Assembly: GCA_041611735.1 (NCBI GenBank)
Contig: JBFIML010000014.1
Location: 9,921 to 73,920 of the forward strand
From: Myxococcota bacterium
Lineage (GTDB): Bacteria; Myxococcota_A; UBA9160; PR03
Length of the DNA stretch: 64,000 nucleotides
Direction of reading: 5' to 3'
Shown here piece after piece: positions 1 to 64,000 of this stretch. Under the pieces are notes generated by a model, which ran no database searches, was not told where the DNA came from, and saw only the letters and a list, made by a program, of their open reading frames with translations. Made by a program: the position numbers and the translations under genes. Positions within the stretch are counted from its first letter, which is position 1; every line of letters begins with the position of its first letter.

Positions 1-126
1 GTGGCGGTGCAGCGACTCCCACACGGTCCAGGCGATCGGCAGCACCGCGAGCGCCAGGACGCACGCCAGGGCCGGTCCCACCAGCAGCGCGGCGAGCCGG
101 ACCTCGCTGCGTGCGGCCTGCCTCAC
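1..126 (-). CDS. sugar ABC transporter permease, N-terminal fragment (runs off window)
   Basis: GTG at 126 overlaps the upstream gene's stop; translates MRQAARSEVRLAALLVGPALACVLALAVLPIAWTVWESLH, typical of a MalF/UgpA-type first TM helix. Confidence 0.75.
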   Translation of the reverse strand, partial: MRQAARSEVRLAALLVGPALACVLALAVLPIAWTVWESLHRH

Positions 127-1379
127 GCGCCGTCGCCGAGGCCGGCGCGCGCCAGCAGACGCCGCATCTCGCCGGCGGCGGCGGCCAGCGCGGCGGCGGG
201 CTCCTCCTGGCCGCTGAGTGCCCGGTGCAGGTGCACCTGCAAGGCCTCCGAGAGCTCGGTGTAGAGCGGGGTCGCGGGTCGCGGAACCGCGCGCTCGAGC
301 AGCTCCCGGGCCCGCGCCGCGGATATGCCCAGCGCTCCCTGCAGGGCCGCGTCGGTGTAGAGGGAGCGCCGCGGCGGGTGCTGACCGAGCACTCGCGCCC
401 GCTCGAGCATCTGCTCGGGCCGGGTCAGGAACTCGACCAGGCGCTGCGCCGCCTCCGGCACGTCGCTCGCCGCGTTCACCGCGAGCAACTGGCCGCCCAG
501 GGCGCCCGCGGCCCGGCCCGCCTCTCCCGCCGGCATGGGCGCCACGCCGACGCGGCCCGCCACCGCCGACCGCTCGGGATCCTGGAGCAGCGCCCACGCG
601 TAGGGCCAGTTGCGCATGAAGAGCGCGCGTCCGTTCTGGAAGGCGAAGCGCGTCTGCTCCTCCTGCCAGCCGAGGGCGTCGGCGGGCACGATTCCCGAGC
701 CGCGGATGGCGTCGCGCAGGGTGGCGAGAGCGCGCACGGCCGGGGGCCGGTCCACCACCACGCGCCCGGAATCGTCCAGGATGCCACCCCCGAAGCCGGT
801 CAGGAACTCCAGGAAGACGGTGACGAGCCCCTCGTAGCGGGCGGCCGGCAGGACCAGCCCCCAGGTGACGTCGCCGCGCACCCGTGCGGCACGCGCCGCG
901 CGCTCGAGCTCTGCGAAGTCCCGGGGCGGCGCCTCCAGCAGGTCCGTGCGCCAGTAGAGCATGCCCACGTCCACGAACCACGGCATGGCATAGAGGTGAT
1001 TGCGCCAACGGGCCGCGGCCAGGGGGGCCGCGAAGAAGTCGGCCAGGTCCGGAGCCGGCGCCTCCAGGCGACGGATCCAGGCGGCGGCCGCGAACTCCGC
1101 GGTCCAGATCACGTCGAGCTGCAGCACGTCCGGATCCGGGGCCCGGGCGTTCAGCCACTGGACGTAGAGCTGGTGGCGCTGATCCGCTGCATCCGGGGTA
1201 CGGCGCAGCTCGACCCGGATCTCCGGGTACACCGCCGTGAAGCGCTCCACCTGCCGTTGCAGCAACTCCCCTTCGGCCCCGAGCGCGCTGCCGGGGAAGG
1301 TCACCACTGTCCCGGTCGAGGGTGCGCCGCACGCCAGCAGCGCCAGCAGGAGCAGGGGCCGCAGCCCACGCGCCGCCAG
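123..1379 (-). CDS. sugar ABC transporter substrate-binding lipoprotein (start uncertain)
   Basis: Lipobox LLAC; DVLQLDVIWTAEFA, YAMPWFVDVGMLYWRTDLL and FMRNWPYAW motifs of trehalose/maltose-type binding proteins. Confidence 0.88.
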   Translation of the reverse strand: MAARGLRPLLLLALLACGAPSTGTVVTFPGSALGAEGELLQRQVERFTAVYPEIRVELRRTPDAADQRHQLYVQWLNARAPDPDVLQLDVIWTAEFAAAAWIRRLEAPAPDLADFFAAPLAAARWRNHLYAMPWFVDVGMLYWRTDLLEAPPRDFAELERAARAARVRGDVTWGLVLPAARYEGLVTVFLEFLTGFGGGILDDSGRVVVDRPPAVRALATLRDAIRGSGIVPADALGWQEEQTRFAFQNGRALFMRNWPYAWALLQDPERSAVAGRVGVAPMPAGEAGRAAGALGGQLLAVNAASDVPEAAQRLVEFLTRPEQMLERARVLGQHPPRRSLYTDAALQGALGISAARARELLERAVPRPATPLYTELSEALQVHLHRALSGQEEPAAALAAAAGEMRRLLARAGLGDGA

Positions 1380-1383
1380 GGGG

Positions 1384-1455
1384 AGGCCCGGGCCGGAATC
1401 GAACCGGCATAAACGGATTTGCAGTCCGCTGGCTAAGCCATTCACCCACCGGGCC
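1384..1455 (-). tRNA. tRNA-Cys (GCA), CCA not encoded
   Basis: Cloverleaf: acceptor GGCCCGG/CCGGGCC, anticodon arm GCGGA-CTGCAAA-TCCGT, T arm GCCGG-TTCGATT-CCGGC, discriminator U. Confidence 0.95.
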
Positions 1456-1519
1456 CCGCAGAAGCAACGAGTACCGCGCACCCGACGCGACGTCAATCGA
1501 GCGGTGCTACGGTCGCGCC

Positions 1520-1894
1520 GTGCGATGGGGATGGCTGCTGCTCGGAGGCGGCATCGGAACGGTGCTGCGCTTCGCCCTGGCCGGCTGGGTGCAGAGCCGC
1601 GCCGGCGCCGCGTTTCCATGGGGCACGCTGGCCGTCAACCTGGTCGGGTGCTTCGCCATCGGCCTGCTGGTGCCGCTGCTGCAGGAGCGCTCCGTGATCG
1701 GCCCTTCCGGGCGCCTCTTCCTGCTGGTGGGCGTCCTCGGCGGGTTCACCACCTTCTCGACCTTCGGGCTCGAGACCTGGCATTTGATCGAAGCCTCGGA
1801 GTGGCGCTTCGTGATCGGCAACGCCCTGGGTAGCGTACTGGGCGGTCTCGCCGCGGTAGCTGCGGGCCTCGTGCTCGGGAGGATGCTCGCTTGA
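1520..1894 (+). CDS. crcB: fluoride efflux channel Fluc/CrcB
   Basis: GGGIGTVLRF, FPWGTLAVNLVGCF and GGFTTFSTF signature motifs. Confidence 0.95.
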   Translation: MRWGWLLLGGGIGTVLRFALAGWVQSRAGAAFPWGTLAVNLVGCFAIGLLVPLLQERSVIGPSGRLFLLVGVLGGFTTFSTFGLETWHLIEASEWRFVIGNALGSVLGGLAAVAAGLVLGRMLA

Positions 1895-2253
1895 CGGTAC
1901 CGCGCGACGGAAAGCTGCTGCGCATCTTCATCGGAGAGAGCGACCGCCACGAAGGGCGCCCCTGCTTCGAGGCCATCGTGGAGCGGGCGCGCCGCGCGGG
2001 CCTGGCCGGCGCCACGGTGCTGCGCGGCATCCAAGGCTTCGGGGGCTCGAGCCGCATCCACACCGCACGCATCCTTCGCCTGTCCGACGACCTGCCGATC
2101 GTGGTGGAGATCGTGGACGCGGCGGACAAGATCGACGCCTTCCTGCCCGAGCTCGATCCGCTGGTGCACGGGGGCCTCGTCACCGTGGAGCGCGTCGAGG
2201 TCCGGGTCTACCGCTCCAAGCCCCAGGCGGCCGGCTCCAGCGAGGGGGGCTAG
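1891..2253 (+). CDS. DUF190 family (PII-like) protein
   Basis: LRIFIGESDR..GATVLRGIQGFG..LSDDLPIVVEIVD; usual crcB neighbour. Confidence 0.9.
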   Translation: MTVPRDGKLLRIFIGESDRHEGRPCFEAIVERARRAGLAGATVLRGIQGFGGSSRIHTARILRLSDDLPIVVEIVDAADKIDAFLPELDPLVHGGLVTVERVEVRVYRSKPQAAGSSEGG

Positions 2254-2717
2254 AGGTCCAGCCGGACCCGGCGGCCGGCCAGCCGCAGGGCGGGCCCCTC
2301 CGCCGTCTCCTCCACCGCCTGCAGCAGCTCGGCCTGGGCCGTGCGGGTGAAGCGCGCCGGCAAGCCTTGGGCCACGAGGTCGTGTTTCACGCTGCACAGC
2401 AACGCCCCGTCGTACGGGGACGTGCGCAGGGAGGCCGGTTCGAGCCGCTCTTCGCTGCGGTCCGAGAGGCGGATCGTGCCCCGCTCGGGATCGAAGTCGC
2501 GCACGAAGAAGCCCGCCTCCTCCACCTCCACCTGCCCCCGGAAGCGGCCCACCTGGACCACGTAGCGTCCCTCCTCGGGCAGGTAGCGCACCGAGCGGTC
2601 GAAGAGCGCGCGCAGGCGCGCGTTGCGCAGCGGGATGCCCTCGTGGGTGAAGTGACCGTCGCGGTGGAGGACCAGTCCGAGGGGACGCAGCGGCGGCGGC
2701 CCGGCCGGCGCGCTCAA
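2250..2717 (-). CDS. conserved hypothetical protein (DUF1285-like)
   Basis: DGHFTHEGIPLRNARLRALF..VEVEEAGFFV resembles DUF1285; TTG start overlaps upstream stop. Confidence 0.6.
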   Translation of the reverse strand: MSAPAGPPPLRPLGLVLHRDGHFTHEGIPLRNARLRALFDRSVRYLPEEGRYVVQVGRFRGQVEVEEAGFFVRDFDPERGTIRLSDRSEERLEPASLRTSPYDGALLCSVKHDLVAQGLPARFTRTAQAELLQAVEETAEGPALRLAGRRVRLDL

Positions 2718-2983
2718 GCCTGCCGCAGGGCTTCGGACTCCGCCGACCCGTCGGGCCGGACGCGGAACACGCCCACGAAGTCGTAGCGGTTCCACAACAC
2801 GACGCGCTCGATCTCCTGACTGCCCGGGCGTCGGTAGATCCACTTCTCGTTCCAGCGCACGCCGTACTCCTCGCGGACTCGCGGGTCATTGACGCTCCCG
2901 ACCTGGTCCGTGGGCGCTCCCAGCTGCCCCCAGAGCTGCTGGCGCGAAGGCGGTGCCGGAGCCGAGGGCGCCTCAGCGGTCAC
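2714..2983 (-). CDS. small hypothetical protein
   Basis: 89 aa of natural composition, overlapping nuoD stop and the next gene start. Confidence 0.7.
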   Translation of the reverse strand: MTAEAPSAPAPPSRQQLWGQLGAPTDQVGSVNDPRVREEYGVRWNEKWIYRRPGSQEIERVVLWNRYDFVGVFRVRPDGSAESEALRQA

Positions 2984-4220
2984 ACTCGCCCCCGATCATG
3001 TTGATGAGGTCGAAGGTCGGAATGATGTCGGCCAGCAGCGATCCGCGCACCATGAGCGGCAGGGGCTGGACGTTGATGAAGCTCGGCGGGCGGCAACGCA
3101 CCTTCCAGGGCACCGCGGTCCCGTCGGAGACCAGGTAGAAACCGAGCTCCCCGTTGGCGGACTCGACGGCGAAGTAGGCCTCGCCCGCGGGCACCTCGGG
3201 CCCCTCGGTCACCACCTTGAACTGCTGGATCAGCTCCTCCATGCGGTTGAACACGTGATTCTTGGCGGGCCAACGCACGCGCGGGTCGTCCACGTTGACG
3301 GGACCCGGGCCCAGCGCCTCGAGCCGGGCCACGCACTGGTCGGCGATGCGGAGGCTCTGGTGCATCTCCTCCACGCACACCAGGTAGCGGTCGTAGTTGT
3401 CGCCCACCTCGCCGATCGGAACGTCGAAGTCGACCTGATCGTACACGAGGTAGGGCTGGTCCTTGCGCAGGTCGAGCGGGACGCCGGCGGCGCGCAGCAG
3501 GGGCCCCGTCAACGCGAAACGCAGGCAGTCCTCCCGGGAGATCGTGCCGGTTCCCTTCAGGCGGTCCACGAAGATGCGGTTGCTGGTCACCACGTCGTCG
3601 AAGTCGCGCAGCAGCTGGCGGATGCGCCCCACGTGTTCCCGGAACGCCGCCGGGAAGCCGGGCGGCATGTCGTGCTTGGTGCCCCCGATCCGTACGTAGT
3701 TGGACGTGACGCGCGCCCCGCACAGGATCTCCTGGAGATCCCAGCACAGCTCGCGGGCCTCGATGCCGTACAGGAACGGGGTCATGGCCTGGAGCTCCAG
3801 GCAGGCCGCGCCGCAGCGGGTGAGGTGGTCGCCGAGGCGCGAGAGCTCCGCCGCCAGCACCCGCAGCCACTGGCAGCGCTCCGGGGTCTGGATCCCGATC
3901 AGCTTCTCCACGGCCATGCAGTAGGCGAGGTTGCACAGGATGGCGGAGTTGTAGTTGAGGCGATCCGTGTAGGGAATCGCCTGGTACCAGGTTCCGCTCT
4001 CGCACTCCTTCTCGAAGGCGCGGTGCAGGTAGCCGACTTGGACGTCCAGGTTGACGATCGTCTCCCCGTCCAGCTCGATCAAGAACTTCACCGTCCCGTG
4101 CGTGGCAGGGTGGGACGGCCCCATGTTCAGGATCTGGTGCTCGGCGTGCAGATCCCGGCGCAGGTCCTGCTCGGGGCCCTCGGGCCGCCGCTCCATCAAT
4201 GAATGGGGCTCCGGCGCCAT
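2973..4220 (-). CDS. nuoD: NADH-quinone oxidoreductase subunit D
   Basis: LNMGPSHPATHG, GYLHRAFEK, YTDRLNY and C-terminal GECDR. Confidence 0.96.
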   Translation of the reverse strand: MAPEPHSLMERRPEGPEQDLRRDLHAEHQILNMGPSHPATHGTVKFLIELDGETIVNLDVQVGYLHRAFEKECESGTWYQAIPYTDRLNYNSAILCNLAYCMAVEKLIGIQTPERCQWLRVLAAELSRLGDHLTRCGAACLELQAMTPFLYGIEARELCWDLQEILCGARVTSNYVRIGGTKHDMPPGFPAAFREHVGRIRQLLRDFDDVVTSNRIFVDRLKGTGTISREDCLRFALTGPLLRAAGVPLDLRKDQPYLVYDQVDFDVPIGEVGDNYDRYLVCVEEMHQSLRIADQCVARLEALGPGPVNVDDPRVRWPAKNHVFNRMEELIQQFKVVTEGPEVPAGEAYFAVESANGELGFYLVSDGTAVPWKVRCRPPSFINVQPLPLMVRGSLLADIIPTFDLINMIGGECDR

Positions 4221-4225
4221 GACGG

Positions 4226-4714
4226 TCAGTTCCTCGGCCCCAGCAGCGGCTGCCGCTTCTCCTTCGGGTAGTCCTTGCGCAAGGGGTGGCCCTGAAACTC
4301 CTCGTAGAGCAGGATGCGGCGGAGGTCCGGATGCCCGCGGAAGCGGATCCCGTACAGGTCCCACACCTCGCGCTCCATCCAGTTGGCGGCGGCCCAGACG
4401 TCCACGACGGAGGCGATCTCGCCCGGCTCCTCGGGGACCCGCGCCTTCACGCGCAGCCGCTGATTTCCGCTCAACGAGTAGAGGTGGTAGACCACCTCGA
4501 AACGGGGCTCCTGGCCCAGGTAGTCCACGGCGGTGAGATCCATCAGCATCTCGAAGCGGAGCTCCGGCCCGTCGCGCAGGAAGCGCATCACGTCGACCAG
4601 CCGCTCCGGGGCCACCCGAGCCGTGGCGTCGCCGCGGTGGGCGTGCGTCTCTTCCACGGCGTCCTGGTGGGCGTCGAGCAGGCGGCGCAGGGCCGGGGAC
4701 CCGAAGTCGTCCAT
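4226..4714 (-). CDS. nuoC: NADH-quinone oxidoreductase subunit C
   Basis: ANWMEREVWDLYGIRFRGHPDLRRIL..GHPLRKDYP. Confidence 0.96.
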   Translation of the reverse strand: MDDFGSPALRRLLDAHQDAVEETHAHRGDATARVAPERLVDVMRFLRDGPELRFEMLMDLTAVDYLGQEPRFEVVYHLYSLSGNQRLRVKARVPEEPGEIASVVDVWAAANWMEREVWDLYGIRFRGHPDLRRILLYEEFQGHPLRKDYPKEKRQPLLGPRN

Positions 4715-5289
4715 CAGGGAGCCTGCCCGTCCACGGGCGCGTGCTCGCGATCGTACTCGGCGCGCAGGAACTCGAGCCGCCGCTTGAGGAGGTTGTCCGG
4801 CACCAGCAGCTGCTCCTTGCGGAACATCATGGAGGCGCGGTCGTAGGTCGAGATCTCCACCTCGCGGCTCATCACGATCGCCTCCTCCGGGCAGGCCTCC
4901 TCGCAGAGTCCACAGAACATGCAGCGCGACATGTCGATGTCGAAGACTTCGGGGTAGCGCTCGATGCCATGCCCGGGAAGCTCGCCCGGAACGATGGAGA
5001 TGCAGTCGGTCGGACACGCGAACTCGCACAGCCCGCACGCCACGCACTTGGGCTGGCCGTTGTCGAGCTGCACCAGGACCGGCATGCCCCGAAAGGCATC
5101 CGGATAGTCGACGCGCTCCTCCGGATACTGGACCACGAAGGCGGTGCTGCGGCCGCGGATGAAGCCCCAGAGATTGCGGAAGAAGTGCCGGCTCGTGACG
5201 GCGAGCCCCTTCACGATCATCGGCACGTAGGTGCGCTCCAGCCAGCCGAGCTTGTCGCGGCGCCGGACCGTGACCACGCGGACCGCCAT
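4714..5289 (-). CDS. nuoI: NADH-quinone oxidoreductase subunit I
   Basis: QYPEER and two ferredoxin motifs CVACGLCEFACP and CMFCGLCEEACP. Confidence 0.95.
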   Translation of the reverse strand: MAVRVVTVRRRDKLGWLERTYVPMIVKGLAVTSRHFFRNLWGFIRGRSTAFVVQYPEERVDYPDAFRGMPVLVQLDNGQPKCVACGLCEFACPTDCISIVPGELPGHGIERYPEVFDIDMSRCMFCGLCEEACPEEAIVMSREVEISTYDRASMMFRKEQLLVPDNLLKRRLEFLRAEYDREHAPVDGQAP

Positions 5290-5318
5290 GGTTGCGGAGC
5301 GTAGCGGACGGGTTCGGC

Positions 5319-6218
5319 TCAGGCGAGCCGACCGGCGAGCGTCTCCGCGTGGTAGGAGCTGCGCACCAGCGGTCCGGCGGCCACGTCCGCGAAGCCGAGG
5401 GCGCGGGCGCGCTCCGCCCAGTCGTCGAACTCGGCGGGCGGCACCCAGCGCTTCACGGGCAGGTGGGCCGCGGAGGGGCGCACGTACTGACCCAGCGTGA
5501 GGAGCGAGACGCCGGCTCCGCGCAGGTCGCCCAGCGCGGCCTCCATCTCCGCCTGCGTCTCGCCGAGGCCGAGCATGATGCCGCTCTTGGTGGGGATGTC
5601 CGGACGCAGCTCTCCGGCCCGGCGCAGCACGGCGAGCGAGCGGGCATAGGCTGCCGCCGGCCGCACCTGGCGCTGGAGCCGTTCGACGGTCTCCAGGTTG
5701 TGGTTCAGGACGTCCGGGGCCGCCTCGAGCACGCGGCGGAGTGCCGTCTCGTCGCCCTTGTAGTCGGCGATCAGCACCTCCACGCCGGTCTCCGGGCAGC
5801 GTCGCCGGATGGCGCGCACGGTGGCCGCCATCTGCCCGGCGCCCCCGTCCGGGAGGTCGTCCCGGGCCACGCAGGTGATGACCGCGAAGCGCAGCCCCAG
5901 GCGCCGCACCGCCTCCGCCACCCGTGCGGGCTCGAAGGGGTCGAGGGCCTCGGGACGCCCGGTGGTCACGTCGCAGAAGCCGCAGCGGCGCGTGCAGCGA
6001 TTGCCCCCGATCATGAAGGTGGCCGTGCCGCGCGCCCAGCACTCGCCGAGATTCGGGCAGGCCGCCGAGTAGCACACGGTGTGGAGCTTCTGCTCCTCCA
6101 GCGTGCGTCGTACGGCCTCGAACTCCGGCGTGGTGCGCAGGCGCACCCGCAGCCAGTCCGGCCGCGAGCCGCGCTGGCCCGGCCGGCCCCGCGCCCGCGC
6201 GCGTCGTTCCGGCGTCAT
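5319..6218 (-). CDS. lipA: lipoyl synthase
   Basis: TVCYSAACPNLGECW, CTRRCGFC radical SAM motif, RSSYHA. Confidence 0.96.
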   Translation of the reverse strand: MTPERRARARGRPGQRGSRPDWLRVRLRTTPEFEAVRRTLEEQKLHTVCYSAACPNLGECWARGTATFMIGGNRCTRRCGFCDVTTGRPEALDPFEPARVAEAVRRLGLRFAVITCVARDDLPDGGAGQMAATVRAIRRRCPETGVEVLIADYKGDETALRRVLEAAPDVLNHNLETVERLQRQVRPAAAYARSLAVLRRAGELRPDIPTKSGIMLGLGETQAEMEAALGDLRGAGVSLLTLGQYVRPSAAHLPVKRWVPPAEFDDWAERARALGFADVAAGPLVRSSYHAETLAGRLA

Positions 6219-6937
6219 GCGCTCCCTCCGCCGCTGCCGAGGCGGTCCCGGAATGCCTGGGCCACCGCCTCCCGGGCCCGGAGATCCAGATCCGCGGGCG
6301 CCGCCAACCCGAGCTCGCGCGCCAGCGAGGTCATCGACACCTCGTGCAGCCCGCAGGGCACGATCACGTCGAAGGCCCGCGGGTCCAGGGTCACGTTCAG
6401 GGCGAAGCCGTGACAGGTCACCCAGCCCCGCACGCCCACACCGATGCTGGCGATCTTGCGGGGGCGCTCGCCGCGCCGGCCTGCCCCGGCCACGAAGACC
6501 CCCGTGTAGCCCGGTCGCACTTCGGCCCGCACCCCCAGCCCGCCGAGCGCCGCGACGAGGGCCGCTTCGATCTCGCGCAGGAACGCCACCACGTCGGGCT
6601 TGCCGCGGGCCGCCAGGTCGACGATCGGATAGCCCACCAGCTGGCCCGGCGCGTGGTAGGTGACGTCGCCGCCCCGCGCCACCTCGTGCACCCCGATTCC
6701 GCGCGCCGCCAGCTCGGCGGGGCCGAGCCGGATGTTCTCGCGCCGCCCCCGGCGCCCCAGGGTGACCACGGGTGGATGTTCGAGGAGCAGCAGCACGTCC
6801 CCCGCGGCGCCGGCGCGGCGCGCCTCCAGGCGCTTGGCCTGGACCTCCAGCGCCTCGGCATACGGCAGCGTGCCGAGCCATTCGACGGCCAGATCCTTCG
6901 GCGCCAGTCCGCGCTCCCTGCGGGCTCGAATCCTCAC
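6215..6937 (-). CDS. lipB: octanoyltransferase
   Basis: LLLEHPPVVTLG, RGGDVTYHAPGQLVGYP, KIASIG, HGFALN, IVPCG. Confidence 0.96.
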   Translation of the reverse strand: MRIRARRERGLAPKDLAVEWLGTLPYAEALEVQAKRLEARRAGAAGDVLLLLEHPPVVTLGRRGRRENIRLGPAELAARGIGVHEVARGGDVTYHAPGQLVGYPIVDLAARGKPDVVAFLREIEAALVAALGGLGVRAEVRPGYTGVFVAGAGRRGERPRKIASIGVGVRGWVTCHGFALNVTLDPRAFDVIVPCGLHEVSMTSLARELGLAAPADLDLRAREAVAQAFRDRLGSGGGSA

Positions 6938-8217
6938 AGGTCGAACTCCGCCTCCTCGAGCAGCTCCCGCACCCGGAACAGGAAGGCGTTCGCCGGGGCT
7001 CCGTCCACGGCGCGGTGGTCGTAGGAGAGCGCCAGGTGCATCATGGGCCGGACCACGATGGCGTCCTCCCCCTCCACCGTCCGCACCACGGGCCGCTTCA
7101 CCATCTCTCCCATGCGCAGGATCCCCACCTGCGGCTGGTTGATGATCGCGAAGCCGTACAGGTTGCCCTGCCGCCCGGGATTGGAGACCGTGAAGGTCCC
7201 CCCCTTCAGCTCGTCGAGCGAAAGCTGCTTGCTGCGCGCGCGGTTCGAGAGGTCTTCGATGGTCTCCGACAGGCCGGTGAGCGAGAGCCGGTCCGCGTGG
7301 CGCACGACCGGCACCACCAGGCCCTTCTCCGTCTCCACGGCGATGCCGATGTGGACGTCCTTCTTCTCTACGATGGAGTCCTCCACCACCGAGGCGTTGA
7401 GGCGCGGAAACTCGCGCAGGGCGCGCACGGTGGCGTGCACCACGAAGGGCAGATACGTCAGGTTGAACCCGTGCTGCTCGCGGAAGGCACGCTTGTGGAC
7501 CTCGCGGACGCGCACGATCCCGCCCATGTCGATCTCCGCCACGGTGCCCACGTGCGGGCTCACCTGCTTCGAGAGCACCATGTGCTGCGCCACGAGCTTG
7601 CGCAGGGGCGACATGGGGATCACGCGGTCCCCGGTCTGGAGCTGGTAGGTGAGATAGGCGGGCCGGCCGGGGGCCGTGGCCGCCGGACGCGTCTGTGCGG
7701 GCGGCGGCGCCTCGCCGCGGGCCGCGTGGCGCCGCACGTCTCCCTTGGTGACCCGTCCGCCTGCGCCGGTGCCTTCCACGTCGTGCAAGTCCACGCCGGT
7801 CTCGGCCGCGGCGAGGCGTGCCACGGGCGTGGCGCGCACGTCCGAAGCGGCCGCGGCGGGCTCCGCCGCCGGGACTTCGCTCGCCTGCGGCGCGCGGCGC
7901 GCGCCGGCGCCTGCGGCGCCGGCCTCCCCGGTGACTTCGCTCGCCTGCGGCGCGCGGCGCGCGCCGGCGCCTGCGGCGCCGGCGCTTGCGATCCGGACCA
8001 GCTCGGTGCCCACCTCCACGGTCTCGCCCTCCGGGACGAGGATCTTCTCGATCACCCCCGCCTCGGGGGCCGGGATCTCGGTGTCCACCTTTTCGGTGGT
8101 GATCTCCACCAGCGGCTGGTCGCGCTCGATCCGGTCACCCTCCTTCACGAGCCAGCGGGCCACCGTTCCCTCCACCACGCTCTCGCCGAGCGCCGGCAGC
8201 TTCACCGAAAGCGACAT
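6934..8217 (-). CDS. 2-oxoacid dehydrogenase E2 dihydrolipoamide acyltransferase (SucB/DlaT-like)
   Basis: Single lipoyl domain (TTEKVD), E3-binding domain (GTGAGGRVTKGDV), catalytic DHRAVDG. Confidence 0.93.
   Translation of the reverse strand: MSLSVKLPALGESVVEGTVARWLVKEGDRIERDQPLVEITTEKVDTEIPAPEAGVIEKILVPEGETVEVGTELVRIASAGAAGAGARRAPQASEVTGEAGAAGAGARRAPQASEVPAAEPAAAASDVRATPVARLAAAETGVDLHDVEGTGAGGRVTKGDVRRHAARGEAPPPAQTRPAATAPGRPAYLTYQLQTGDRVIPMSPLRKLVAQHMVLSKQVSPHVGTVAEIDMGGIVRVREVHKRAFREQHGFNLTYLPFVVHATVRALREFPRLNASVVEDSIVEKKDVHIGIAVETEKGLVVPVVRHADRLSLTGLSETIEDLSNRARSKQLSLDELKGGTFTVSNPGRQGNLYGFAIINQPQVGILRMGEMVKRPVVRTVEGEDAIVVRPMMHLALSYDHRAVDGAPANAFLFRVRELLEEAEFDL
7873..7983. repeat. 60-bp-period tandem duplication in the E2 linker
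   Basis: 7873-7923 identical to 7933-7983; encodes AGAAGAGARRAPQASEV twice. Confidence 0.95.
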
Positions 8218-8233
8218 CCGCAGAACCCCCGTC

Positions 8234-9661
8234 TCAGAAGTTGATGCCGCGACCTTCCGCGGCCAGCGCCGCCTCCAGGATCGCCTCCGAGAGCGTCGGA
8301 TGGGCATGGCTGGTGGCGGCGATCTCGCCCGTGGTGGCCTCGAGCGTCATGGCGAGCGAGAGCTCCGCCACCAGCTCGGTGGCGCCGAAGCCCACCACGT
8401 GCGCTCCGACGATCTCGCCGTGACGGGGCTCCGCCACGATCTTGGCAAAACCGGCCGTGTGGCCGGCGGCCACGCCCTTGCCCGAAGCCGTGAAGGGGAA
8501 GCGGCCCACCTTGACCTCGCCGAACTCCTCGCGCGCCTCTTCCTCGGTGCGGCCGATCCAGGCCACCTGGGGCTGGCAGTAGATGCAGGCCGGGATCTTG
8601 CGATGGTCGAGGGCGGGTCGTTGCGTCCCCACCAGCCATTCCACCGCCGCGATGCCCTCTTCGCTGGCCTTGTGGGCCAGCAGCGGCGCGCCGATCAGGT
8701 CGCCGATGGCCGAGATCGAGGGCACGCTCGTGCGCAGACGCGCGTCGGTGCGGACGAAGCCCTTGCGGTCCACCTCGACCCCCGCCTCCTCGAGTCCGAG
8801 CTCCGCCGAGAGGGGACGCCGTCCGATGGCGAGCAGCACCTGGTCCGCCTCGAGCTCCGCGTCGCCGTCGGCGGACCGCACCGCCACGCGCACCCCGCCG
8901 TCCACCACCTTGAGCTCCTCGAAGCGCGTACCACGGCGCACCTCGATCTTCTTGCGCCGGTACTCGCGCTGGAGCGCTTCGGCCACGTCGGCATCCGCGC
9001 CGGGGAGCACCTGGTCGGCCATCTCGACCACGGTCACCTGGGAGCCGTACATGGCGTACACGTAGGCGAACTCGCAGCCCACGGCGCCGGCCCCCACCAC
9101 CACCAGGCGCTCGGGCACCACTCGCGATTCCAGCGCCTCGCGCGAGGTCAGCACCCGCTGGCCGTCCACGTGCACCCCCGGCGGGACCCACTCGGCGGAG
9201 CCCGTGGCGAGCAGCACGTGGGAAGCCTCGAGGGTGGCAGGCTCTGCCCCTTCCACGGCCACCGCGTGGGGCCCGGCCAGCCGTCCCCGGCCCGGCACGA
9301 GGGTGATGCGGTTCTTCTTCAACAGGGACTCGACGCCCTTGCAGAGTCGATCCGAGGCGCGCCGGCTGGTGTCGATAGCCTTGCCGTAGTCGAGGGTGAG
9401 GCCGCTGGTTCCGATGCCGAAGGCGGCGGCCTGGCCCCGTAGGGCCTCCACCAGCTCCGCACCGGTGAGGAGCGATTTCGAGGGGATGCAGCCCCAGTTG
9501 AGGCAGACGCCGCCGGGCCGCTCCTGCTCCACCACCGCCACGCGCAGGCCCAGCTGCGCGCCGCGGATGGCCGCCACGTAGCCTCCGGGCCCGGCGCCCA
9601 CCACGACGAGATCGAAACGCTGCGCAGCGCTCAGCGGGCCCCCTCCCCCACCGCCTCGCAT
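8234..9661 (-). CDS. lpdA: dihydrolipoyl dehydrogenase E3
   Basis: GAGPGG, GGVCLNWGCIPSK redox disulfide, HAHPTLSE. Confidence 0.96.
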   Translation of the reverse strand: MRGGGGGGPLSAAQRFDLVVVGAGPGGYVAAIRGAQLGLRVAVVEQERPGGVCLNWGCIPSKSLLTGAELVEALRGQAAAFGIGTSGLTLDYGKAIDTSRRASDRLCKGVESLLKKNRITLVPGRGRLAGPHAVAVEGAEPATLEASHVLLATGSAEWVPPGVHVDGQRVLTSREALESRVVPERLVVVGAGAVGCEFAYVYAMYGSQVTVVEMADQVLPGADADVAEALQREYRRKKIEVRRGTRFEELKVVDGGVRVAVRSADGDAELEADQVLLAIGRRPLSAELGLEEAGVEVDRKGFVRTDARLRTSVPSISAIGDLIGAPLLAHKASEEGIAAVEWLVGTQRPALDHRKIPACIYCQPQVAWIGRTEEEAREEFGEVKVGRFPFTASGKGVAAGHTAGFAKIVAEPRHGEIVGAHVVGFGATELVAELSLAMTLEATTGEIAATSHAHPTLSEAILEAALAAEGRGINF

Positions 9662-9756
9662 CGGAGCGCGATGGCGACCCCTTGATCCGGGGGTCGAGCC
9701 TACCGCGTCCGCGACGGCCTTTCAGCCGGACGGCGGCCCCGTCCGACGCGGTCGGC

Positions 9757-10320
9757 CTAGGCGACCGGCTTCTCGACCACCGGCAGGGACAGCTCCTCGG
9801 TGTCGCGGTGCCGGCCGTCGGCCGGCACCTTCTCGTGCTGGACGCGGGTCTGGAGCTTGATCAAGCCCTCCAGCACCGCCTCCGGACGCGGCGGGCAGCC
9901 GGGGATGTAGACGTCCACGGGCACGATCGTGTCGATGCCCTGCACCGTGGCGTAATTGTTGTAGGGACCGCCCGAGCAGGTGCAGGCCCCGAAGGCAATC
10001 ACCCACTTGGGCTCCGCCATCTGGTCGTAGACCTTCTTCAGGATGGGGGCCTGCCGGTGGCTGATGGTGCCCACCACCATGAGCAGGTCCGACTGCCGCG
10101 GCGAGAAGCGCGGCAGGGCGCACCCGAAGCGGTCCAGGTCGTAGCGGGGCCCCGCCACGGACATGAACTCCATGCCGCAGCAGGCGGTCACGAACGGATA
10201 CAGGAACATCGAATACTTGCGGCCCCAGTTCATGACCGTGTCGACGCGCGTGGTCAGGAAGCTGTCCTGGCCCTGGCGCAGGAACTCCACGGGGCCGGAG
10301 CCGCGCTCCGGGAACGCCAT
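9757..10320 (-). CDS. nuoB: NADH-quinone oxidoreductase subunit B
   Basis: TACCGMEFM, SPRQSDL, VDVYIPGCPPRPE. Confidence 0.96.
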   Translation of the reverse strand: MAFPERGSGPVEFLRQGQDSFLTTRVDTVMNWGRKYSMFLYPFVTACCGMEFMSVAGPRYDLDRFGCALPRFSPRQSDLLMVVGTISHRQAPILKKVYDQMAEPKWVIAFGACTCSGGPYNNYATVQGIDTIVPVDVYIPGCPPRPEAVLEGLIKLQTRVQHEKVPADGRHRDTEELSLPVVEKPVA

Positions 10321-10385
10321 GTGCACTCCCCTCCGGGAGGAAGCTAGCGCGTCTGGTATCGTTTGCCCGCGGGGGAGCGCGACCC

Positions 10386-11162
10386 ATGACCCACCCGGCG
10401 AGCGAGCGGCGGATCGTGGCCGCGACGGGGCCGACGCGCCCTTCGGCTCCCGCTTCGGAGCCGGCCGCCACGCCGGGAGCGCGCGTGCGGGCCTGGGCGG
10501 TGCATGCCCTCACGGCCAGCGGCGCCCTGGTTGCGGTGGCGGCCCTGGCGGCCGTGGGCGCCGGCGACCTGCAGCGGGCCGCGCTCTGGATGCTCGTGGC
10601 CCTGGTCATCGATAGCGCGGATGGCAGCCTCGCCCGCGCCGCTCGCGTCGAGCGGGTGCTGCCCGGGATCGACGGCCGGCGACTCGACGACCTGGTCGAC
10701 TTCCTGAACTACGTGATCGTACCGACGCTCTTCCTGCTGGAAGCCCAGGCGCTGTGGCATCCGGCGTGGGTGGCGCTTCCGGTCCTGGCCAGCGCCTACG
10801 GCTTCTCCCAGCGTGAGGCCAAGACCGACGACGACTTCTTCCTGGGTTTCCCGTCCTACTGGAACCTGGTGGCCCTCTACGCCTGGGCGCTCCAGGCGAC
10901 CCCGGCCGTCACCACGGCGGTGGTGATGGGCTTCTCAGTCCTGGTGTTCGTGCCCCTCAAGTACCTGTATCCGAGCAAGATGACCAGGTTGCGCCGCAGC
11001 ACCCTCGGGCTCGGCCTGGTCTGGTTCGTCGCGCTGGTGGTGGTGGTGGCGTTTCCCGAGTGGACGCGGCCCTGGCGTCTGGCGCAGATCTCGCTGGCCT
11101 TCCCGGTCTACTACCTCGTCCTCTCCCTGGCCCTGGGGGGTTGGGCGCGGCGGCGGCCGTGA
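10386..11162 (+). CDS. pcs: CDP-alcohol phosphatidyltransferase, phosphatidylcholine synthase-like
   Basis: VHALTASG, DSADGSLAR..G..LDDLVD CDP-alcohol motif, AKTDDDFFLGFPSYWN as in Pcs. Confidence 0.8.
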   Translation: MTHPASERRIVAATGPTRPSAPASEPAATPGARVRAWAVHALTASGALVAVAALAAVGAGDLQRAALWMLVALVIDSADGSLARAARVERVLPGIDGRRLDDLVDFLNYVIVPTLFLLEAQALWHPAWVALPVLASAYGFSQREAKTDDDFFLGFPSYWNLVALYAWALQATPAVTTAVVMGFSVLVFVPLKYLYPSKMTRLRRSTLGLGLVWFVALVVVVAFPEWTRPWRLAQISLAFPVYYLVLSLALGGWARRRP

Positions 11163-12196
11163 CGACCGCCCGCCGCCGCGGCGCCCTGCTGGTCAACCTG
11201 GGCACGCCGGCCTCGCCGGCGGTCGCCGACGTGGCCCGCTACCTGCGCGAGTTCCTGGGCGACCCGCGCGTGCTGGATCTCCCGGCGGCGTTGCGCCTGC
11301 TGCTGCTCTACGCAGTCATCCTGCCCTTCCGCTCCCTCCGCTCCGCCTCGGCGTATCGGACCATCTGGACCGCCGACGGCTCGCCCCTCCTGGTGCACGG
11401 CCGCGCCCTGCGCGATGCCCTGGGCAAGACGCTCGGGGAGGGCTGGGCGGTGGAGCTGGCCATGCGCTACGGCGAGCCGCGCATCGATGCCGCCCTCGAG
11501 CGGCTCGCCGCGGCCGACGTGGAGGACATCGTGGTGGTGCCGCTCTTTCCCCAGTACGCCTCCTCGAGCAGCGGGTCGGCGCTCGAGGCGGTCTACCGGG
11601 CGGCGGGCAGGCGCTGGAACGTGCCGCCGCTCCACGTGGCGCAGCCCTTCTACGACGCACCGGGCTTCGTGGCGGCCTGGGTCGCCGTGGCCCGCGAGCC
11701 CCTGGCGCGCTTCCGGCCGGACCACGTGCTCCTGAGCTTCCACGGTCTGCCCGAGCGGCAGGTCCGCAAGAGCGATCCGACCGGCGCTCATTGCCTGGCC
11801 TCGCCGGGCTGCTGCGACGCGCTCGGTCCCCCCAACCGCTTCTGCTACCGCGCCCACTGCTTCGCCAGCGCCCGGGAGCTGGCCTCCGCCCTCGCCCTCG
11901 CCCCGGGCGCCTGGTCGGTCTCCTTCCAGTCGCGCCTCGGGCGCGGCTGGCTCGAGCCCTTCACGGACCGGGTGTTGCCCGAGCTGGCCCGCCGCGGCGT
12001 GCGCCGGCTCGCGGTCGTCTGTCCGGCCTTCGTGGCGGACTGCCTGGAGACGCTGGAAGAGATCGGGCTGCGGGCCCGTGAGCAGTGGGAGGGCCTCGGC
12101 GGCGAGGAGCTGCTGCTCGTTCCGTCGCTCAACGCGCACCCGACCTGGGTCGCCGCCCTGGCGGAGCGGGTGCGGGCCGCAGCGCCTTCGCGCTAG
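11159..12196 (+). CDS. hemH: ferrochelatase
   Basis: LLVNLGTP, LAMRYG, PLFPQY, SFHGLP, FQSRLG, DCLETLEEI. Confidence 0.95.
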   Translation: MTTARRRGALLVNLGTPASPAVADVARYLREFLGDPRVLDLPAALRLLLLYAVILPFRSLRSASAYRTIWTADGSPLLVHGRALRDALGKTLGEGWAVELAMRYGEPRIDAALERLAAADVEDIVVVPLFPQYASSSSGSALEAVYRAAGRRWNVPPLHVAQPFYDAPGFVAAWVAVAREPLARFRPDHVLLSFHGLPERQVRKSDPTGAHCLASPGCCDALGPPNRFCYRAHCFASARELASALALAPGAWSVSFQSRLGRGWLEPFTDRVLPELARRGVRRLAVVCPAFVADCLETLEEIGLRAREQWEGLGGEELLLVPSLNAHPTWVAALAERVRAAAPSR

Positions 12197-13059
12197 CTCG
12201 GGTCCGGTCCGAGCAGGAGCGTCGCCACGCCCAGGGGCTCGCCGCGCACGGTGCAGACGCGCGTGTCCGGTCGCCGGCCGGCACGCACCTCGGAGACGTC
12301 GAAGCCCGCCGCCGCCAGCCGCTCCCGGGCGGCGGCCACGTCCGGCGTGCGGTAGCTGATCCCCCACAGCCGGTCCCGCTCCGGCGGCTCGCCCTCCCCA
12401 TCCAGGCGCGCCGCCAGCTCCACGGTCACGCCTCCCACGCGGAAGAAGAGCAGCCGCACGCCCCAGGCGTCGAAGCGGCGGTCGAGAGCCAGGCGCAGGC
12501 CGAGGGTCTCTCCGTACAGGCGCTTCGCCGCCTCCGGATCGCCGGTCGCCACCACCACGTGATCGATGGCCGCCACCGCTGCCTGCGCGTCGCCGACGGG
12601 CTCCGCCGCCGGCAGGGCGTCGGCCGGGCTGCGGTGCTCGACGGCGAGGATGCCCGCACCGCGGGTGGCCGCGCCGGGAAGCGGGAGCACGCGCCAGCGC
12701 CGCTCGGCCGCGGAGCCCGAGGCCACGCCGCGCCCTTCCAGGGGATCCGGCGCCGGCACACCGCGCTCGCGCAGGGTGCGCGCGCAGGCGGCCGCGTCGT
12801 CGGTCCCGAAGGCGATGGCCGCGAGCCCGTCTCCGGCGCGAGCCAGCTGCTCGGCCAGATCGTCCGACAAGGGCCCGCCCGATCCGGGAGCGAGCAGCTC
12901 CACGTAGGCGTTGCCCAGCCGGAAGAGCGCGTTGCGGGTGCCGAGCTCCGGATGGGTGCCGCACCAGGAGGGGCGGCGCCCGAGCAGGCTCCCGCAGGTG
13001 GCCGCGGCAGCGTCCAGGTCGCGCACGGCGATCACCACGTGGTCGAGGCACGTCAGCAT
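12193..13059 (-). CDS. VOC/glyoxalase family protein (two domains)
   Basis: LDHVVIAVRDL..GTRNALFRLG..ELL and a second IDHVVVAT domain. Confidence 0.85.
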   Translation of the reverse strand: MLTCLDHVVIAVRDLDAAAATCGSLLGRRPSWCGTHPELGTRNALFRLGNAYVELLAPGSGGPLSDDLAEQLARAGDGLAAIAFGTDDAAACARTLRERGVPAPDPLEGRGVASGSAAERRWRVLPLPGAATRGAGILAVEHRSPADALPAAEPVGDAQAAVAAIDHVVVATGDPEAAKRLYGETLGLRLALDRRFDAWGVRLLFFRVGGVTVELAARLDGEGEPPERDRLWGISYRTPDVAAARERLAAAGFDVSEVRAGRRPDTRVCTVRGEPLGVATLLLGPDPS

Positions 13060-14408
13060 GGCCGCAGCAGGCGCTCCGCAGCCGCTCCCCCGGAGGCCAT
13101 GGCGTCGCCCAGGGCCACGCCGTCCAGGTGCGCGCCGGCCAGCTCGAGGCCCGGGTGCGCAGCCAGCCGGCGGCGCACTTCGGCCACCCGGCGCGGGTGC
13201 TGGCGATCCGGCTGGGGAACGGCCTCCCGCCAGCGCGTCACGGCCAGGCAGCGGGGCGCCGCGCGCAGCCCCAGCACCCGATCGAGCTCGGCAACGCAGA
13301 CGCGGAACAGCTCCTCGTCCGAGAGCTCCAGGGCCGCCGGGCTGCGCGTTCCCCCGAGCAGCGCGGTCAGGAGCTCCCGACCGGGCGGGGCGCGGTCCGG
13401 GAAGAGCTGGCTCAGGAAGAGGCAGCCGAGCAGCTCGCGACCTTCGCCCCTCGGCACCAGGAACCCGAAGCCCTCGATGCGGGAGCGCACCTCGGCCGGG
13501 TCCAGGGAGAGGGAAACGCTCGCCACCGGAGCGTACGAAATGGCCGCCAGGGCCCTGGCCGCCTCCGCGTCGAGCCCCCGCACCAGGTCCGCCGCCTCCC
13601 GCGCCGGCGTCGCCACCACCACGGACCGCGTGCGCAGCTCCGTCCCTCCGTCCTGGCACGCGACGCGGAAGCCGGCCGGGTCGCGCGCGATGGCGGCGGC
13701 CCGGGTCTCGAGGGAGATCTGGCCGGCCAGGTCCCGGGCCAGGCGCCCGGTGAGCTCGCCCAGCCCGGCGCGCGCGGACCAGGTCCCGCGCAGCCCCCGC
13801 GGCCCGCGCCGGACCAGAGCCCGGGCGGCGAGGCCGCGCACGATCGAGCCGTGGCTGCGCTCCGCCTCCACCAGGGAGGGAAACACCGCTTCGGCTCCGA
13901 GCTGGGCTTCGTCGCCGGCGTAGACGCCGGTCAGGAACGGCCCCACCAGGGCGTCGGTGGCCTCGGGGCCCAGGCGCCGGGTCACGAACTCCGCCACGCT
14001 CTCGCCGGCGGGGTCGCCGCGCCGGACGAAGGGCTCGACCAGCAGGCGCAGCTTTCCGCGTGCCGAGAGGAGCGGCGTGCCCAGCAAGGCAGCGGGGCCC
14101 AGGGGAACCGGCACGAGCCGTCCCTGGCGCAGCAGGAAGCGCAGCCGGCTGGCGGGCTGCGCCTCGAGCAGCAGCGCGTCGAGACCGAGCCGGCGCAGGA
14201 CCGCCGCCGCCCGGGGCCCGACCCGCAGCGTGTTGGGGCCGCGCTCGACCCGGTGGTCGCGGATCCGCTCGGTCCAGACCGCGCCGCCCACCCGGGGCGT
14301 CGCCTCGAGCAGCCGCACCGCGCGCCCCGCCGCAGCCAGTGCCGCCGCCGCCGTGAGCCCCGCCGCGCCGCCGCCCACCACCACCGCGTCGAGCTCGGGC
14401 TCCGTCAT
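13053..14408 (-). CDS. hemY: protoporphyrinogen/coproporphyrinogen oxidase HemY-type
   Basis: GGGAAGL FAD motif, ERGPNT, GVYAGD, GFGFLVP; downstream of hemE. Confidence 0.9.
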   Translation of the reverse strand: MTEPELDAVVVGGGAAGLTAAAALAAAGRAVRLLEATPRVGGAVWTERIRDHRVERGPNTLRVGPRAAAVLRRLGLDALLLEAQPASRLRFLLRQGRLVPVPLGPAALLGTPLLSARGKLRLLVEPFVRRGDPAGESVAEFVTRRLGPEATDALVGPFLTGVYAGDEAQLGAEAVFPSLVEAERSHGSIVRGLAARALVRRGPRGLRGTWSARAGLGELTGRLARDLAGQISLETRAAAIARDPAGFRVACQDGGTELRTRSVVVATPAREAADLVRGLDAEAARALAAISYAPVASVSLSLDPAEVRSRIEGFGFLVPRGEGRELLGCLFLSQLFPDRAPPGRELLTALLGGTRSPAALELSDEELFRVCVAELDRVLGLRAAPRCLAVTRWREAVPQPDRQHPRRVAEVRRRLAAHPGLELAGAHLDGVALGDAMASGGAAAERLLRPC

Positions 14409-15439
14409 CGCCCCAGGGCGCGGGCGGCGTCCGTGAAGGCGCGCACGCCCTCGACCGGCGTGTCGGGCAGGCAGCCGTGGCCGAGGTTCAGCACGTGGCC
14501 GCGGGCCGGACGGGCCGCCTCGGCGAGGCCTCGCACCAGGGCGAAGATGTGCTCCCGGGGCGCCGCCAGGGCGCACGGGTCGAGGTTGCCCTGGAGGCTC
14601 GCGCGCCGCCCGGTGCGCCGCGCCGCCTCGGCGAGGTCCACGCGCCAGTCGAGCGACAGCACGTCCGCCCCGGCTTCCCCCATGGCATCCACCACGTGCG
14701 CCCCGTTCTTCACGTAGAGGATGAGGGGTGCGCGGGTGCGGTCGAGCTTGGCGGCGATCTCCCGGTGCGTGGGCAGCACCCACTCCCGGTACTCGGCGGG
14801 GCCCAACAGCCCCGCCCAGGTGTCGAAGAGCTGCACCACCTGGGCGCCCGCCTCGATCTGGGCATCCAGGTAGCGCACCACGAGCTCCGTCAGGCGCTCG
14901 AGCAACGCTCGCACCAGCGCCGGCTCCCGGTACAGGGTGGCCTTGAAGCGCGCGAAGTCCTTGGAGCCCTGCCCCTCCACCAGGTAGGCGGCCAGGGTGA
15001 AGGGAGCCCCCGAGAAGCCGATCAGCGGCACCTGGGCCGGGGCGAGCTCGCGCCGCAGCCGGCGCAGGATCTCGAACACGTAGGGCACCGACTCGCGCGG
15101 GTCCCCGACATCCAGGGCCTCCACGTCGGCGCGGCCCCGGATCGGGTGCGTCACCACCGGCCCGGGCCGGAACTCCACCTCGACGCCCATGCCCACCACG
15201 GGCACGAAGATGTCCGAGAACAGGATCACCGCCTCGGTCCCCACCCGCCGCAGGGGCTGGAGTGAGATCTCGACCGCCCCGTCCACGTCCCGGCAGGAGT
15301 CCAGGAATGGCACCCCCTCGCGCAGGCGCCGGTACTCGGGCAGGTAGCGCCCCGCCTGGCGCATGAGCCAGACCGGCGGGCGGTCCACCGGCTCGCCGCG
15401 ACAGGCGCGCAGCAACCTCTCCGTGCGGGTCAGCTCCAA
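14405..15439 (-). CDS. hemE: uroporphyrinogen decarboxylase
   Basis: PPVWLMRQAGRYLPEY, ILFSDI, LQGNLDP, NLGHG. Confidence 0.96.
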   Translation of the reverse strand: MELTRTERLLRACRGEPVDRPPVWLMRQAGRYLPEYRRLREGVPFLDSCRDVDGAVEISLQPLRRVGTEAVILFSDIFVPVVGMGVEVEFRPGPVVTHPIRGRADVEALDVGDPRESVPYVFEILRRLRRELAPAQVPLIGFSGAPFTLAAYLVEGQGSKDFARFKATLYREPALVRALLERLTELVVRYLDAQIEAGAQVVQLFDTWAGLLGPAEYREWVLPTHREIAAKLDRTRAPLILYVKNGAHVVDAMGEAGADVLSLDWRVDLAEAARRTGRRASLQGNLDPCALAAPREHIFALVRGLAEAARPARGHVLNLGHGCLPDTPVEGVRAFTDAARALGR

Positions 15440-15454
15440 GCTCCGCCCGCTCCG

Positions 15455-16603
15455 CTAGTAGTCCGAGAGCCGCGCCCAGCGGTCGCGGTGCCAGGCCGCG
15501 TCGCCGAACGTCATCTCGGCGGCGCGCGCGCGCTTCAGATAGAAGCCGATCTCGTGCTCGTCGGTGACGCCGATGCCGCCGTGCATCTGGATCGCCTCGT
15601 TCGCCACCTGCAAGAAGGCGTCGGAGCAGCGCGCTTTCGCCAGCGAGACGAGCTTCGGGAACTCCTCGCTCCCGGCGTCGGCGGCCCGCGTGGCCGCCAT
15701 CACCGCGGAGCGGGCCAGCTCGATCTCGATGAACAGGCGGGCGGCGCGGTGTTTGAGCGCCTGGAAGGAGCCGATCGGCCTCCCGAACTGCACCCGCGCC
15801 TTCAGGTAGGCCAGCGTGCGCTCGAAGGCCTCGCTCATGGCGCCGAGCATCTCGGCGCACAGCCCGGCGCAGGCGCGGTCCAGCACCGCCTCCAGGAGGT
15901 CGCCGGCGCGGTTCAGCTCGCCGACCACGTCCTGGGGACCCACCCAGACGTGGTCCAGGTGGACGAGCGCCGCGCCGCGCCCGTCGATCCGCTGCTGCGC
16001 CGTCACGGCGAGCCCGGGAGCCGCCTTGGAGACCAGGAAGAGCGTGATCCCGTCCGGGTCGCGCTCCGGCCCGTAGGTGCGCGCGCTCACCAGGATGCCG
16101 TCCGCCACGGCGGCGTCCGGCACCTGGATCTTGTCGCCGGTGAGCTGCCAGCCGCCCTCGGCCGCCTCGGCCCGGGTCGCCACGGAGTGCCGGTCGTAGC
16201 GGGCGTGGGGCTCCTGCCAGGCCAGGGTGAGCAGTCGCCCGCCCGCGGCCAGCTCGCGCAGCCACTGCTTGCGCATCAGCTCGCTCCCGCCCAGGCGCAG
16301 CGCCTCGCCGCCGAGCAGCACGCTGGAGAGGAAGGGCTCCGGCGCCAGGTTGCGGCCCAGGGCCTCCAGCACCACGGCCAGGTCCGCCAGTCCGAGGCCG
16401 GCGCCGCCGTAGTCCTCGGGCAGCAGGATCCCGACCCAGCCGAGCTCCGCCATGCGCTGCCAGAGCTCGCGGGAGAAGCCCACCGGGTCGTTCGTGTCGC
16501 GGAGCCGTCGCACCCGCGACGCCGGGGAGTGCTGGGCTGCGAAGTCCGCGGCGGTCTTGGCGAGAAGCTCCTGGTCTTCGGTCGCGACGAGCTGCAAAGC
16601 CAC
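15455..16603 (-). CDS. acyl-CoA dehydrogenase family protein (likely non-catalytic partner subunit)
   Basis: [24 protein letters not shown]; ends MTFGDA without catalytic Glu motif. Confidence 0.9.
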
Positions 16604-16607
16604 CTCC

Positions 16608-17801
16608 TCAGTCCGGAAGCCCGAGCACGCGTTTGGCGATGATGTTGAGCTGGATCTCGCTGGTGCCGCCCTCGATGCTGTTGCCGCGCGAGCGCAGCCA
16701 CTCGCGCGTCAGCGCGAGCTCCTCGTCCGAGAAGCCCTCGCCCTGCCAGCCCAGGGCCTGGGGTCCGGCGATGTCCACCAGCAGCTCGTAGCGGCGCTGG
16801 TTCAGCTCCGTGCCGTAGATCTTGAGGATCGAGCTCTCGGGGCCCGGCGCCTGACCGGCCCGGGCCGCATCGCGCGCGCGCTGGATGGTGAGCATCAGCG
16901 AGCGCGTGTCCATCTCGGTGCGGGCCACCCGGTCGCGGATCAGCGCGTCGCCGATGCACCCGTCCAGCCCCTCCAGGTAACGGCGCGCCCAGTCCACCAG
17001 GGAGCTCCGGGTCCCCATGGCCCCCGACCCGAAGGCCTCGGCGATCATGCTGCGCTCGTAGGTCAGCAGGGCCTTCGCGATGGTCCAGCCGCCGTGGATC
17101 TCGCCCACCACGTTGGCGACCGGCACGCGCACCTCGTGCAGGAAGGTCTCGCAGAAGGGAGAGGCCCCGCTGATCAGGAGGATCGGCTTCACCTCCACGC
17201 CGGGGCTCTCCATGTCCATGAGCAGGAAGGTGATCCCGGCCTGCTTGCGCGCCTCGGGATCCGTGCGCACCAGCAGGAACATCCAGTCCGAGAGGTCGGC
17301 ATAGGAGGTCCAGACCTTCTGGCCTGTCACCACGAAGTGGTCGCCGTCGCGTACGGCCCGGGTCTTCAGCGACGCCAGGTCGGAGCCGGCATCGGGCTCC
17401 GAGTAGCCCTGGCACCAGCGGATCTCCCCGCGCACGATGCGGGGCAGGTGTTCGCGTCTCTGCGCCTCGCTGCCGTAGCGCAGCAGGACCGGGCCGATCA
17501 TGGTGAGCCCGAAGCCGATCAGCGGAGCGGGCAGGCCCAGGGCCGCCATCTCCTGGCGCAGCACCCGGGCGCGGTCGGGCTCGAGTCCGCCTCCCCCGTA
17601 CTCCTGCGGCCAGGTGGGGGCGGTCCAGCCGCGCTCCGCCATGACCTCGAGCCAGCGCTTGCGGTCGGGATCCGGCCAGCCGGCCTTGCGCCCGCCCCAG
17701 GTGCCCTCCAGCTCGGAGCCGCCCTGGCCGAGCAGGCTCGCGGGCGCGTGCTGGCGCAGCCAGGCGCGCGCCTCGCTGCGAAAGGACTCGAGCTCGTGCA
17801 T
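16608..17801 (-). CDS. acyl-CoA dehydrogenase family protein
   Basis: [34 protein letters not shown]. Confidence 0.92.
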
Positions 17802-17882
17802 GGCGCCCTCCCTCGCCGCCACAGTCTACCCCACGGCGCCTGCACGCTGCCCGGCGCAGCGCACCCCGCTACCCTGGATCGC

Positions 17883-18821
17883 ATGAGGGTCGTGCTCGCC
17901 AATCCGCGCGGCTTCTGCGCCGGCGTGGACCGAGCCATCGAGATCGTGGAGCTGGCCCTGGAGCGCTTCGGGCCGCCGGTCTACGTCCGGCACGAGATCG
18001 TGCACAACCGTCACGTGGTGGAGGGATTGCGCGCCCAGGGGGCCGTCTTCGTGGACGACCCGGAGCAGGCGCCCCCGGGGTCGCTGCTGATCTTCAGCGC
18101 CCACGGGGTCTCGCCGGCGGTGAAGAGCGCAGCGGAGCGGCGCGGCCTGCGCATCATCGACGCCACCTGCCCGCTCGTCACCAAAGTGCACGTGGAGGCG
18201 CTGCGCTTCGCGCGGGACGACCACGAGCTGGTCCTGGTCGGGCATGCGGGACACGTGGAGGTGGAGGGCACCATGGGCCACGCGCCGGAGCGCATGCATC
18301 TCGTGGAGAGCGTGGACGACGTGGAGCGCCTGGCGGTCCGCGACCCCGAGCGGCTGGCCTGTCTCACCCAGACGACCCTCTCCATGGACGACACAAGGGA
18401 GATCGTCGAGGCGCTGCGGCGCCGCTTCCCGGCCATCGTGCTGCCCCGCAAGGACGACATCTGCTACGCCACGCAGAACCGCCAGAACGCGGTGAGGGCG
18501 CTGGTTCGGGAGGCGGACCTGGTGCTGGTGGTCGGCGCTCCGGAATCCTCCAACAGCAACCGCCTGGTGGAGATCGCCGCCAAAGCGGGCGTGGATGCCC
18601 ACCTGATCCAGCACGCCGGGGAGATCGACGCGGCCTGGCTGGCGGATGCGGCCTGCGTGGGCGTCACGGCCGGGGCTTCGGCGCCCGAGATCCTGGTGCA
18701 GGAGGTGGTGGAGCGCCTCTGCGCCCTCGGCGGCGCCGACACCGTGGTGGAGGCCCAGCCGCGCGTGGACGAGGGCGTGGTCTTCCAACTGCCGCCCGAG
18801 ATCCGCAGCGCTTCTGCCTGA
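17883..18821 (+). CDS. ispH: 4-hydroxy-3-methylbut-2-enyl diphosphate reductase
   Basis: [33 protein letters not shown]. Confidence 0.97.
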
Positions 18822-18890
18822 AGCGACGCCAGATCACCGCAGCGCCTGCGTTGGCGTCGGAACGGGCGCTCGGATAGGCTCGGCGCTCCC

Positions 18891-20462
18891 ATGGCCCGTA
18901 CGCCGCGCGACGAGCCCCGTCCGCCCGCGGCGCCTCCCGACGACCCGTACCCGGAGCCCGAGGACCCCGAGACCTGGCCGGTCCTGCCGTCGGCATCGGT
19001 CGCCGCTCACGCCGCCTGGCATCGCCGGGCGCGACGCCGCACGGACCGGGAAGTCTGGACACTCGCCTGGCCGGTGATCCTGTCCCAGGTGATGGCCAGC
19101 GCCGTGAGCCTGATCGACATCGCCATGCTCGGGCGCCTGGGATCCGACGCGCTGGCCGCCGTCGGCTACGTGACCCAGTTCTTCTGGCTCTCCCAGGCCA
19201 TGCTGATGGCGGTCGGGATCTCGTGCGTGGCGCTCATGGCCCGGGCCCTGGGCGCCGAGCAGCCGGCGCGCGCCCGCCAGGCCCTGGGCGCCGCCCTGCT
19301 GGCCGCCTTTGGTCTGGCCGCGGCCGTGGCGACGGGGGTGATGCTGGCGCCGCGTCCGCTCCTGGCGCTGCTGAACGCCGAGCCCCACGTGTCGGACCTG
19401 GCCATCCCCTACCTGCGCCTGACCCTGCTCTCCACCTTGCTCTTCTCGATCTCGATCACCCTGGAGAGTGGCTTCCGCGCCACCAAGGACACGCGCACGC
19501 CCCTGGGGATCGCGGCGGTGGTGACGCTGCTCAAGACCGGCCTGAACGCGCTGCTCATCTTCGGCCTCTGGGGGCTGCCGCGCCTGGACCTGGTGGGCGC
19601 CGGGCTCGCCACCATCGCCTCCCAGGCCGTGGCCGTGATGCTGCTGTGGGCGGCAGCGCGGCGCTCGCCCTCCCGGGCCGTGCTCGGCCTCGGCCGGCGC
19701 GACCTGCGCCCCTCCCGCGCCGGGCTCGCGCCGGTGCTGCGCCTGGCCACGCCGGCGATCCTGGAGCGCATGGTGCTCAACCTGGCGCTGATGGCGTACT
19801 TCGCCGTGCTCGGGCGCTACGGGAGCGCCGCCCTGGCCGCGTACACGATCGGCGTGCGCGTGCTCTCCTTCTCCTGGATCCCGGGCATCGGCTTCGCCGC
19901 CGCGGCTTCGACACTGGTGGGCCATGCCCTGGGGGCCGAGGACGTGCGCGCCGCCGCGCGGGCCGGATGGCGGGCCACCCGCTTCGCCCTGCTCGTCTCC
20001 GTGAGCCTCGGTCTGGTGTACGCGCTGGGACGCGTGCCCCTGGCGCGGGTCTTCACCGACGACCCGGGCGTGATCGAGCAGCTCGGCCCGTTCATGCTGC
20101 TGCTCGCCTGCTCCCAGCCGCTGCTCGGGATCCACTTCACCCTGGGCGGCGCCCTGCGCGGGGCTGGGGACACCATGACTCCCCTGCTCGCCGCCACCCT
20201 GGGCAACTGGGGACTGCGGGTGCCGCTGGCCTTCCTGGCGGCCTACGGCCTCGGGCTCGGCGTCGTCTGGGTATGGGCCGCCCTGGTGCTCGACCACCTG
20301 GCGCGCGCCGTGTGGCTGGCACTCGCCTTCCGACGCGGGCGCTGGGCGCAGGCGCGCGGGGCCCTACCTCAGCAGCCGGCCTCGGCCAGCCAGTCGCGCG
20401 GACGCAGGAACTCCTCGGTGAGCCGGGCCTCCGGCGAGCCCGGCTCCGGCGTCCAGCCGTAG
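18891..20462 (+). CDS. MATE family efflux transporter
   Basis: [32 protein letters not shown]; about 12 TM helices. Confidence 0.92.
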
Positions 20463-21292
20463 CGCCAGCTGGCAAGCGGGGGCAGGGAGGCGAGGATCGA
20501 TTCCGTGCGCCCGCCGGCCTGCAGGCCGAAACGCGTGCCCCGGTCGTGCACCAGGTTGAACTCCACGTAGCGCCCACGGCGGTAGAGCTGGAAGCTCCGC
20601 TCGCGCTCGCCCCAGGGCCGGTGCTTGCGGCGCTCGAGGATCGGCAGGTACGCGGGAAGGTAGTGGTCTCCTACGCTGCGCAGCAGGGCGAAGCAACGCT
20701 CGAAGCCGCCCTCGCTCCAGTCGTCGAAGAAGAGCCCTCCGATGCCGCGCGGCTCGCCCCGGTGGGGCAGGAAGAAGTACTCGTCGCACGCCTTCTTGAA
20801 GCGGGGATGGAGATCGGCGCCGAAAGGCTCGCAGGCGGCGCGGCCCGTCCGGTGCCAGTGGACCGCGTCCTCCTCGAAGCCGTAGTAGGGCGTCAGGTCG
20901 AAGCCCCCGCCGATCCACCAGACGGGCGTGGCATCCGGGGCCTCCGCCAGGAAGAAGCGCACGTTCATGTGCGCCGTGGGCGCGTAGGGATTGCGCGGGT
21001 GGGCGATCACCGACACGGAGACCGCCTCGAAGCGCCGCCCTGCCAGCTCGGGGCGCCGCGCCGTGGCGGCGGGTGGGAGGCGCGCGCCGCGGGTGTGGGA
21101 GAAGTTGGCGGCGGCCCGCTCGAGGACCGGTCCGTCCGAGAGCACCCGGGGCCGGGCGAGGCCACCCCGCTCGCGCTCCAGCCGCTCGGAGGCGAAGCGG
21201 GCCACGCCGTCCTGGGCCTCGAAGGCGGCACAGACCCGGTCCTGCAGCCCGAGCAGGTAGGTACGGACCGCCTCGACGTCCGGCGCGCTCAC
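20369..21292 (-). CDS. hemF: oxygen-dependent coproporphyrinogen oxidase
   Basis: [38 protein letters not shown]. Confidence 0.96.
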
Positions 21293-21304
21293 GGCGGGCC
21301 TCCG

Positions 21305-23568
<2,264 letters not shown>

Positions 23569-23572
<4 letters not shown>

Positions 23573-23919
23573 TCGGGCTCCGCCCCCGCTCGCAGCGGGT
23601 AGCCCCGCTGCTCGGCCATGCGGTGGACCGTCGCCACCTTGGTCTCGGCCACCTCCAGCACGTAGACGCCGGCTACGCCGAGCCCGCTGCGATGGATCTG
23701 CAGCATGAGCTGAGTCGCCTGCACGGGGCCCTTGCCGAAGACCCGCTCGAGCAGCGACACCACGAACTCCATCGGGGTGTAGTCGTCGTTGTAGAGGACG
23801 ACCTTGAAGCGGTCCGGACGCCCCACGGCCCGGCGGGTGCGGGTCGCAACCCCCCGCTGGCGCTCCGCGCTGGCCAGCTCGTCCTCCCGACGGGACGGCG
23901 GGGACGGTCGACCGCTCAC
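23569..23919 (-). CDS. clpS: Clp protease adaptor ClpS
   Basis: VVLYNDDYTPMEFVV..MLQIH..EVAETK. Confidence 0.95.
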
Positions 23920-23968
23920 GCCCAGAGCATAGACGGGTGCCGGCGGGTCCGCCGCTAGACTGATCGGG

Positions 23969-25111
23969 ATGAGCGACCTGGCCCTGGCGGAGGGCGTCTG
24001 CACCCTGCCCCCGGAGGAGTGGAACGCCCTGGTGGGGAACGAGTCGCCCTTCCTGGAATGGGAGTGGCTGGCCTCCCTGGAGGAAGCGGGCGCCGTGGGT
24101 GAGGCCACCGGGTGGGTGGCGCGGCCGCTGGTGGCCCGCCGGGCCGGCCGACTGGTGGCCGCCTGTCCGCTCTACCTGAAGGCCCACGGCGAAGGAGAGT
24201 TCGTCTTCGACTTCGCCTGGGCCGACGCCGCCCTGCGCGCCGGCATCGACTACTACCCGAAGCTCCTGGTGGGCGTCCCCTTCACGCCCGTCGGCGGCGC
24301 GCGCGTGCTCAGCGCACCCGGCGAGGATCGGGCCGCCTGGATCGCACGCTTCGCCGAGGCGCTCCGCGAGCTGTGCGTAAGGCTCGGGCTCTCGGGCGTG
24401 CACGTGAACTTCTGTCGCGAGGACGAGCGCCACGGTTTCGAGGCGGCTGGCTACCTGCCCCGGATCGGCTTCCAGTACCACTGGTCGAACGCGGGCTACG
24501 CGAGCTTCGACGACTACCTGGGTCGACTGCGCAGCAAGCGGCGCAACCAGGTCCGGCGCGAGCGCCGGGAGGTGGCGGCCCAGGGCGTCGTCATCGAGTG
24601 CCGCAGCGGATCCGACGTCCCGGACGACTGGTTCGGGCCCATGTTCCGCTTCTACCGCGCCACCGTAGATCGCAATCCCTGGGGACGGCCGTACCTCAAC
24701 CGCCGGGTCTTCGAGCTCCTGCAACGACGCTTCCGTCACCGCCTGTGCCTGCTGATGGCCCAGCGGGGTGGCGAGGCCATCGCCGGAAGCCTCAACGTGC
24801 AGAAGGGCGCGTGCCTGTATGGCCGCTACTGGGGGGCTCTGGCGCCCGTGCGCCACCTGCACTTCGACGTCTGCTACTACGCGGGCATCGAGCATTGCAT
24901 CCGCCAGGGACTGGCCCGCTTCGAGCCCGGCGCCGGCGGCGACTACAAGCAGATGCGCGGCTTCGACGCCCAGCCCACCTGGAGCGTGCACTTCCTGGCC
25001 GATCCGCGTCTGCACGCGGCGGTGGCCCGCCATCTGGAAGCCGAGCGCGGCGACGCCCGCGACGCGATCGAGTGGCTGCGCGAGCGCAGCGCGCTCAAGG
25101 TGGCGCCGTGA
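23969..25111 (+). CDS. GNAT/FemAB-like protein (DUF482 type)
   Basis: PLYLKAHGEGEFVFDFAWA, YYPKLLVGVPFTPV, LYGRYWG, LHFDVCYY. Confidence 0.9.
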   Translation: MSDLALAEGVCTLPPEEWNALVGNESPFLEWEWLASLEEAGAVGEATGWVARPLVARRAGRLVAACPLYLKAHGEGEFVFDFAWADAALRAGIDYYPKLLVGVPFTPVGGARVLSAPGEDRAAWIARFAEALRELCVRLGLSGVHVNFCREDERHGFEAAGYLPRIGFQYHWSNAGYASFDDYLGRLRSKRRNQVRRERREVAAQGVVIECRSGSDVPDDWFGPMFRFYRATVDRNPWGRPYLNRRVFELLQRRFRHRLCLLMAQRGGEAIAGSLNVQKGACLYGRYWGALAPVRHLHFDVCYYAGIEHCIRQGLARFEPGAGGDYKQMRGFDAQPTWSVHFLADPRLHAAVARHLEAERGDARDAIEWLRERSALKVAP

Positions 25112-25512
25112 CGGAGCGGCCCATCGTGCTGTTCGACGGGGTGTGCAACCTGTGCCACGGCGCCGTGCGCTTCGTGATCGCACGCGATCCCGTGGCTCGC
25201 TTCCGCTTCGCGTCGCTCCAGTCCGAAGCGGGCATCGCCCTGCTGCGCCGCCACGGGCTCCCGATCGAGACCGTCGACACCCTGGTCCTCGTGGAGGGCG
25301 ATCGGGCCTTCACGCGCAGCGCGGCCGCGCTGCGCATCGCGCGAGGGCTGCGCTTCCCGTGGAACCTGCTCCCCGGGCTGGTGGTCGTGCCCCGCCCCCT
25401 GCGCGACCGGGTCTACGACTTCGTGGCGGGCCGCCGCTTCCGCTGGTTCGGGCGCCTGGACGCCTGCCCGGCGCCGCGGCCCGAGCTCCGCGAGCGCTTC
25501 CTGGACGCCTAG
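25108..25512 (+). CDS. DCC1-like thiol-disulfide oxidoreductase (DUF393)
   Basis: VLFDGVCNLC, RFASLQS, RDRVYDFVA. Confidence 0.9.
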   Translation: MTERPIVLFDGVCNLCHGAVRFVIARDPVARFRFASLQSEAGIALLRRHGLPIETVDTLVLVEGDRAFTRSAAALRIARGLRFPWNLLPGLVVVPRPLRDRVYDFVAGRRFRWFGRLDACPAPRPELRERFLDA

Positions 25513-25648
25513 CAGGCTCGACTCCCCCCGAAGCCCGCCGGCCCCGATCCCTGGGGGCCGGGCAGGCACGGACGGCTCGTCCTGGACGAGCCTTCCGGCT
25601 CCGTGCGCGTCGCGCGCGCGCCTCCCGTTCCTGGTAGGGTTGCAGCGC

Positions 25649-26119
25649 ATGGAGCAGGCATCCTTCGATCCCTTCGTCTTCGGCCACGACGTGCTGCTGC
25701 GCCTCGTGCTCTCGGTGGTCTTCGCGGGACTGATCGGCTGGGAGCGGGAGTGGCGCCGCAAGCCCGCCGGCCTGCGCACCCACATGATGGTGTCCCTCGG
25801 CGCGGCGAGCTTCACGCTGGTGGCTCTGGAGCTCTACGAGAGCGTGGTGACCACGGCGGCCAGCGTGTCGCGGGCGGACCCCCTGCGCATCGTGGAGGGC
25901 GTGATGGGCGGCATCGGCTTCTTGGGGGCCGGCGCCATCGTCCAGGGACGCGGCTCCGTGGAGGGCCTCACCACCGCGGGGAGCATCTGGCTGGCCGGCG
26001 CCATCGGGGTGGCCTGCGGGGGCGGCCACCTGCTGCTGGCCGGGACGTCGGTGGCTCTGGCCCTTCTGGTGCTGCTCGGGCTCGGCCTGATCGAGAGATG
26101 GCTGCAGGAGGGCCGCTAG
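25649..26119 (+). CDS. MgtC/SapB family membrane protein
   Basis: IGWERE..AGLRTH, GIGFLGAGAI, GLTTA. Confidence 0.92.
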   Translation: MEQASFDPFVFGHDVLLRLVLSVVFAGLIGWEREWRRKPAGLRTHMMVSLGAASFTLVALELYESVVTTAASVSRADPLRIVEGVMGGIGFLGAGAIVQGRGSVEGLTTAGSIWLAGAIGVACGGGHLLLAGTSVALALLVLLGLGLIERWLQEGR

Positions 26120-26249
26120 CGGGGGACTCGGGGCCCGCCGAACGCCTGGCGCCAGTCGGCGCCGGCCGGACCCCGCAACGCCATCTCCTTCGCGGCCACC
26201 GCGTCGTCCATGCCCCGCCGCTCGCGCCCTTCGACGACCCTGTGGGGAG

Positions 26250-28211
26250 CTAGCCGGCCTGGGCCTGCAGCAGAGCGCGGAGCTGCTCCACGGCGCCGCT
26301 GCCCCCGAAGACCAGCAGCCGGTCACCCGCCCGCAGGGCGAAGTCGGCCTCGGGATTCGGCGTGGTGTGGCCGCCCCGGTCGACCGCCAGCACGTTCACG
26401 CCCGTGCGGGGGCGCACCCGGAGCTCTCCGAGCGTCGTCGGGGCCAGTCCGTCGGGAACCTCCACCCACTCGGTGGAGATCTGCTCGAGCAGCTCCACCA
26501 GCCACGGATCGAGCCGGACCTGCGGCGTGCGCATGGGCTCGTAGCCCTCCTCCCGCAGCTGGTCGGTGAAGCGGGCCACGGCCCCTTCCGGGATGCCCGT
26601 GCTGCGCAGGGTCTGGGTCAACAGACCGAGGGCCGACTCGAACTCCTCGGCCAGCACGGCGCTGGCGCCCGCGTCGTAGAGGGCATCCACGTCCATCACG
26701 TAGCGCGTGCGGGCGAGGATCGTCGCGTTCGGATTGAGCTGGCGCACGAGTCGCACCACGCGGCGCGTGGCCATCGGGTCGGAGATGGCCACCACCACGC
26801 GCAGCGCATGCGGTACGCCCAGTCGCTCCAGGATGGGCCGACGCGTGGCATCGCCGTAGATCACCGGCTCGTCCCGGGCGATGGCCTCGCGGACCGAGAG
26901 GGCGTTGGCATCCACGGCCACCCAGGGGATGTCGAGGGCCTGCAGCACCCGGACCAGCTGTCGATTGCCCAGACCGAGGCCGATCAGCACGGTGTGGTCC
27001 ATCCGGGACGAGCGCTGGGCAGGAGCGCGCCCGAGCCGGTCGGCGCCGCCGGCGAGCCAGTCCGCCAGCCGGGGCGCGACGCTCACCAGGAAGGGGGTCG
27101 CCACCAGCGTCACCACCGAGCCCGCCACGAAGATCTGCATCAGCCAGTCGTCCAGCAGCCCGGCCGCGGCGGCGGCCGCGGCCAGCACGAAGGAGAACTC
27201 CCCGGTCTGGGCCAGGGCGAGGCCCGTCACCACGCCGAGACGCAGCCCCTGGCGCAGCACGACCGCCACGATGAGCGCCACCACCAGGGCCTTGAGCACG
27301 ACGGTGCCGGTCACGTAGGCCAGCACCGGGGCCGCGTGGTGCACGGCCGCCGCCGGGTCGAAGAGCATCCCGACCGCGGTGAAGAAGAGCCCGAGCAGGA
27401 CTCCGCGCAGGGGCAGCACCTCGGCGAAGAGCTGGTGGGCGTAGGGCGTCGCGCTCACCACCAGGCCCCCCAGGAAGGCCCCCACCGCCAGCGTGAGGCC
27501 GATCCACTCGGCGATCGCAGCCGAGCCCACCACGATCAGGAACGCGAGCAGACTGAAGAGGTCGCGAGAGCGCAGCCGAGCCGCCCGATCGAGCAGCGCC
27601 GGGAGCACGAAGCGGGCCACCAGGAAGAAGATTCCGAGCGCCACCACCGAACGAGCGACGGCGAAGGCCGCGTCGCGAGCGGCGCCCGCATCCCGGGCCG
27701 TCAGCACCGGGATGGACAGCAGGAGGGGCACGATGCAGATGTCCTGGAACAGCAGGATCCCCACTGCGAGCTGGCCCTGGGGCGCGTCCACCTCGCCCCG
27801 GTCGGCGAGCAGGCGCATCACCAGCGCCGTGCTCGACATGGCCACCAGACCGCCCATCACCAGGGCGCCCCGCACGCCCAGGCCCAGGGCGCTTCCGGCC
27901 AGGGTCACGAGCCCCACGGTGACCGCCACCTGGAGCCCCCCGGCCAGGAGCGCGTGGCGCCACAGCCGTCTCAGGCGCTCGAGCGGCAGCTCGAGACCGA
28001 TCTCGAACAGGAGGAACACGACCCCGAGCTCGGCCAGCCCCCGCACCCGCTCCGGATCGCTCACCCAGCCGAGTCCCGCGGGCCCCACCAGGGCGCCCAT
28101 CACCAGGAAGCCGGCGATTGCGGGCAGCCCGAGGCGCTCGAACACGGCCACGCCCACCGCCGCCATGGCGATGAGCAGCAGGAACTCGCCGAGAACGTGC
28201 GGATCGGACAA
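26250..28211 (-). CDS. CPA2 cation:proton antiporter (Kef-like) with RCK N and C domains
   Basis: LLFEIGLE, MSSTA, ILLFQD, LAQTGEFSFV; C-terminal YGDAT Rossmann and TrkA-C domains. Confidence 0.92.
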   Translation of the reverse strand: MSDPHVLGEFLLLIAMAAVGVAVFERLGLPAIAGFLVMGALVGPAGLGWVSDPERVRGLAELGVVFLLFEIGLELPLERLRRLWRHALLAGGLQVAVTVGLVTLAGSALGLGVRGALVMGGLVAMSSTALVMRLLADRGEVDAPQGQLAVGILLFQDICIVPLLLSIPVLTARDAGAARDAAFAVARSVVALGIFFLVARFVLPALLDRAARLRSRDLFSLLAFLIVVGSAAIAEWIGLTLAVGAFLGGLVVSATPYAHQLFAEVLPLRGVLLGLFFTAVGMLFDPAAAVHHAAPVLAYVTGTVVLKALVVALIVAVVLRQGLRLGVVTGLALAQTGEFSFVLAAAAAAAGLLDDWLMQIFVAGSVVTLVATPFLVSVAPRLADWLAGGADRLGRAPAQRSSRMDHTVLIGLGLGNRQLVRVLQALDIPWVAVDANALSVREAIARDEPVIYGDATRRPILERLGVPHALRVVVAISDPMATRRVVRLVRQLNPNATILARTRYVMDVDALYDAGASAVLAEEFESALGLLTQTLRSTGIPEGAVARFTDQLREEGYEPMRTPQVRLDPWLVELLEQISTEWVEVPDGLAPTTLGELRVRPRTGVNVLAVDRGGHTTPNPEADFALRAGDRLLVFGGSGAVEQLRALLQAQAG

Positions 28212-28248
28212 GCGCGCGTCCCTGGGCAGGCCCCCGGCCCGCCCGGCC

Positions 28249-29553
28249 TCAGAGCATCGCTGCCAGGAGCGTGGCGATGCCCAGGAAGCTGAAGAAGCCC
28301 ACCACGTCCGTCACGGTGGTCAGGATGATCGAGGAGGACTGCGCTGGGTCCTGGCGCAGCGTCGTGAGCGTGATCGGAATGGCGGCTCCCGCGATCCCGG
28401 CGATCATCATGGCGATCACCATGGAGACGCCGATCACGAGCGCGAGCCCGAAGGAGCGGCTCCAGGCGTAGACGGCCACGGAGGTGGTGACGGCCACGGC
28501 CACGCCGTTCAGGGTTCCCACCAGGAACTCCTTGCCCGCCACGCGCAGCCAGTGACGTGCGCGGATCTCGCGCAGGGCGAGGCCGCGCATGGTGACGGCC
28601 AGGGCCTGGGCGCCGGTGTTGCCGGACTGGCCCGCCACCACGGGCAGCAGCACCGCGAGGGCGGTGAAGCGCGCGATGGTGCCCTCGAAGATCCCCACCA
28701 CCGATGCGGCCAGGAACGCCGTGAGCAGGTTGATCTGGAGCCAGGGCAGCCGCTTGCGCACCGCGAACCACGGCGGCGAGAGGGCGCGCTCCTCCTTGCT
28801 GGCCCCCACCATGGTCACCAGGTCCGCGGTGGCGTCCTGCTGGGTCGCGGCGATCAGCTCCTCCTGGCGCAGCACGCCGAGCACGCGGCCCGCGTAGTCC
28901 ACCACCGGCAGGCTTCCGGCACGCTGCTGCTGGAGCACCTCCACCACCTCTTCGCGGGGCGACGTGGCCTGCACCTGGGCAGGCGCCCCCCGCACCAGGG
29001 TCTGGAGCCGCGCCGCGGGCGGCGCGAGCATCAGGTCCTGGAGCGGCACCGAGCCGACCAGATGCCCCTCCGCATCGACCAGGAAGATGTCCTGGATGCG
29101 GCGACGCAGGTGTCGCAGGCGGCGGACCACGTCCCGGGCGGCCGTGTCGGGCCGGAAGGTGGTGACGCGCGGGTCCATGAGCGCGCCGGCCGTATCGGGC
29201 GGGTAGTCCATCAGGGTGCTCAGCTCCTCGGCCAGGGCGGCGGGAAGCGGCTCGAGGAGACGGCGGCGCGCGTCGGGCGCGAGGCGCGCCAGCAGGGCCG
29301 CCGCGCGGTTGGGATCCAGTCCCGGCAGGAGCGCCTGGGCGGGCTGCTCCGGAAGCCGGGCGAGGACCGCAGCGCCGGTCTCGGGCGTGAGCCGGTGCAG
29401 CAGGCGGACGGCCCGCTCGGGGGGCTCGCCCGCCAGCAGCTCGGCCGTCTCGGCCCAGGGCGCCGCCTCGAGCACGCGCGCCGCCTCGTCCGGGTAGCGA
29501 TCCAGAAGCACGCGGGCGAGATCGCGGGCGCCACGACGGGTCGGGCTCGCCAC
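28249..29553 (-). CDS. mgtE: magnesium transporter MgtE
   Basis: N-domain, CBS pair, KRLPWL, SGNTGAQ, DPA..IILTTVTDVVG. Confidence 0.92.
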   Translation of the reverse strand: MASPTRRGARDLARVLLDRYPDEAARVLEAAPWAETAELLAGEPPERAVRLLHRLTPETGAAVLARLPEQPAQALLPGLDPNRAAALLARLAPDARRRLLEPLPAALAEELSTLMDYPPDTAGALMDPRVTTFRPDTAARDVVRRLRHLRRRIQDIFLVDAEGHLVGSVPLQDLMLAPPAARLQTLVRGAPAQVQATSPREEVVEVLQQQRAGSLPVVDYAGRVLGVLRQEELIAATQQDATADLVTMVGASKEERALSPPWFAVRKRLPWLQINLLTAFLAASVVGIFEGTIARFTALAVLLPVVAGQSGNTGAQALAVTMRGLALREIRARHWLRVAGKEFLVGTLNGVAVAVTTSVAVYAWSRSFGLALVIGVSMVIAMMIAGIAGAAIPITLTTLRQDPAQSSSIILTTVTDVVGFFSFLGIATLLAAML

Positions 29554-29556
29554 GGC

Positions 29557-30396
29557 TCAGCCCCGCGCCGCCGGGGCGGGGCCGGCTGCCGCCCCGGCCA
29601 CGGCCTCCAGCAGTCCGGCCACGCCGGTCCAGAACAGGTCGCCCAGGGCCTGGGCCGTGGGGGCTCCGGGCGCCGTCTCGGCTCCGCGTAGCTCCTCCTC
29701 GACCCGCCGCAGCGTGCGATAGCGGATCGCCCCGAGGAAGCGGCCGGCTTCGTCCACCACCGGGAGCGAGTGCACTTCGCGCCAGCCCGCGTGGGCGACG
29801 ATCGCATGGCGCTCCGTGTCGGCCCGCAGGTGCTGGACGGGGGTACGCATGACCGCTCCGAGCGATGCCTCGGGCGGCGCCAGCAGCAGCTCGCGCAGGT
29901 TCATCACTCCGACCAAACGCTGGTCGCGATCCAGCACATAGAGGTTGTAGAGGGCGTTCTCCGGCGTCTCGCGCAGGCGGGCGAGGGCTTGTTCCGCACG
30001 CAGATCCTCGGGCAGGGCCAGCACCTGCGGATCCATGAGTCCGCCGGCGCTCCCGGGCGGGAAGCGGAGCAGCAAGCCGAGGGGCCGGGCGCGCTCTGCC
30101 GGCAGCGCCTCCAGCAGCGCGGCTCGCGTCTCTGCACCCAGGCGGCGCACCAGGAACGCCGCCCGATCGAGTCCCAGTGCCGCCACCAGGGCGGAGGCAC
30201 GGGCGGAGTCCAGTCGCCCGAGCAGCGCCGCCGCCTGCGCCGGCGCCATGCGCGCCAGCACCCCCGCCGCCGCCTCCGGGCGCAGCGCCGTCAGCAGCTG
30301 CGCCGCGTCGCGCACCGGCCAGGCCTCGAGCACGGCCGCCGCGTCCTCCGGGTGATGTCCGACCAGGGTGGTCGACAAGCTCTCTTGCAGCTCCAT
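29557..30396 (-). CDS. stand-alone MgtE cytosolic domain (N-domain + CBS pair) protein
   Basis: FPPGSAGGLMDP, LYVLDRDQRLVGV, SLPVVDEAGRFLGAI; no TM domain. Confidence 0.85.
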   Translation of the reverse strand: MELQESLSTTLVGHHPEDAAAVLEAWPVRDAAQLLTALRPEAAAGVLARMAPAQAAALLGRLDSARASALVAALGLDRAAFLVRRLGAETRAALLEALPAERARPLGLLLRFPPGSAGGLMDPQVLALPEDLRAEQALARLRETPENALYNLYVLDRDQRLVGVMNLRELLLAPPEASLGAVMRTPVQHLRADTERHAIVAHAGWREVHSLPVVDEAGRFLGAIRYRTLRRVEEELRGAETAPGAPTAQALGDLFWTGVAGLLEAVAGAAAGPAPAARG

Positions 30397-30521
30397 GGCC
30401 CCTCCCTGCACCGCGCGCCCCAGCGCGCTCGCAAGCATCCCGCTCCCCGTGCCCCGATGCAATCGCGTAGCATGGCGCGCGGCCCGGACCTCGCTCTGGA
30501 CGGGCCACGAGGGAGGACCCC

Positions 30522-31352
30522 ATGTCCGAGATCTTCGACGTCGAGGCCTGGCGTCAGGTGCTGGTGAGTTCGCTCACGGAGCTGACCGGGCGCATCGCGG
30601 CCTTCCTTCCGAGCCTCGTCGGGGCGTTGGTCATCCTCGCGGTGGGATGGGCCGTGTCCCGAGCCGTGGAGGCCGTGGCGCGTCGCGCCCTGCACCGGCT
30701 CGGCCTCGACCGCGCTTCGGACCGGCTGCGCGTTTCGGAGGTGCTGGCCCAGGGCGGCATCGCCGGGCGGCCGTCCGCCGTCCTGGCGCGGCTGCTGTTC
30801 TGGGTGCTGATGCTGAGCTTCCTGCTCTCGGCGGTGGAGACCCTGGGGCTCACCGCCGCTACCGCCACCATCGACCGCCTGGTGGCGTACCTGCCCAACG
30901 TGATCGCGGCGGGGCTGATCGTGATCGTGGGGCTGCTGCTGGCACGGCTGGCGGGCAACCTGGTGGGATCCGGCGCCGCTGCCGCAGGCATCGTCCAGGC
31001 GGCCCGCCTGGGCGCCGCCGCCCATACGGGGGTGGTGATCGTGGTCACCGTCGTGGCCCTCGAGCAGCTCGGCGTCAACACCGAGATCCTGGTCACGGTG
31101 CTCACGGCGGTGGCTGCGGCGCTGACCCTGACCCTGGGAGCCGCCTTCGCCTTGGGAGCCCGGCAGCTGGTGACGCACATCCTGGCGGGCCACTACCTGC
31201 GCCAGGTGCTCGACGCCGGTCGCACCGTGGAGGTGGGGGGACGCAGCGGCATCGTGGAGCGGGTGGGCGCGGTGGCCACGCTGTTCCGGAGCGAGGACCG
31301 CCTGTGGAGCATTCCGAATGCGCGCCTGCTCGATGATTTCGCCCTCCGCTAG
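30522..31352 (+). CDS. small-conductance mechanosensitive channel / CmpX-like TM helix repeat protein
   Basis: FLPSLVGALVIL, YLPNVIAA repeats; C-terminal G.VE.VG...T....IPN. Confidence 0.82.
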   Translation: MSEIFDVEAWRQVLVSSLTELTGRIAAFLPSLVGALVILAVGWAVSRAVEAVARRALHRLGLDRASDRLRVSEVLAQGGIAGRPSAVLARLLFWVLMLSFLLSAVETLGLTAATATIDRLVAYLPNVIAAGLIVIVGLLLARLAGNLVGSGAAAAGIVQAARLGAAAHTGVVIVVTVVALEQLGVNTEILVTVLTAVAAALTLTLGAAFALGARQLVTHILAGHYLRQVLDAGRTVEVGGRSGIVERVGAVATLFRSEDRLWSIPNARLLDDFALR

Positions 31353-31774
31353 CGGCTCGGTGGGCGCCGCTCGATCGCGTCGAGCCAGCGGTCGATCGCA
31401 TCCTTGGCGGAGGCGGTGATGCCTCCGCGCTGGTACTGGTCGACGACGACCTCCTCGAGGCGCGTCACCATGGCGTCGACGCCGGACGCCCCGGAGTCCG
31501 AGACCAGGCGTCCGGCCGGCGGCTTCGGCTCCGCCGCCCCGAACAGATTGATCCAGCGCTCGGAGCGGCGGCCCGCGCGCAGCAGGGCGTAGAAGCGCTG
31601 GCCCGGTCGCTCGCCGCCGGCCACCAGGTCCACGAGCAGCGCGCCGATGGCCAGGGGGCTCAGCAGGAGATCCCGCGCGCCGTCGCAGAAGAGCTTGCCC
31701 TGGAAGACCAGGGCGTCGCGCAGCAAGGCCCAGCGCGCGCTGCTCGCGCGCGCCGTCGAAGTCGCGCTGGCCAC
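31349..31774 (-). CDS. conserved hypothetical protein
   Basis: LRDALVFQGKLFCDGARDLLLSP..ERWINLFG; natural composition; start uncertain. Confidence 0.7.
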   Translation of the reverse strand: MASATSTARASSARWALLRDALVFQGKLFCDGARDLLLSPLAIGALLVDLVAGGERPGQRFYALLRAGRRSERWINLFGAAEPKPPAGRLVSDSGASGVDAMVTRLEEVVVDQYQRGGITASAKDAIDRWLDAIERRPPSR

Positions 31775-31846
31775 GTGGGTCCTCCCGTCGCGGGCCTGCG
31801 CCGGAGCGCCATCCTCCCGGCGCACCCCGTGGTAGCCTACCGGAGC

Positions 31847-32473
31847 ATGGCCCGTGAAGGCTCGTCGCCGTCGGCGCCGCTCCGGGAAGCTGCCGAAGCC
31901 GACCTCCTCGCACGTCTGCGGGCGGGCGACGAGAAGGCCTTCGAAGAGCTGGTGCGGCTTCTGGGCGGACGCCTGCTCGCGGTGGCCCGCCGCTTCCTCC
32001 CGGAGGAGGAGGACGCCCGGGACGCGGTCCAGGACGCCTTCCTCTCCGCCTTCCGGGGCCTGGCCCGCTTCGAGGGGCAGGCGCGGCTTTCCACCTGGCT
32101 GCACCGCATCGTCGTGAACGCGTGCCTGCTCAAGCTGCGTTCGCGCCGACGCCGGCCCGAGGAGCCCATCGACGGGCTGCTGCCGGAGTTCCTGGCCGAT
32201 GGCCACTATGCGCTCCCGGCGGTCGCGTGGCGCAACGACGTCATCGCAGCGCTCGAGCGCGACGAGCTGCGCGCCCTGGTGCGCGAGGCGCTGGAACGAC
32301 TTCCCGGGAGCCACCGCCTCGTGCTCCTGCTGCGCGACATCGAGGGGCTCGACACGACGGAAACCGCGCAGGCCCTCGGCATCAGCCCGGCGAACGTGAA
32401 GGTGCGCGTCCACCGGGCCCGCCAGGCGCTGCGCACCCTGCTCGACGCTCGTTTCCGCGAGGAGGAGCCGTGA
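31847..32473 (+). CDS. ECF RNA polymerase sigma factor
   Basis: DARDAVQDAF, TWLHRIVVN region 2; region 4 HTH ANVKVRVHRAR. Confidence 0.94.
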   Translation: MAREGSSPSAPLREAAEADLLARLRAGDEKAFEELVRLLGGRLLAVARRFLPEEEDARDAVQDAFLSAFRGLARFEGQARLSTWLHRIVVNACLLKLRSRRRRPEEPIDGLLPEFLADGHYALPAVAWRNDVIAALERDELRALVREALERLPGSHRLVLLLRDIEGLDTTETAQALGISPANVKVRVHRARQALRTLLDARFREEEP

Positions 32474-32718
32474 CCTGTCGCGAGTTCGTCGACTTCCTGA
32501 TGGCGTACCTGGACGGGGAGCTGCGCGGCGAGGGGCGGCGGCGCTTCGACCACCACCTGGAGCGCTGCCCGCCGTGTGTCGCGTATCTGGACACCTACCG
32601 CACGACCATCGAGCTCGTGCAGACGATCTGCGGGCACCCGGACGATCCGATCCCGGCGGACGTGCCGGAGGACCTGGTGGCGGCGGTCCTGGCGGCCCGG
32701 GAGGCGCCCCGGAGCTAG
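32470..32718 (+). CDS. zinc-finger (zf-HC2) anti-sigma factor, soluble
   Basis: C-x-..HLERCPPC (HxxxCxxC); GTGA overlap with the sigma gene. Confidence 0.9.
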   Translation: MTCREFVDFLMAYLDGELRGEGRRRFDHHLERCPPCVAYLDTYRTTIELVQTICGHPDDPIPADVPEDLVAAVLAAREAPRS

Positions 32719-32795
32719 GCAGTGGGAAGCACCCTTCCTCAGATGGGAAAGAGTTTTCCGCGGAGCCGGGGACCTGCTGGCTGGACCGCCTCCAA

Positions 32796-32820
32796 CCCCC
32801 CGGCCGGGGGGCCTTTTTAT
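32796..32820 (+). terminator. putative intrinsic terminator
   Basis: CCCCCC-GGCC-GGGGGG hairpin followed by CCTTTTTAT. Confidence 0.55.
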
Positions 32821-32831
32821 TCGAGCTGGCT

Positions 32832-32847
32832 GGGAACGGAACTTGCG
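32832..32847 (+). promoter_or_regulatory. putative sigma54 (-24/-12) promoter
   Basis: GGGAACG-GAAC-TTGCG has exact GG-N10-GC spacing, about 30 nt upstream of ATG 32878. Confidence 0.55.
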
Positions 32848-32877
32848 TACAGGGGCGACGTGGCAAGACAGGGCCGG

Positions 32878-34083
32878 ATGGGGCGGCTCGCCGCCAGTCT
32901 CCTGCTCGCGGCGGGGATCGTCGTGGCGGCGGGGGTCCCCGCCCGGGCGGTGATCATCGCCTCGGGCAACGGCACCGGGAACGCGGTGGCGCCTCCCGAC
33001 GACCCGGGCTGGGCCAACCTGGGGGTGATCGGCGGTCTGAGCGCCGTCTACCTGGGCAACGGCTGGGTCGCGACCGCCCGGCACGTGGGCGCGAACACCA
33101 CCCACTTCCTGGCGGTCCCGTACTCCGCGGTGGCGGGCTCCGAGGTCCAGTTCGAGACGAGCCCGGGCATCCTGGCCGACCTCGTCGTGTTCAAGATCGA
33201 GGGCGAGCCGCCGCTGCCGTCGCTTCCCATCGCCAGCGCCCCGCCGGCCGTCGGCGCCGACGTGATCATGGCCGGGAACGGGCGCAACCGGGGTGCCCCG
33301 CTCACGTGGCAGGGCAAGCAGGGCTGGTGGTGGGGCAGCGGAAAGGCCATGCGCTGGGGAACCAACCGCGTCCAGAATGCCTCCACCAACGTGACGCTCT
33401 CCGGTACCACGACCCGCGCCTTCTCCATGGATTTCACCCAGTCGCCGCCGGCCCAGGTCACGGAGCACGAGGCGCAGTTCGCCAACGGCGACTCCGGGGG
33501 CGCCGTCTTCATCCAGACCGGGGGCGTCTGGGAGCTGGCGGGCATCAACTTCGTGCGAGCCACCTACGGCGGCCAGCCGAACGACTCGGCCCTCTACGGC
33601 AACCTGAGCTACGCGGTCCAGCTCGCCCACTACCGGGACGCCATCCTGGCCGTGGTGACCCAGCCCGCCTGCAGCGACGGCCTGGACGACGATGGCGACG
33701 GCCTCGTGGACTGGCCCGCCGACCTGGGCTGCGACGACGCCCTCGACAGCTCGGAGTGGTCCGACTCCCTGCCCTGCGATGACGGCAGGGACAACGACGA
33801 GGACGGCGCCACGGACTTCCCGGACGACGTGGGCTGCGCCGGCCCCCTCTCCGCCCTCGAGAACCCCCAGTGCCAGGACGGCATCGACAACGACGGCGAT
33901 AGCCTGGTGGACTGGGACGGGGGCGGCGTGGGAAGCCCGGATCCCCAGTGCGTCGATCGACCCTGGCGCAACCTGGAGGCGGGCAGCTACTGCGGTCTCG
34001 GCTTCGAGCTGGCCCTGCTGCTGCCGCCCCTCGTGGCCCTCCGGCGGCGCCGCGGACGCGCTCCCGCCCAGCCCGCCGCTTGA
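32878..34083 (+). CDS. secreted trypsin-like serine protease with Cys/Asp repeats and CGLGFEL C-terminal tail
   Basis: Signal peptide (..VPARA); triad motifs TARHV, ADLVVF, GDSGG; three CxDGxDxDxD repeats. Confidence 0.85.
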   Translation: MGRLAASLLLAAGIVVAAGVPARAVIIASGNGTGNAVAPPDDPGWANLGVIGGLSAVYLGNGWVATARHVGANTTHFLAVPYSAVAGSEVQFETSPGILADLVVFKIEGEPPLPSLPIASAPPAVGADVIMAGNGRNRGAPLTWQGKQGWWWGSGKAMRWGTNRVQNASTNVTLSGTTTRAFSMDFTQSPPAQVTEHEAQFANGDSGGAVFIQTGGVWELAGINFVRATYGGQPNDSALYGNLSYAVQLAHYRDAILAVVTQPACSDGLDDDGDGLVDWPADLGCDDALDSSEWSDSLPCDDGRDNDEDGATDFPDDVGCAGPLSALENPQCQDGIDNDGDSLVDWDGGGVGSPDPQCVDRPWRNLEAGSYCGLGFELALLLPPLVALRRRRGRAPAQPAA

Positions 34084-34148
34084 CCCGCGCCCCCCTCCGG
34101 CGGTAGAAGCGAACTGCTCAGGACTCCAGGGAAGAGGAGGCCAAACCC

Positions 34149-34604
34149 ATGTCCGCCCGAGCCCGGTACCGTGGCGCCCTGGCCGGCGCCCTGGCCCTGG
34201 TGCTGGCCCCCGCGGCCGGCCTCGCCCAGCCCGTGGCCAAGTGGAACCCGGAGCGCATCGCCGGCTACGCGCAGCAGCTCGCCAAGGCGGGCATGGAGCT
34301 GGAGACCGCGGCCCGCAAGGCGCTGCTGCCCGGGCCGCCGCCCACGGTGTCCCAGCAGCGCGCGCGCTACGAATTCCTGGAGGCGTTGCGCTTGTTCGAG
34401 AACAGCGCCCACCACCTGGCCGAGGAGCTCAAGGCGGGCAAGGGGCGCGAGGCCACCGCGCCCACCTTCCGCCGCCTCCAGACCCTGCGCCGGGACGTGG
34501 AGGACAGCTCCCAGCGCATGGAGATCCCGGACTCCCTGCTCGCGGCCATGCTCAAGGCCGGCGAGCTCATGCTGCGCCTGGCTCCCTACTACGCGGACGT
34601 GTGA
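34149..34604 (+). CDS. hypothetical secreted helical protein
   Basis: Strong SD (GAGGAGG), signal peptide ..AAGLA. Confidence 0.75.
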   Translation: MSARARYRGALAGALALVLAPAAGLAQPVAKWNPERIAGYAQQLAKAGMELETAARKALLPGPPPTVSQQRARYEFLEALRLFENSAHHLAEELKAGKGREATAPTFRRLQTLRRDVEDSSQRMEIPDSLLAAMLKAGELMLRLAPYYADV

Positions 34605-34650
34605 ACCGCTGGAGATCCGGCCTGCGGCGCTCCGCGCTAGCGTCACCCCG

Positions 34651-35313
34651 ATGACCGCCTCGGGTGCCGTCCAGGTGGGCGTGATGCTGGCGCTCGCCGT
34701 CGCTCTGGCGACCAAGATCGCCGCGCAGAGGCGCCGGGGAGTCGTTCCCGTGGTGCTCGGCAAGGCTGGCGATGGCTTGGTGGCGCGCCTCGAACCCCTG
34801 GCGGCGGTCGCCCTGTTCCTCTGGTTCGCTGCGGTCGCCCTCCATGGCACGGGCTGGGCCCCCGGGCTGTTCGAGCCGCGGCTGTTCCGGTCGGCCGCGA
34901 TCGAGGTGGCCGGCACCTTCGTGACGCTGGCAGCCTTCGGGCTGCTCCTCACGGCCCTGCGCCAGATGGGTCGCTCCTGGCGCATCGGTATCGATCCCGG
35001 CAGCCACGAGGCGTTGGTCACCGAGGGCGTCTTCGCCCTCTCCCGGAACCCCATCTACTTCGCCATCGACCTGCTCGCGCTCGGCGCCTTCCTCGTCTCG
35101 GGCTCGCTGTTCTTCCTGGTCTCCGGGCTCCTCATCGCAGCGGACATCCACATCCAGATCCTGCGCGAGGAGCGCTTCCTGACCACGACCTTCGGCGACC
35201 GCTACGCGCGCTACCGCGCACGAGTGCGGCGCTACTTCGGCCGCCGCGGGAAGAGCCCGGAGCCGACACCGGGGCAGGGCGACCGCACTGGAGCCGCCCT
35301 GCCCCGACCGTGA
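34651..35313 (+). CDS. isoprenylcysteine carboxyl methyltransferase (ICMT/PEMT) family protein
   Basis: MGRSWRIGID, LVTEGVFALSRNPIY, EERFL..FG..Y..Y...V.R. Confidence 0.88.
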   Translation: MTASGAVQVGVMLALAVALATKIAAQRRRGVVPVVLGKAGDGLVARLEPLAAVALFLWFAAVALHGTGWAPGLFEPRLFRSAAIEVAGTFVTLAAFGLLLTALRQMGRSWRIGIDPGSHEALVTEGVFALSRNPIYFAIDLLALGAFLVSGSLFFLVSGLLIAADIHIQILREERFLTTTFGDRYARYRARVRRYFGRRGKSPEPTPGQGDRTGAALPRP

Positions 35314-35320
35314 AGGCCGG

Positions 35321-35794
35321 CTAGCGCACGAGCTGGAACGAGCGCGTGGGATGGGTGAGCGTGGGTGCAGGCTCGCCCTGGACCGGGTCCGTGACCAGGC
35401 GGTCGCCCTTCCCGCGCAGACCCGGGCGGGAGAAGGGATCACTGGCCGCGTCCGCATCCGGGGCCGCGGCGTCCTCGCAGTAGCCGAAGGCCCAGTCCCG
35501 GCAACTTCCCCCCTCCAGGGGGTCGTCGAGGATCACCTCGCACATCTCGCAGGCGAAGACCGCCACGTCCAGGCAGCTCTCGCACTCCCGCCCGCCGGCG
35601 TAGTTGTCCGTGCAGGCCTCGCCCAGCGTGTCCAGCAGCTTGAAGCAGGGGTGCGGCCCGCTCGAATCCCCGGCGTTGTCCGCGGCGTGCGCGCTCAGCG
35701 GCCCGCCCGTCAGCAGGACGATGCCGAGCGCCACCACCGCCGTCCTCCAGTTGCCCCGGGTCCCCGCCCGAAGCGCAGTCTCGATCTCGCTCAT
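35321..35794 (-). CDS. hypothetical secreted Cys-rich protein
   Basis: SD GAGGAGGAG, signal peptide ..SAHA, 8 Cys including CESC and CEMC. Confidence 0.7.
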   Translation of the reverse strand: MSEIETALRAGTRGNWRTAVVALGIVLLTGGPLSAHAADNAGDSSGPHPCFKLLDTLGEACTDNYAGGRECESCLDVAVFACEMCEVILDDPLEGGSCRDWAFGYCEDAAAPDADAASDPFSRPGLRGKGDRLVTDPVQGEPAPTLTHPTRSFQLVR

Positions 35795-35884
35795 CGACGT
35801 CTCCTCCTCGTGCCGGCCGCGCGGGCCGGCGTGGGGAGGGAGTGCGCGGGAGCGCCGGAATCGGATCAGCCCGCCAATCAAAGG

Positions 35885-35915
35885 GAACGCCCCCGGCGGA
35901 GGGCCGGGGGCGTTC
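35885..35915 (-). terminator. putative terminator hairpin after the CAP gene
   Basis: Perfect 12-bp stem GAACGCCCCCGG / CCGGGGGCGTTC followed by CCTTT on the minus strand. Confidence 0.65.
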
Positions 35916-35957
35916 GGGAACCGGAGACCGGGGCTGGAGCCGGCGCCGTGTGCCTGT

Positions 35958-36806
35958 CTAGGCCCGGCGGCGGCGGGCCCGGAGGGCGGCCAGGGGCGGC
36001 AGGAGCAACGCCAGCTCGAAGCCCAGGCCGCAGTGCGCGTTGCTCTCGGACCACTGCTCCGGGGCGGCGCAGCCGGGGTCGTCGGGGTGGTCGACGAGGC
36101 CGTCCCCGTCGTTGTCGATCCCGTCGCTGCAGTCCGGCGCCTCCGAGGGATCGTCCGCAGAGCTGCAGTTGAAGTCGCCCAGGAAGTCCGTGTAGCCGTC
36201 GCCGTCGTCGTCCAGGCCGTTGTCACAGGCGGGGGGCTCGGGTTCCTCGCAGCTTCCGGGCTCCACCGGCGCCTCGCTCGCGTTCCCGAAGTCCGCCGTC
36301 CACCAGTGGGGCTGCACCGTGACGCCGTAGGGCTGCAGCACGCAGAGCGCGGGCCCCACCGCGTGGCCGACCCCCACGTGACGCGCGTTGGCGTTCAGCA
36401 GGATGGCGCGGTGGGGGGTCGAGCCCATCCATCCCTGGACGATCTGGGCCGGGGTGGTCTGGCCTGCTCCCGCCGCCTCGGAGCCCCCGGCCGGGTAGCC
36501 GGCGTCCCGCATCCGGCTGCGAGCGGTGGAGCCGTCGGAGCCCGTGTGGGACAGGAAGCATCCGTCGCGCATGTCCTCGCTGTGGCGCACGGCGGCGGCC
36601 ATCAGGCGGCCGTCGATCTGGACCGGGGAGAGGCCGTTGCCCGCCCGCTCCAGGTTGATCCGTTCCACCACCTCCGCCTCCTCGGCCGTCGGCGTGGGGC
36701 AGGCGGACTGGGCGCGGGCCGGGAGCGGGGCCAGGGACGCCGCGACCAGGGCCAGCGCGAGCGCCAGGGCCAGCCCGAGGTTCGTGTCTCGCCCGCTTCC
36801 GTCCAT
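35958..36806 (-). CDS. secreted CAP (SCP) domain protein with Cys/Asp repeats and CGLGFEL C-terminal tail
   Basis: INLERAGNGL, AAVRHSEDM, SHTGSDG, WMGSTPHRAILL, VGVG. Confidence 0.88.
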   Translation of the reverse strand: MDGSGRDTNLGLALALALALVAASLAPLPARAQSACPTPTAEEAEVVERINLERAGNGLSPVQIDGRLMAAAVRHSEDMRDGCFLSHTGSDGSTARSRMRDAGYPAGGSEAAGAGQTTPAQIVQGWMGSTPHRAILLNANARHVGVGHAVGPALCVLQPYGVTVQPHWWTADFGNASEAPVEPGSCEEPEPPACDNGLDDDGDGYTDFLGDFNCSSADDPSEAPDCSDGIDNDGDGLVDHPDDPGCAAPEQWSESNAHCGLGFELALLLPPLAALRARRRRA

Positions 36807-37159
36807 GGGGTCGCCTCCCGTTCGCAGCCGTGCCGTCAGCCGCTGGAGCGGCGTGGGTCCTGATCGGCGGCACGGAGGAAGCAACGGGTGATAAAAACCA
36901 CATTCTTGGATCCCCGGGGGATTCTCAGCCAGCCCCGGACCGGGGCGGTGCTCGCAGCCTGGGCCGGCACCGCGGCCGTTCCAGACCGCGGAGGCCGCCG
37001 TTCCCGCAGTCGAACGATCCGCCTAGGTCGTTCGTGTCACGCCCGCCGCGCTCGGTGCCGGAGAGCCTATGCCCTGTGGACGATGCCCGCGCCGGGCTTT
37101 CCGCCCAGGGTTGCGCGCAGGGACGGCATCGGGCCGCCCCGAGAACCGGAGATCCAGAC

Positions 37160-37912
37160 ATGACCCCGACAAACCTGCAGAGGGCCCTGCTCGCGGCGAC
37201 GTTCGCCGCACTCGCGACCGCAGCCGCGGCCCCGGACGCCCGCGCCCAGGAGCTGAGCGAGGCCGAGCTCTTCTTCGAACTCAACGACACGGACGGAGAC
37301 CTGGGCATCCATGCCTCCATCGACGGAGGCCCCTACAAGAGGCTCGAGATCGAGGACAGCCGGGACCGGACCTTGCTGGTCGTCACCGCCCGCGGGCGCC
37401 TGGGGCGCCAGGGCCTGACGCAGCTCTTCCTGGAGAGCGCCGAGCCGAGCTTCGACGAGCTGGCGCCGGAAAGGTTCTTCCGGCGCTTCCCGGAGGGGAT
37501 CTACGAGATCGAGGCGACCACCGGGGACGGCGAGGAGCTGGAGGCGGAGGTGACGCTCAGCCACGTGCTGGCGGCGCCGCCGGACGGCATCACGGTTGCC
37601 GGCGTTCCGGCGGCCGAGGAATGCGACGATCCGAACCTGCCCGTGGTGAGCGAGCCCGTGCTCATCGACTGGGAGCCGGTGGAGACGTCGCATCCCGAGA
37701 TCGGCGAGCCCGGCCTCGTGGAGATCGTCCGCTACCAGTTCTTCGTGGAGCGCGAGGGAGTCAAGTTCTCGGTGGACCTGCCCCCGGACGTGACCGAGTT
37801 CCTGGTCCCCGCGGACGTCCTCGCCCTGGGCGACGAGTTCAAGTTCGAGATCATCGCCCGCACCTCGACCGGCAACAACACGGCCGTGGAGAACTGCTTC
37901 CTGCTCGAGTAG
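37160..37912 (+). CDS. hypothetical secreted acidic beta-rich protein
   Basis: Signal peptide ..DARA; FELNDTDGDLG, FLESAEP; codon usage like neighbours. Confidence 0.8.
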   Translation: MTPTNLQRALLAATFAALATAAAAPDARAQELSEAELFFELNDTDGDLGIHASIDGGPYKRLEIEDSRDRTLLVVTARGRLGRQGLTQLFLESAEPSFDELAPERFFRRFPEGIYEIEATTGDGEELEAEVTLSHVLAAPPDGITVAGVPAAEECDDPNLPVVSEPVLIDWEPVETSHPEIGEPGLVEIVRYQFFVEREGVKFSVDLPPDVTEFLVPADVLALGDEFKFEIIARTSTGNNTAVENCFLLE

Positions 37913-38019
37913 AGGCAACGCGTGCGCGGGCTCCGTTCGCCGCCGTGTGCGAGCGGAGCCCGCCTGCGTCCTCGCGGCCACTCCCGGGCGTCGCGCTCGC
38001 AGCGGCGCCCCAGTGGCGA

Positions 38020-38058
38020 AACGGCCGAGAGTTCCGTTTCGGAGAACCCTCGGCCGTT
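38020..38058. terminator. hairpin between convergent CDS and tRNA-Gly
   Basis: AACGGCCGAG..CTCGGCCGTT inverted repeat 11 nt past the tRNA 3' end. Confidence 0.65.
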
Positions 38059-38069
38059 CGCAGACTCGG

Positions 38070-38145
38070 TGGAGCACGAGACCGGATTCGAACCGGCGAC
38101 CCTCACGTTGGCAACGTGATGCTCTACCAGCTGAGCTACTCGTGC
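38070..38145 (-). tRNA. tRNA-Gly (GCC)
   Basis: GCACGAG/CTCGTGC acceptor, GCTCAGCTGGTAGAGC D arm, TCACG-TTGCCAA-CGTGA, GGTTCGAATCC, TCCA end. Confidence 0.96.
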
Positions 38146-38253
38146 GTCGCTTCCAGCATGTAAGCAAGCCCCTCGTGAGCGTCAAGGGCGCGGCGCGGTG
38201 TGCCGGAGCGCCGCAGGCGAGCAGCTCGTCCGTCCCCACGGGGACCTATTGGC

Positions 38254-38281
38254 TCAAGGAGGTTTTCGCAGCGCCCGATCA
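38254..38281 (+). promoter_or_regulatory. putative sigma28-family promoter of the HK operon
   Basis: TCAA-N16-CCCGATCA; palindrome GTCCCC-AC-GGGGAC at 38232-38245 just upstream. Confidence 0.5.
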
Positions 38282-38334
38282 GTTGCCGTAGGGGCGGAAG
38301 CGTCACCGGGGGGGGGCAGGTGCGTGCCAACGCG

Positions 38335-40155
38335 ATGACAAGCGAGCGCTTCGGCCTCATGGTGATCGGCTCGGCGCTGCTCGTCATCGTGGCGGTCGCG
38401 GGCCTGCTGCTGGGATTGCAGCGCGACGCGCGACGTGAGCAGGCCCGGGCCCAGGGCGTGAGCCTGGTGCGCCTGCTCTCGCGGGTTCCCCTGGAGCAGC
38501 TGCTGGGAGGAGCGGGCGTCCAGGGCCCGTTGCAGCTCATCAAGCACAGCCAGGGAAACCCGGACTTCGCCTATGCCGCGGTGGTCGATCCCGGCGGCCG
38601 CATCCTCGCCGAGGTCACGGCGCCGGGCGCCATCGTTCCCACGCGCCCACCCGCTGCCGAGCCGTCCGCCTGGATCGGCGAGCGCAGCATCGAAGCGAGC
38701 GACGGAGGAGCCGCCCTGCGCGAGTTCCACGCCCCGGTGCTGGCCGGCAGCGCACGGGTCGCGGAGCTGCGCATGGGGTTCCGGGAGCCCGGCTGGCTCG
38801 TCGCGCTCGCCCAGGTGCCCCTGCTGGCCTCCATGGCGCTGCTCATCTTCCTGCTCGCCCCCCTCTCCTACTTCCTGCTACGTCGCGAGGTGAGCCCACT
38901 CGCCACCGCGAACGCGAAGATCCAGCGGCTGCTGGAGGGAGAGCACCTCGAGCCGGTGCGCATCGAGGCGACCGGCGTGCTGGCCGAGTTCGCCGAGCGC
39001 TTCAACTCGCTGGTGAGCCTGGCGGAGTCGCGCGTGCGGGCCCTCGAGAGCCGGGAGATGGATCTCCTGGCTTCTTCGAAGGTCCTCTCCTACCGCACCC
39101 ACCGGCTCGAGGCGGTCCTCGAGGGCCTCCCGGACGGGGCACTCGTGCTCGACGAGACGGGAGCAGTCTCGTTCGCGAACGCCAAGCTCGAGGCGCTGCT
39201 GGGCGTGGCGCCCGAGGCGGCGCGCGGTCGGCCGCCGCGGGAGTGGTGCCCGGACCCGTCCCTGGTCTCCTTCCTGGCCTTCTATGCGGGGGATGGGCCG
39301 CGCCTCGCCCGCAGCGAGCGTCTGGAGCTCGAGCGCAGCGAGAAACGGCTCCAGGTGGGCGCCCACCCCCTGGTCGCCCCGAACGGCGGTCCGGAGCCGG
39401 CCGGAACCCTGGTCCTGGTGCGCGACGTGACCGCGGAGCGTCTCTCGGCTCGCAGCCAGGCCGAATTCGTCTCCCACGTCGCCCACGAGCTCAAGGCCCC
39501 GCTCAACGTCCTGGCCATGTACAGCGAGACGTTGCTGGGAAAGGACGGCGCGTCCGAGGACTTCCGCATCGAGGCGTGCAACGTGATCCAGGACGAAGTG
39601 GAGCGCCTCACCGCGCTGATCAACACCATGCTGAGCATCGCGCGCCTCGAGACGGGGGCGGTCTCCCTGGAGCGGCAGCGAGTGCGCCTGCCGGAGTTCC
39701 TCCAGGACGCTCTCGACGCCGCTTCGCGGGGCGGCCGCCGGGCCGGCTTGCGCTTCGAGCTGTGCGTGCCCCGGGAGATTCCGGCCATCCACGTGGACAA
39801 GGAGCTGCTGCGGGTCGCGGTGAACAACCTGCTGACCAACGCCATCAAGTACAACCAGGACGCCGGCGAGGTCGTACTCTCCGCGGAGGACTCCGGAGAC
39901 CACATCACGATCCGGGTGCGCGACACGGGCATCGGCATCACGCCCGAGGAACGCGGCCGCATCTTCGAGAAGTTCTACCGCTCCGATCGCGAGGAGGCGC
40001 GCCGCCGCGGGGGCCACGGCCTGGGCCTCTCCCTGGCCCGGGAGATCGTGGAGCGCCATGGCGGCCGGATCGAGGTGGAGAGCACACCGGACCAGGGCAG
40101 TGCATTCCTCCTGGTGCTGCCCAAGACCCCGGCCCTCAACCAGGAGGTGGTCTGA
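38335..40155 (+). CDS. membrane sensor histidine kinase (PAS-HisKA-HATPase)
   Basis: Two TM segments, PAS-like region, VAHELKAPL H-box, NLLTNAIKY, DTGIGI, GHGLGL. Confidence 0.94.
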   Translation: MTSERFGLMVIGSALLVIVAVAGLLLGLQRDARREQARAQGVSLVRLLSRVPLEQLLGGAGVQGPLQLIKHSQGNPDFAYAAVVDPGGRILAEVTAPGAIVPTRPPAAEPSAWIGERSIEASDGGAALREFHAPVLAGSARVAELRMGFREPGWLVALAQVPLLASMALLIFLLAPLSYFLLRREVSPLATANAKIQRLLEGEHLEPVRIEATGVLAEFAERFNSLVSLAESRVRALESREMDLLASSKVLSYRTHRLEAVLEGLPDGALVLDETGAVSFANAKLEALLGVAPEAARGRPPREWCPDPSLVSFLAFYAGDGPRLARSERLELERSEKRLQVGAHPLVAPNGGPEPAGTLVLVRDVTAERLSARSQAEFVSHVAHELKAPLNVLAMYSETLLGKDGASEDFRIEACNVIQDEVERLTALINTMLSIARLETGAVSLERQRVRLPEFLQDALDAASRGGRRAGLRFELCVPREIPAIHVDKELLRVAVNNLLTNAIKYNQDAGEVVLSAEDSGDHITIRVRDTGIGITPEERGRIFEKFYRSDREEARRRGGHGLGLSLAREIVERHGGRIEVESTPDQGSAFLLVLPKTPALNQEVV

Positions 40156-40541
40156 TGGCCCACATCCTCGTCGTGGACGACGAAGCGCACGTGACGAGGG
40201 TCACGCGCATGGCGCTGGAGCGCGCCGGCCACCAGGTCGCAGTGGCTTCGGACGGCGCCGAGGCCTTCGCCCTGCTCGAAGCGCAGCCCTTCGACGTGCT
40301 GATCACGGACATCACCATGCCGCGCCTGGGCGGGATCGAGCTGTGCGAGAAGGCCCGTCACGAGCTCGGGCACACCAACTTGCATCTGTTCGTGATGACG
40401 TCGCGAGTGGAGAACGAGTTCCGAGACCGGGCGAAGCGTCTCGAGCCAGTCGAGTTCGTGGAGAAGCCCGTCAGCCTGCGTCGGCTCGTGGCCCGGGTCG
40501 GCGCCCGCCTCGAAACCACATCCTCCAGAGATGCCGAGTGA
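40155..40541 (+). CDS. single-domain response regulator
   Basis: ILVVDDE, LITDITMP, VMTS, EKP. Confidence 0.93.
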   Translation: MAHILVVDDEAHVTRVTRMALERAGHQVAVASDGAEAFALLEAQPFDVLITDITMPRLGGIELCEKARHELGHTNLHLFVMTSRVENEFRDRAKRLEPVEFVEKPVSLRRLVARVGARLETTSSRDAE

Positions 40542-42058
40542 CCCGGGACCCGCTCAAGGAGCTCAAGCTCCACAAGTATCGCCCGCTGCTCCAACCGCGG
40601 GCGTTGCGCGATTGCCCGGCGGCCCTGTGCGACGCCGACGGGCACCCGCTGTGGGCGCCGCGCGAGGAGGACGCTCGCGCGGTGGCGGCCGCCTGCGTGC
40701 GGATCTTCGAGCGCGGCTTCGGCTGGGACAGCGAGGACGAGACCCGCCGCGTGGAGCTGGACGGCACCGAGACGCTCTTCTATCGCCCGGTGCCGGCGGC
40801 CGGCGGCCCGCTCGCCTGGCTCGTGCTGCTGGTCCCGGCGGCCCAGCGCGCCACCGGCGCCACGGACCTCGACGCCGTCGACGACATCCTGCGCGGCGTC
40901 ACCGCCTGCCTGGCGGAAGAGCACCGGCTCAACGGAGAGCTCTACGGCCTCGCCGAGGAGCTCTCCCATCGCTACGAAGAGCTCAACATGCTCTACTCGC
41001 TGCGCGAGGGCGTCCCCGAAGAGGGCGATCGCTCGGTGCAGCGCTTCCTGGACGGCTTCGCCGAGCTGATCGACGTGGACGTGGCCGCCTTCGTCACCGT
41101 CGGGCGCACCCTGCCCATCCACGCCACCAACCTGAGCCGACCAATCCCCAATCTCGACCTGGTGCTGGTGGCCCTGCGCGGCGACCTGTTCCGCTTCGTG
41201 CAGGCGAGCCGCAAGATCCTGGTGCTGAACGCCGAAGACGACCCCCGCCGGGCCTTCGTCTTGACCAACATGCCCTTCAAGATGCTCGCGTGCCCCCTCG
41301 GCGACACCGGGACCGTCGATCACATGCTGGTTCTCCTGCGTCACACGCAACGGCCGGATTTCTCCAACAGCGATCGCAGCCTGGCCCGCGTGGTCACCGA
41401 CCAGGTCGGCCTGATGCTCCGCAACCAGTCCATGATGGGTCGCCTGAAGCGCTTCGGCGAGCAGACGGCCGGAGCCCTGATCGAGGCGCTGGAGGCGAAG
41501 GACCCCTACACGCGCGGGCACTCGGAGCGCGTGCAGATCGTATCCATCGAACTCGGTCGCGCGCTCGGCTTCCAGCCGCCCGAGCTCGAGGACCTGTTCT
41601 GGGGCTCCATCTTCCACGACGTCGGCAAGCTCGGCGTACCGGACGCGATCCTGTGCAAGCCAGGTCGTCTCACCGCGGACGAGTACGACTTCATCAAGAT
41701 CCACCCGGAGCGCAGCTACGAGATTCTGAAGCACGTGGAGTACCTGCGCCAGGACGCTCTGCACGGCGCACGCCACCACCACGAGCGCTTCGACGGACTG
41801 GGCTACCCACACGGGCTGAGCGGCCGAGCGATCCCCCTGCAAGCGCGCATCATCGCGGTGGCCGACACCTACGACGCGGTCACGAGCTCGCGCTCCTACC
41901 GCGCCGGACGCAGCCACGATGAGGCGATGGCCGTGATCCGCGAGGCGGCGGGCACCCAGCTCGATCCCCAGATCGTGGCCCGCCTGGAGGAGCTCTGCAC
42001 CGACGGCCCCCGGTGGCCGGCGCGCGGCAGCCTAGAGACCCTCGTCGGCGATGGCTGA
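40538..42058 (+). CDS. HD-GYP cyclic dinucleotide phosphodiesterase with GAF-like region
   Basis: YTRGHSERV, FHDVGK, HHERFDGLGYP, IAVADTYDA. Confidence 0.92.
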   Translation: MTRDPLKELKLHKYRPLLQPRALRDCPAALCDADGHPLWAPREEDARAVAAACVRIFERGFGWDSEDETRRVELDGTETLFYRPVPAAGGPLAWLVLLVPAAQRATGATDLDAVDDILRGVTACLAEEHRLNGELYGLAEELSHRYEELNMLYSLREGVPEEGDRSVQRFLDGFAELIDVDVAAFVTVGRTLPIHATNLSRPIPNLDLVLVALRGDLFRFVQASRKILVLNAEDDPRRAFVLTNMPFKMLACPLGDTGTVDHMLVLLRHTQRPDFSNSDRSLARVVTDQVGLMLRNQSMMGRLKRFGEQTAGALIEALEAKDPYTRGHSERVQIVSIELGRALGFQPPELEDLFWGSIFHDVGKLGVPDAILCKPGRLTADEYDFIKIHPERSYEILKHVEYLRQDALHGARHHHERFDGLGYPHGLSGRAIPLQARIIAVADTYDAVTSSRSYRAGRSHDEAMAVIREAAGTQLDPQIVARLEELCTDGPRWPARGSLETLVGDG

Positions 42059-44081
42059 GATCTCGCGCTCGCGCATCGGGGTCGCCACCTACCTGATCCC
42101 CGACGGCCCGCTGGTGGAGGAGACGCGCCTGTCGGCGCTCCAGAGCGCCGTGGAGGTCTGCCTGCGCGACCGCGAGTTCGAGCTGGTGCTCGACCTGGCG
42201 GGCGTGTCCCTGGTGAGTGGCGCCGCCCTCGAGCTGCTTCTCGACCTCCAGGACCGGCTGGCTCGCTCGGGAGGCTCGCTCCGGGTGGCCCACCTGAACC
42301 CGGTGCTGACCGACGTCTTCCGCATCACGGGACTGGCGGGACGCATCGCCATCCTCGACCGCAGCGATGCGGTGGAGGCGGCCGGCGCGCGCCTGGACGG
42401 CCGCCCCGCGCGCCGCATCGGCGAGATCCTGTTGGAGAAGGACTTGGTGTCGCCGGAGACCATCGAGAAGGCCCTGGCGCTGCAACGCCAGACCGGCGGG
42501 CGCATGGCCCAGCTCATGGTGGAGCAGGGCTGGCTCGCCGAGAAGGACCTGCTCCAGTCTCTGAGCGAGCAGCTCGGCGTGCCCTTCGTCTGGCTGCGCC
42601 CGGGCGTCTACGACCCGGCGGCGGTGACGACGATCGAGCGCGAGGTCGCGCTGCGGCTGCGGGTGGTACCGCTGTTCCAGGTCCGCGGGGTGATCCTTCT
42701 GGCCACCCCGGATCCCCAGTCGGTGCCTGCCATGGATGCGGTGGAGGACCTGACCGGCTGCAAGGTGAAGCCGGTCCTGGCCTGCTCGGAGGAGATCCGC
42801 ACCACGATCGAGGAGGCCCACAGCGGCAAGCAGGACCTGGCCGAGTACATCGGCGACCTCCAGGGCGACCTCGAGCTGGTGGAGAGCCGCTCCGAAGACG
42901 AGGGGTTGATCGATCAGCTCGCCTCCGGCAGCCCCGTCATCAACCTGATCAACGGGGTGATCCAGCGCGCGGTGCGAGACGGCGCCAGCGACATCCACAT
43001 CGAGCCGTCCCGCAGCCGCACCCGCATCCGCCTGCGCGTGGACGGCGTGCTGTATCCGATCATGGCGCCTCCGATCGAGGTGCACTCGGCCCTGGTCTCG
43101 CGCCTCAAGGTGATGGCCAGCCTCGACATCGCCGAGCGCCGCCAACCTCAGGATGGGCGCATCCAGGTAATGACCCAGGGTCGGGCGGTGGACCTCCGCT
43201 TCAGCTCCCTGCCGGGGATCTTCGGCGAGAAGATCGTGCTGCGCGTGCTGGACAAGAACCGCTCCATCCTGGAGGTCGGAAAGCTCGGGCTGGCAACCCA
43301 CAACGAGGAGCGCTTCAAGCGCCTCTTGAGCCGCAGCTACGGCCTGCTCCTGGTCACGGGACCGACCGGGAGCGGCAAGACGACGACTCTCTACGCGGCC
43401 GTGAATCATCTGACCAGCGACGAGAGGAACATCGTCACCATCGAAGACCCGGTCGAGTACCAGATCGATGCCATCAACCAGAACCAGGTCCGGGACCAGA
43501 TCGGCCTCAGCTTCGCCAAGATGTTGAAGCACGTGCTGCGTCAGGATCCCGACGTGATCATGGTGGGCGAGATCCGGGAGCGCGAGACCGCGGAGATCGC
43601 GGTGCAGGCCGCCCTCACCGGGCACCTGGTGCTCTCCACCCTGCACACCAACGACAGCATCGGTGCAATGACGCGGATGCTCGACATGGGTGTCGAGCCC
43701 TTTCTGCTCTCGTCGGCGCTGGTGGGTGTGGTGGCCCAACGGCTGCTGCGCCGGGTCTGCTCGGAGTGCGAGACCAGCTACGTGGCTCCGCCGGAGCTGC
43801 TGGAGCCCTACGGCATCCACCGCGGCGAGAAGATGCGTCTCAAGCGGGGACGCGGCTGCTCGGCCTGCTACGACTCCGGCTACCGGGGCCGCATGGCGAT
43901 CCACGAGCTGCTGGAGAGCGACGCCGAGCTGCAACGCCTGGTGGTGGCGAACCCCTCCCGGGACCAGCTCGAGCAGTACATGCGGAGCAGGCAGCTGAAG
44001 ACGCTCCTGCACGACGGCGTGGAGCGCGCCCTCCAGGGCCAGACGACCCTCGAGGAGGTCCTGCGCGTGGTGAACGCGTGA
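42051..44081 (+). CDS. PilB/GspE-family assembly ATPase with N-terminal STAS and MshEN domains
   Basis: GASDIHIEP, GPTGSGKT, LRQDPD, STLHTN, two CxxC zinc motifs; RIGEILLEK MshEN; STAS-like N-terminus. Confidence 0.93.
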   Translation: MAEISRSRIGVATYLIPDGPLVEETRLSALQSAVEVCLRDREFELVLDLAGVSLVSGAALELLLDLQDRLARSGGSLRVAHLNPVLTDVFRITGLAGRIAILDRSDAVEAAGARLDGRPARRIGEILLEKDLVSPETIEKALALQRQTGGRMAQLMVEQGWLAEKDLLQSLSEQLGVPFVWLRPGVYDPAAVTTIEREVALRLRVVPLFQVRGVILLATPDPQSVPAMDAVEDLTGCKVKPVLACSEEIRTTIEEAHSGKQDLAEYIGDLQGDLELVESRSEDEGLIDQLASGSPVINLINGVIQRAVRDGASDIHIEPSRSRTRIRLRVDGVLYPIMAPPIEVHSALVSRLKVMASLDIAERRQPQDGRIQVMTQGRAVDLRFSSLPGIFGEKIVLRVLDKNRSILEVGKLGLATHNEERFKRLLSRSYGLLLVTGPTGSGKTTTLYAAVNHLTSDERNIVTIEDPVEYQIDAINQNQVRDQIGLSFAKMLKHVLRQDPDVIMVGEIRERETAEIAVQAALTGHLVLSTLHTNDSIGAMTRMLDMGVEPFLLSSALVGVVAQRLLRRVCSECETSYVAPPELLEPYGIHRGEKMRLKRGRGCSACYDSGYRGRMAIHELLESDAELQRLVVANPSRDQLEQYMRSRQLKTLLHDGVERALQGQTTLEEVLRVVNA

Positions 44082-44088
44082 GGGCGCC

Positions 44089-45204
44089 ATGCCCCTCGAG
44101 ATCCCTTCGGCCGCCGCGCCGGCGCCGCGCTCCGGCTCGGCCCGGCGCCCGGCCGCTTCGCGCCGTGCCCGGTTCGGCGCGAAGGAGCGCATGTTCTTCA
44201 CCGAGCGCCTCGCCCTCCTGCTCGACACCGGCGTCCCCCTGCACGCGAGCCTGGAGACCCTGAGCCGCCAGGCGCAGGATGCGGAGACGCGCCGCATCTT
44301 CGGCAGCGTGGCCGACGACGTGGCCTCCGGCCTCTCCTTCGCGCGCGCCCTGGGCCGGCATCCGGGAGCCTTCCCGTCCACCTACGTAAATCTCGTGGAT
44401 GCCGCGGAGCGGGGCGGCTTCCTGCCCCGGGTCCTCGAGCGGCTGCGCGCCATGGACGAGCGCCGCGAGGAGCTGCGCTCGGTCCTGTGGGCCGCCTTCT
44501 CGTACCCGGTCTTCCTGGTGTTCTTCTCGACCGCCGTGGTGGTCTTCGTGCTGGTGGTCGTGTTCCCGAAGTTCGCGGATCTCTTCCAGGAGATCCGGGA
44601 CGCCCTGCCGCCCACGACGCGTCTGTTCATGGCCCTGAGCGACCTGCTGCGTCACCAGTGGCCCTTCGTGCTCGGCGGGCTCGCTGCCGCCGGGGCCGGC
44701 CTGCTGGCCTGGCTGAGACGGCCGCAGGGGGCGGAGTTCGCGGAGCGCGTGCTGCTCGGAACCCCCGGCCTGCGCACCGTGGTGGTCGAGCTCCAGCTCG
44801 TGCAGTTCCTGAGCGTGATGAGCCTTTCGCTCGGGAACGGCGTCCCGATGCTCGACGCCCTGCGCGCCTGCCGGGAGATCGTGCCCGGCCGCCGCTTCCG
44901 GCGCTTCGTGGAGCGGCTCGAAACCAGCGTCACGGAGGGGCGCGGCGTCAGCCCGGCGTTCCAGAGCGAGAGGTTCCTGCCGGCCCTGGTGCCGCAGATG
45001 ATCGGGACCGCCGAGGAGAGCGGAAGCCTGGCCGCCGTGATGGGGCGGGTCGCCGACTTCTACGAGCGCGAGCTTCGCAAGCGGCTCCAGACCCTGGCCA
45101 AGATCGTGGAGCCGGCGCTGCTCGTGGTGATGGGGGCGGTGGTGGGGCTGATCGTGGCCTCCCTGATCCTGCCCATCTTCAAGCTGTCCCGGACCGTTCG
45201 CTGA
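44089..45204 (+). CDS. PilC/GspF inner-membrane platform protein
   Basis: LLDTGVPL, AAERGG, AFSYP, AEESGSL, IVEP..LILPIF. Confidence 0.93.
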   Translation: MPLEIPSAAAPAPRSGSARRPAASRRARFGAKERMFFTERLALLLDTGVPLHASLETLSRQAQDAETRRIFGSVADDVASGLSFARALGRHPGAFPSTYVNLVDAAERGGFLPRVLERLRAMDERREELRSVLWAAFSYPVFLVFFSTAVVVFVLVVVFPKFADLFQEIRDALPPTTRLFMALSDLLRHQWPFVLGGLAAAGAGLLAWLRRPQGAEFAERVLLGTPGLRTVVVELQLVQFLSVMSLSLGNGVPMLDALRACREIVPGRRFRRFVERLETSVTEGRGVSPAFQSERFLPALVPQMIGTAEESGSLAAVMGRVADFYERELRKRLQTLAKIVEPALLVVMGAVVGLIVASLILPIFKLSRTVR

Positions 45205-45230
45205 CCCCCTGGGGACGCCCACTCACCGGC

Positions 45231-45258
45231 TCAAGTCGCGCCCGACCAGGGCCGATAG
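45231..45258 (+). promoter_or_regulatory. putative sigma28-family promoter of the major pilin
   Basis: TCAA-N16-GCCGATAG. Confidence 0.6.
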
Positions 45259-45309
45259 GCAGGGGGCTCCGGCGCCTGCAGGCCGCCGGCAACAGGATGG
45301 GAAGGAGCC

Positions 45310-45813
45310 ATGAAGCAGATCGAGATCCTCCGGCGCCGCGAGCGCGGCTTCACCCTGGTCGAGCTGCTGATCGTCGTGATCATCCTCGCAATCCTGGCGG
45401 CGATCGTGGTGCCCCAGTTCACGGCCTCCACCAGCGACGCCCGCGAGGCGGCGGTCGACAGCACGCTGCAGAACATGCGCTCCGCCATCGACCTGTACCG
45501 GCAGCAGCACGACGCCTACGCGGCGAACGGGGCCGACGTGACCGATCAGGCCGCGGCCACCACGCTCTTCTTCGACCACATGCTCAAGTACACCAACGAG
45601 ACCGGGGGCGTCAGCGCCACCAAGAACGCGGCTTTTCCCTACGGCCCCTACCTGCGCAAGAAATCGCTTCCCAGCGTGAAGGGCAGCGAAACCCTCGTGA
45701 TCAGCAATAGCACCACCGTGCCCCTCGACGTCTCCACGGGGACCGGCGGCTGGATCTACTCCTGGGAAACCGGCCAGTTCATGGCCAACCATCCCGACTA
45801 CCAGGATCGCTGA
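45310..45813 (+). CDS. major type IV pilin / pseudopilin
   Basis: Class III signal RG|FTLVELLIVVIILAILAAIVVP; SD AAGGAG; own promoter candidate. Confidence 0.92.
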   Translation: MKQIEILRRRERGFTLVELLIVVIILAILAAIVVPQFTASTSDAREAAVDSTLQNMRSAIDLYRQQHDAYAANGADVTDQAAATTLFFDHMLKYTNETGGVSATKNAAFPYGPYLRKKSLPSVKGSETLVISNSTTVPLDVSTGTGGWIYSWETGQFMANHPDYQDR

Positions 45814-45933
45814 TCGGGGTCGAGACGTGTTGTGCGCGCGACCGCCGTCCGCAGGAGGCTGGCATGACACGGAGGGCGCTCGCGTTCCCTGACGGCGCAG
45901 CCCGCGCGACGCGGGCCGGACCCGGGTGGGATC

Positions 45934-47163
45934 ATGCCGGCTGACTCCTCCCCGGATGCATCGTCCGAGACCCAGCCGCAGGCCGCCGGCCTGTTGCGGC
46001 CCCTGTTCCACGCCTGGTCCACCACCCGCTTCGCAGCCGACGACCTGAGCTCCTACGCCGAGCGCCTCATGATCGAGGAGACGCGCCGCGGCCTGATCGC
46101 CATGGCGGCGGTCTTCCTGATCCTGCTGGCGGCCTTCGCCCTGGTCTCCGCCCGGCTCGAACTGGATCGCTCCTACGTGTACACGAGCGCGGCCCTGGGC
46201 GCCCTGGCCATCCACGTGTGTTTCGCAGCCCGGGCCATCCACGAGATCCGCACCCTCCACGTGCTGGGCATGACGCTGCTGGTCATCAGCGGCTCCTCCT
46301 TCGTCCTGCTGGCCCACCGCGCGGGCGGCTTCGGGGCGGCCCTCTTCAGCGCGGTGGTTTTGCTCTACATGGTGGTCCCCATGGTGCCGTGGGGGCTGCG
46401 GGAAGCCTCCATCGTCACCATGCTGATCTACGGACTCTTCTCCTCCTCCATCTGGAGCGTGGCGGAGCGCTTCGATGCCCAGACCGCGTGGGCGCTCCAG
46501 GTCTTCATGCTGACCGCCGGGGCCGTGAGCCTCACGCTGGTCGCGCGCGGGGCGAACGTGCGTAAGGCCGACATCCGCGCCCGCTTCGATCTGGAGAGTG
46601 CGCACCGGGAGCTCGAGCGCCTGAGCCGGGAGGACCCGCTCACCGGCGCCTGGAACCGCCGCTTCCTCGAGTCGGAGTTCCCGGCCTTGCTGGAGCGGCT
46701 GCGCAAGGCGCAGCACAACGGCTACTTCGCCCTGCTGGACCTGGACCACTTCAAGCAGCTGAACGACACCTGCGGGCACGCCCACGGCGACCGCGTGCTG
46801 CAGCTCGTCGGACAGGTCTTCCGGGAGCACGTGGCGGAGACGGGGCACCTGGTCCGGACCGGCGGCGACGAGTTCACCCTGCTCACCGAGGGAGAGGATC
46901 CGGAGCCCACCATCGCCGAGGCCGTCGAGGCGGTGCGGGAGGCTGCCGGCGGGGGCCCCGGCGCCCCGCCCTTCTCCATCAGCGTGGGTCTCGTCGTGCT
47001 GCCGCCCGGGGCCACGGTCAGCCTCGAGCGGGCCTATCGCCGTGCCGACCAGGCCTTGTATCGGGCCAAGGCGCGGCGCGACCCTCAGGCGGGGAGCAGC
47101 CGCGTGGTCCGCGTCGGCTTGTCCGCCCGCTCGGCGTCTCTCCCGGCAGGCGAAATTCGATGA
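45934..47163 (+). CDS. membrane diguanylate cyclase (GGDEF)
   Basis: About 6 TM; DPLTGAWNRR, DLDHFKQLND..GH..GD, GGDEF. Confidence 0.92.
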   Translation: MPADSSPDASSETQPQAAGLLRPLFHAWSTTRFAADDLSSYAERLMIEETRRGLIAMAAVFLILLAAFALVSARLELDRSYVYTSAALGALAIHVCFAARAIHEIRTLHVLGMTLLVISGSSFVLLAHRAGGFGAALFSAVVLLYMVVPMVPWGLREASIVTMLIYGLFSSSIWSVAERFDAQTAWALQVFMLTAGAVSLTLVARGANVRKADIRARFDLESAHRELERLSREDPLTGAWNRRFLESEFPALLERLRKAQHNGYFALLDLDHFKQLNDTCGHAHGDRVLQLVGQVFREHVAETGHLVRTGGDEFTLLTEGEDPEPTIAEAVEAVREAAGGGPGAPPFSISVGLVVLPPGATVSLERAYRRADQALYRAKARRDPQAGSSRVVRVGLSARSASLPAGEIR

Positions 47164-48272
47164 CGACGGCCACGCTCTGGAGCGCGCTGCGTCGACGCCT
47201 GGACCCCGGCGGCCGCGCTCCCATCGGCCTCGTCCTGGACGGGAATCGCATCGAGCTCCTCCAGCTCGAAGGCTCGCCGCAGCAGCCGCGCGTGCGGGCC
47301 TGCCTGACCCTGGACCGAGCCGACGGCGGAGAGCTCCTCCCCAGCCGCGATGCCCTGCGAAGCCTGCTCGGCCCGCGCCTGCGCCAGACGGGCTTCCGGG
47401 GGCGCCGCACGGTCACAGCCATGCCGGCGAGCCAGGTCAAGCTCATGGTGGTGAACTACGGCCTCGAGTCGAACCGCGACGAGGCGGAGCTCATCCTGCG
47501 TCTGGTCGCCGAGCGGGTGCCGCAGCCCCTCGCGCAGTGCGTGGTGGACTACCTGCCGATCCGCACCGCCAGCGAGAGCGAGAAGTCGGCGCTGGTGGCC
47601 GTGGCCCAGCGCGAGAACGTGATCGGCTATCTGGAGCTCTTGCGCGCGGCCGGGCTTCAGGTGGAGGCGCTCGAGATCGAGCCGGTCGCCATGCGCCGCC
47701 TCGTGATGCGGCTCTCCCAGGACGAAGCGAAGGAGAACATCCTGGTCCTCAACGGGGGCGCGACCCGTAGTGACCTCACCGTGTTCTGGGGGCGGCGCCT
47801 GATCCTCTACCGGGAGCTGGAGTTCGGCGAGTCGCGAGCCGTCGAGCGTCTGAGCCGGACGCTCGAGATGAGCCCCGAGTCGGCGGTTTCGGTGCTGCGG
47901 GAGTACGGCTTCCGGTCGCCGGTATCGCCAGCGGACCTCGGGGGCGGTCCTCCGCCCCACGAGATCAGCCAGGCGGTGCGCGAGATCCTGAAGGCCGAGT
48001 TCGACCGGGTGGCCGAATCGGTGCGCAACGCCCTGGCCTACACCGCCTCCCGCACGCGCGGCGGGGCCGTGGACGCCGTCTACCTGGTGGGGAGCATCGT
48101 GCGCTGGCCCGAGGTGGAGCACGTGCTGCAGGAGCGCCTCGCGCTCCCGGTCGAGATCCTGGATCCGCGCGCGGCCTTCGATCCGAGTCGCGCCGAGCTG
48201 GGCTCTGCGGCGCCGGCGCCCTCGGCAATCGTGGCGGGCCTGGCCCTGCGAGGGGTCGGCCATGAGTCATGA
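47160..48272 (+). CDS. pilM: PilM-like actin-fold pilus assembly protein
   Basis: PIGL, VVDYL, AAGLQVEALEIEPVA, terminal GLALRG. Confidence 0.82.
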   Translation: MTTATLWSALRRRLDPGGRAPIGLVLDGNRIELLQLEGSPQQPRVRACLTLDRADGGELLPSRDALRSLLGPRLRQTGFRGRRTVTAMPASQVKLMVVNYGLESNRDEAELILRLVAERVPQPLAQCVVDYLPIRTASESEKSALVAVAQRENVIGYLELLRAAGLQVEALEIEPVAMRRLVMRLSQDEAKENILVLNGGATRSDLTVFWGRRLILYRELEFGESRAVERLSRTLEMSPESAVSVLREYGFRSPVSPADLGGGPPPHEISQAVREILKAEFDRVAESVRNALAYTASRTRGGAVDAVYLVGSIVRWPEVEHVLQERLALPVEILDPRAAFDPSRAELGSAAPAPSAIVAGLALRGVGHES

Positions 48273-48909
48273 CATCGACCTGATCCCGGCGGACTACCGG
48301 GCGTGCCTGCGCTCCCGGGAGTGGCTGCGGCGCATCGGCTTCGCCTACCTCGCGCTGGGGCTCGGCCTCGGACTGGCGCGGGCCGGCGTGGCCTGGGAGA
48401 CCCACGGACGCAGCCGCGAGAATGCCCGCATGGAGGCGGTGGCCGCCGCAGCGCAGGAGCGGCGCGCGCACCTGGAGGGTCTGCGCCAGCGGCGCAGCGA
48501 GCTCGAGAAGCAGCTCGCCCTGCTCGAGGGGCTGCGCGGCGGGGTCGAAGCGCGCCGCATGCTCCAGGCCGTCGATCGCGCCCTCGACGAGAACGTCTGG
48601 TTCGTCGACTGGAAGTTCCGCCGCGCCGGAGCGCTCGTCGACCGGGAACCGAACGCCGTCGCCACCGGCTACTTCCTGGTCGTGCCGGCCGGCAAGAAGG
48701 AAGAAGGACCCAAGGCCTGGCGCATGGACACCCACATGGAGATTCGCGCGCGGGCCGTGGACCACTCGAGCCTGGCGAACTTCGTGAGCCGGCTGGTGGC
48801 GCAGCCGGAGGTGGAGAGCGTCCGCGTGCTGAACACGCGGGTGCGCCCGTATCTCGAGGCGCAGGCCGTCGAGTTCGAGCTGGCGGTGGTGGTGAGGGGA
48901 AGGGCGTGA
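48262..48909 (+). CDS. pilN: PilN-like protein
   Basis: IDLIP N-terminal motif (cf. INLLP), TM, coiled coil, NVWF. Confidence 0.8.
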   Translation: MSHDIDLIPADYRACLRSREWLRRIGFAYLALGLGLGLARAGVAWETHGRSRENARMEAVAAAAQERRAHLEGLRQRRSELEKQLALLEGLRGGVEARRMLQAVDRALDENVWFVDWKFRRAGALVDREPNAVATGYFLVVPAGKKEEGPKAWRMDTHMEIRARAVDHSSLANFVSRLVAQPEVESVRVLNTRVRPYLEAQAVEFELAVVVRGRA

Positions 48910-49478
48910 CGGCCCCCTGGCTGGAGCAGCTGCAGGTGCGACCCGAGGCCCTCTTGGCCTCGCTGGCGGCAGGCGCCGTGATGCTGGGGCTCACGGGCTA
49001 CCTCTACGTGCTCCAGCCCGCCCTGCGCGAGCTCCGCGAGCTCCGGGAGCAGGGCAGCGGAGCGCTGCTTGCCGAAGGCGTGGTGGCCGAGGTGGGCGCA
49101 GCGTCCATCGAGCGTCTCGAGCGGGAGGTCGAGGCGGTCCGCGAGCGGCTCTATGGAGCCTCCGGCCAGGTGGCCCCGGACCGCATGGAGGCCTGGGTGA
49201 TCAACGGCCTCGATCGCCTCTCGCTCCGCCACGGGGTACAGCTGGTGAGCGTCGCGCCGGAAGGGCCGAGGCCGGTGCTCGTCTTCGACGAGCTTCCGGT
49301 GCAGGTGCACGTGCAGGCCGGGTACTTCGATCTCTTCGCCTGGCTCACCGACGTGGAGCAGGAGCTGCGTCCGCTGGTGGTGAAGGAATTCGCCTTGAGC
49401 GGTACGGGCGAGCCGGGTCGCGTGTCGTTGCAGTTGCGTCTGGTCTCGTTCCGACCGCGGAGCGAAGGGGCGTCATGA
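48906..49478 (+). CDS. pilO: PilO/GspM-like protein
   Basis: One TM; ELPVQVHVQAGYFDLFAWL resembles PilO; gene position. Confidence 0.75.
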   Translation: MTAPWLEQLQVRPEALLASLAAGAVMLGLTGYLYVLQPALRELRELREQGSGALLAEGVVAEVGAASIERLEREVEAVRERLYGASGQVAPDRMEAWVINGLDRLSLRHGVQLVSVAPEGPRPVLVFDELPVQVHVQAGYFDLFAWLTDVEQELRPLVVKEFALSGTGEPGRVSLQLRLVSFRPRSEGAS

Positions 49479-49873
49479 CGGGCGGACCCACGAAGCTCGG
49501 CGCCGTGCTGCTGGCGCTGGGGCTCTTCTCCCTGCCCGGGCGGGCGGAGGATGCCGCGCCGGCAACGGGTGCCCCGGGGCTTCCCGCCGAGCCGATTCCG
49601 ATGCTGCGCTTCAACCCCTTCGTCCCGCCCGCCGTGCTGGGGCGCGGCGGGGGCGAAGTGGCCGGCGCGCCGGGCTTCGGCGCTTTCCCGCGGCTTACCG
49701 GGACGCTGGTGGCGGGCCCCCAGTCGCTGGCCAACCTGGGCGGATGGATCCTCGGCCTCGGGGAGGAGGCTCACGGCTACCGGCTGGTCGAGGTGCGCGA
49801 GGGCGAAGCGGTCTTCGAGCGGGACGGTCGTCCGCTGGTGCTGCGTGTGGACGACGAGGAGGCGGCGCCGTGA
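49475..49873 (+). CDS. PilP/GspC-like protein
   Basis: Signal peptide, RFNPF, LTGTL..A, GEE..GYRLVEV; between pilO and secretin. Confidence 0.7.
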   Translation: MTGGPTKLGAVLLALGLFSLPGRAEDAAPATGAPGLPAEPIPMLRFNPFVPPAVLGRGGGEVAGAPGFGAFPRLTGTLVAGPQSLANLGGWILGLGEEAHGYRLVEVREGEAVFERDGRPLVLRVDDEEAAP

Positions 49874-51225
49874 TCCCGGCAGCGCGCCTCGCCCTCGGTC
49901 TGGCGCTAACCCTGACGCTGCTGGCGGGTGGGGTCGCGCAGGCGGAGCCCCTGCGTGTCTCCGGGGGCCAGGGTCGCCCCCTCACGATCGTCTTGCGCGA
50001 GGTCCCGCTCTCCGAGGTGTTCCAGATGCTCTCCCGGAGCGAGCACGTGAACATCCTGCTGGGCGCCGGGGTCACCGGCAGCGTCTCCGTAAACCTCTAC
50101 GAGGTGAGCCTCGACCACGCCATCCGCTCGGTGGCGGAGGCGGCCGGCTTCGTGGCCGAACGCCGGCGTGGCAGCTACATGATCCTGAAGCGCGAAGACG
50201 CCGGTCGCGACTCCGCAGACGGCAACACCGCCATCCGCACCTTCAAGGTCCAGTACTCGGACCCCAAGGCCGCGTCCGATATCGTGAGCAAGCACCTCTC
50301 CCGCTTCGGGGACATCACGGTGATGGGAGACCGCCGACTGCTGGTGGTGGAGGACCAGCCGGACTTCCTGGAACGGGTGGAGAGGCTGCTGGAGGAGATC
50401 GACCAGGAGCCGCGGCAGATCCTGATCGACGCTCGCATCCTGGAGATCACCCTGGACGAAGCCGAGACCTGGGGCATCGACTGGAGCAAGGCCTTCACCC
50501 TGGACGACGGCGGTGGGAGCTTCGGCGTGAAGGGGCTCGCCTCCAAGACCGCGCCCGGCTTCTTCGCGGACGTGGTGAACTCGAACATCGAGGTGACCCT
50601 GGACGCCCTGGACGAGCTCGGCCGGGTCCGCACGCTGTCCACGCCGCGGCTTCTCGCCCTCGAGCATCAGGAGGCGGAGGTGGTAATCGGCGACCGGCTC
50701 GGATTCCGGGTCACCACCACCATCAACGAGGTGACCACGGAGAGCGTCGAGTTCCTGGAGTCCGGCGTGATCCTCAAGTTCACGGCCTCGGTGGACCGGA
50801 AGGGGCGCATCGTGCTGGACGTCCACCCGGAGGTGAGCACGGGAACCATCAACGACGGCTTGCCCTCCCAGACCACCACCGAGGTCACGACCCGCCTCAT
50901 CACCGAGGACGGCGAAAAGGTCTTCATCGGGGGCCTGATCAAGGACCGCTCCACGCACAATCGAAACGGTGTGCCCTACCTGATGGACATCCCGGTCCTC
51001 GGCTGGCTCTTCACGCGGCGCGAGAAGATCGACGTGATGACCGAGACGGTCGTCCTGATCACGGCCCATCTCGCCAGCGGGCGCACCCGGGAGTTCACGC
51101 GCCAGCCGGCGGAACGGACCGAGAAGGTGGGCGACGGCCTGCAGGCCGACCGCGACCGGCTCGAAGAGTACTTCGACACCCACGAGCCGTTGCGGCCCGA
51201 AAAGCCCGCCGCCCCGGCACCCTGA
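49870..51225 (+). CDS. secretin (PilQ/GspD/MshL family)
   Basis: QILIDARILEI, WGIDW, LSTPRL, VFIGGLI, GVPYLMDIPVLGWLF. Confidence 0.94.
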   Translation: MIPAARLALGLALTLTLLAGGVAQAEPLRVSGGQGRPLTIVLREVPLSEVFQMLSRSEHVNILLGAGVTGSVSVNLYEVSLDHAIRSVAEAAGFVAERRRGSYMILKREDAGRDSADGNTAIRTFKVQYSDPKAASDIVSKHLSRFGDITVMGDRRLLVVEDQPDFLERVERLLEEIDQEPRQILIDARILEITLDEAETWGIDWSKAFTLDDGGGSFGVKGLASKTAPGFFADVVNSNIEVTLDALDELGRVRTLSTPRLLALEHQEAEVVIGDRLGFRVTTTINEVTTESVEFLESGVILKFTASVDRKGRIVLDVHPEVSTGTINDGLPSQTTTEVTTRLITEDGEKVFIGGLIKDRSTHNRNGVPYLMDIPVLGWLFTRREKIDVMTETVVLITAHLASGRTREFTRQPAERTEKVGDGLQADRDRLEEYFDTHEPLRPEKPAAPAP

Positions 51226-51226
51226 C

Positions 51227-51249
51227 AAGCCCGCCACCGACGCGGGCTT
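51227..51249 (+). terminator. hairpin after secretin
   Basis: AAGCCCGC-N7-GCGGGCTT immediately after the stop. Confidence 0.5.
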
Positions 51250-51345
51250 CCGGAGCCCGGTTGCGCACGGGCTGCCACACGGCGCGCGCCCGAGCCTGCC
51301 ACGCGGGCGGCGTGTTCCGCCACCTCCCCCTTCGGAGGTGGCGCC

Positions 51346-51630
51346 ATGCCCTTCGCAGTCCGAGCGCTCCTGCTGGCCGGCAGCCTGCTCATGCTCGCCG
51401 GGCCCGCCGGCGCCGGCGTGCCGAGGGCCTGCGTCCACCCGCAGGCCGACCGCCTGCGCTGCGCCATGGAGACGCGCCGGGAGCACCTCGACCTGCTGCC
51501 CACGCAGCGCCTTCGCGAGCTGCGCCAGCAGTTCGAGCGGCTGGCAGCCGAGGCGCCCCTGCAGGACCTGGAGCGCAACCTCCTGCTCGAGGACATCCGG
51601 GAGATCCTGCTGCACCGGCCGGTCCGCTAG
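51346..51630 (+). CDS. small hypothetical secreted protein
   Basis: SD GGAGGT, signal peptide ..PAGA, two Cys. Confidence 0.65.
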   Translation: MPFAVRALLLAGSLLMLAGPAGAGVPRACVHPQADRLRCAMETRREHLDLLPTQRLRELRQQFERLAAEAPLQDLERNLLLEDIREILLHRPVR

Positions 51631-51645
51631 CGTCCGGTCCGCCCG

Positions 51646-53631
51646 TCACGGCATCACGTACTCGAGCACGAGCTCGGGGCGCCAGGCGCTGGTGCCGTGC
51701 TCGCGGCTGGCGGGCTCGAAGAGGTTGTTCTTGCGACTGGTGGGGGTGGGCTTCAGCAGGAGGCCGTGGTTCGGGGTAACCCCGTCGCGCCAGGCGTGGA
51801 CCAGGCCGGGCGGGATCGACCACGTCACCCAGCCCGTCGTGCCCGTCGGCACCGTGGTCTCGGACAGGACCGTCGGCTCGTGGGCGCCACCGCCCAGGCT
51901 CGACCAGGTGCCGGTCTCGTTCCAGGCCACCAGCACCCGGTGCATGCTGGCGTCGGTGTTCTTGCTCCCGAAGCTCCCCACCACGTGGGTCCGCAGCGTC
52001 GCCTTCGTGACCGTAGCCGTGGCCGGGAGACCCGAGACGTCGAACCGCAGCAGGGAGCGGTAGTGCTTCTCTCCCGCGTCGAGACCGACCCGCAGGCGGG
52101 AGTCGCTCCCGTAGTTGGCGGAAGGATCGTTCTCGTGGATTCGAGTATCGGCAGTGGGCGCGAGCACCAGGGTCGCGGGAAGGGGGGCCACCGCCTGGCG
52201 ATCGATCTGCACGTCGTCCACCCACACCTCGTCGATGCTCGAGCCGCTCGTGGTGAGGCCCACGGCGACGAAGCGGATCGCGCTGGCCACGGAGGCCCAG
52301 GCGCTGATGTCGTACTCGACGCTCTGATAGGCCGGCAGCGTACCGACCCCCTGGATGCGCCCGACCTCGGTCCAGGCGCCGCCCCCCGGGTCCCAGACCT
52401 GCACGCTCACGTGCTCGTCGCCGTCGAACTCCACGTGGCGGTAGACGAAGCTGAGACGCGCCGTATCGAAGCCCGATAGATCCGCCGCGCGCTGGATCGA
52501 CTTGTTGTCGCCCCGGAGCAGGAGGCGGTTGCCGCCCAGGTCGTTCTCGATCCGCAGGGCCCCGCTGCAGGAGTCCGTGGTCTCTTCCACCTCCTGCCAG
52601 GGCTGGCCGCTCCAATCGAGGGGGCCGTCGCTGCCCGCGTAGTCCACCGCCGGATCGCAGACCCGCTGCCGGAACTCGTCCCGGTAGTAGCCGCTCACGC
52701 AGCTCACGCCGCAGGGGCAGCTGTAGGTGACGGTGAGCTTGGGATGCAGCGCCGCCGCCGGGGCTTCGTTGGTGGTGAAGTCCGCGTGGTTCAGGCCGAG
52801 GCTGGCCTTCAGCATCATCCCGTAGTTGGAGACCGTCCCGGCCAGCCAGGCCGCCACGAGGGGCGTGACGTCCCACTGTCGCCATCCCGGAGCCAGGTGA
52901 TCCACCGGGGCGCTCGCCACGGCCTCGGAACGGTGGTCACCCCCCGGCGTGCTCCAGGACGCGCCGGTCTCACGCAGCAGCCAGGTCGCCTGATGCTGCG
53001 CCCAGGCGCGGGTGACCCGGTGAACGAAGATCTGGCCGCTGTTGGCGGAGCCGATGCCCTCCAGGTTGAGCTCGAGGACGGCGGACGAGACGGCCGCTGC
53101 GGCGGGGATCGTCCCGAGGCCGAAGCGGAGCAGGGCGTGGTCCTTGGCGTTGGTCTTGTTGCTGACCCGAACGCGCATCTCGGAGCCGAAGTTCGTGAAC
53201 GTCTGGCCGTCGTCCAGGTAGGTGGCCCGGCCCTCGCCGGGGCCCGGCTGCAGCACCGCGATCACCGGCGTGGCCGCCACCGCCACCTGACGGGTCACGG
53301 TGCGGGTGACCCCGCTGGCCAGCGCGCCCGTGGCGGCGATGGCCATGCGGGCGGGGCCCACGGGAGTGAAGATTGCACTGTACCCATGGGGGCCGAAGGG
53401 CGTGGGCGGGAGGCCCGGCGTCCCGCCGCAGCCCGTCTGCTTGAGGCGCCAGCGGGCGTGGTGGTAGCCAGCCTCCGCCACGTAGCGGGCCACCTCCGCC
53501 TCCCGGTCGCCGGCGGCCATGCGCGCCTCGAGGGCGCCCTGCCGGGAGAGCAGCCAGGCCAGGGCCGCCACCGTGGCCACGGCCAGCACCACCGGCAGCA
53601 GCAGGAGGCCGCCCTGGGAGCGCCTCCTCAC
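51646..53631 (-). CDS. PilX/GspK-like minor pilin fused to two DNRLRE-like domains
   Basis: QGG|LLLLPVV (no E5), ARYVAEAG; two D/ATxI..N(F/Y)G..LLRF..W..DVT..W..N(Y/H)G..P.L domains. Confidence 0.8.
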   Translation of the reverse strand: MRRRSQGGLLLLPVVLAVATVAALAWLLSRQGALEARMAAGDREAEVARYVAEAGYHHARWRLKQTGCGGTPGLPPTPFGPHGYSAIFTPVGPARMAIAATGALASGVTRTVTRQVAVAATPVIAVLQPGPGEGRATYLDDGQTFTNFGSEMRVRVSNKTNAKDHALLRFGLGTIPAAAAVSSAVLELNLEGIGSANSGQIFVHRVTRAWAQHQATWLLRETGASWSTPGGDHRSEAVASAPVDHLAPGWRQWDVTPLVAAWLAGTVSNYGMMLKASLGLNHADFTTNEAPAAALHPKLTVTYSCPCGVSCVSGYYRDEFRQRVCDPAVDYAGSDGPLDWSGQPWQEVEETTDSCSGALRIENDLGGNRLLLRGDNKSIQRAADLSGFDTARLSFVYRHVEFDGDEHVSVQVWDPGGGAWTEVGRIQGVGTLPAYQSVEYDISAWASVASAIRFVAVGLTTSGSSIDEVWVDDVQIDRQAVAPLPATLVLAPTADTRIHENDPSANYGSDSRLRVGLDAGEKHYRSLLRFDVSGLPATATVTKATLRTHVVGSFGSKNTDASMHRVLVAWNETGTWSSLGGGAHEPTVLSETTVPTGTTGWVTWSIPPGLVHAWRDGVTPNHGLLLKPTPTSRKNNLFEPASREHGTSAWRPELVLEYVMP

Positions 53632-54563
53632 AGGGCGCCTCCCACCCGCACCCGACGCACGAGGCGAAGGAGGCGACCGTCCGCGTCGGGAAGCTCCAGG
53701 ACGAGCTCCACCAGCACAGCCCGATCGCTGACGTTGGAAGGCAGGCGGCGGGCCTCGAAGCGGGTTAGCCCCGCGGCGATGGGCTGCTCGGTGAACTGGA
53801 GGCCGTTCGCCGCGTGGGGCACGGGGATGCGTTCCAGGAGGAGGTCGCCCTGCCTGCGGAAGAGCACCACCTCGAAGCCGTCCTCGTCCTTGGTGCCGCG
53901 CTGGTCCTCGTCCTCGTCGTCGTCCTCCTTGCTGCTCTCGTCCACCAGCCCGTCGCCGTCGTCGTCGATCCCGGCGATGCCCGCCGCACCGTCGGCGTTC
54001 AGATCCGCGCCCAGGTCCTCGTCGATGGACGCGTCGCCGTCGTCGTCCGCGCCGTCCAGGGCCTCCTCGTCCTTGGTGCCGCGCTGGTCCTCGTCCTCGT
54101 CGTCGTCCTCCTTGTTGCTCTCGTCCACCAGCCCGTCGCCGTCGTCGTCGATCCCGGCAATGCCCGCCGCACCGTCGGCGTTCAGATCCGCGCCCGGATC
54201 CTCGTCGATGCGGCCGTCCCGGTCGTTGTCCGCGTCCGCGAAGCCGTCGCCATCCCGATCCAGGCGCGGATCGAGCACCAGGGCCAGCACGTCGCGCACG
54301 GACTCGCTCCAGGGCGTGGCGGGGGCCTCAGCCAGGGGCAGCAGCAGGCGGGGCGAGCCGGCCACCGCCGTCACCATGCGGTCCATGGCGAAGCGGACCT
54401 CGCGCAGGCGGTCGTTGCGCGCCCGCGCCATCCGCTCGGCCGAGAGGGCATTGCTCACCGCGCCGGCCAGGCCTGCCAGCAGGAGCGCCCCGACGATCAG
54501 GACCACCAGGAGCTCCACCAGCGTGAAGCCCGCCCGCTGCCGGTCCCCGGGCTCAGTCGGCAC
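53628..54563 (-). CDS. PilW/GspJ-like minor pilin with Asp-rich repeats
   Basis: AG|FTLVELLVVL class III signal. Confidence 0.85.
   Translation of the reverse strand: MPTEPGDRQRAGFTLVELLVVLIVGALLLAGLAGAVSNALSAERMARARNDRLREVRFAMDRMVTAVAGSPRLLLPLAEAPATPWSESVRDVLALVLDPRLDRDGDGFADADNDRDGRIDEDPGADLNADGAAGIAGIDDDGDGLVDESNKEDDDEDEDQRGTKDEEALDGADDDGDASIDEDLGADLNADGAAGIAGIDDDGDGLVDESSKEDDDEDEDQRGTKDEDGFEVVLFRRQGDLLLERIPVPHAANGLQFTEQPIAAGLTRFEARRLPSNVSDRAVLVELVLELPDADGRLLRLVRRVRVGGAL
53881..54210. repeat. 183-bp-period tandem duplication in the minor pilin
   Basis: 53881-54027 nearly identical to 54064-54210 (61-aa period). Confidence 0.93.
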
Positions 54564-54978
54564 CGCTCAGGGTCTCGATGACATGAGGCGTTCCCTCGAC
54601 CACCACCCGGATCCAGAGCAGGCCCGCATCCCCGCCGGTGAAGGGATTCGCGTCGCCGTCCGCCCCGTCTGCGTCGTAGCGGGCCAGGTAGACCAGGCGC
54701 CGGTTCGGGGTCATCACGGGATCGGAGAAGGAAGTCGGGACCGTGGGCCCGCCTGCCGCGGCTGCCGCGCTCTCGAGGCTCAGCAGAGGCGCCGTCAGCA
54801 CCTCCTCGAGCTTCGAGAGGAGCCGATGGTGCTGAACGGCGACTCCCTCGTGAACGGCCGGAGCCTGGATGCCCGCATGCAGGGCATCCAGGGCCGGCAC
54901 CAGGCTGGCCGCCAGCAGCAGCGTGGCCAGCAGGACCTCCACGTGGGAGAGCCCGTCCTGGCGCCCCCCCCGGCTCAC
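54553..54978 (-). CDS. PilV/GspI-like minor pilin
   Basis: DG|LSHVEVLLA class III signal with E5. Confidence 0.8.
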   Translation of the reverse strand: MSRGGRQDGLSHVEVLLATLLLAASLVPALDALHAGIQAPAVHEGVAVQHHRLLSKLEEVLTAPLLSLESAAAAAGGPTVPTSFSDPVMTPNRRLVYLARYDADGADGDANPFTGGDAGLLWIRVVVEGTPHVIETLSGAD

Positions 54979-55529
54979 GGCAGCGTCACGCGACCGAGGG
55001 GCGAGAGCACGACGTCGCGCTGATTGCGACCGAGGCGCAGCTGCACCGTGCCGGCGCTGAGCGGCCGCCAGCCTCCCGCCTCCACGAAGCCCGCGTGGCC
55101 CTCGGCGTCGAAGAGAACGTCCGCGCGCGAGCCGCCGAGGCCCGCGTACGCGAAGGGGGCGGTCGCGTTGCGCAGCGCCGCGCCGCGGGCGTGGGGCAAC
55201 GCGTCGAGACGGAAGCGGTACGGCTGCCCGGTCAGGGGGTGGGCCAGGACGGAGCCCACCGCGACCCCGCCGCCCGAGAGGTCCGCCTTGAAGACGCTGA
55301 CCAGTCCGGGAGGAGGAACCACCCGCGCGCCGTGCACCTCGGCGGTGCGCAGCGCCTCGCTGCGCGCGAAGCGCAGTGCCGCGGCCACCTCCTCGGCGAC
55401 CAGGTCCAGGCGGTGGGGATCGGTGCTCGAGAGGCGCGGCACCACGACCAGGGCCAGGATGCCCAGGACCAGGGCCGCCAGGACCAGCTCGAGAAGCGTG
55501 AAGCCGTCGGGCCGGGATTCGGACCCCAT
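54975..55529 (-). CDS. FimT/GspH-like minor pilin
   Basis: DG|FTLLELV, LRFARSEA, FDAEG, terminal GRV. Confidence 0.87.
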   Translation of the reverse strand: MGSESRPDGFTLLELVLAALVLGILALVVVPRLSSTDPHRLDLVAEEVAAALRFARSEALRTAEVHGARVVPPPGLVSVFKADLSGGGVAVGSVLAHPLTGQPYRFRLDALPHARGAALRNATAPFAYAGLGGSRADVLFDAEGHAGFVEAGGWRPLSAGTVQLRLGRNQRDVVLSPLGRVTLP

Positions 55530-55643
55530 GCGCCGCCTCCGGGAGGGCCTGGGCACAGGCCCTTCCCGTTCATCGGCGTGCGGCGCCGGGGCGCTGAGCG
55601 CATCGGCCCCCGCGGGGCGGGAGGCGCGCCTCGAGCAGCCTGC

Positions 55644-56957
55644 CTACAGCTTGCGGATCTTCTCGCGCCCGGTCCGCAGCCCACGCGTGGCGTTGCGGGT
55701 GTCGAAGACGCGGGGGGCGTGCTCCACCAGCCGCTCGTAGTCCACGCTGCTGTGGTCGGTGATGATCACGACCAGGTCCGCGGCGGCCAGGACGTCGTCG
55801 GTCGGGTCCACGCTCTTGAGCGCCGCCCCGTCCAGCAGCAGCTCCGGCACGTGGGGGTCGTGGTACTCGAGCCGGGCGCCCTTGGCGAGCAGCAGGCGCA
55901 TCACGTCCAGGGACGGGGACTCGCGGATGTCCGACACGTCGCGCTTGTACGCGACCCCGAGCACCAGGATGCGCGCGCCGTTCACCGCCAGGCGATCCTC
56001 GTTCAGGATGTCGCCGGCCTTGCGGGCCACGTGCTCGGGCATGTGCCCGTTGATCTCGGTGGCCAGCTCGATGAAGCGGGCCGGGAAGTTCAGGGACTTC
56101 ATCTTCCAGGCCAGGTAGGTGGGATCCACGGGGATGCAGTGGCCCCCGAGGCCCGGCCCGGGCTGGAACTTCATGAAGCCGTAGGGCTTGGTGGCCGCGG
56201 CGTCGATCACCTCCCAGACGTCGATGCCGAGCCGGTCGCACATGAGGGCCACCTCGTTGGCGAGCCCGATGTTGATGGAGCGGAAGGTGTTCTCGAGCAG
56301 CTTCACCATCTCGGCGCTGTGGCTGGAGGAGACGGGCACGACGCGGTCGAAGACGCTCTCGAACACCTTCACCGCCAGCTCGGTGCAGAGCGGCGTCTCC
56401 CCGCCCACGACCTTGGGCACCCGGCGCACCGGGAAATCCTTGTTGGCGGGATCGATGCGCTCGGGCGCGAAGGCCAGCGAGATGTCGGTGCCGACGCGCA
56501 GGCCGGTGCCCTCGAGCATGGGGCGGAACAGCTCGTGGGTGGTCCCGGGATACGTGGTGCTGCCCAGGATCACCAGGTGGCCCGCCCGCAGCCGGCGCCG
56601 GATCTCCTCCACGGCCTTGGCCAGATGGGAGAAGTCCGGGTCCTTCGACTTGGTGAGCGGCGTCGGGACGCAGACGTTGATCACGTCCGTGGCCGAGAGC
56701 TCGGCGAAGTCGAGGGTGGCCACCAGGCGACCCTGCTCCCGGGCCCGCACCACCTCCTGCGCCGGGACGTCCTCGATGTAGGAGCGCGCCTCATCGATCG
56801 CGCGCACCTTCTCGGCGTCGAGGTCGAAGCCCGTCACCCGGAAGCCCGCCTTGGCGAACTCCACCGCGAGCGGCAGCCCCACGTAGCCGAGCCCCATCAC
56901 CCCGATGTGCGCCTCGCGCGCCTCGATCCGGGCTCCGAGATCCTGCAGGCGACTCAT
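55644..56957 (-). CDS. UDP-N-acetylhexosamine dehydrogenase (WbpA/WecC family)
   Basis: GLGYVGLP, CVPTP, STTYPGTT, PGPGLGGHCIP, GVAYK..DIRESP. Confidence 0.93.
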   Translation of the reverse strand: MSRLQDLGARIEAREAHIGVMGLGYVGLPLAVEFAKAGFRVTGFDLDAEKVRAIDEARSYIEDVPAQEVVRAREQGRLVATLDFAELSATDVINVCVPTPLTKSKDPDFSHLAKAVEEIRRRLRAGHLVILGSTTYPGTTHELFRPMLEGTGLRVGTDISLAFAPERIDPANKDFPVRRVPKVVGGETPLCTELAVKVFESVFDRVVPVSSSHSAEMVKLLENTFRSINIGLANEVALMCDRLGIDVWEVIDAAATKPYGFMKFQPGPGLGGHCIPVDPTYLAWKMKSLNFPARFIELATEINGHMPEHVARKAGDILNEDRLAVNGARILVLGVAYKRDVSDIRESPSLDVMRLLLAKGARLEYHDPHVPELLLDGAALKSVDPTDDVLAAADLVVIITDHSSVDYERLVEHAPRVFDTRNATRGLRTGREKIRKL

Positions 56958-57580
56958 CCAGGTCCCTCCCCCGGGGGAGAGCCCCGGCTCCCACCGAAGT
57001 ACTGGGCAAAGTAGACGTATCCCGACCACAGGGTAAGTGCCGTGGCGGCCACCAGGGCGACGAGGCCGATGTCGTGGGCCGGCAGGCCGAAGGCCCGCTT
57101 CGGGAACAGCAGCGCCCCGATCGCCACGTTCTGGCTCACGGCCTTCACCTTGCCGAGCCAGGAGGCGGCCACCACCTGCCCGCCCGCCGAGGCGATGCCG
57201 CGCAGGCCCGTGACGGCCAGCTCGCGTCCCACGATCACCACCACCATCAGCAGGCCCCAGCGCGGGATGCGGCCCATGACCAGCAGCACGATCAGCGCCG
57301 TGGCCACCACGAGCTTGTCGGCCAGGGGGTCCAGGAGCTTTCCGATCGAGGTCACCTGCTGACCGCGCCGGGCCAGCCAGCCGTCCAGCAGGTCCGAGAG
57401 GGCCGCCACGATGAAGAGCCAGGCGACCAGGTGGCTGGTGGATCGGCCCGGCAGCCAGGGGAAGGCCAGCAGCACGGGCACCACCCCGATGCGGAGCAGC
57501 GTGATGGTATTGGGAAGGTTCCAGAAGCGTTCGACGGGAGGCCGCCGCGGGTGCGGGGCCGCCTCACCGGAGCTCGTCAT
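56954..57580 (-). CDS. pgsA: CDP-diacylglycerol--glycerol-3-phosphate 3-phosphatidyltransferase
   Basis: NLPNTITLLR, SDLLDGWLAR..GKLLDPLADK, GRELAVTGLR. Confidence 0.94.
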   Translation of the reverse strand: MTSSGEAAPHPRRPPVERFWNLPNTITLLRIGVVPVLLAFPWLPGRSTSHLVAWLFIVAALSDLLDGWLARRGQQVTSIGKLLDPLADKLVVATALIVLLVMGRIPRWGLLMVVVIVGRELAVTGLRGIASAGGQVVAASWLGKVKAVSQNVAIGALLFPKRAFGLPAHDIGLVALVAATALTLWSGYVYFAQYFGGSRGSPPGEGPG

Positions 57581-58169
57581 AGTAGAGGCGATAGTAGTGC
57601 AGAACGCGCCGCACGTACTGCCGCGTCTCCTGGTAGGGCGGAACCCCCTGGTGACGATCCACCGCCCTAGGACCCGCGTTGTAGGCGGCCAGGGCGAGGA
57701 TCCAGTTGCGGTAGCGGTCCACCATGTGCCGCAGGTACAGGCTTCCGCCCAGCAGGTTCTCGTCGGGCCGGAAGGGATCGCGGACGCCCACGTGGGCCGC
57801 CGTGGCGGGCATGAGCTGCATCAGCCCCACGGCCCCCTTGCGGGAGATGGCAAAGGGATCGAAGGCGGACTCGGCGTGCACGACGGCCTTGACCAGGGCC
57901 GGCGGCAGACCGTGCCGCCGCGCCGCTTGGACGATCAGGGCGTCGAAGGCGTTCGGATCGCGCCGCTGGGGCCGGGTCTGCAGGCCACGGGGCGTGATGC
58001 GGACGGGCTCGAAGCGCCGGTCGGTGGGCACGTCGGTGAGGTGCACCACGCCGCGTTCGTCCACCCAGCGGTAGACGTTCCCGGCGCCTGCCAGGCAAGG
58101 AGCCATTCCCGCCGCAACGAACACGAGGGCGCCGAACATGCGTGCCAGGCTGCGTCGGGCGACCGTCAT
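57564..58169 (-). CDS. lytic transglycosylase (SLT) with N-terminal DUF4124-like domain
   Basis: VYRWVDERGVVHLTDVP; AESAF, GAVGLMQLMP, LAAYNAG. Confidence 0.93.
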   Translation of the reverse strand: MTVARRSLARMFGALVFVAAGMAPCLAGAGNVYRWVDERGVVHLTDVPTDRRFEPVRITPRGLQTRPQRRDPNAFDALIVQAARRHGLPPALVKAVVHAESAFDPFAISRKGAVGLMQLMPATAAHVGVRDPFRPDENLLGGSLYLRHMVDRYRNWILALAAYNAGPRAVDRHQGVPPYQETRQYVRRVLHYYRLYYDELR

Positions 58170-58251
58170 GCGGCTCCTCGCGTCCCGGGTTCCGGCAACC
58201 GACTCGTTGGCAGGGGTCCGCCCCGCGGGTAGACTCGGCCCGACCCCGGGG

Positions 58252-58279
58252 TTATCGGCCCCCGGGAAGGCGTGCCTTA
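58252..58279 (-). promoter_or_regulatory. putative sigma28-family promoter of the SLT gene
   Basis: TAAG-N16-GCCGATAA (perfect -10). Confidence 0.62.
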
Positions 58280-58306
58280 GCCCTTCCCCATCCGTGACGC
58301 AGGGGA

Positions 58307-59941
58307 GTGCCCCGTTTGTCGGAGCCGCACGAGTTCGAATTCCTCGTGGTGGGAAGCGGGATTGCCGGGCTGTTCTACGCCTTGCGGGTGGCCGACGGAG
58401 GGCGCGTCGGCCTCGTGACCAAGCGCCGGGCCGACGACGCCGCCACCAGCTGGGCCCAGGGGGGCATCGCCGCGGTGCTCTCCGCGGAGGACTCCTTCGA
58501 GGACCACCTGCAGGACACCCTGCGGGCGGGGGACGGTCTGTGCGACCCGGAGGTGGCCCGCCGGGTCATCGAGCGGGGCCCGGCCATGATCGAGGCCCTG
58601 ATCGGGCTCGGGGTGCGCTTCGACCGCCGCCCCGAGGGCCGGGGCAACGACGCCATCGACTTCGATCTCGGGCGCGAGGGGGGTCATACGCGCCGGCGCA
58701 TCCTCCACCACCGGGACGCCACCGGACGGGAGGTCGAGCGCGCGCTCCTGGACCGCGCCCGCGCCCACCCCAACGTGACCCTCTTCGAGCACCACGCGGC
58801 CATCGACCTGATCACCGCGCGCAAGGTGGGGCTGCCGGGCGGCAATCGGGTGCTCGGGGCCTACGTGCTCGACGCGGTGGCCGGCCGGGTGGAACGCTTC
58901 CTCGCGCCGATCACGCTGCTTGCCACCGGAGGTGCGGGGAAGGTCTACCTCTACACCTCGAACCCGGACGTGGCCTCCGGCGACGGGATCGCCATGGCGT
59001 ACCGGGCGGGCGCCACCATCGCCAACATGGAGTTCATGCAGTTCCACCCCACCTGCCTGTTCCACCCCCAGGCCAAGTCCTTCCTCATCACCGAGGCGGT
59101 GCGGGGCGAGGGAGGCATCCTGCGCAGCCAGGCGGGCGAGGCCTTCATGGCCCGCTACCACGACATGAAGGACCTGGCTCCGCGCGACGTGGTGGCGCGC
59201 GCCATCGACACGGAGCTCAAACGATCCGGCGACGAGTGGGTGCTCCTCGAGGTCTGCCATCGGGATCCCGCCTTCGTCCGCGAACGCTTCCCGAACATCT
59301 ACGAGCGCTGCCTCGGCTTCGGAATCGACATCAGCAAGGAGCCCATCCCGGTGGTGCCGGCGGCCCACTACTGCTGCGGGGGGCTGCGCACGAACGGCGC
59401 CGCCGAGACGGACCTGCGGAACCTGTTCGCGGCCGGTGAGGTCTCTTGCACGGGGCTGCACGGCGCGAACCGGCTCGCCTCCAACTCGCTGCTGGAGAGC
59501 CTGGTGTTCGCGGACGCGGCCGCCACCGCCAGCCGCGCGCGCCTGCGGGACGTGGCGCCGCTCGGGGGCGAGGTGCCCCGCTGGCAGGAGGGCGCCGCCA
59601 CCGAGAGCGACGAGGCGGTGGTGATCACCCAGAACTGGGACGAGATCCGCCGCTTCATGTGGAACTACGTGGGCATCGTGCGCAGCGACAAGCGGCTGGC
59701 CCGCGCCCGTCACCGCATCGAGCTCCTGCAGGAGGAGATCACCGACTACTATTGGAACTTCAGGGTGACGCCGGACCTGCTCGAGCTGCGCAATCTGGCC
59801 CTGGTGGCGGAGCTGGTGATCCGCTGCGCCGCCTGGCGCAGCGAGAGCCGCGGGCTCCACTTCAACATCGACCACCCGCAGCGCGACGACGCTCGCTTCG
59901 CCACAGACACGCTGATCCGGCGCGAGCCCCACCCGGCCTGA
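58307..59941 (+). CDS. nadB: L-aspartate oxidase
   Basis: [39 protein letters not shown]. Confidence 0.95.
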
Positions 59942-59948
59942 GGCCGGC

Positions 59949-60737
59949 TCACTCGGGAGTCACGTAGGCGCCGGTGATGCCGCCGTCCACCAGGAAGGTG
60001 GCTCCGTTCACGTAGGACGCTTCGTCGGAGGCCAGGAACAGGGCGGCCCGCGCCACCTCGGCGGGCTCCGCCAGGCGACCCATGGGCACGTGCACGAGTC
60101 GGCGGGCCCGGGCCGCCGGCTCCGCCAGCAGCCCGGCCAGCAGCGGCGTGTTGACGGGGCCCGGGCAGAGCGCGTTGGCCCGGATGCCCCGCCGCGCATA
60201 CTCCACCGCCACCTCGCGGGTGAGCGCCAGCACGCCCCCCTTGCTGGCCGTGTAGGCCACCTGGGAGGTGGCGGCGCCCATCACCGCCACGAAGGAGGCG
60301 GTGTTCACGATGGCCCCGCCTCCCGCGCGCAGCAGCGCCGGGATGCCGTGCTTGCAGCCCAGGAAGACCCCCTTCAGGTTCACGGCGATCACCCGGTCGA
60401 AGACCTGCTCGGGCGTGTCCACGGGCGAGCCGTCCTCGGCGGGAAAGATGCCGGCGTTGTTGAAGACCACGTGCAGGGCGCCGAAGCGCCGCTCGGCGGT
60501 CTCCACCGCAGCGCGCACGTCGTCGCTGCGCGCCACGTCCGTGGCCACGAATAGCGCCTCGCCGCCGTCGGCGCGGATCGCCGCCGCGGTGGCCTCGCCC
60601 CCGGCCCGGTCCTGGTCCGCCACCACCACCCGCGCCCCCTCGGCGGCGAACAGGCGCGCCGCCTCCCGGCCGATCCCGCCGGCGGCGCCGGTGATGAGCG
60701 CCGTGCGCCCCGCCAGGCGCCCGCCCGTACCGCTCAC
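59949..60737 (-). CDS. short-chain dehydrogenase/reductase
   Basis: TGAAGGIG, NNAG, YTASK, CPGPVNT. Confidence 0.93.
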   Translation of the reverse strand: MSGTGGRLAGRTALITGAAGGIGREAARLFAAEGARVVVADQDRAGGEATAAAIRADGGEALFVATDVARSDDVRAAVETAERRFGALHVVFNNAGIFPAEDGSPVDTPEQVFDRVIAVNLKGVFLGCKHGIPALLRAGGGAIVNTASFVAVMGAATSQVAYTASKGGVLALTREVAVEYARRGIRANALCPGPVNTPLLAGLLAEPAARARRLVHVPMGRLAEPAEVARAALFLASDEASYVNGATFLVDGGITGAYVTPE

Positions 60738-62194
60738 GCTCCCTCCTCGGTCTCGAAGTACACGGACTTGCTCTCCAGGTAGGCCTCGAGGCCCGCCGGG
60801 CCCAGCTCGCGGCCCAGGCCGCTGCGCTTCCAGCCTCCGAAGGGCGCCTCCAGATAGACGCTGCGGCTCGAGTTGACCGACAGCACGCCCGTCTCCAGGG
60901 CCCGGGCGACCCGCAGGGCGCGCTTGGCGTCGCGCGTCCACAGCGATCCCGAGAGGCCGTACTCCGAATCGTTGGCCAGGGCCACGGCCTCCTCCTCGTC
61001 CCGAAAGGGCAGGACCGCCAGCACCGGGCCGAAGATCTCCTCGCGGGCGATGCGCATGTCGGGCGCGACGCGGTCGAAGAGCGCCGGACGCAGGAAGGCG
61101 CCGCGGCCGAGCTCCCCCTCCCCGGGCACCTCGCCTCCGCACACGAGCCGGGCGCCCTCGCGGCGCCCCACCTCGAGATAGCCGAGCACGCGCTCCCGGT
61201 GCGCCGGCGAGATGAGGCAGCCCACCTGGGTGCGCTCGTCCAGGGGATCGCCCACGCGCAAGGCGCGGGTCGCGGCCGCGAAGCGCTCCACGAAGGCCGC
61301 GTGCACCGGCTCCTCCACCAGCACCCGGCTGCGCGCGCAGCAGTCCTGCCCCGCGTTCCCGAACGCCGCCAGGAGCGAACTCTCCACGCAGCGCTCGAGG
61401 TCCGCATCCGCGAACACGAGGTTGGCGGACTTGCCGCCGAGCTCGAGCGAGACCCGCTTGATGTCGGGGGCGGCCAGCCGCAGGATCTCGGCCCCGTTGG
61501 CGCTGTCGCCCGTGAAGGAGACCTTCGCCACCTGAGGGTGGCCCGCCAGGGCCGCCCCCGCCGAGGCGCCGGGTCCGGGCAGGACGTTCACCACGCCGTT
61601 CGGGAGACCCGCCGCGGCGGCCAGCTCCGCCAGGCGCAGGGCCGTGAGCGGTGTGGCGCTGGCCGGCTTGAGCACGACCGTATTGCCGGCGGCCAGGGCG
61701 GGAGCCAGCTTCCAGCAGGCGATCAGCAGTGGGAAGTTCCAGGGCACGATGAGGCCGCACACGCCGAGGGGCTGGCGCAGCACCACCGCGAGCCCCCGGG
61801 CGTCCACGGGGGGCACGGAACCTCCCAGGCACGCCGCCGCGCCCGCGAAGTAGTCGAGGCAGGCGGCGGCGGTCCCCACCTCCCAGCGGGCATCCGCAAT
61901 GGGCTTGCCGACGTTGCGCGCCTCGAGCCGGGCCAGGGCCTCGGCGTCGGCCCGGACGCGGTCCGCGAAGGCGCGCAGGGCACGCCCCCGCTCCGCGGCG
62001 CTGGCCCGCGGCCAGGGGCCGTGGCGGAAGGCGCCTCGGGCCGCATGCACCGCCCGCTCCACGTCCGCGGGGGCCGCCTGGGCCACCCGGGCCAGCCGTC
62101 TACCCGTGGCGGGCTCCCAGACGTCCGCAGCGCTGCCGTCCTCGGCCGGGATGGCAGCGCCGTCGATCCACAGCCCCTGTGCGGTCTCCCCCAC
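60734..62194 (-). CDS. aldehyde dehydrogenase
   Basis: PWNFP, FTG, LELGGKS, GQDCCA, EEIFGP. Confidence 0.94.
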   Translation of the reverse strand: MGETAQGLWIDGAAIPAEDGSAADVWEPATGRRLARVAQAAPADVERAVHAARGAFRHGPWPRASAAERGRALRAFADRVRADAEALARLEARNVGKPIADARWEVGTAAACLDYFAGAAACLGGSVPPVDARGLAVVLRQPLGVCGLIVPWNFPLLIACWKLAPALAAGNTVVLKPASATPLTALRLAELAAAAGLPNGVVNVLPGPGASAGAALAGHPQVAKVSFTGDSANGAEILRLAAPDIKRVSLELGGKSANLVFADADLERCVESSLLAAFGNAGQDCCARSRVLVEEPVHAAFVERFAAATRALRVGDPLDERTQVGCLISPAHRERVLGYLEVGRREGARLVCGGEVPGEGELGRGAFLRPALFDRVAPDMRIAREEIFGPVLAVLPFRDEEEAVALANDSEYGLSGSLWTRDAKRALRVARALETGVLSVNSSRSVYLEAPFGGWKRSGLGRELGPAGLEAYLESKSVYFETEEGA

Positions 62195-62261
62195 GCGCCC
62201 TCCCGAAAGGCGGGCAGCATATCGCAGGGGACGCTCGCGGGGCGGCGCTGCGCGCCGTGGC

Positions 62262-63713
62262 TCAGTCGCGCCCGCGGAGGACGGCGCGCTTCTTGAGGGA
62301 CGTGATGGCGGCTCGGATCTCCGCATCGGCTTCGGGAATCACGTCGAGGATGCGGCGCACGGTGAAGGCCGCGGCGGCCAGCTCCACCACCGCCTCCTCC
62401 ACCTGGGTCAAGGGCGTCTCGACGCTCCGCAGGCGTTCGTGGTCCACGGCGAGCCGGGCGTCCAGGGCAAGCTCGGGCAGCCCCAGGCGCTTCTCCTCGT
62501 CGAGGCGGCGCAGGGCGTCGAGCAGGGCCGCCTCCAGGGAGGGAGTCGGCTGGTCCCCGGACGGCGAATCCACGTGGTTGCGGAACTCGAACTCCCCGTC
62601 GTTCCAGGTGAGCAGCCGGGCCAGGGCCTTCGGCCCCGTGACCGGACCGAGCTCCGCCGCCACCAGCCTTCCGTGCTCGAAGGCGACGGTTCCTTCCTCG
62701 GTGCCGCGCGCCAGGGTCACGGTGCCGCGCGGTCCGCAGGAGGCGAACATCTGGATCAGACTCGCCACGCCCATCTCCTCGATGGGGCCGCGGATGCCCT
62801 CGCGCCGGCGCGTCTCCTCGAGCTGCTGCAGGTCCTCGATGAAGCGGGTCACCTCCGCAGCGCGCCCCAGGGCCGGCTCGAAGCGGATCGCCACCGCCGG
62901 GACCGTGCCCTCCCCTTCCAGGTGACGGACCACGCAGCCCTCGACCTCGAGCGAATCACCGCGCACGGGGTGCGTGAAGCGGAGCCCCATCCGCCGGCCG
63001 ACCGGAAGCTCTGCGCCCTCCACCGTGAGCAGCACCCCCGAGCGGCTCAAGTCACGGGTGCGCGCTTCGAGCTCGATGCCCGTGGCGGTGCGCACCTGCA
63101 CGAGAATGCGGGCGATCTCCCGGGGCGAGTCGCGACGCTCTTGCGGCTTTCGTTGGGCGTTCGGCGCGGGGGCGGCGACGGGCGCCGGGGGCGCCTCTTC
63201 CACGGGCGTGTCGAGCTCCAGGGGCTCGAGCAGGGAGAACTCGGGATCCAGGTCTTCACCGCAATCCGTATCTCCGGGCAGACCGAGGTCGAGCAGCTCG
63301 TCCGACTCCGGACCGAGCGTCACGCGGCGGGCCGCGGCCCGATCACGCTCGGGAGCCGGAAGCGGACGCACGTGGGCTGCGTCGAGAAAGGGCTCCAGGC
63401 GCTCGCGGAGCTCATCCACGTCGGCGAGGAGCTGGACCGCGACACCCGGCTCCGCTCCCGGAGGCGCCACGTCGGCGGGCAGGCTCAACACGACCTCCGC
63501 CGGATAGCGAAGCGTCATGCCACAGAACTGGAGATGCAGCGTCACCTCCACCATCTCGCGCATCTCGAAGCGGTCGCGGGTGGGCACGAACGCGCCCCCC
63601 TTGTGGAGGTTGCGCGCGTACTCCGCCCGCAACGCTGCCGGATCGGCGAGCGTGAGGGCGAGGCTCCGCCCGCCCTGGGGCAGGGCGCAGGCGTCTCCCG
63701 CCGGGTCCCTCAT
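62262..63713 (-). CDS. PilZ + DUF4388/PatA-like domain protein
   Basis: NLHKGGAFV first PilZ-like domain; RRDSPR and DLSRSG in the second; GTVAFEHGRLVAA..LLTWNDGEFEF. Confidence 0.82.
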   Translation of the reverse strand: MRDPAGDACALPQGGRSLALTLADPAALRAEYARNLHKGGAFVPTRDRFEMREMVEVTLHLQFCGMTLRYPAEVVLSLPADVAPPGAEPGVAVQLLADVDELRERLEPFLDAAHVRPLPAPERDRAAARRVTLGPESDELLDLGLPGDTDCGEDLDPEFSLLEPLELDTPVEEAPPAPVAAPAPNAQRKPQERRDSPREIARILVQVRTATGIELEARTRDLSRSGVLLTVEGAELPVGRRMGLRFTHPVRGDSLEVEGCVVRHLEGEGTVPAVAIRFEPALGRAAEVTRFIEDLQQLEETRRREGIRGPIEEMGVASLIQMFASCGPRGTVTLARGTEEGTVAFEHGRLVAAELGPVTGPKALARLLTWNDGEFEFRNHVDSPSGDQPTPSLEAALLDALRRLDEEKRLGLPELALDARLAVDHERLRSVETPLTQVEEAVVELAAAAFTVRRILDVIPEADAEIRAAITSLKKRAVLRGRD

Positions 63714-63741
63714 GGGGCCGTGAGACCTCCCTTCCTCGACC

Positions 63742-63768
63742 CTATCGGCGGTCCGTTGGCAGGCCTGA
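63742..63768 (-). promoter_or_regulatory. putative sigma28-family promoter of the PilZ gene
   Basis: TCAG-N15-GCCGATAG followed by SD GGAGG. Confidence 0.6.
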
Positions 63769-63782
63769 TGCCCGAGAATGGA

Positions 63783-64000
63783 TTACCCTGGGGGAATAAG
63801 TCCCCTTGGGGACCAGCCCCGCTGGCGGGCGGCCTGGACCAGGGCCGCGAACAGCTTGCGCTGGGGCGACCCCTCCTCCAGGTCCAGCTCCGGGTGCCAC
63901 TGCACCGCCAGCACCTCGGGACGGTCCGCCAGCTCCAGGGCCTCCACCGTTCCATCCTCGGCCCAGGCCACTGCCCGCAGCCCGCGCCCCGGACGGGCCA
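63783..64000 (-). CDS. gamma-glutamyl-gamma-aminobutyrate hydrolase family (peptidase C26), C-terminal fragment
   Basis: GLRAVAWAEDGTVEALE..VLAVQWHPE..LFAALV. Confidence 0.85.
   Translation of the reverse strand, partial: ARPGRGLRAVAWAEDGTVEALELADRPEVLAVQWHPELDLEEGSPQRKLFAALVQAARQRGWSPRGLIPPG

Follow-up and report, generated by a model that had tools for sequence, protein, structure and literature searches.

The 64,000-nucleotide stretch of DNA analysed here (the window) encodes two secreted proteins that share one short C-terminal tail, and we consider it highly likely that this tail is a genuine sorting signal belonging to a new class. The tail opens with the signature C-G-[L/I]-G-F-E-L, continues with a hydrophobic segment whose consensus is ALLLPPLMWL, and finishes with three to seven Arg/Lys in a row, after which the protein ends. 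It is not covered by the curated models scanned or the papers searched, and it is unnamed; very probably it is an address label that places proteins on the cell surface. Our overall reading, which we consider probable, is that of a tripartite C-terminal signal whose Cys is modified before an intramembrane cleavage, perhaps of the myxosortase kind.

The first protein is a secreted trypsin-like serine protease (32878..34083, + strand; 401 aa from the ATG at 32878), which lies in an ORF of 453 aa (32722-34083, +) ending in EAGSYCGLGFELALLLPPLVALRRRRGRAPAQPAA and a stop. It is matched by Pfam Trypsin_2 (9.9e-8) and Trypsin (3.8e-5), the motifs ARHV, DLVV and GDSGG are found in its sequence, and the database protein P0001 is identical to the 401-aa form. 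The protease has a putative signal peptide, MGRLAASLLLAAGIVVAAGVPARA, at 32878..32949 (+), and its tail occupies 33991..34080 (+), with CGLGFEL and the hydrophobic ALLLPPLVAL at 33991-34041, RRRR at 34042-34053 and then GRAPAQPAA; this tail can be aligned with 58 tails from other genomes. The second is a secreted CAP/SCP-domain protein (35958..36806, - strand; 282 aa from the ATG at 36806; Pfam CAP, 1.3e-17), whose ORF (35958-36884, -) has its Met at 36806 and ends in SNAHCGLGFELALLLPPLAALRARRRRA and a stop. Its putative signal peptide, MDGSGRDTNLGLALALALALVAASLAPLPARA, lies at 36711..36806 (-), and its tail, at 35961..36032 (-), reads CGLGFELALLLPPLAAL followed by RARRRRA. CAP homologues with the tail are found at loci L039 (65.7% identity across the CAP domain) and L026. 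Both signal peptides had been proposed in a preliminary description of this DNA and, judged by eye, look Sec-type.

Just upstream of the tail, both proteins carry acidic Cys-bounded repeats, which are absent from the preliminary description. The protease has three (CxDGxDNDxDGxxD...C; 33670..33951, +, coordinates from a regular expression), scored by the NCBIfam model NF033662 (acid_disulf_rpt) in three stretches at 40.2 bits against a cut-off of 41. The CAP protein has two (36165-36227 and 36069-36131, spanning 36069..36227, -; the second located by regular expression, the coordinates of the first derived by hand from the sequence), scored by the same model in two stretches at 46.1 bits. Since these repeats are common to both, the earlier statement that the two proteins are unrelated holds for the catalytic domains (Trypsin_2/Trypsin versus CAP) but not for the whole C-terminal third.

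The shared ending itself is as first described: CGLGFELALLLPPL in both proteins, one or two more hydrophobic residues and then an Arg cluster, with the Cys codon starting exactly at 33991 (+) and 36032 (-). The 14 residues are identical while their codons differ, the 42 nt containing six synonymous differences (GGT/GGC, CTC/CTG, GCC/GCG, CTG/TTG, CTG/CTC and CTC/CTG), so that identity has been kept at the protein level and does not reflect a recent DNA copy. The back-translated pattern CGLGFEL[AV]L has two matches in the window and none in any of 100 dinucleotide-preserving shuffles.

The motif extends well beyond these two proteins. Species-representative genomes were scanned with a degenerate-DNA pattern, which gave at least 116 distinct matches; among the matches listed, at least 70 C-terminal tails in at least 39 assemblies have at least eight hydrophobic residues after the signature and at least three R/K, with up to at least six tails in one assembly. 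A stop lies 20-50 codons past the Cys in 64 of the 70 tails listed, and the remaining six have no stop inside the 60 codons read. Tail-bearing genomes are mostly uncultured, high-GC and labelled Myxococcota (33 of the 39 assemblies among the matches listed carry the label Myxococcota, Myxococcales or Deltaproteobacteria). In addition, hmmsearch with a 60-tail profile against 1.84 billion proteins yielded 1587 cluster representatives at E<=1e-3, of which 54 reach E<=1e-10. The C-terminal position was borne out by the 145 top hits matching the motif regular expression, where the Cys lies a median of 26 aa from the protein end, and 45 aa or less from it in 133. The idea of a signal shared by unrelated proteins likewise extends to this wider set: in 37 full ORFs, Pfam finds S8 subtilases, trypsin, CAP, M23, CotH, GSDH, PQQ, BNR, FG-GAP, beta-helix and alpha/beta hydrolase domains, with 13 ORFs lacking any Pfam match. 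Judging from these sequences, the cargo proteins are Sec-exported, occur several to a genome and carry many unrelated domains of enzyme or adhesin-like type.

Residue conservation was counted on the best 150 of the 1587 profile hits, in which C, G2, G4 and E are fixed (100%), F stands at 96% and P12 at 97%, and 119 of 148 have a run of 11 hydrophobic residues following E. This pattern can be set against the simplest explanation, that the tail does no more than tether periplasmic enzymes to the inner membrane as an uncleaved C-terminal anchor. A hydrophobic segment with a positive cluster would be enough for stop-transfer, and no processing enzyme was found in the window and the flanks sampled. 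However, a plain anchor needs no invariant C-G-x-G-F-E-L, fixed 11-residue length or invariant Pro, the signature is kept in the best 150 of 1587 divergent proteins and across synonymous change, and 17 residues with Pro-Pro would be short and kinked for a stable helix; we regard this explanation as very improbable.

The tail signature contains a single Cys. In the genome scan this Cys had to be invariant, since the pattern demanded TGY, and the seed of the profile searches was also biased toward Cys; a word-based search whose words need not contain Cys found it in 31 of 31 matches. Besides the tail Cys, 24 of 35 cargo ORFs have an even count of Cys (zero in two of them), and the window proteins have six and eight. 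This parity suggests that the tail Cys may be free, which counts in favour of the sorting-signal reading.

The preliminary description did not recognise the motif as a named family, and the model scan agrees. None of the 60 tails reaches the cut-off of the MYXO-, PEP-, Synerg- or PVV-CTERM models, and the PEP-CTERM model TIGR02595 matches none of them even at E<=10. As a positive control, 8 of 12 PEP-type tails from the flanks of tail genes pass TIGR02595, so the scan works on tails from these genomes. Synerg-CTERM (TIGR04564) matches six of the 60, all under its cut-off of 22.5 bits (best 17.4), and is the only CTERM model to touch a window tail (11.9 bits). The motif strings were found in no relevant paper in a literature search.

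MYXO-CTERM (MrtX/MrtC/MrtP, CPBP) resembles the new signal in many ways, including an extreme C-terminal tripartite tail with an invariant signature Cys, many unrelated secreted cargo proteins per genome, occurrence in Myxococcota and an enzyme gene away from its targets. The tail could be a local form of MYXO-CTERM, a diverged member of the known family processed by the lineage's ordinary myxosortase (MrtX, MrtC or MrtP type). The labels of the 33 assemblies among the matches listed and the invariant Cys both favour this, as does the finding that 690 kb of flanks contain no canonical GC-type MYXO-CTERM tail. Signal and enzyme are also described as co-evolving and diverging by lineage, so that one HMM fails (10.1101/2023.06.07.544157). 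Four of 58 tails match TIGR03901.2 at 12-19 bits, below its cut-off of 20, but these matches are unspecific because PEP-type tails get 14-21 bits on the same model. In its published description, moreover, the MYXO-CTERM membrane segment is without charged or Pro residues and a second Cys (GCGC) is frequent, whereas the new tail has Glu in 100% and Pro in 97% of the best 150 of 1587 hits, one Cys, and a hydrophobic part that is shorter and of fixed length. On balance, a local form of MYXO-CTERM seems to us somewhat unlikely.

No sortase-type gene was found among the ORFs of the window, as had been reported, and tail genes have no recurrent neighbour in 45 flanking loci. PF02517 (CPBP) was found in none of 66 window ORFs or 69 multi-TM ORFs (68 from the 45 flanking loci and one from the window); with about 600 genes sampled, this absence is uninformative either way. 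M50 genes occur in two of the 45 flanks. Two of the 45 flanks have an exosortase-family gene no more than 10 kb from a tail gene, one XrtA-like (L033, 16809-17708; 122 bits against a cut-off of 208) and one XrtH-like (L044, 6-494; 74.5 bits against 86), both under every named subfamily cut-off. These genes bear on the possibility that an exosortase acts on the tail, which would be a Cys-bearing PEP-CTERM, PGF or PEF variant cleaved by a dedicated exosortase paralogue that re-attaches the protein. PEP-CTERM genes often adjoin tail genes (13 PEP-type tails in the flanks), and both signals open the membrane segment with an acidic residue, have an Arg cluster and serve many cargo proteins; the "GFE" of the tail is presumably reminiscent of the PGF and PEF motifs. 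However, neither exosortase gene shares an operon with a tail gene or recurs in other flanks, and ordinary PEP-CTERM tails together with an IPTL-like tail could account for both (the VPVTSTWG tail of L008 may be IPTL-like, though its 9.3 bits fall below the TIGR04174 cut-off of 20.5). The new tail also lacks Pro-Glu-Pro and has about 11 hydrophobic residues after Glu versus about 17 in the neighbouring PEP tails, which pass the model that the new tails fail to match. An invariant Cys is not known from any exosortase signal, and we judge an exosortase substrate unlikely.

Cleavage by a divergent rhombosortase can be considered in the same way, with the tail being GlyGly-CTERM-like, G-x-G providing the small residues and Pro-Pro the helix break. 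Both signals place a small-residue motif ahead of a short membrane segment and have an Arg cluster and protease cargo (VesB, a Vibrio GlyGly-CTERM cargo protein, is described as a serine protease), and G2 and G4 are invariant and Pro near-invariant in the best 150 of 1587 hits. The GlyGly-CTERM model TIGR03501 matches four of 58 tails, and one of 60, at L075, is over its low cut-off (18.8 against 15.5). A rhomboid gene in the same genome, at L024, has the rhombosortase model TIGR03902 as its best match, and at L059 a protein with a rhomboid domain is encoded on the same strand as the window protease's orthologue, ending 175 bp upstream of it. However, the L024 gene scores 31.6 bits (E 1.4e-7) against a cut-off of 84, the L059 protein has no NCBIfam match at E<=0.01, no protein in the flanks scanned passes the rhombosortase model, and 54 of 58 tails have no GlyGly-CTERM match. 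Rhomboids are common genes, and two of 45 flanks is near chance. To our knowledge GlyGly-CTERM has no invariant Cys or Glu, both of which are features of the new tail, and rhomboid-family cleavage appears quite improbable.

Our preferred reading, modification of the Cys followed by intramembrane cleavage, is drawn from analogy with four Cys-containing signals, MYXO-, JDVT-, Synerg- and CGP-CTERM, all described as co-occurring with CPBP-family proteases (10.1101/2023.06.07.544157). After Sec export, the tail would keep the protein anchored in the inner membrane, the Arg cluster lying on the cytoplasmic side, and the Cys, at the outer face of the membrane, would be modified, probably with a lipid. 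One housekeeping intramembrane protease encoded elsewhere would then cut off the hydrophobic and Arg part, and the protein would be shown on the cell surface, possibly via the type II secretion system. The likeliest candidate for this protease would be a CPBP/Rce1-like relative of the myxosortases, an assignment that we make tentatively. Cleavage or lipidation at the Cys with surface anchoring, as proposed in the preliminary description, is something we infer from the same analogy. Cleavage of MYXO-CTERM by MrtX is described as Cys-dependent (PMC11980579), and housekeeping myxosortases as not encoded beside their targets (10.1101/2023.06.07.544157), which fits the missing recurrent neighbour. 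Against a CPBP enzyme stands the invariant Glu where the membrane segment begins, a hallmark of exosortase (PEP) signals that is atypical of MYXO-CTERM.

Two of these signals come close in other respects. Synerg-CTERM (MrtS) is likewise short and contains a Cys, and its Leu-rich stretch in the membrane has an invariant Pro, given as its mark in 10.1101/2023.06.07.544157, but it is a Synergistota family without the GxGFE signature. JDVT-CTERM (MrtJ) has a single invariant Cys and, as its mark in the same source, an acidic residue ahead of the membrane segment, here between the Cys and the Leu-rich stretch. However, it is a dedicated one-target system with its protease in the same operon, whereas the new tail has many targets per genome, no adjacent CPBP gene and no match to the model.

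Two further features of the window are given as context only. Between the two tail genes, and co-directional with the protease, lies a PEMT/ICMT-family membrane methyltransferase (34651..35313, +; Pfam PEMT, 1.9e-9) that scores 52.9 bits on the NCBIfam isoprenylcysteine O-methyltransferase model against a cut-off of 160; at just one further locus, L004, is a member of this family near a tail gene, which leaves a link to the tail unproven. Immediately upstream of the protease are an ECF sigma factor and a zf-HC2 anti-sigma factor (31775..32718, +; Pfam Sigma70_r2/r4_2 and zf-HC2), and ECF sigma genes are found near tail genes in three other loci (L033, L048 and L068).

Two proteins encoded in the window end in the same C-terminal tail, in which a CGLGFEL motif is followed by a hydrophobic stretch and an Arg cluster. 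The first is a trypsin-like protease (Pfam Trypsin_2, 9.9e-8; Trypsin, 3.8e-5) with an open reading frame at 32722-34083 on the forward strand; read from the ATG at 32878, it gives 401 aa identical to the database protein P0001 and finishes in ...SYCGLGFELALLLPPLVALRRRRGRAPAQPAA. The second is a CAP protein (Pfam CAP, 1.3e-17) encoded on the reverse strand at 35958-36884, which from the Met at 36806 is 282 aa long and ends in ...AHCGLGFELALLLPPLAALRARRRRA. The codons of the tail Cys start at 33991 and 36032, where the preliminary description had placed them, and its observation on the two tails is confirmed: the catalytic domains are unrelated, and 14 residues are identical in both tails while the codons differ at six synonymous sites, which argues that selection acts on the peptide. 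A back-translated CGLGFEL[AV]L pattern occurs twice in the window against zero times in 100 shuffles, and neither a third copy of the tail nor another tripartite tail is present there. Judged by eye, both N termini carry putative Sec signal peptides, and acidic Cys-bounded repeats (NCBIfam NF033662) lie just upstream of the tail in both proteins.

The tail recurs in many other genomes. A degenerate DNA pattern was searched against one genome per species (GTDB representatives) and returned at least 116 distinct matches, which on translation fall into two classes. The first consists of 45 or 46 matches from all sorts of phyla that lack a sensible continuation; a rough calculation gives about 35 chance matches for a pattern of that information content. 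The second consists of at least 70 tails with at least eight hydrophobic residues and at least three Arg/Lys after the motif. In 64 of 70 a stop follows 20 to 50 codons past the Cys, and the other six have no stop in the 60 codons read; one further locus (L043) passed the tail filter but is a false positive, and two borderline loci (L058, L108) were left uncounted. The 39 source assemblies are labeled Myxococcota (12), Myxococcales/Myxococcaceae (6), ‘delta proteobacterium’ or Deltaproteobacteria (15), ‘Spirochaetales’ (5), and Thermoanaerobaculia (1), with up to at least six tails per assembly among the matches listed. Two of the tail-bearing MAGs, OZ245002.1 and CP070734.1, are assembled to chromosome level. 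GC content is 66 to 74% in the four loci checked from ‘Spirochaetales’ assemblies, one of which (L061) has a PEP-type tail.

A profile built from 60 tails (alignment A1) and run against 1.84 billion cluster representatives (50% clustering) gave 1587 matches at E<=1e-3, including 54 at E<=1e-10. The motif thus extends beyond the two proteins in which it was first noticed, and it is near the C terminus in all of the best 150 of the 1587 matches. Among these 150, the distance from Cys to protein end has a median of 26 aa and is at most 45 aa in 133 of the 145 regex-matched proteins. The tripartite architecture is present in both window proteins, in the 70 or more genomic tails, and in 150/150 of the best profile matches (of 1587). 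P0003 (627 aa), P0059, and 10 other top matches continue for 20 to 50 or more residues past the tail; P0003 resembles a read-through product of the P0002 gene, and the extra residues in these 12 proteins are probably gene-calling or frameshift artefacts, not signs of internal motifs. Database names of tail proteins are ‘hypothetical protein’, ‘subtilisin family serine protease’, or ‘uncharacterized membrane protein’. An ESM Atlas feature search with the CAP tail reached a best score of 0.80, under the useful range.

Residue conservation is sharp. In the best 150 of the 1587 matches, the signature reads C (100%), G (100%), L (72%) or I (25%), G (100%), F (96%), E (100%), and L (95%), followed by A (84%) or V (14%), L (54%) or F (43%), L (70%), and L (90%). 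Position 12 is then P (97%) and position 13 P (80%) or G (13%), and the last hydrophobic positions are L (95%), M (74%), W (87%), and L (85%) ahead of an R-rich stretch. The hydrophobic run past the Glu is exactly 11 residues long in 119 of 148 of the best profile matches. There is a single Cys in the tail, and its invariance is partly by design, as the genome scan demanded a Cys and the profile favors one. A word-based protein search with the tail, which could have caught Cys-less tails, gave 4 and 31 matches under word and length limits, and hence no census; the Cys was found in 31/31. Elsewhere in the proteins, the two window sequences have six and eight other Cys residues; of 35 cargo ORFs, 24 have an even count of such residues, with none at all in two of these 24, a parity tally that is crude because start codons are uncertain. 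These even counts lend support to a tail Cys that would be free and open to modification. A tail that undergoes no processing is, in our view, highly improbable.

The cargo is diverse. Among 37 full-length cargo ORFs, 24 have Pfam domains and 13 have none. The domains include S8 subtilases, trypsin, CAP, M23, CotH, glucose/sorbosone dehydrogenase, PQQ dehydrogenase, BNR, FG-GAP, beta-helix, alpha/beta hydrolase, and galactose-oxidase-like ones, in agreement with the earlier claim that one signal is shared by unrelated proteins. Several unrelated carriers are found per genome (two in the window, up to at least six per assembly; signal peptides by eye), and tail-bearing orthologues exist for the protease (loci L041 and L059) as well as for the CAP protein (L039 and L026). 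Just ahead of the tail, 147 matches with at least 20 upstream residues can be sorted by module: 42 have an acidic repeat and then C...W..E, 53 have ...F[EK][GA]CDxI..., and 52 have neither. At L035 (21-6877, -) and L025, four tail genes, two of them for S8 subtilases, form a tandem array with an interleaved PEP-CTERM gene.

Comparison with named CTERM models, as the preliminary description had proposed, can reveal whether such a signal already has a name. A query set of the two window tails and 58 tails of other genomes was run against NCBIfam release 20.0 at E<=10. PEP-CTERM (TIGR02595, cut-off 16 bits) matches none of the 60 tails. The MYXO-CTERM cut-off (TIGR03901.2, 20 bits) is reached by 0/60, with four matches at 12.3 to 19.1 bits; Synerg-CTERM (TIGR04564, cut-off 22.5) matches six of 60 at 9.9 to 17.4 bits, all subthreshold, and PVV-CTERM two of 60, both under the cut-off. 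GlyGly-CTERM (TIGR03501), with its low cut-off of 15.5, matches four of 60, only the L075 tail (18.8 bits) lying above it; assignment to that family pairs the tail score with a rhombosortase (TIGR03902, cut-off 84), and the best rhomboid found reaches 31.6 bits. In a positive control with 12 PEP-type tails taken from tail-gene flanks, eight pass TIGR02595. These control tails also reach 14 to 21 bits on MYXO-CTERM, so the subthreshold MYXO-CTERM matches simply reflect the hydrophobic and Arg part. Pfam has no match to the tail, a search of 8.4 million full texts for the strings CGLGFEL, GLGFEL, CGLGF, and CGIGFEL brought up no relevant paper, and a literature search on C-terminal sorting signals in Myxococcota returned myxosortase papers alone. 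The motif had been put forward as belonging to no recognized family, and NCBIfam release 20.0 indeed has no model for it: the tail is a sharply conserved, C-terminal, multi-cargo, unnamed signal.

Its closest relatives are to be sought among the Cys-type signals. Haft (10.1101/2023.06.07.544157) describes four Cys-containing tripartite signals, each tied to a CPBP/Rce1-like protease: MYXO-CTERM has neither charged residues nor Pro in its membrane segment and frequently shows GCGC, JDVT-CTERM combines a single Cys with a near-invariant DP ahead of a Leu-rich segment, and the shorter Synerg-CTERM has an invariant Pro within its Leu-rich stretch. One rival reading is that the tail is ‘just’ a local MYXO-CTERM, which would overlap with assignment to a CPBP/myxosortase-like enzyme. 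As in MYXO-CTERM, the Cys is invariant and close to the C terminus (150/150 of the best of 1587; 31/31), and MYXO-CTERM cleavage by MrtX is Cys-dependent according to Guo, Haft and Wall (PMC11980579). Unlike MYXO-CTERM, the tail has only one Cys, an invariant Glu (100%), and Pro at positions 12 (97%) and 13 (80%); it also differs from PEP-CTERM in lacking a Pro-Glu-Pro motif and any TIGR02595 match (0/60). We regard the local MYXO-CTERM reading as possible but rather doubtful. Its lone Cys, together with an acidic residue and a Pro that are both invariant, the Pro within a short Leu-rich stretch, argues for a fifth member of the Cys-type group rather than MYXO-CTERM proper, and the tail looks like a fifth Cys-type class beside the four known signals. 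On this sequence comparison, the predicted fifth class is what is new here, the tripartite Cys-type kind of sorting signal being already known.

The earlier interpretation of the tail as a lineage-specific sorting signal is thus supported, as far as sequence analysis goes. The 17 residues from Cys to first Arg, kinked by Pro-Pro, would cross the inner membrane so that the Arg residues lie inside and the Cys is on the outer face of this membrane. The Cys would be modified, after which an intramembrane protease would cut off the rest of the tail. For the Cys-type signals, the discussion in Haft (10.1101/2023.06.07.544157) proposes that a lipid is put on the Cys, that the protein is next cleaved distal to this residue, and that type II secretion finally takes it to the surface.

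Which enzyme class performs the cut was addressed through gene neighborhoods. No sorting protease had been seen in the window, and the Pfam scan agrees: none of the 66 window ORFs encodes a CPBP protein, an exosortase, a rhomboid, or a sortase. Together with 45 flanking loci, the window gives 46 sources (689,720 bases; 2832 stop-to-stop ORFs). All-against-all clustering of the 2832 ORFs reveals no recurrent partner beyond common families (acyl-CoA dehydrogenase, ECF sigma, AMP-binding enzymes), and tblastn with eight window proteins against all loci finds only protease and CAP orthologues, three ECF sigma genes, and one weak PEMT match. A CPBP regex scan of the flanks, a crude method, yielded nothing usable; PF02517 (CPBP) has no gene among 69 multi-TM ORFs scanned with Pfam (68 from flanking loci, one from the window), and the myxosortase core model NF040914 matches none of the selected ORFs scanned with NCBIfam. 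Other multi-TM finds in the flanks are M50 proteases (L042, L046), Lnt (L068), and a PEMT/ICMT gene (L004). With about 600 genes sampled, the chance expectation is roughly estimated at 0.1 to 0.5 per enzyme family, and no family count in the flanks is clearly above it. A housekeeping sorting enzyme is, according to Haft (10.1101/2023.06.07.544157), never encoded beside its targets. A CPBP/myxosortase-like enzyme is our tentative preference, at somewhat short of an even chance.

Other enzyme classes must be considered, as the tail mixes traits thought typical of different systems: Cys from myxosortase signals, Glu from exosortase signals, and Gly and Pro from rhomboid substrates. Exosortase-family genes occur in 2/45 flanks, an XrtA-like gene (L033 16809-17708, -; 122 bits against a cut-off of 208) and an XrtH-like gene (L044 6-494, -; 74.5 bits against 86). 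Both are under every named subfamily cut-off and may represent unclassified exosortase subfamilies of these MAGs. Neither is operonic with a tail gene, which speaks against them as partners of the tail. Tail-gene flanks also hold 13 ordinary PEP-CTERM proteins (L003, L005, L019, L022, L025, L035, L039, L041, L061), several of whose genes directly adjoin tail genes (L039 8161-8847; L041 10175-11695). At least two C-terminal sorting systems therefore operate in parallel in these genomes, and the PEP tails probably give the two exosortases substrates of their own. An exosortase-type enzyme for the tail, with the Glu to speak for it, is unlikely. For a rhomboid-type enzyme, rhomboid-domain proteins are present in L024, where rhombosortase is the best model (31.6 bits against 84), and in L059, where the gene immediately precedes that of the protease orthologue; this assignment is quite improbable. 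Elsewhere in the flanks, a protein at L008 5833-7515 (+) ends in ...VPVTSTWGSALLAALLLAALSLLGFWRGEARSRS, and its VPVTSTWG tail scores 9.3 bits on IPTL-CTERM (cut-off 20.5) and 14.6 on ‘midcut-by-XrtH’; we read it as IPTL-like, resembling the IPTLxxWG-type signal of XrtH, at a score below the model cut-off. NuoD (78% identity) and an unknown downstream ORF (59%) are syntenic between the window (2253-4364, -) and L033 (17775-20025, -), and the gene that follows is the exosortase in L033 but not in the window.

A bolder reading is that the tail belongs to a sorting pathway of its own, served by a dedicated enzyme set, and is more than a diverged MYXO-CTERM; we consider this reading decidedly unlikely. 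In its boldest form, the pathway might be the bacterial equivalent of the CAAX route of eukaryotes: a lipid would be put on the tail Cys, an Rce1-like cut would follow just past it, and the new Cys carboxyl would be methyl-esterified by an ICMT-family enzyme. Between the two tail genes, in the protease operon, lies a PEMT/ICMT-family membrane methyltransferase gene (34651-35313, +), which NCBIfam matches best to protein-S-isoprenylcysteine O-methyltransferase (52.9 bits; the cut-off of that model is 160). A second gene of this family (L004 4650-5243, -) sits 5 kb from a tail gene among unrelated genes. The two are suggestive of CAAX-like carboxyl methylation, with an adjacency that is unconserved elsewhere; as a fixed partner of the tail the family was set aside as a hint, being near tail genes in 2/46 sources and not beside protease orthologues. 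Alternatively, the cognate enzyme of a separate pathway could be an unclassified exosortase or rhombosortase-like protein near tail genes, which would make the tail the first Cys-type signal outside the CPBP class. Because the tail mixes traits of different systems, finding its enzyme would test how far motif features predict enzyme class.

C-terminal sorting signals decide which proteins a bacterium fixes on its surface. With each signal newly recognized, a new sorting enzyme has come to light, and thousands of ‘hypothetical’ proteins can be annotated as surface proteins. The present tail is common (1587 representatives at 50% clustering), and in uncultured Myxococcota-like bacteria it is carried by proteases, CAP proteins, dehydrogenases, and adhesin-like repeats. 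A curated HMM for the tail would at once improve MAG annotation and make the enzyme search by phylogenetic profiling straightforward.

The remaining genes around the two tail genes can be described briefly. Directly upstream of the protease is an ECF sigma and zf-HC2 anti-sigma pair (31775-32718, +); a similar order of ECF sigma, anti-sigma, and subtilisin-like protease is found in L033, a few kb from its tail gene. Just downstream of the protease, a small ORF (34149-34604, +; 151 aa) has a signal-peptide-like start and no family match. The CAP gene is convergent with the protease-side genes, and downstream of it is a small Cys-rich ORF (about 35321-35800, -; ~160 aa), again with a signal-peptide-like start and no family match. 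A type II/IV secretion-like cluster occupies 42051-51225 (+), 6 to 15 kb downstream of the tail genes, and 53628-55556 (-); its genes encode a T2SSE ATPase bearing STAS and MshEN domains, T2SSF, pseudopilins, a GGDEF protein, PilM, and a secretin. MYXO-CTERM proteins depend on a type II system for their passage to the surface. Toward the other end of the window, a membrane protein (10236-11159, +) best matches phosphatidylcholine synthase models, at 174.7 bits and under equivalog cut-offs.
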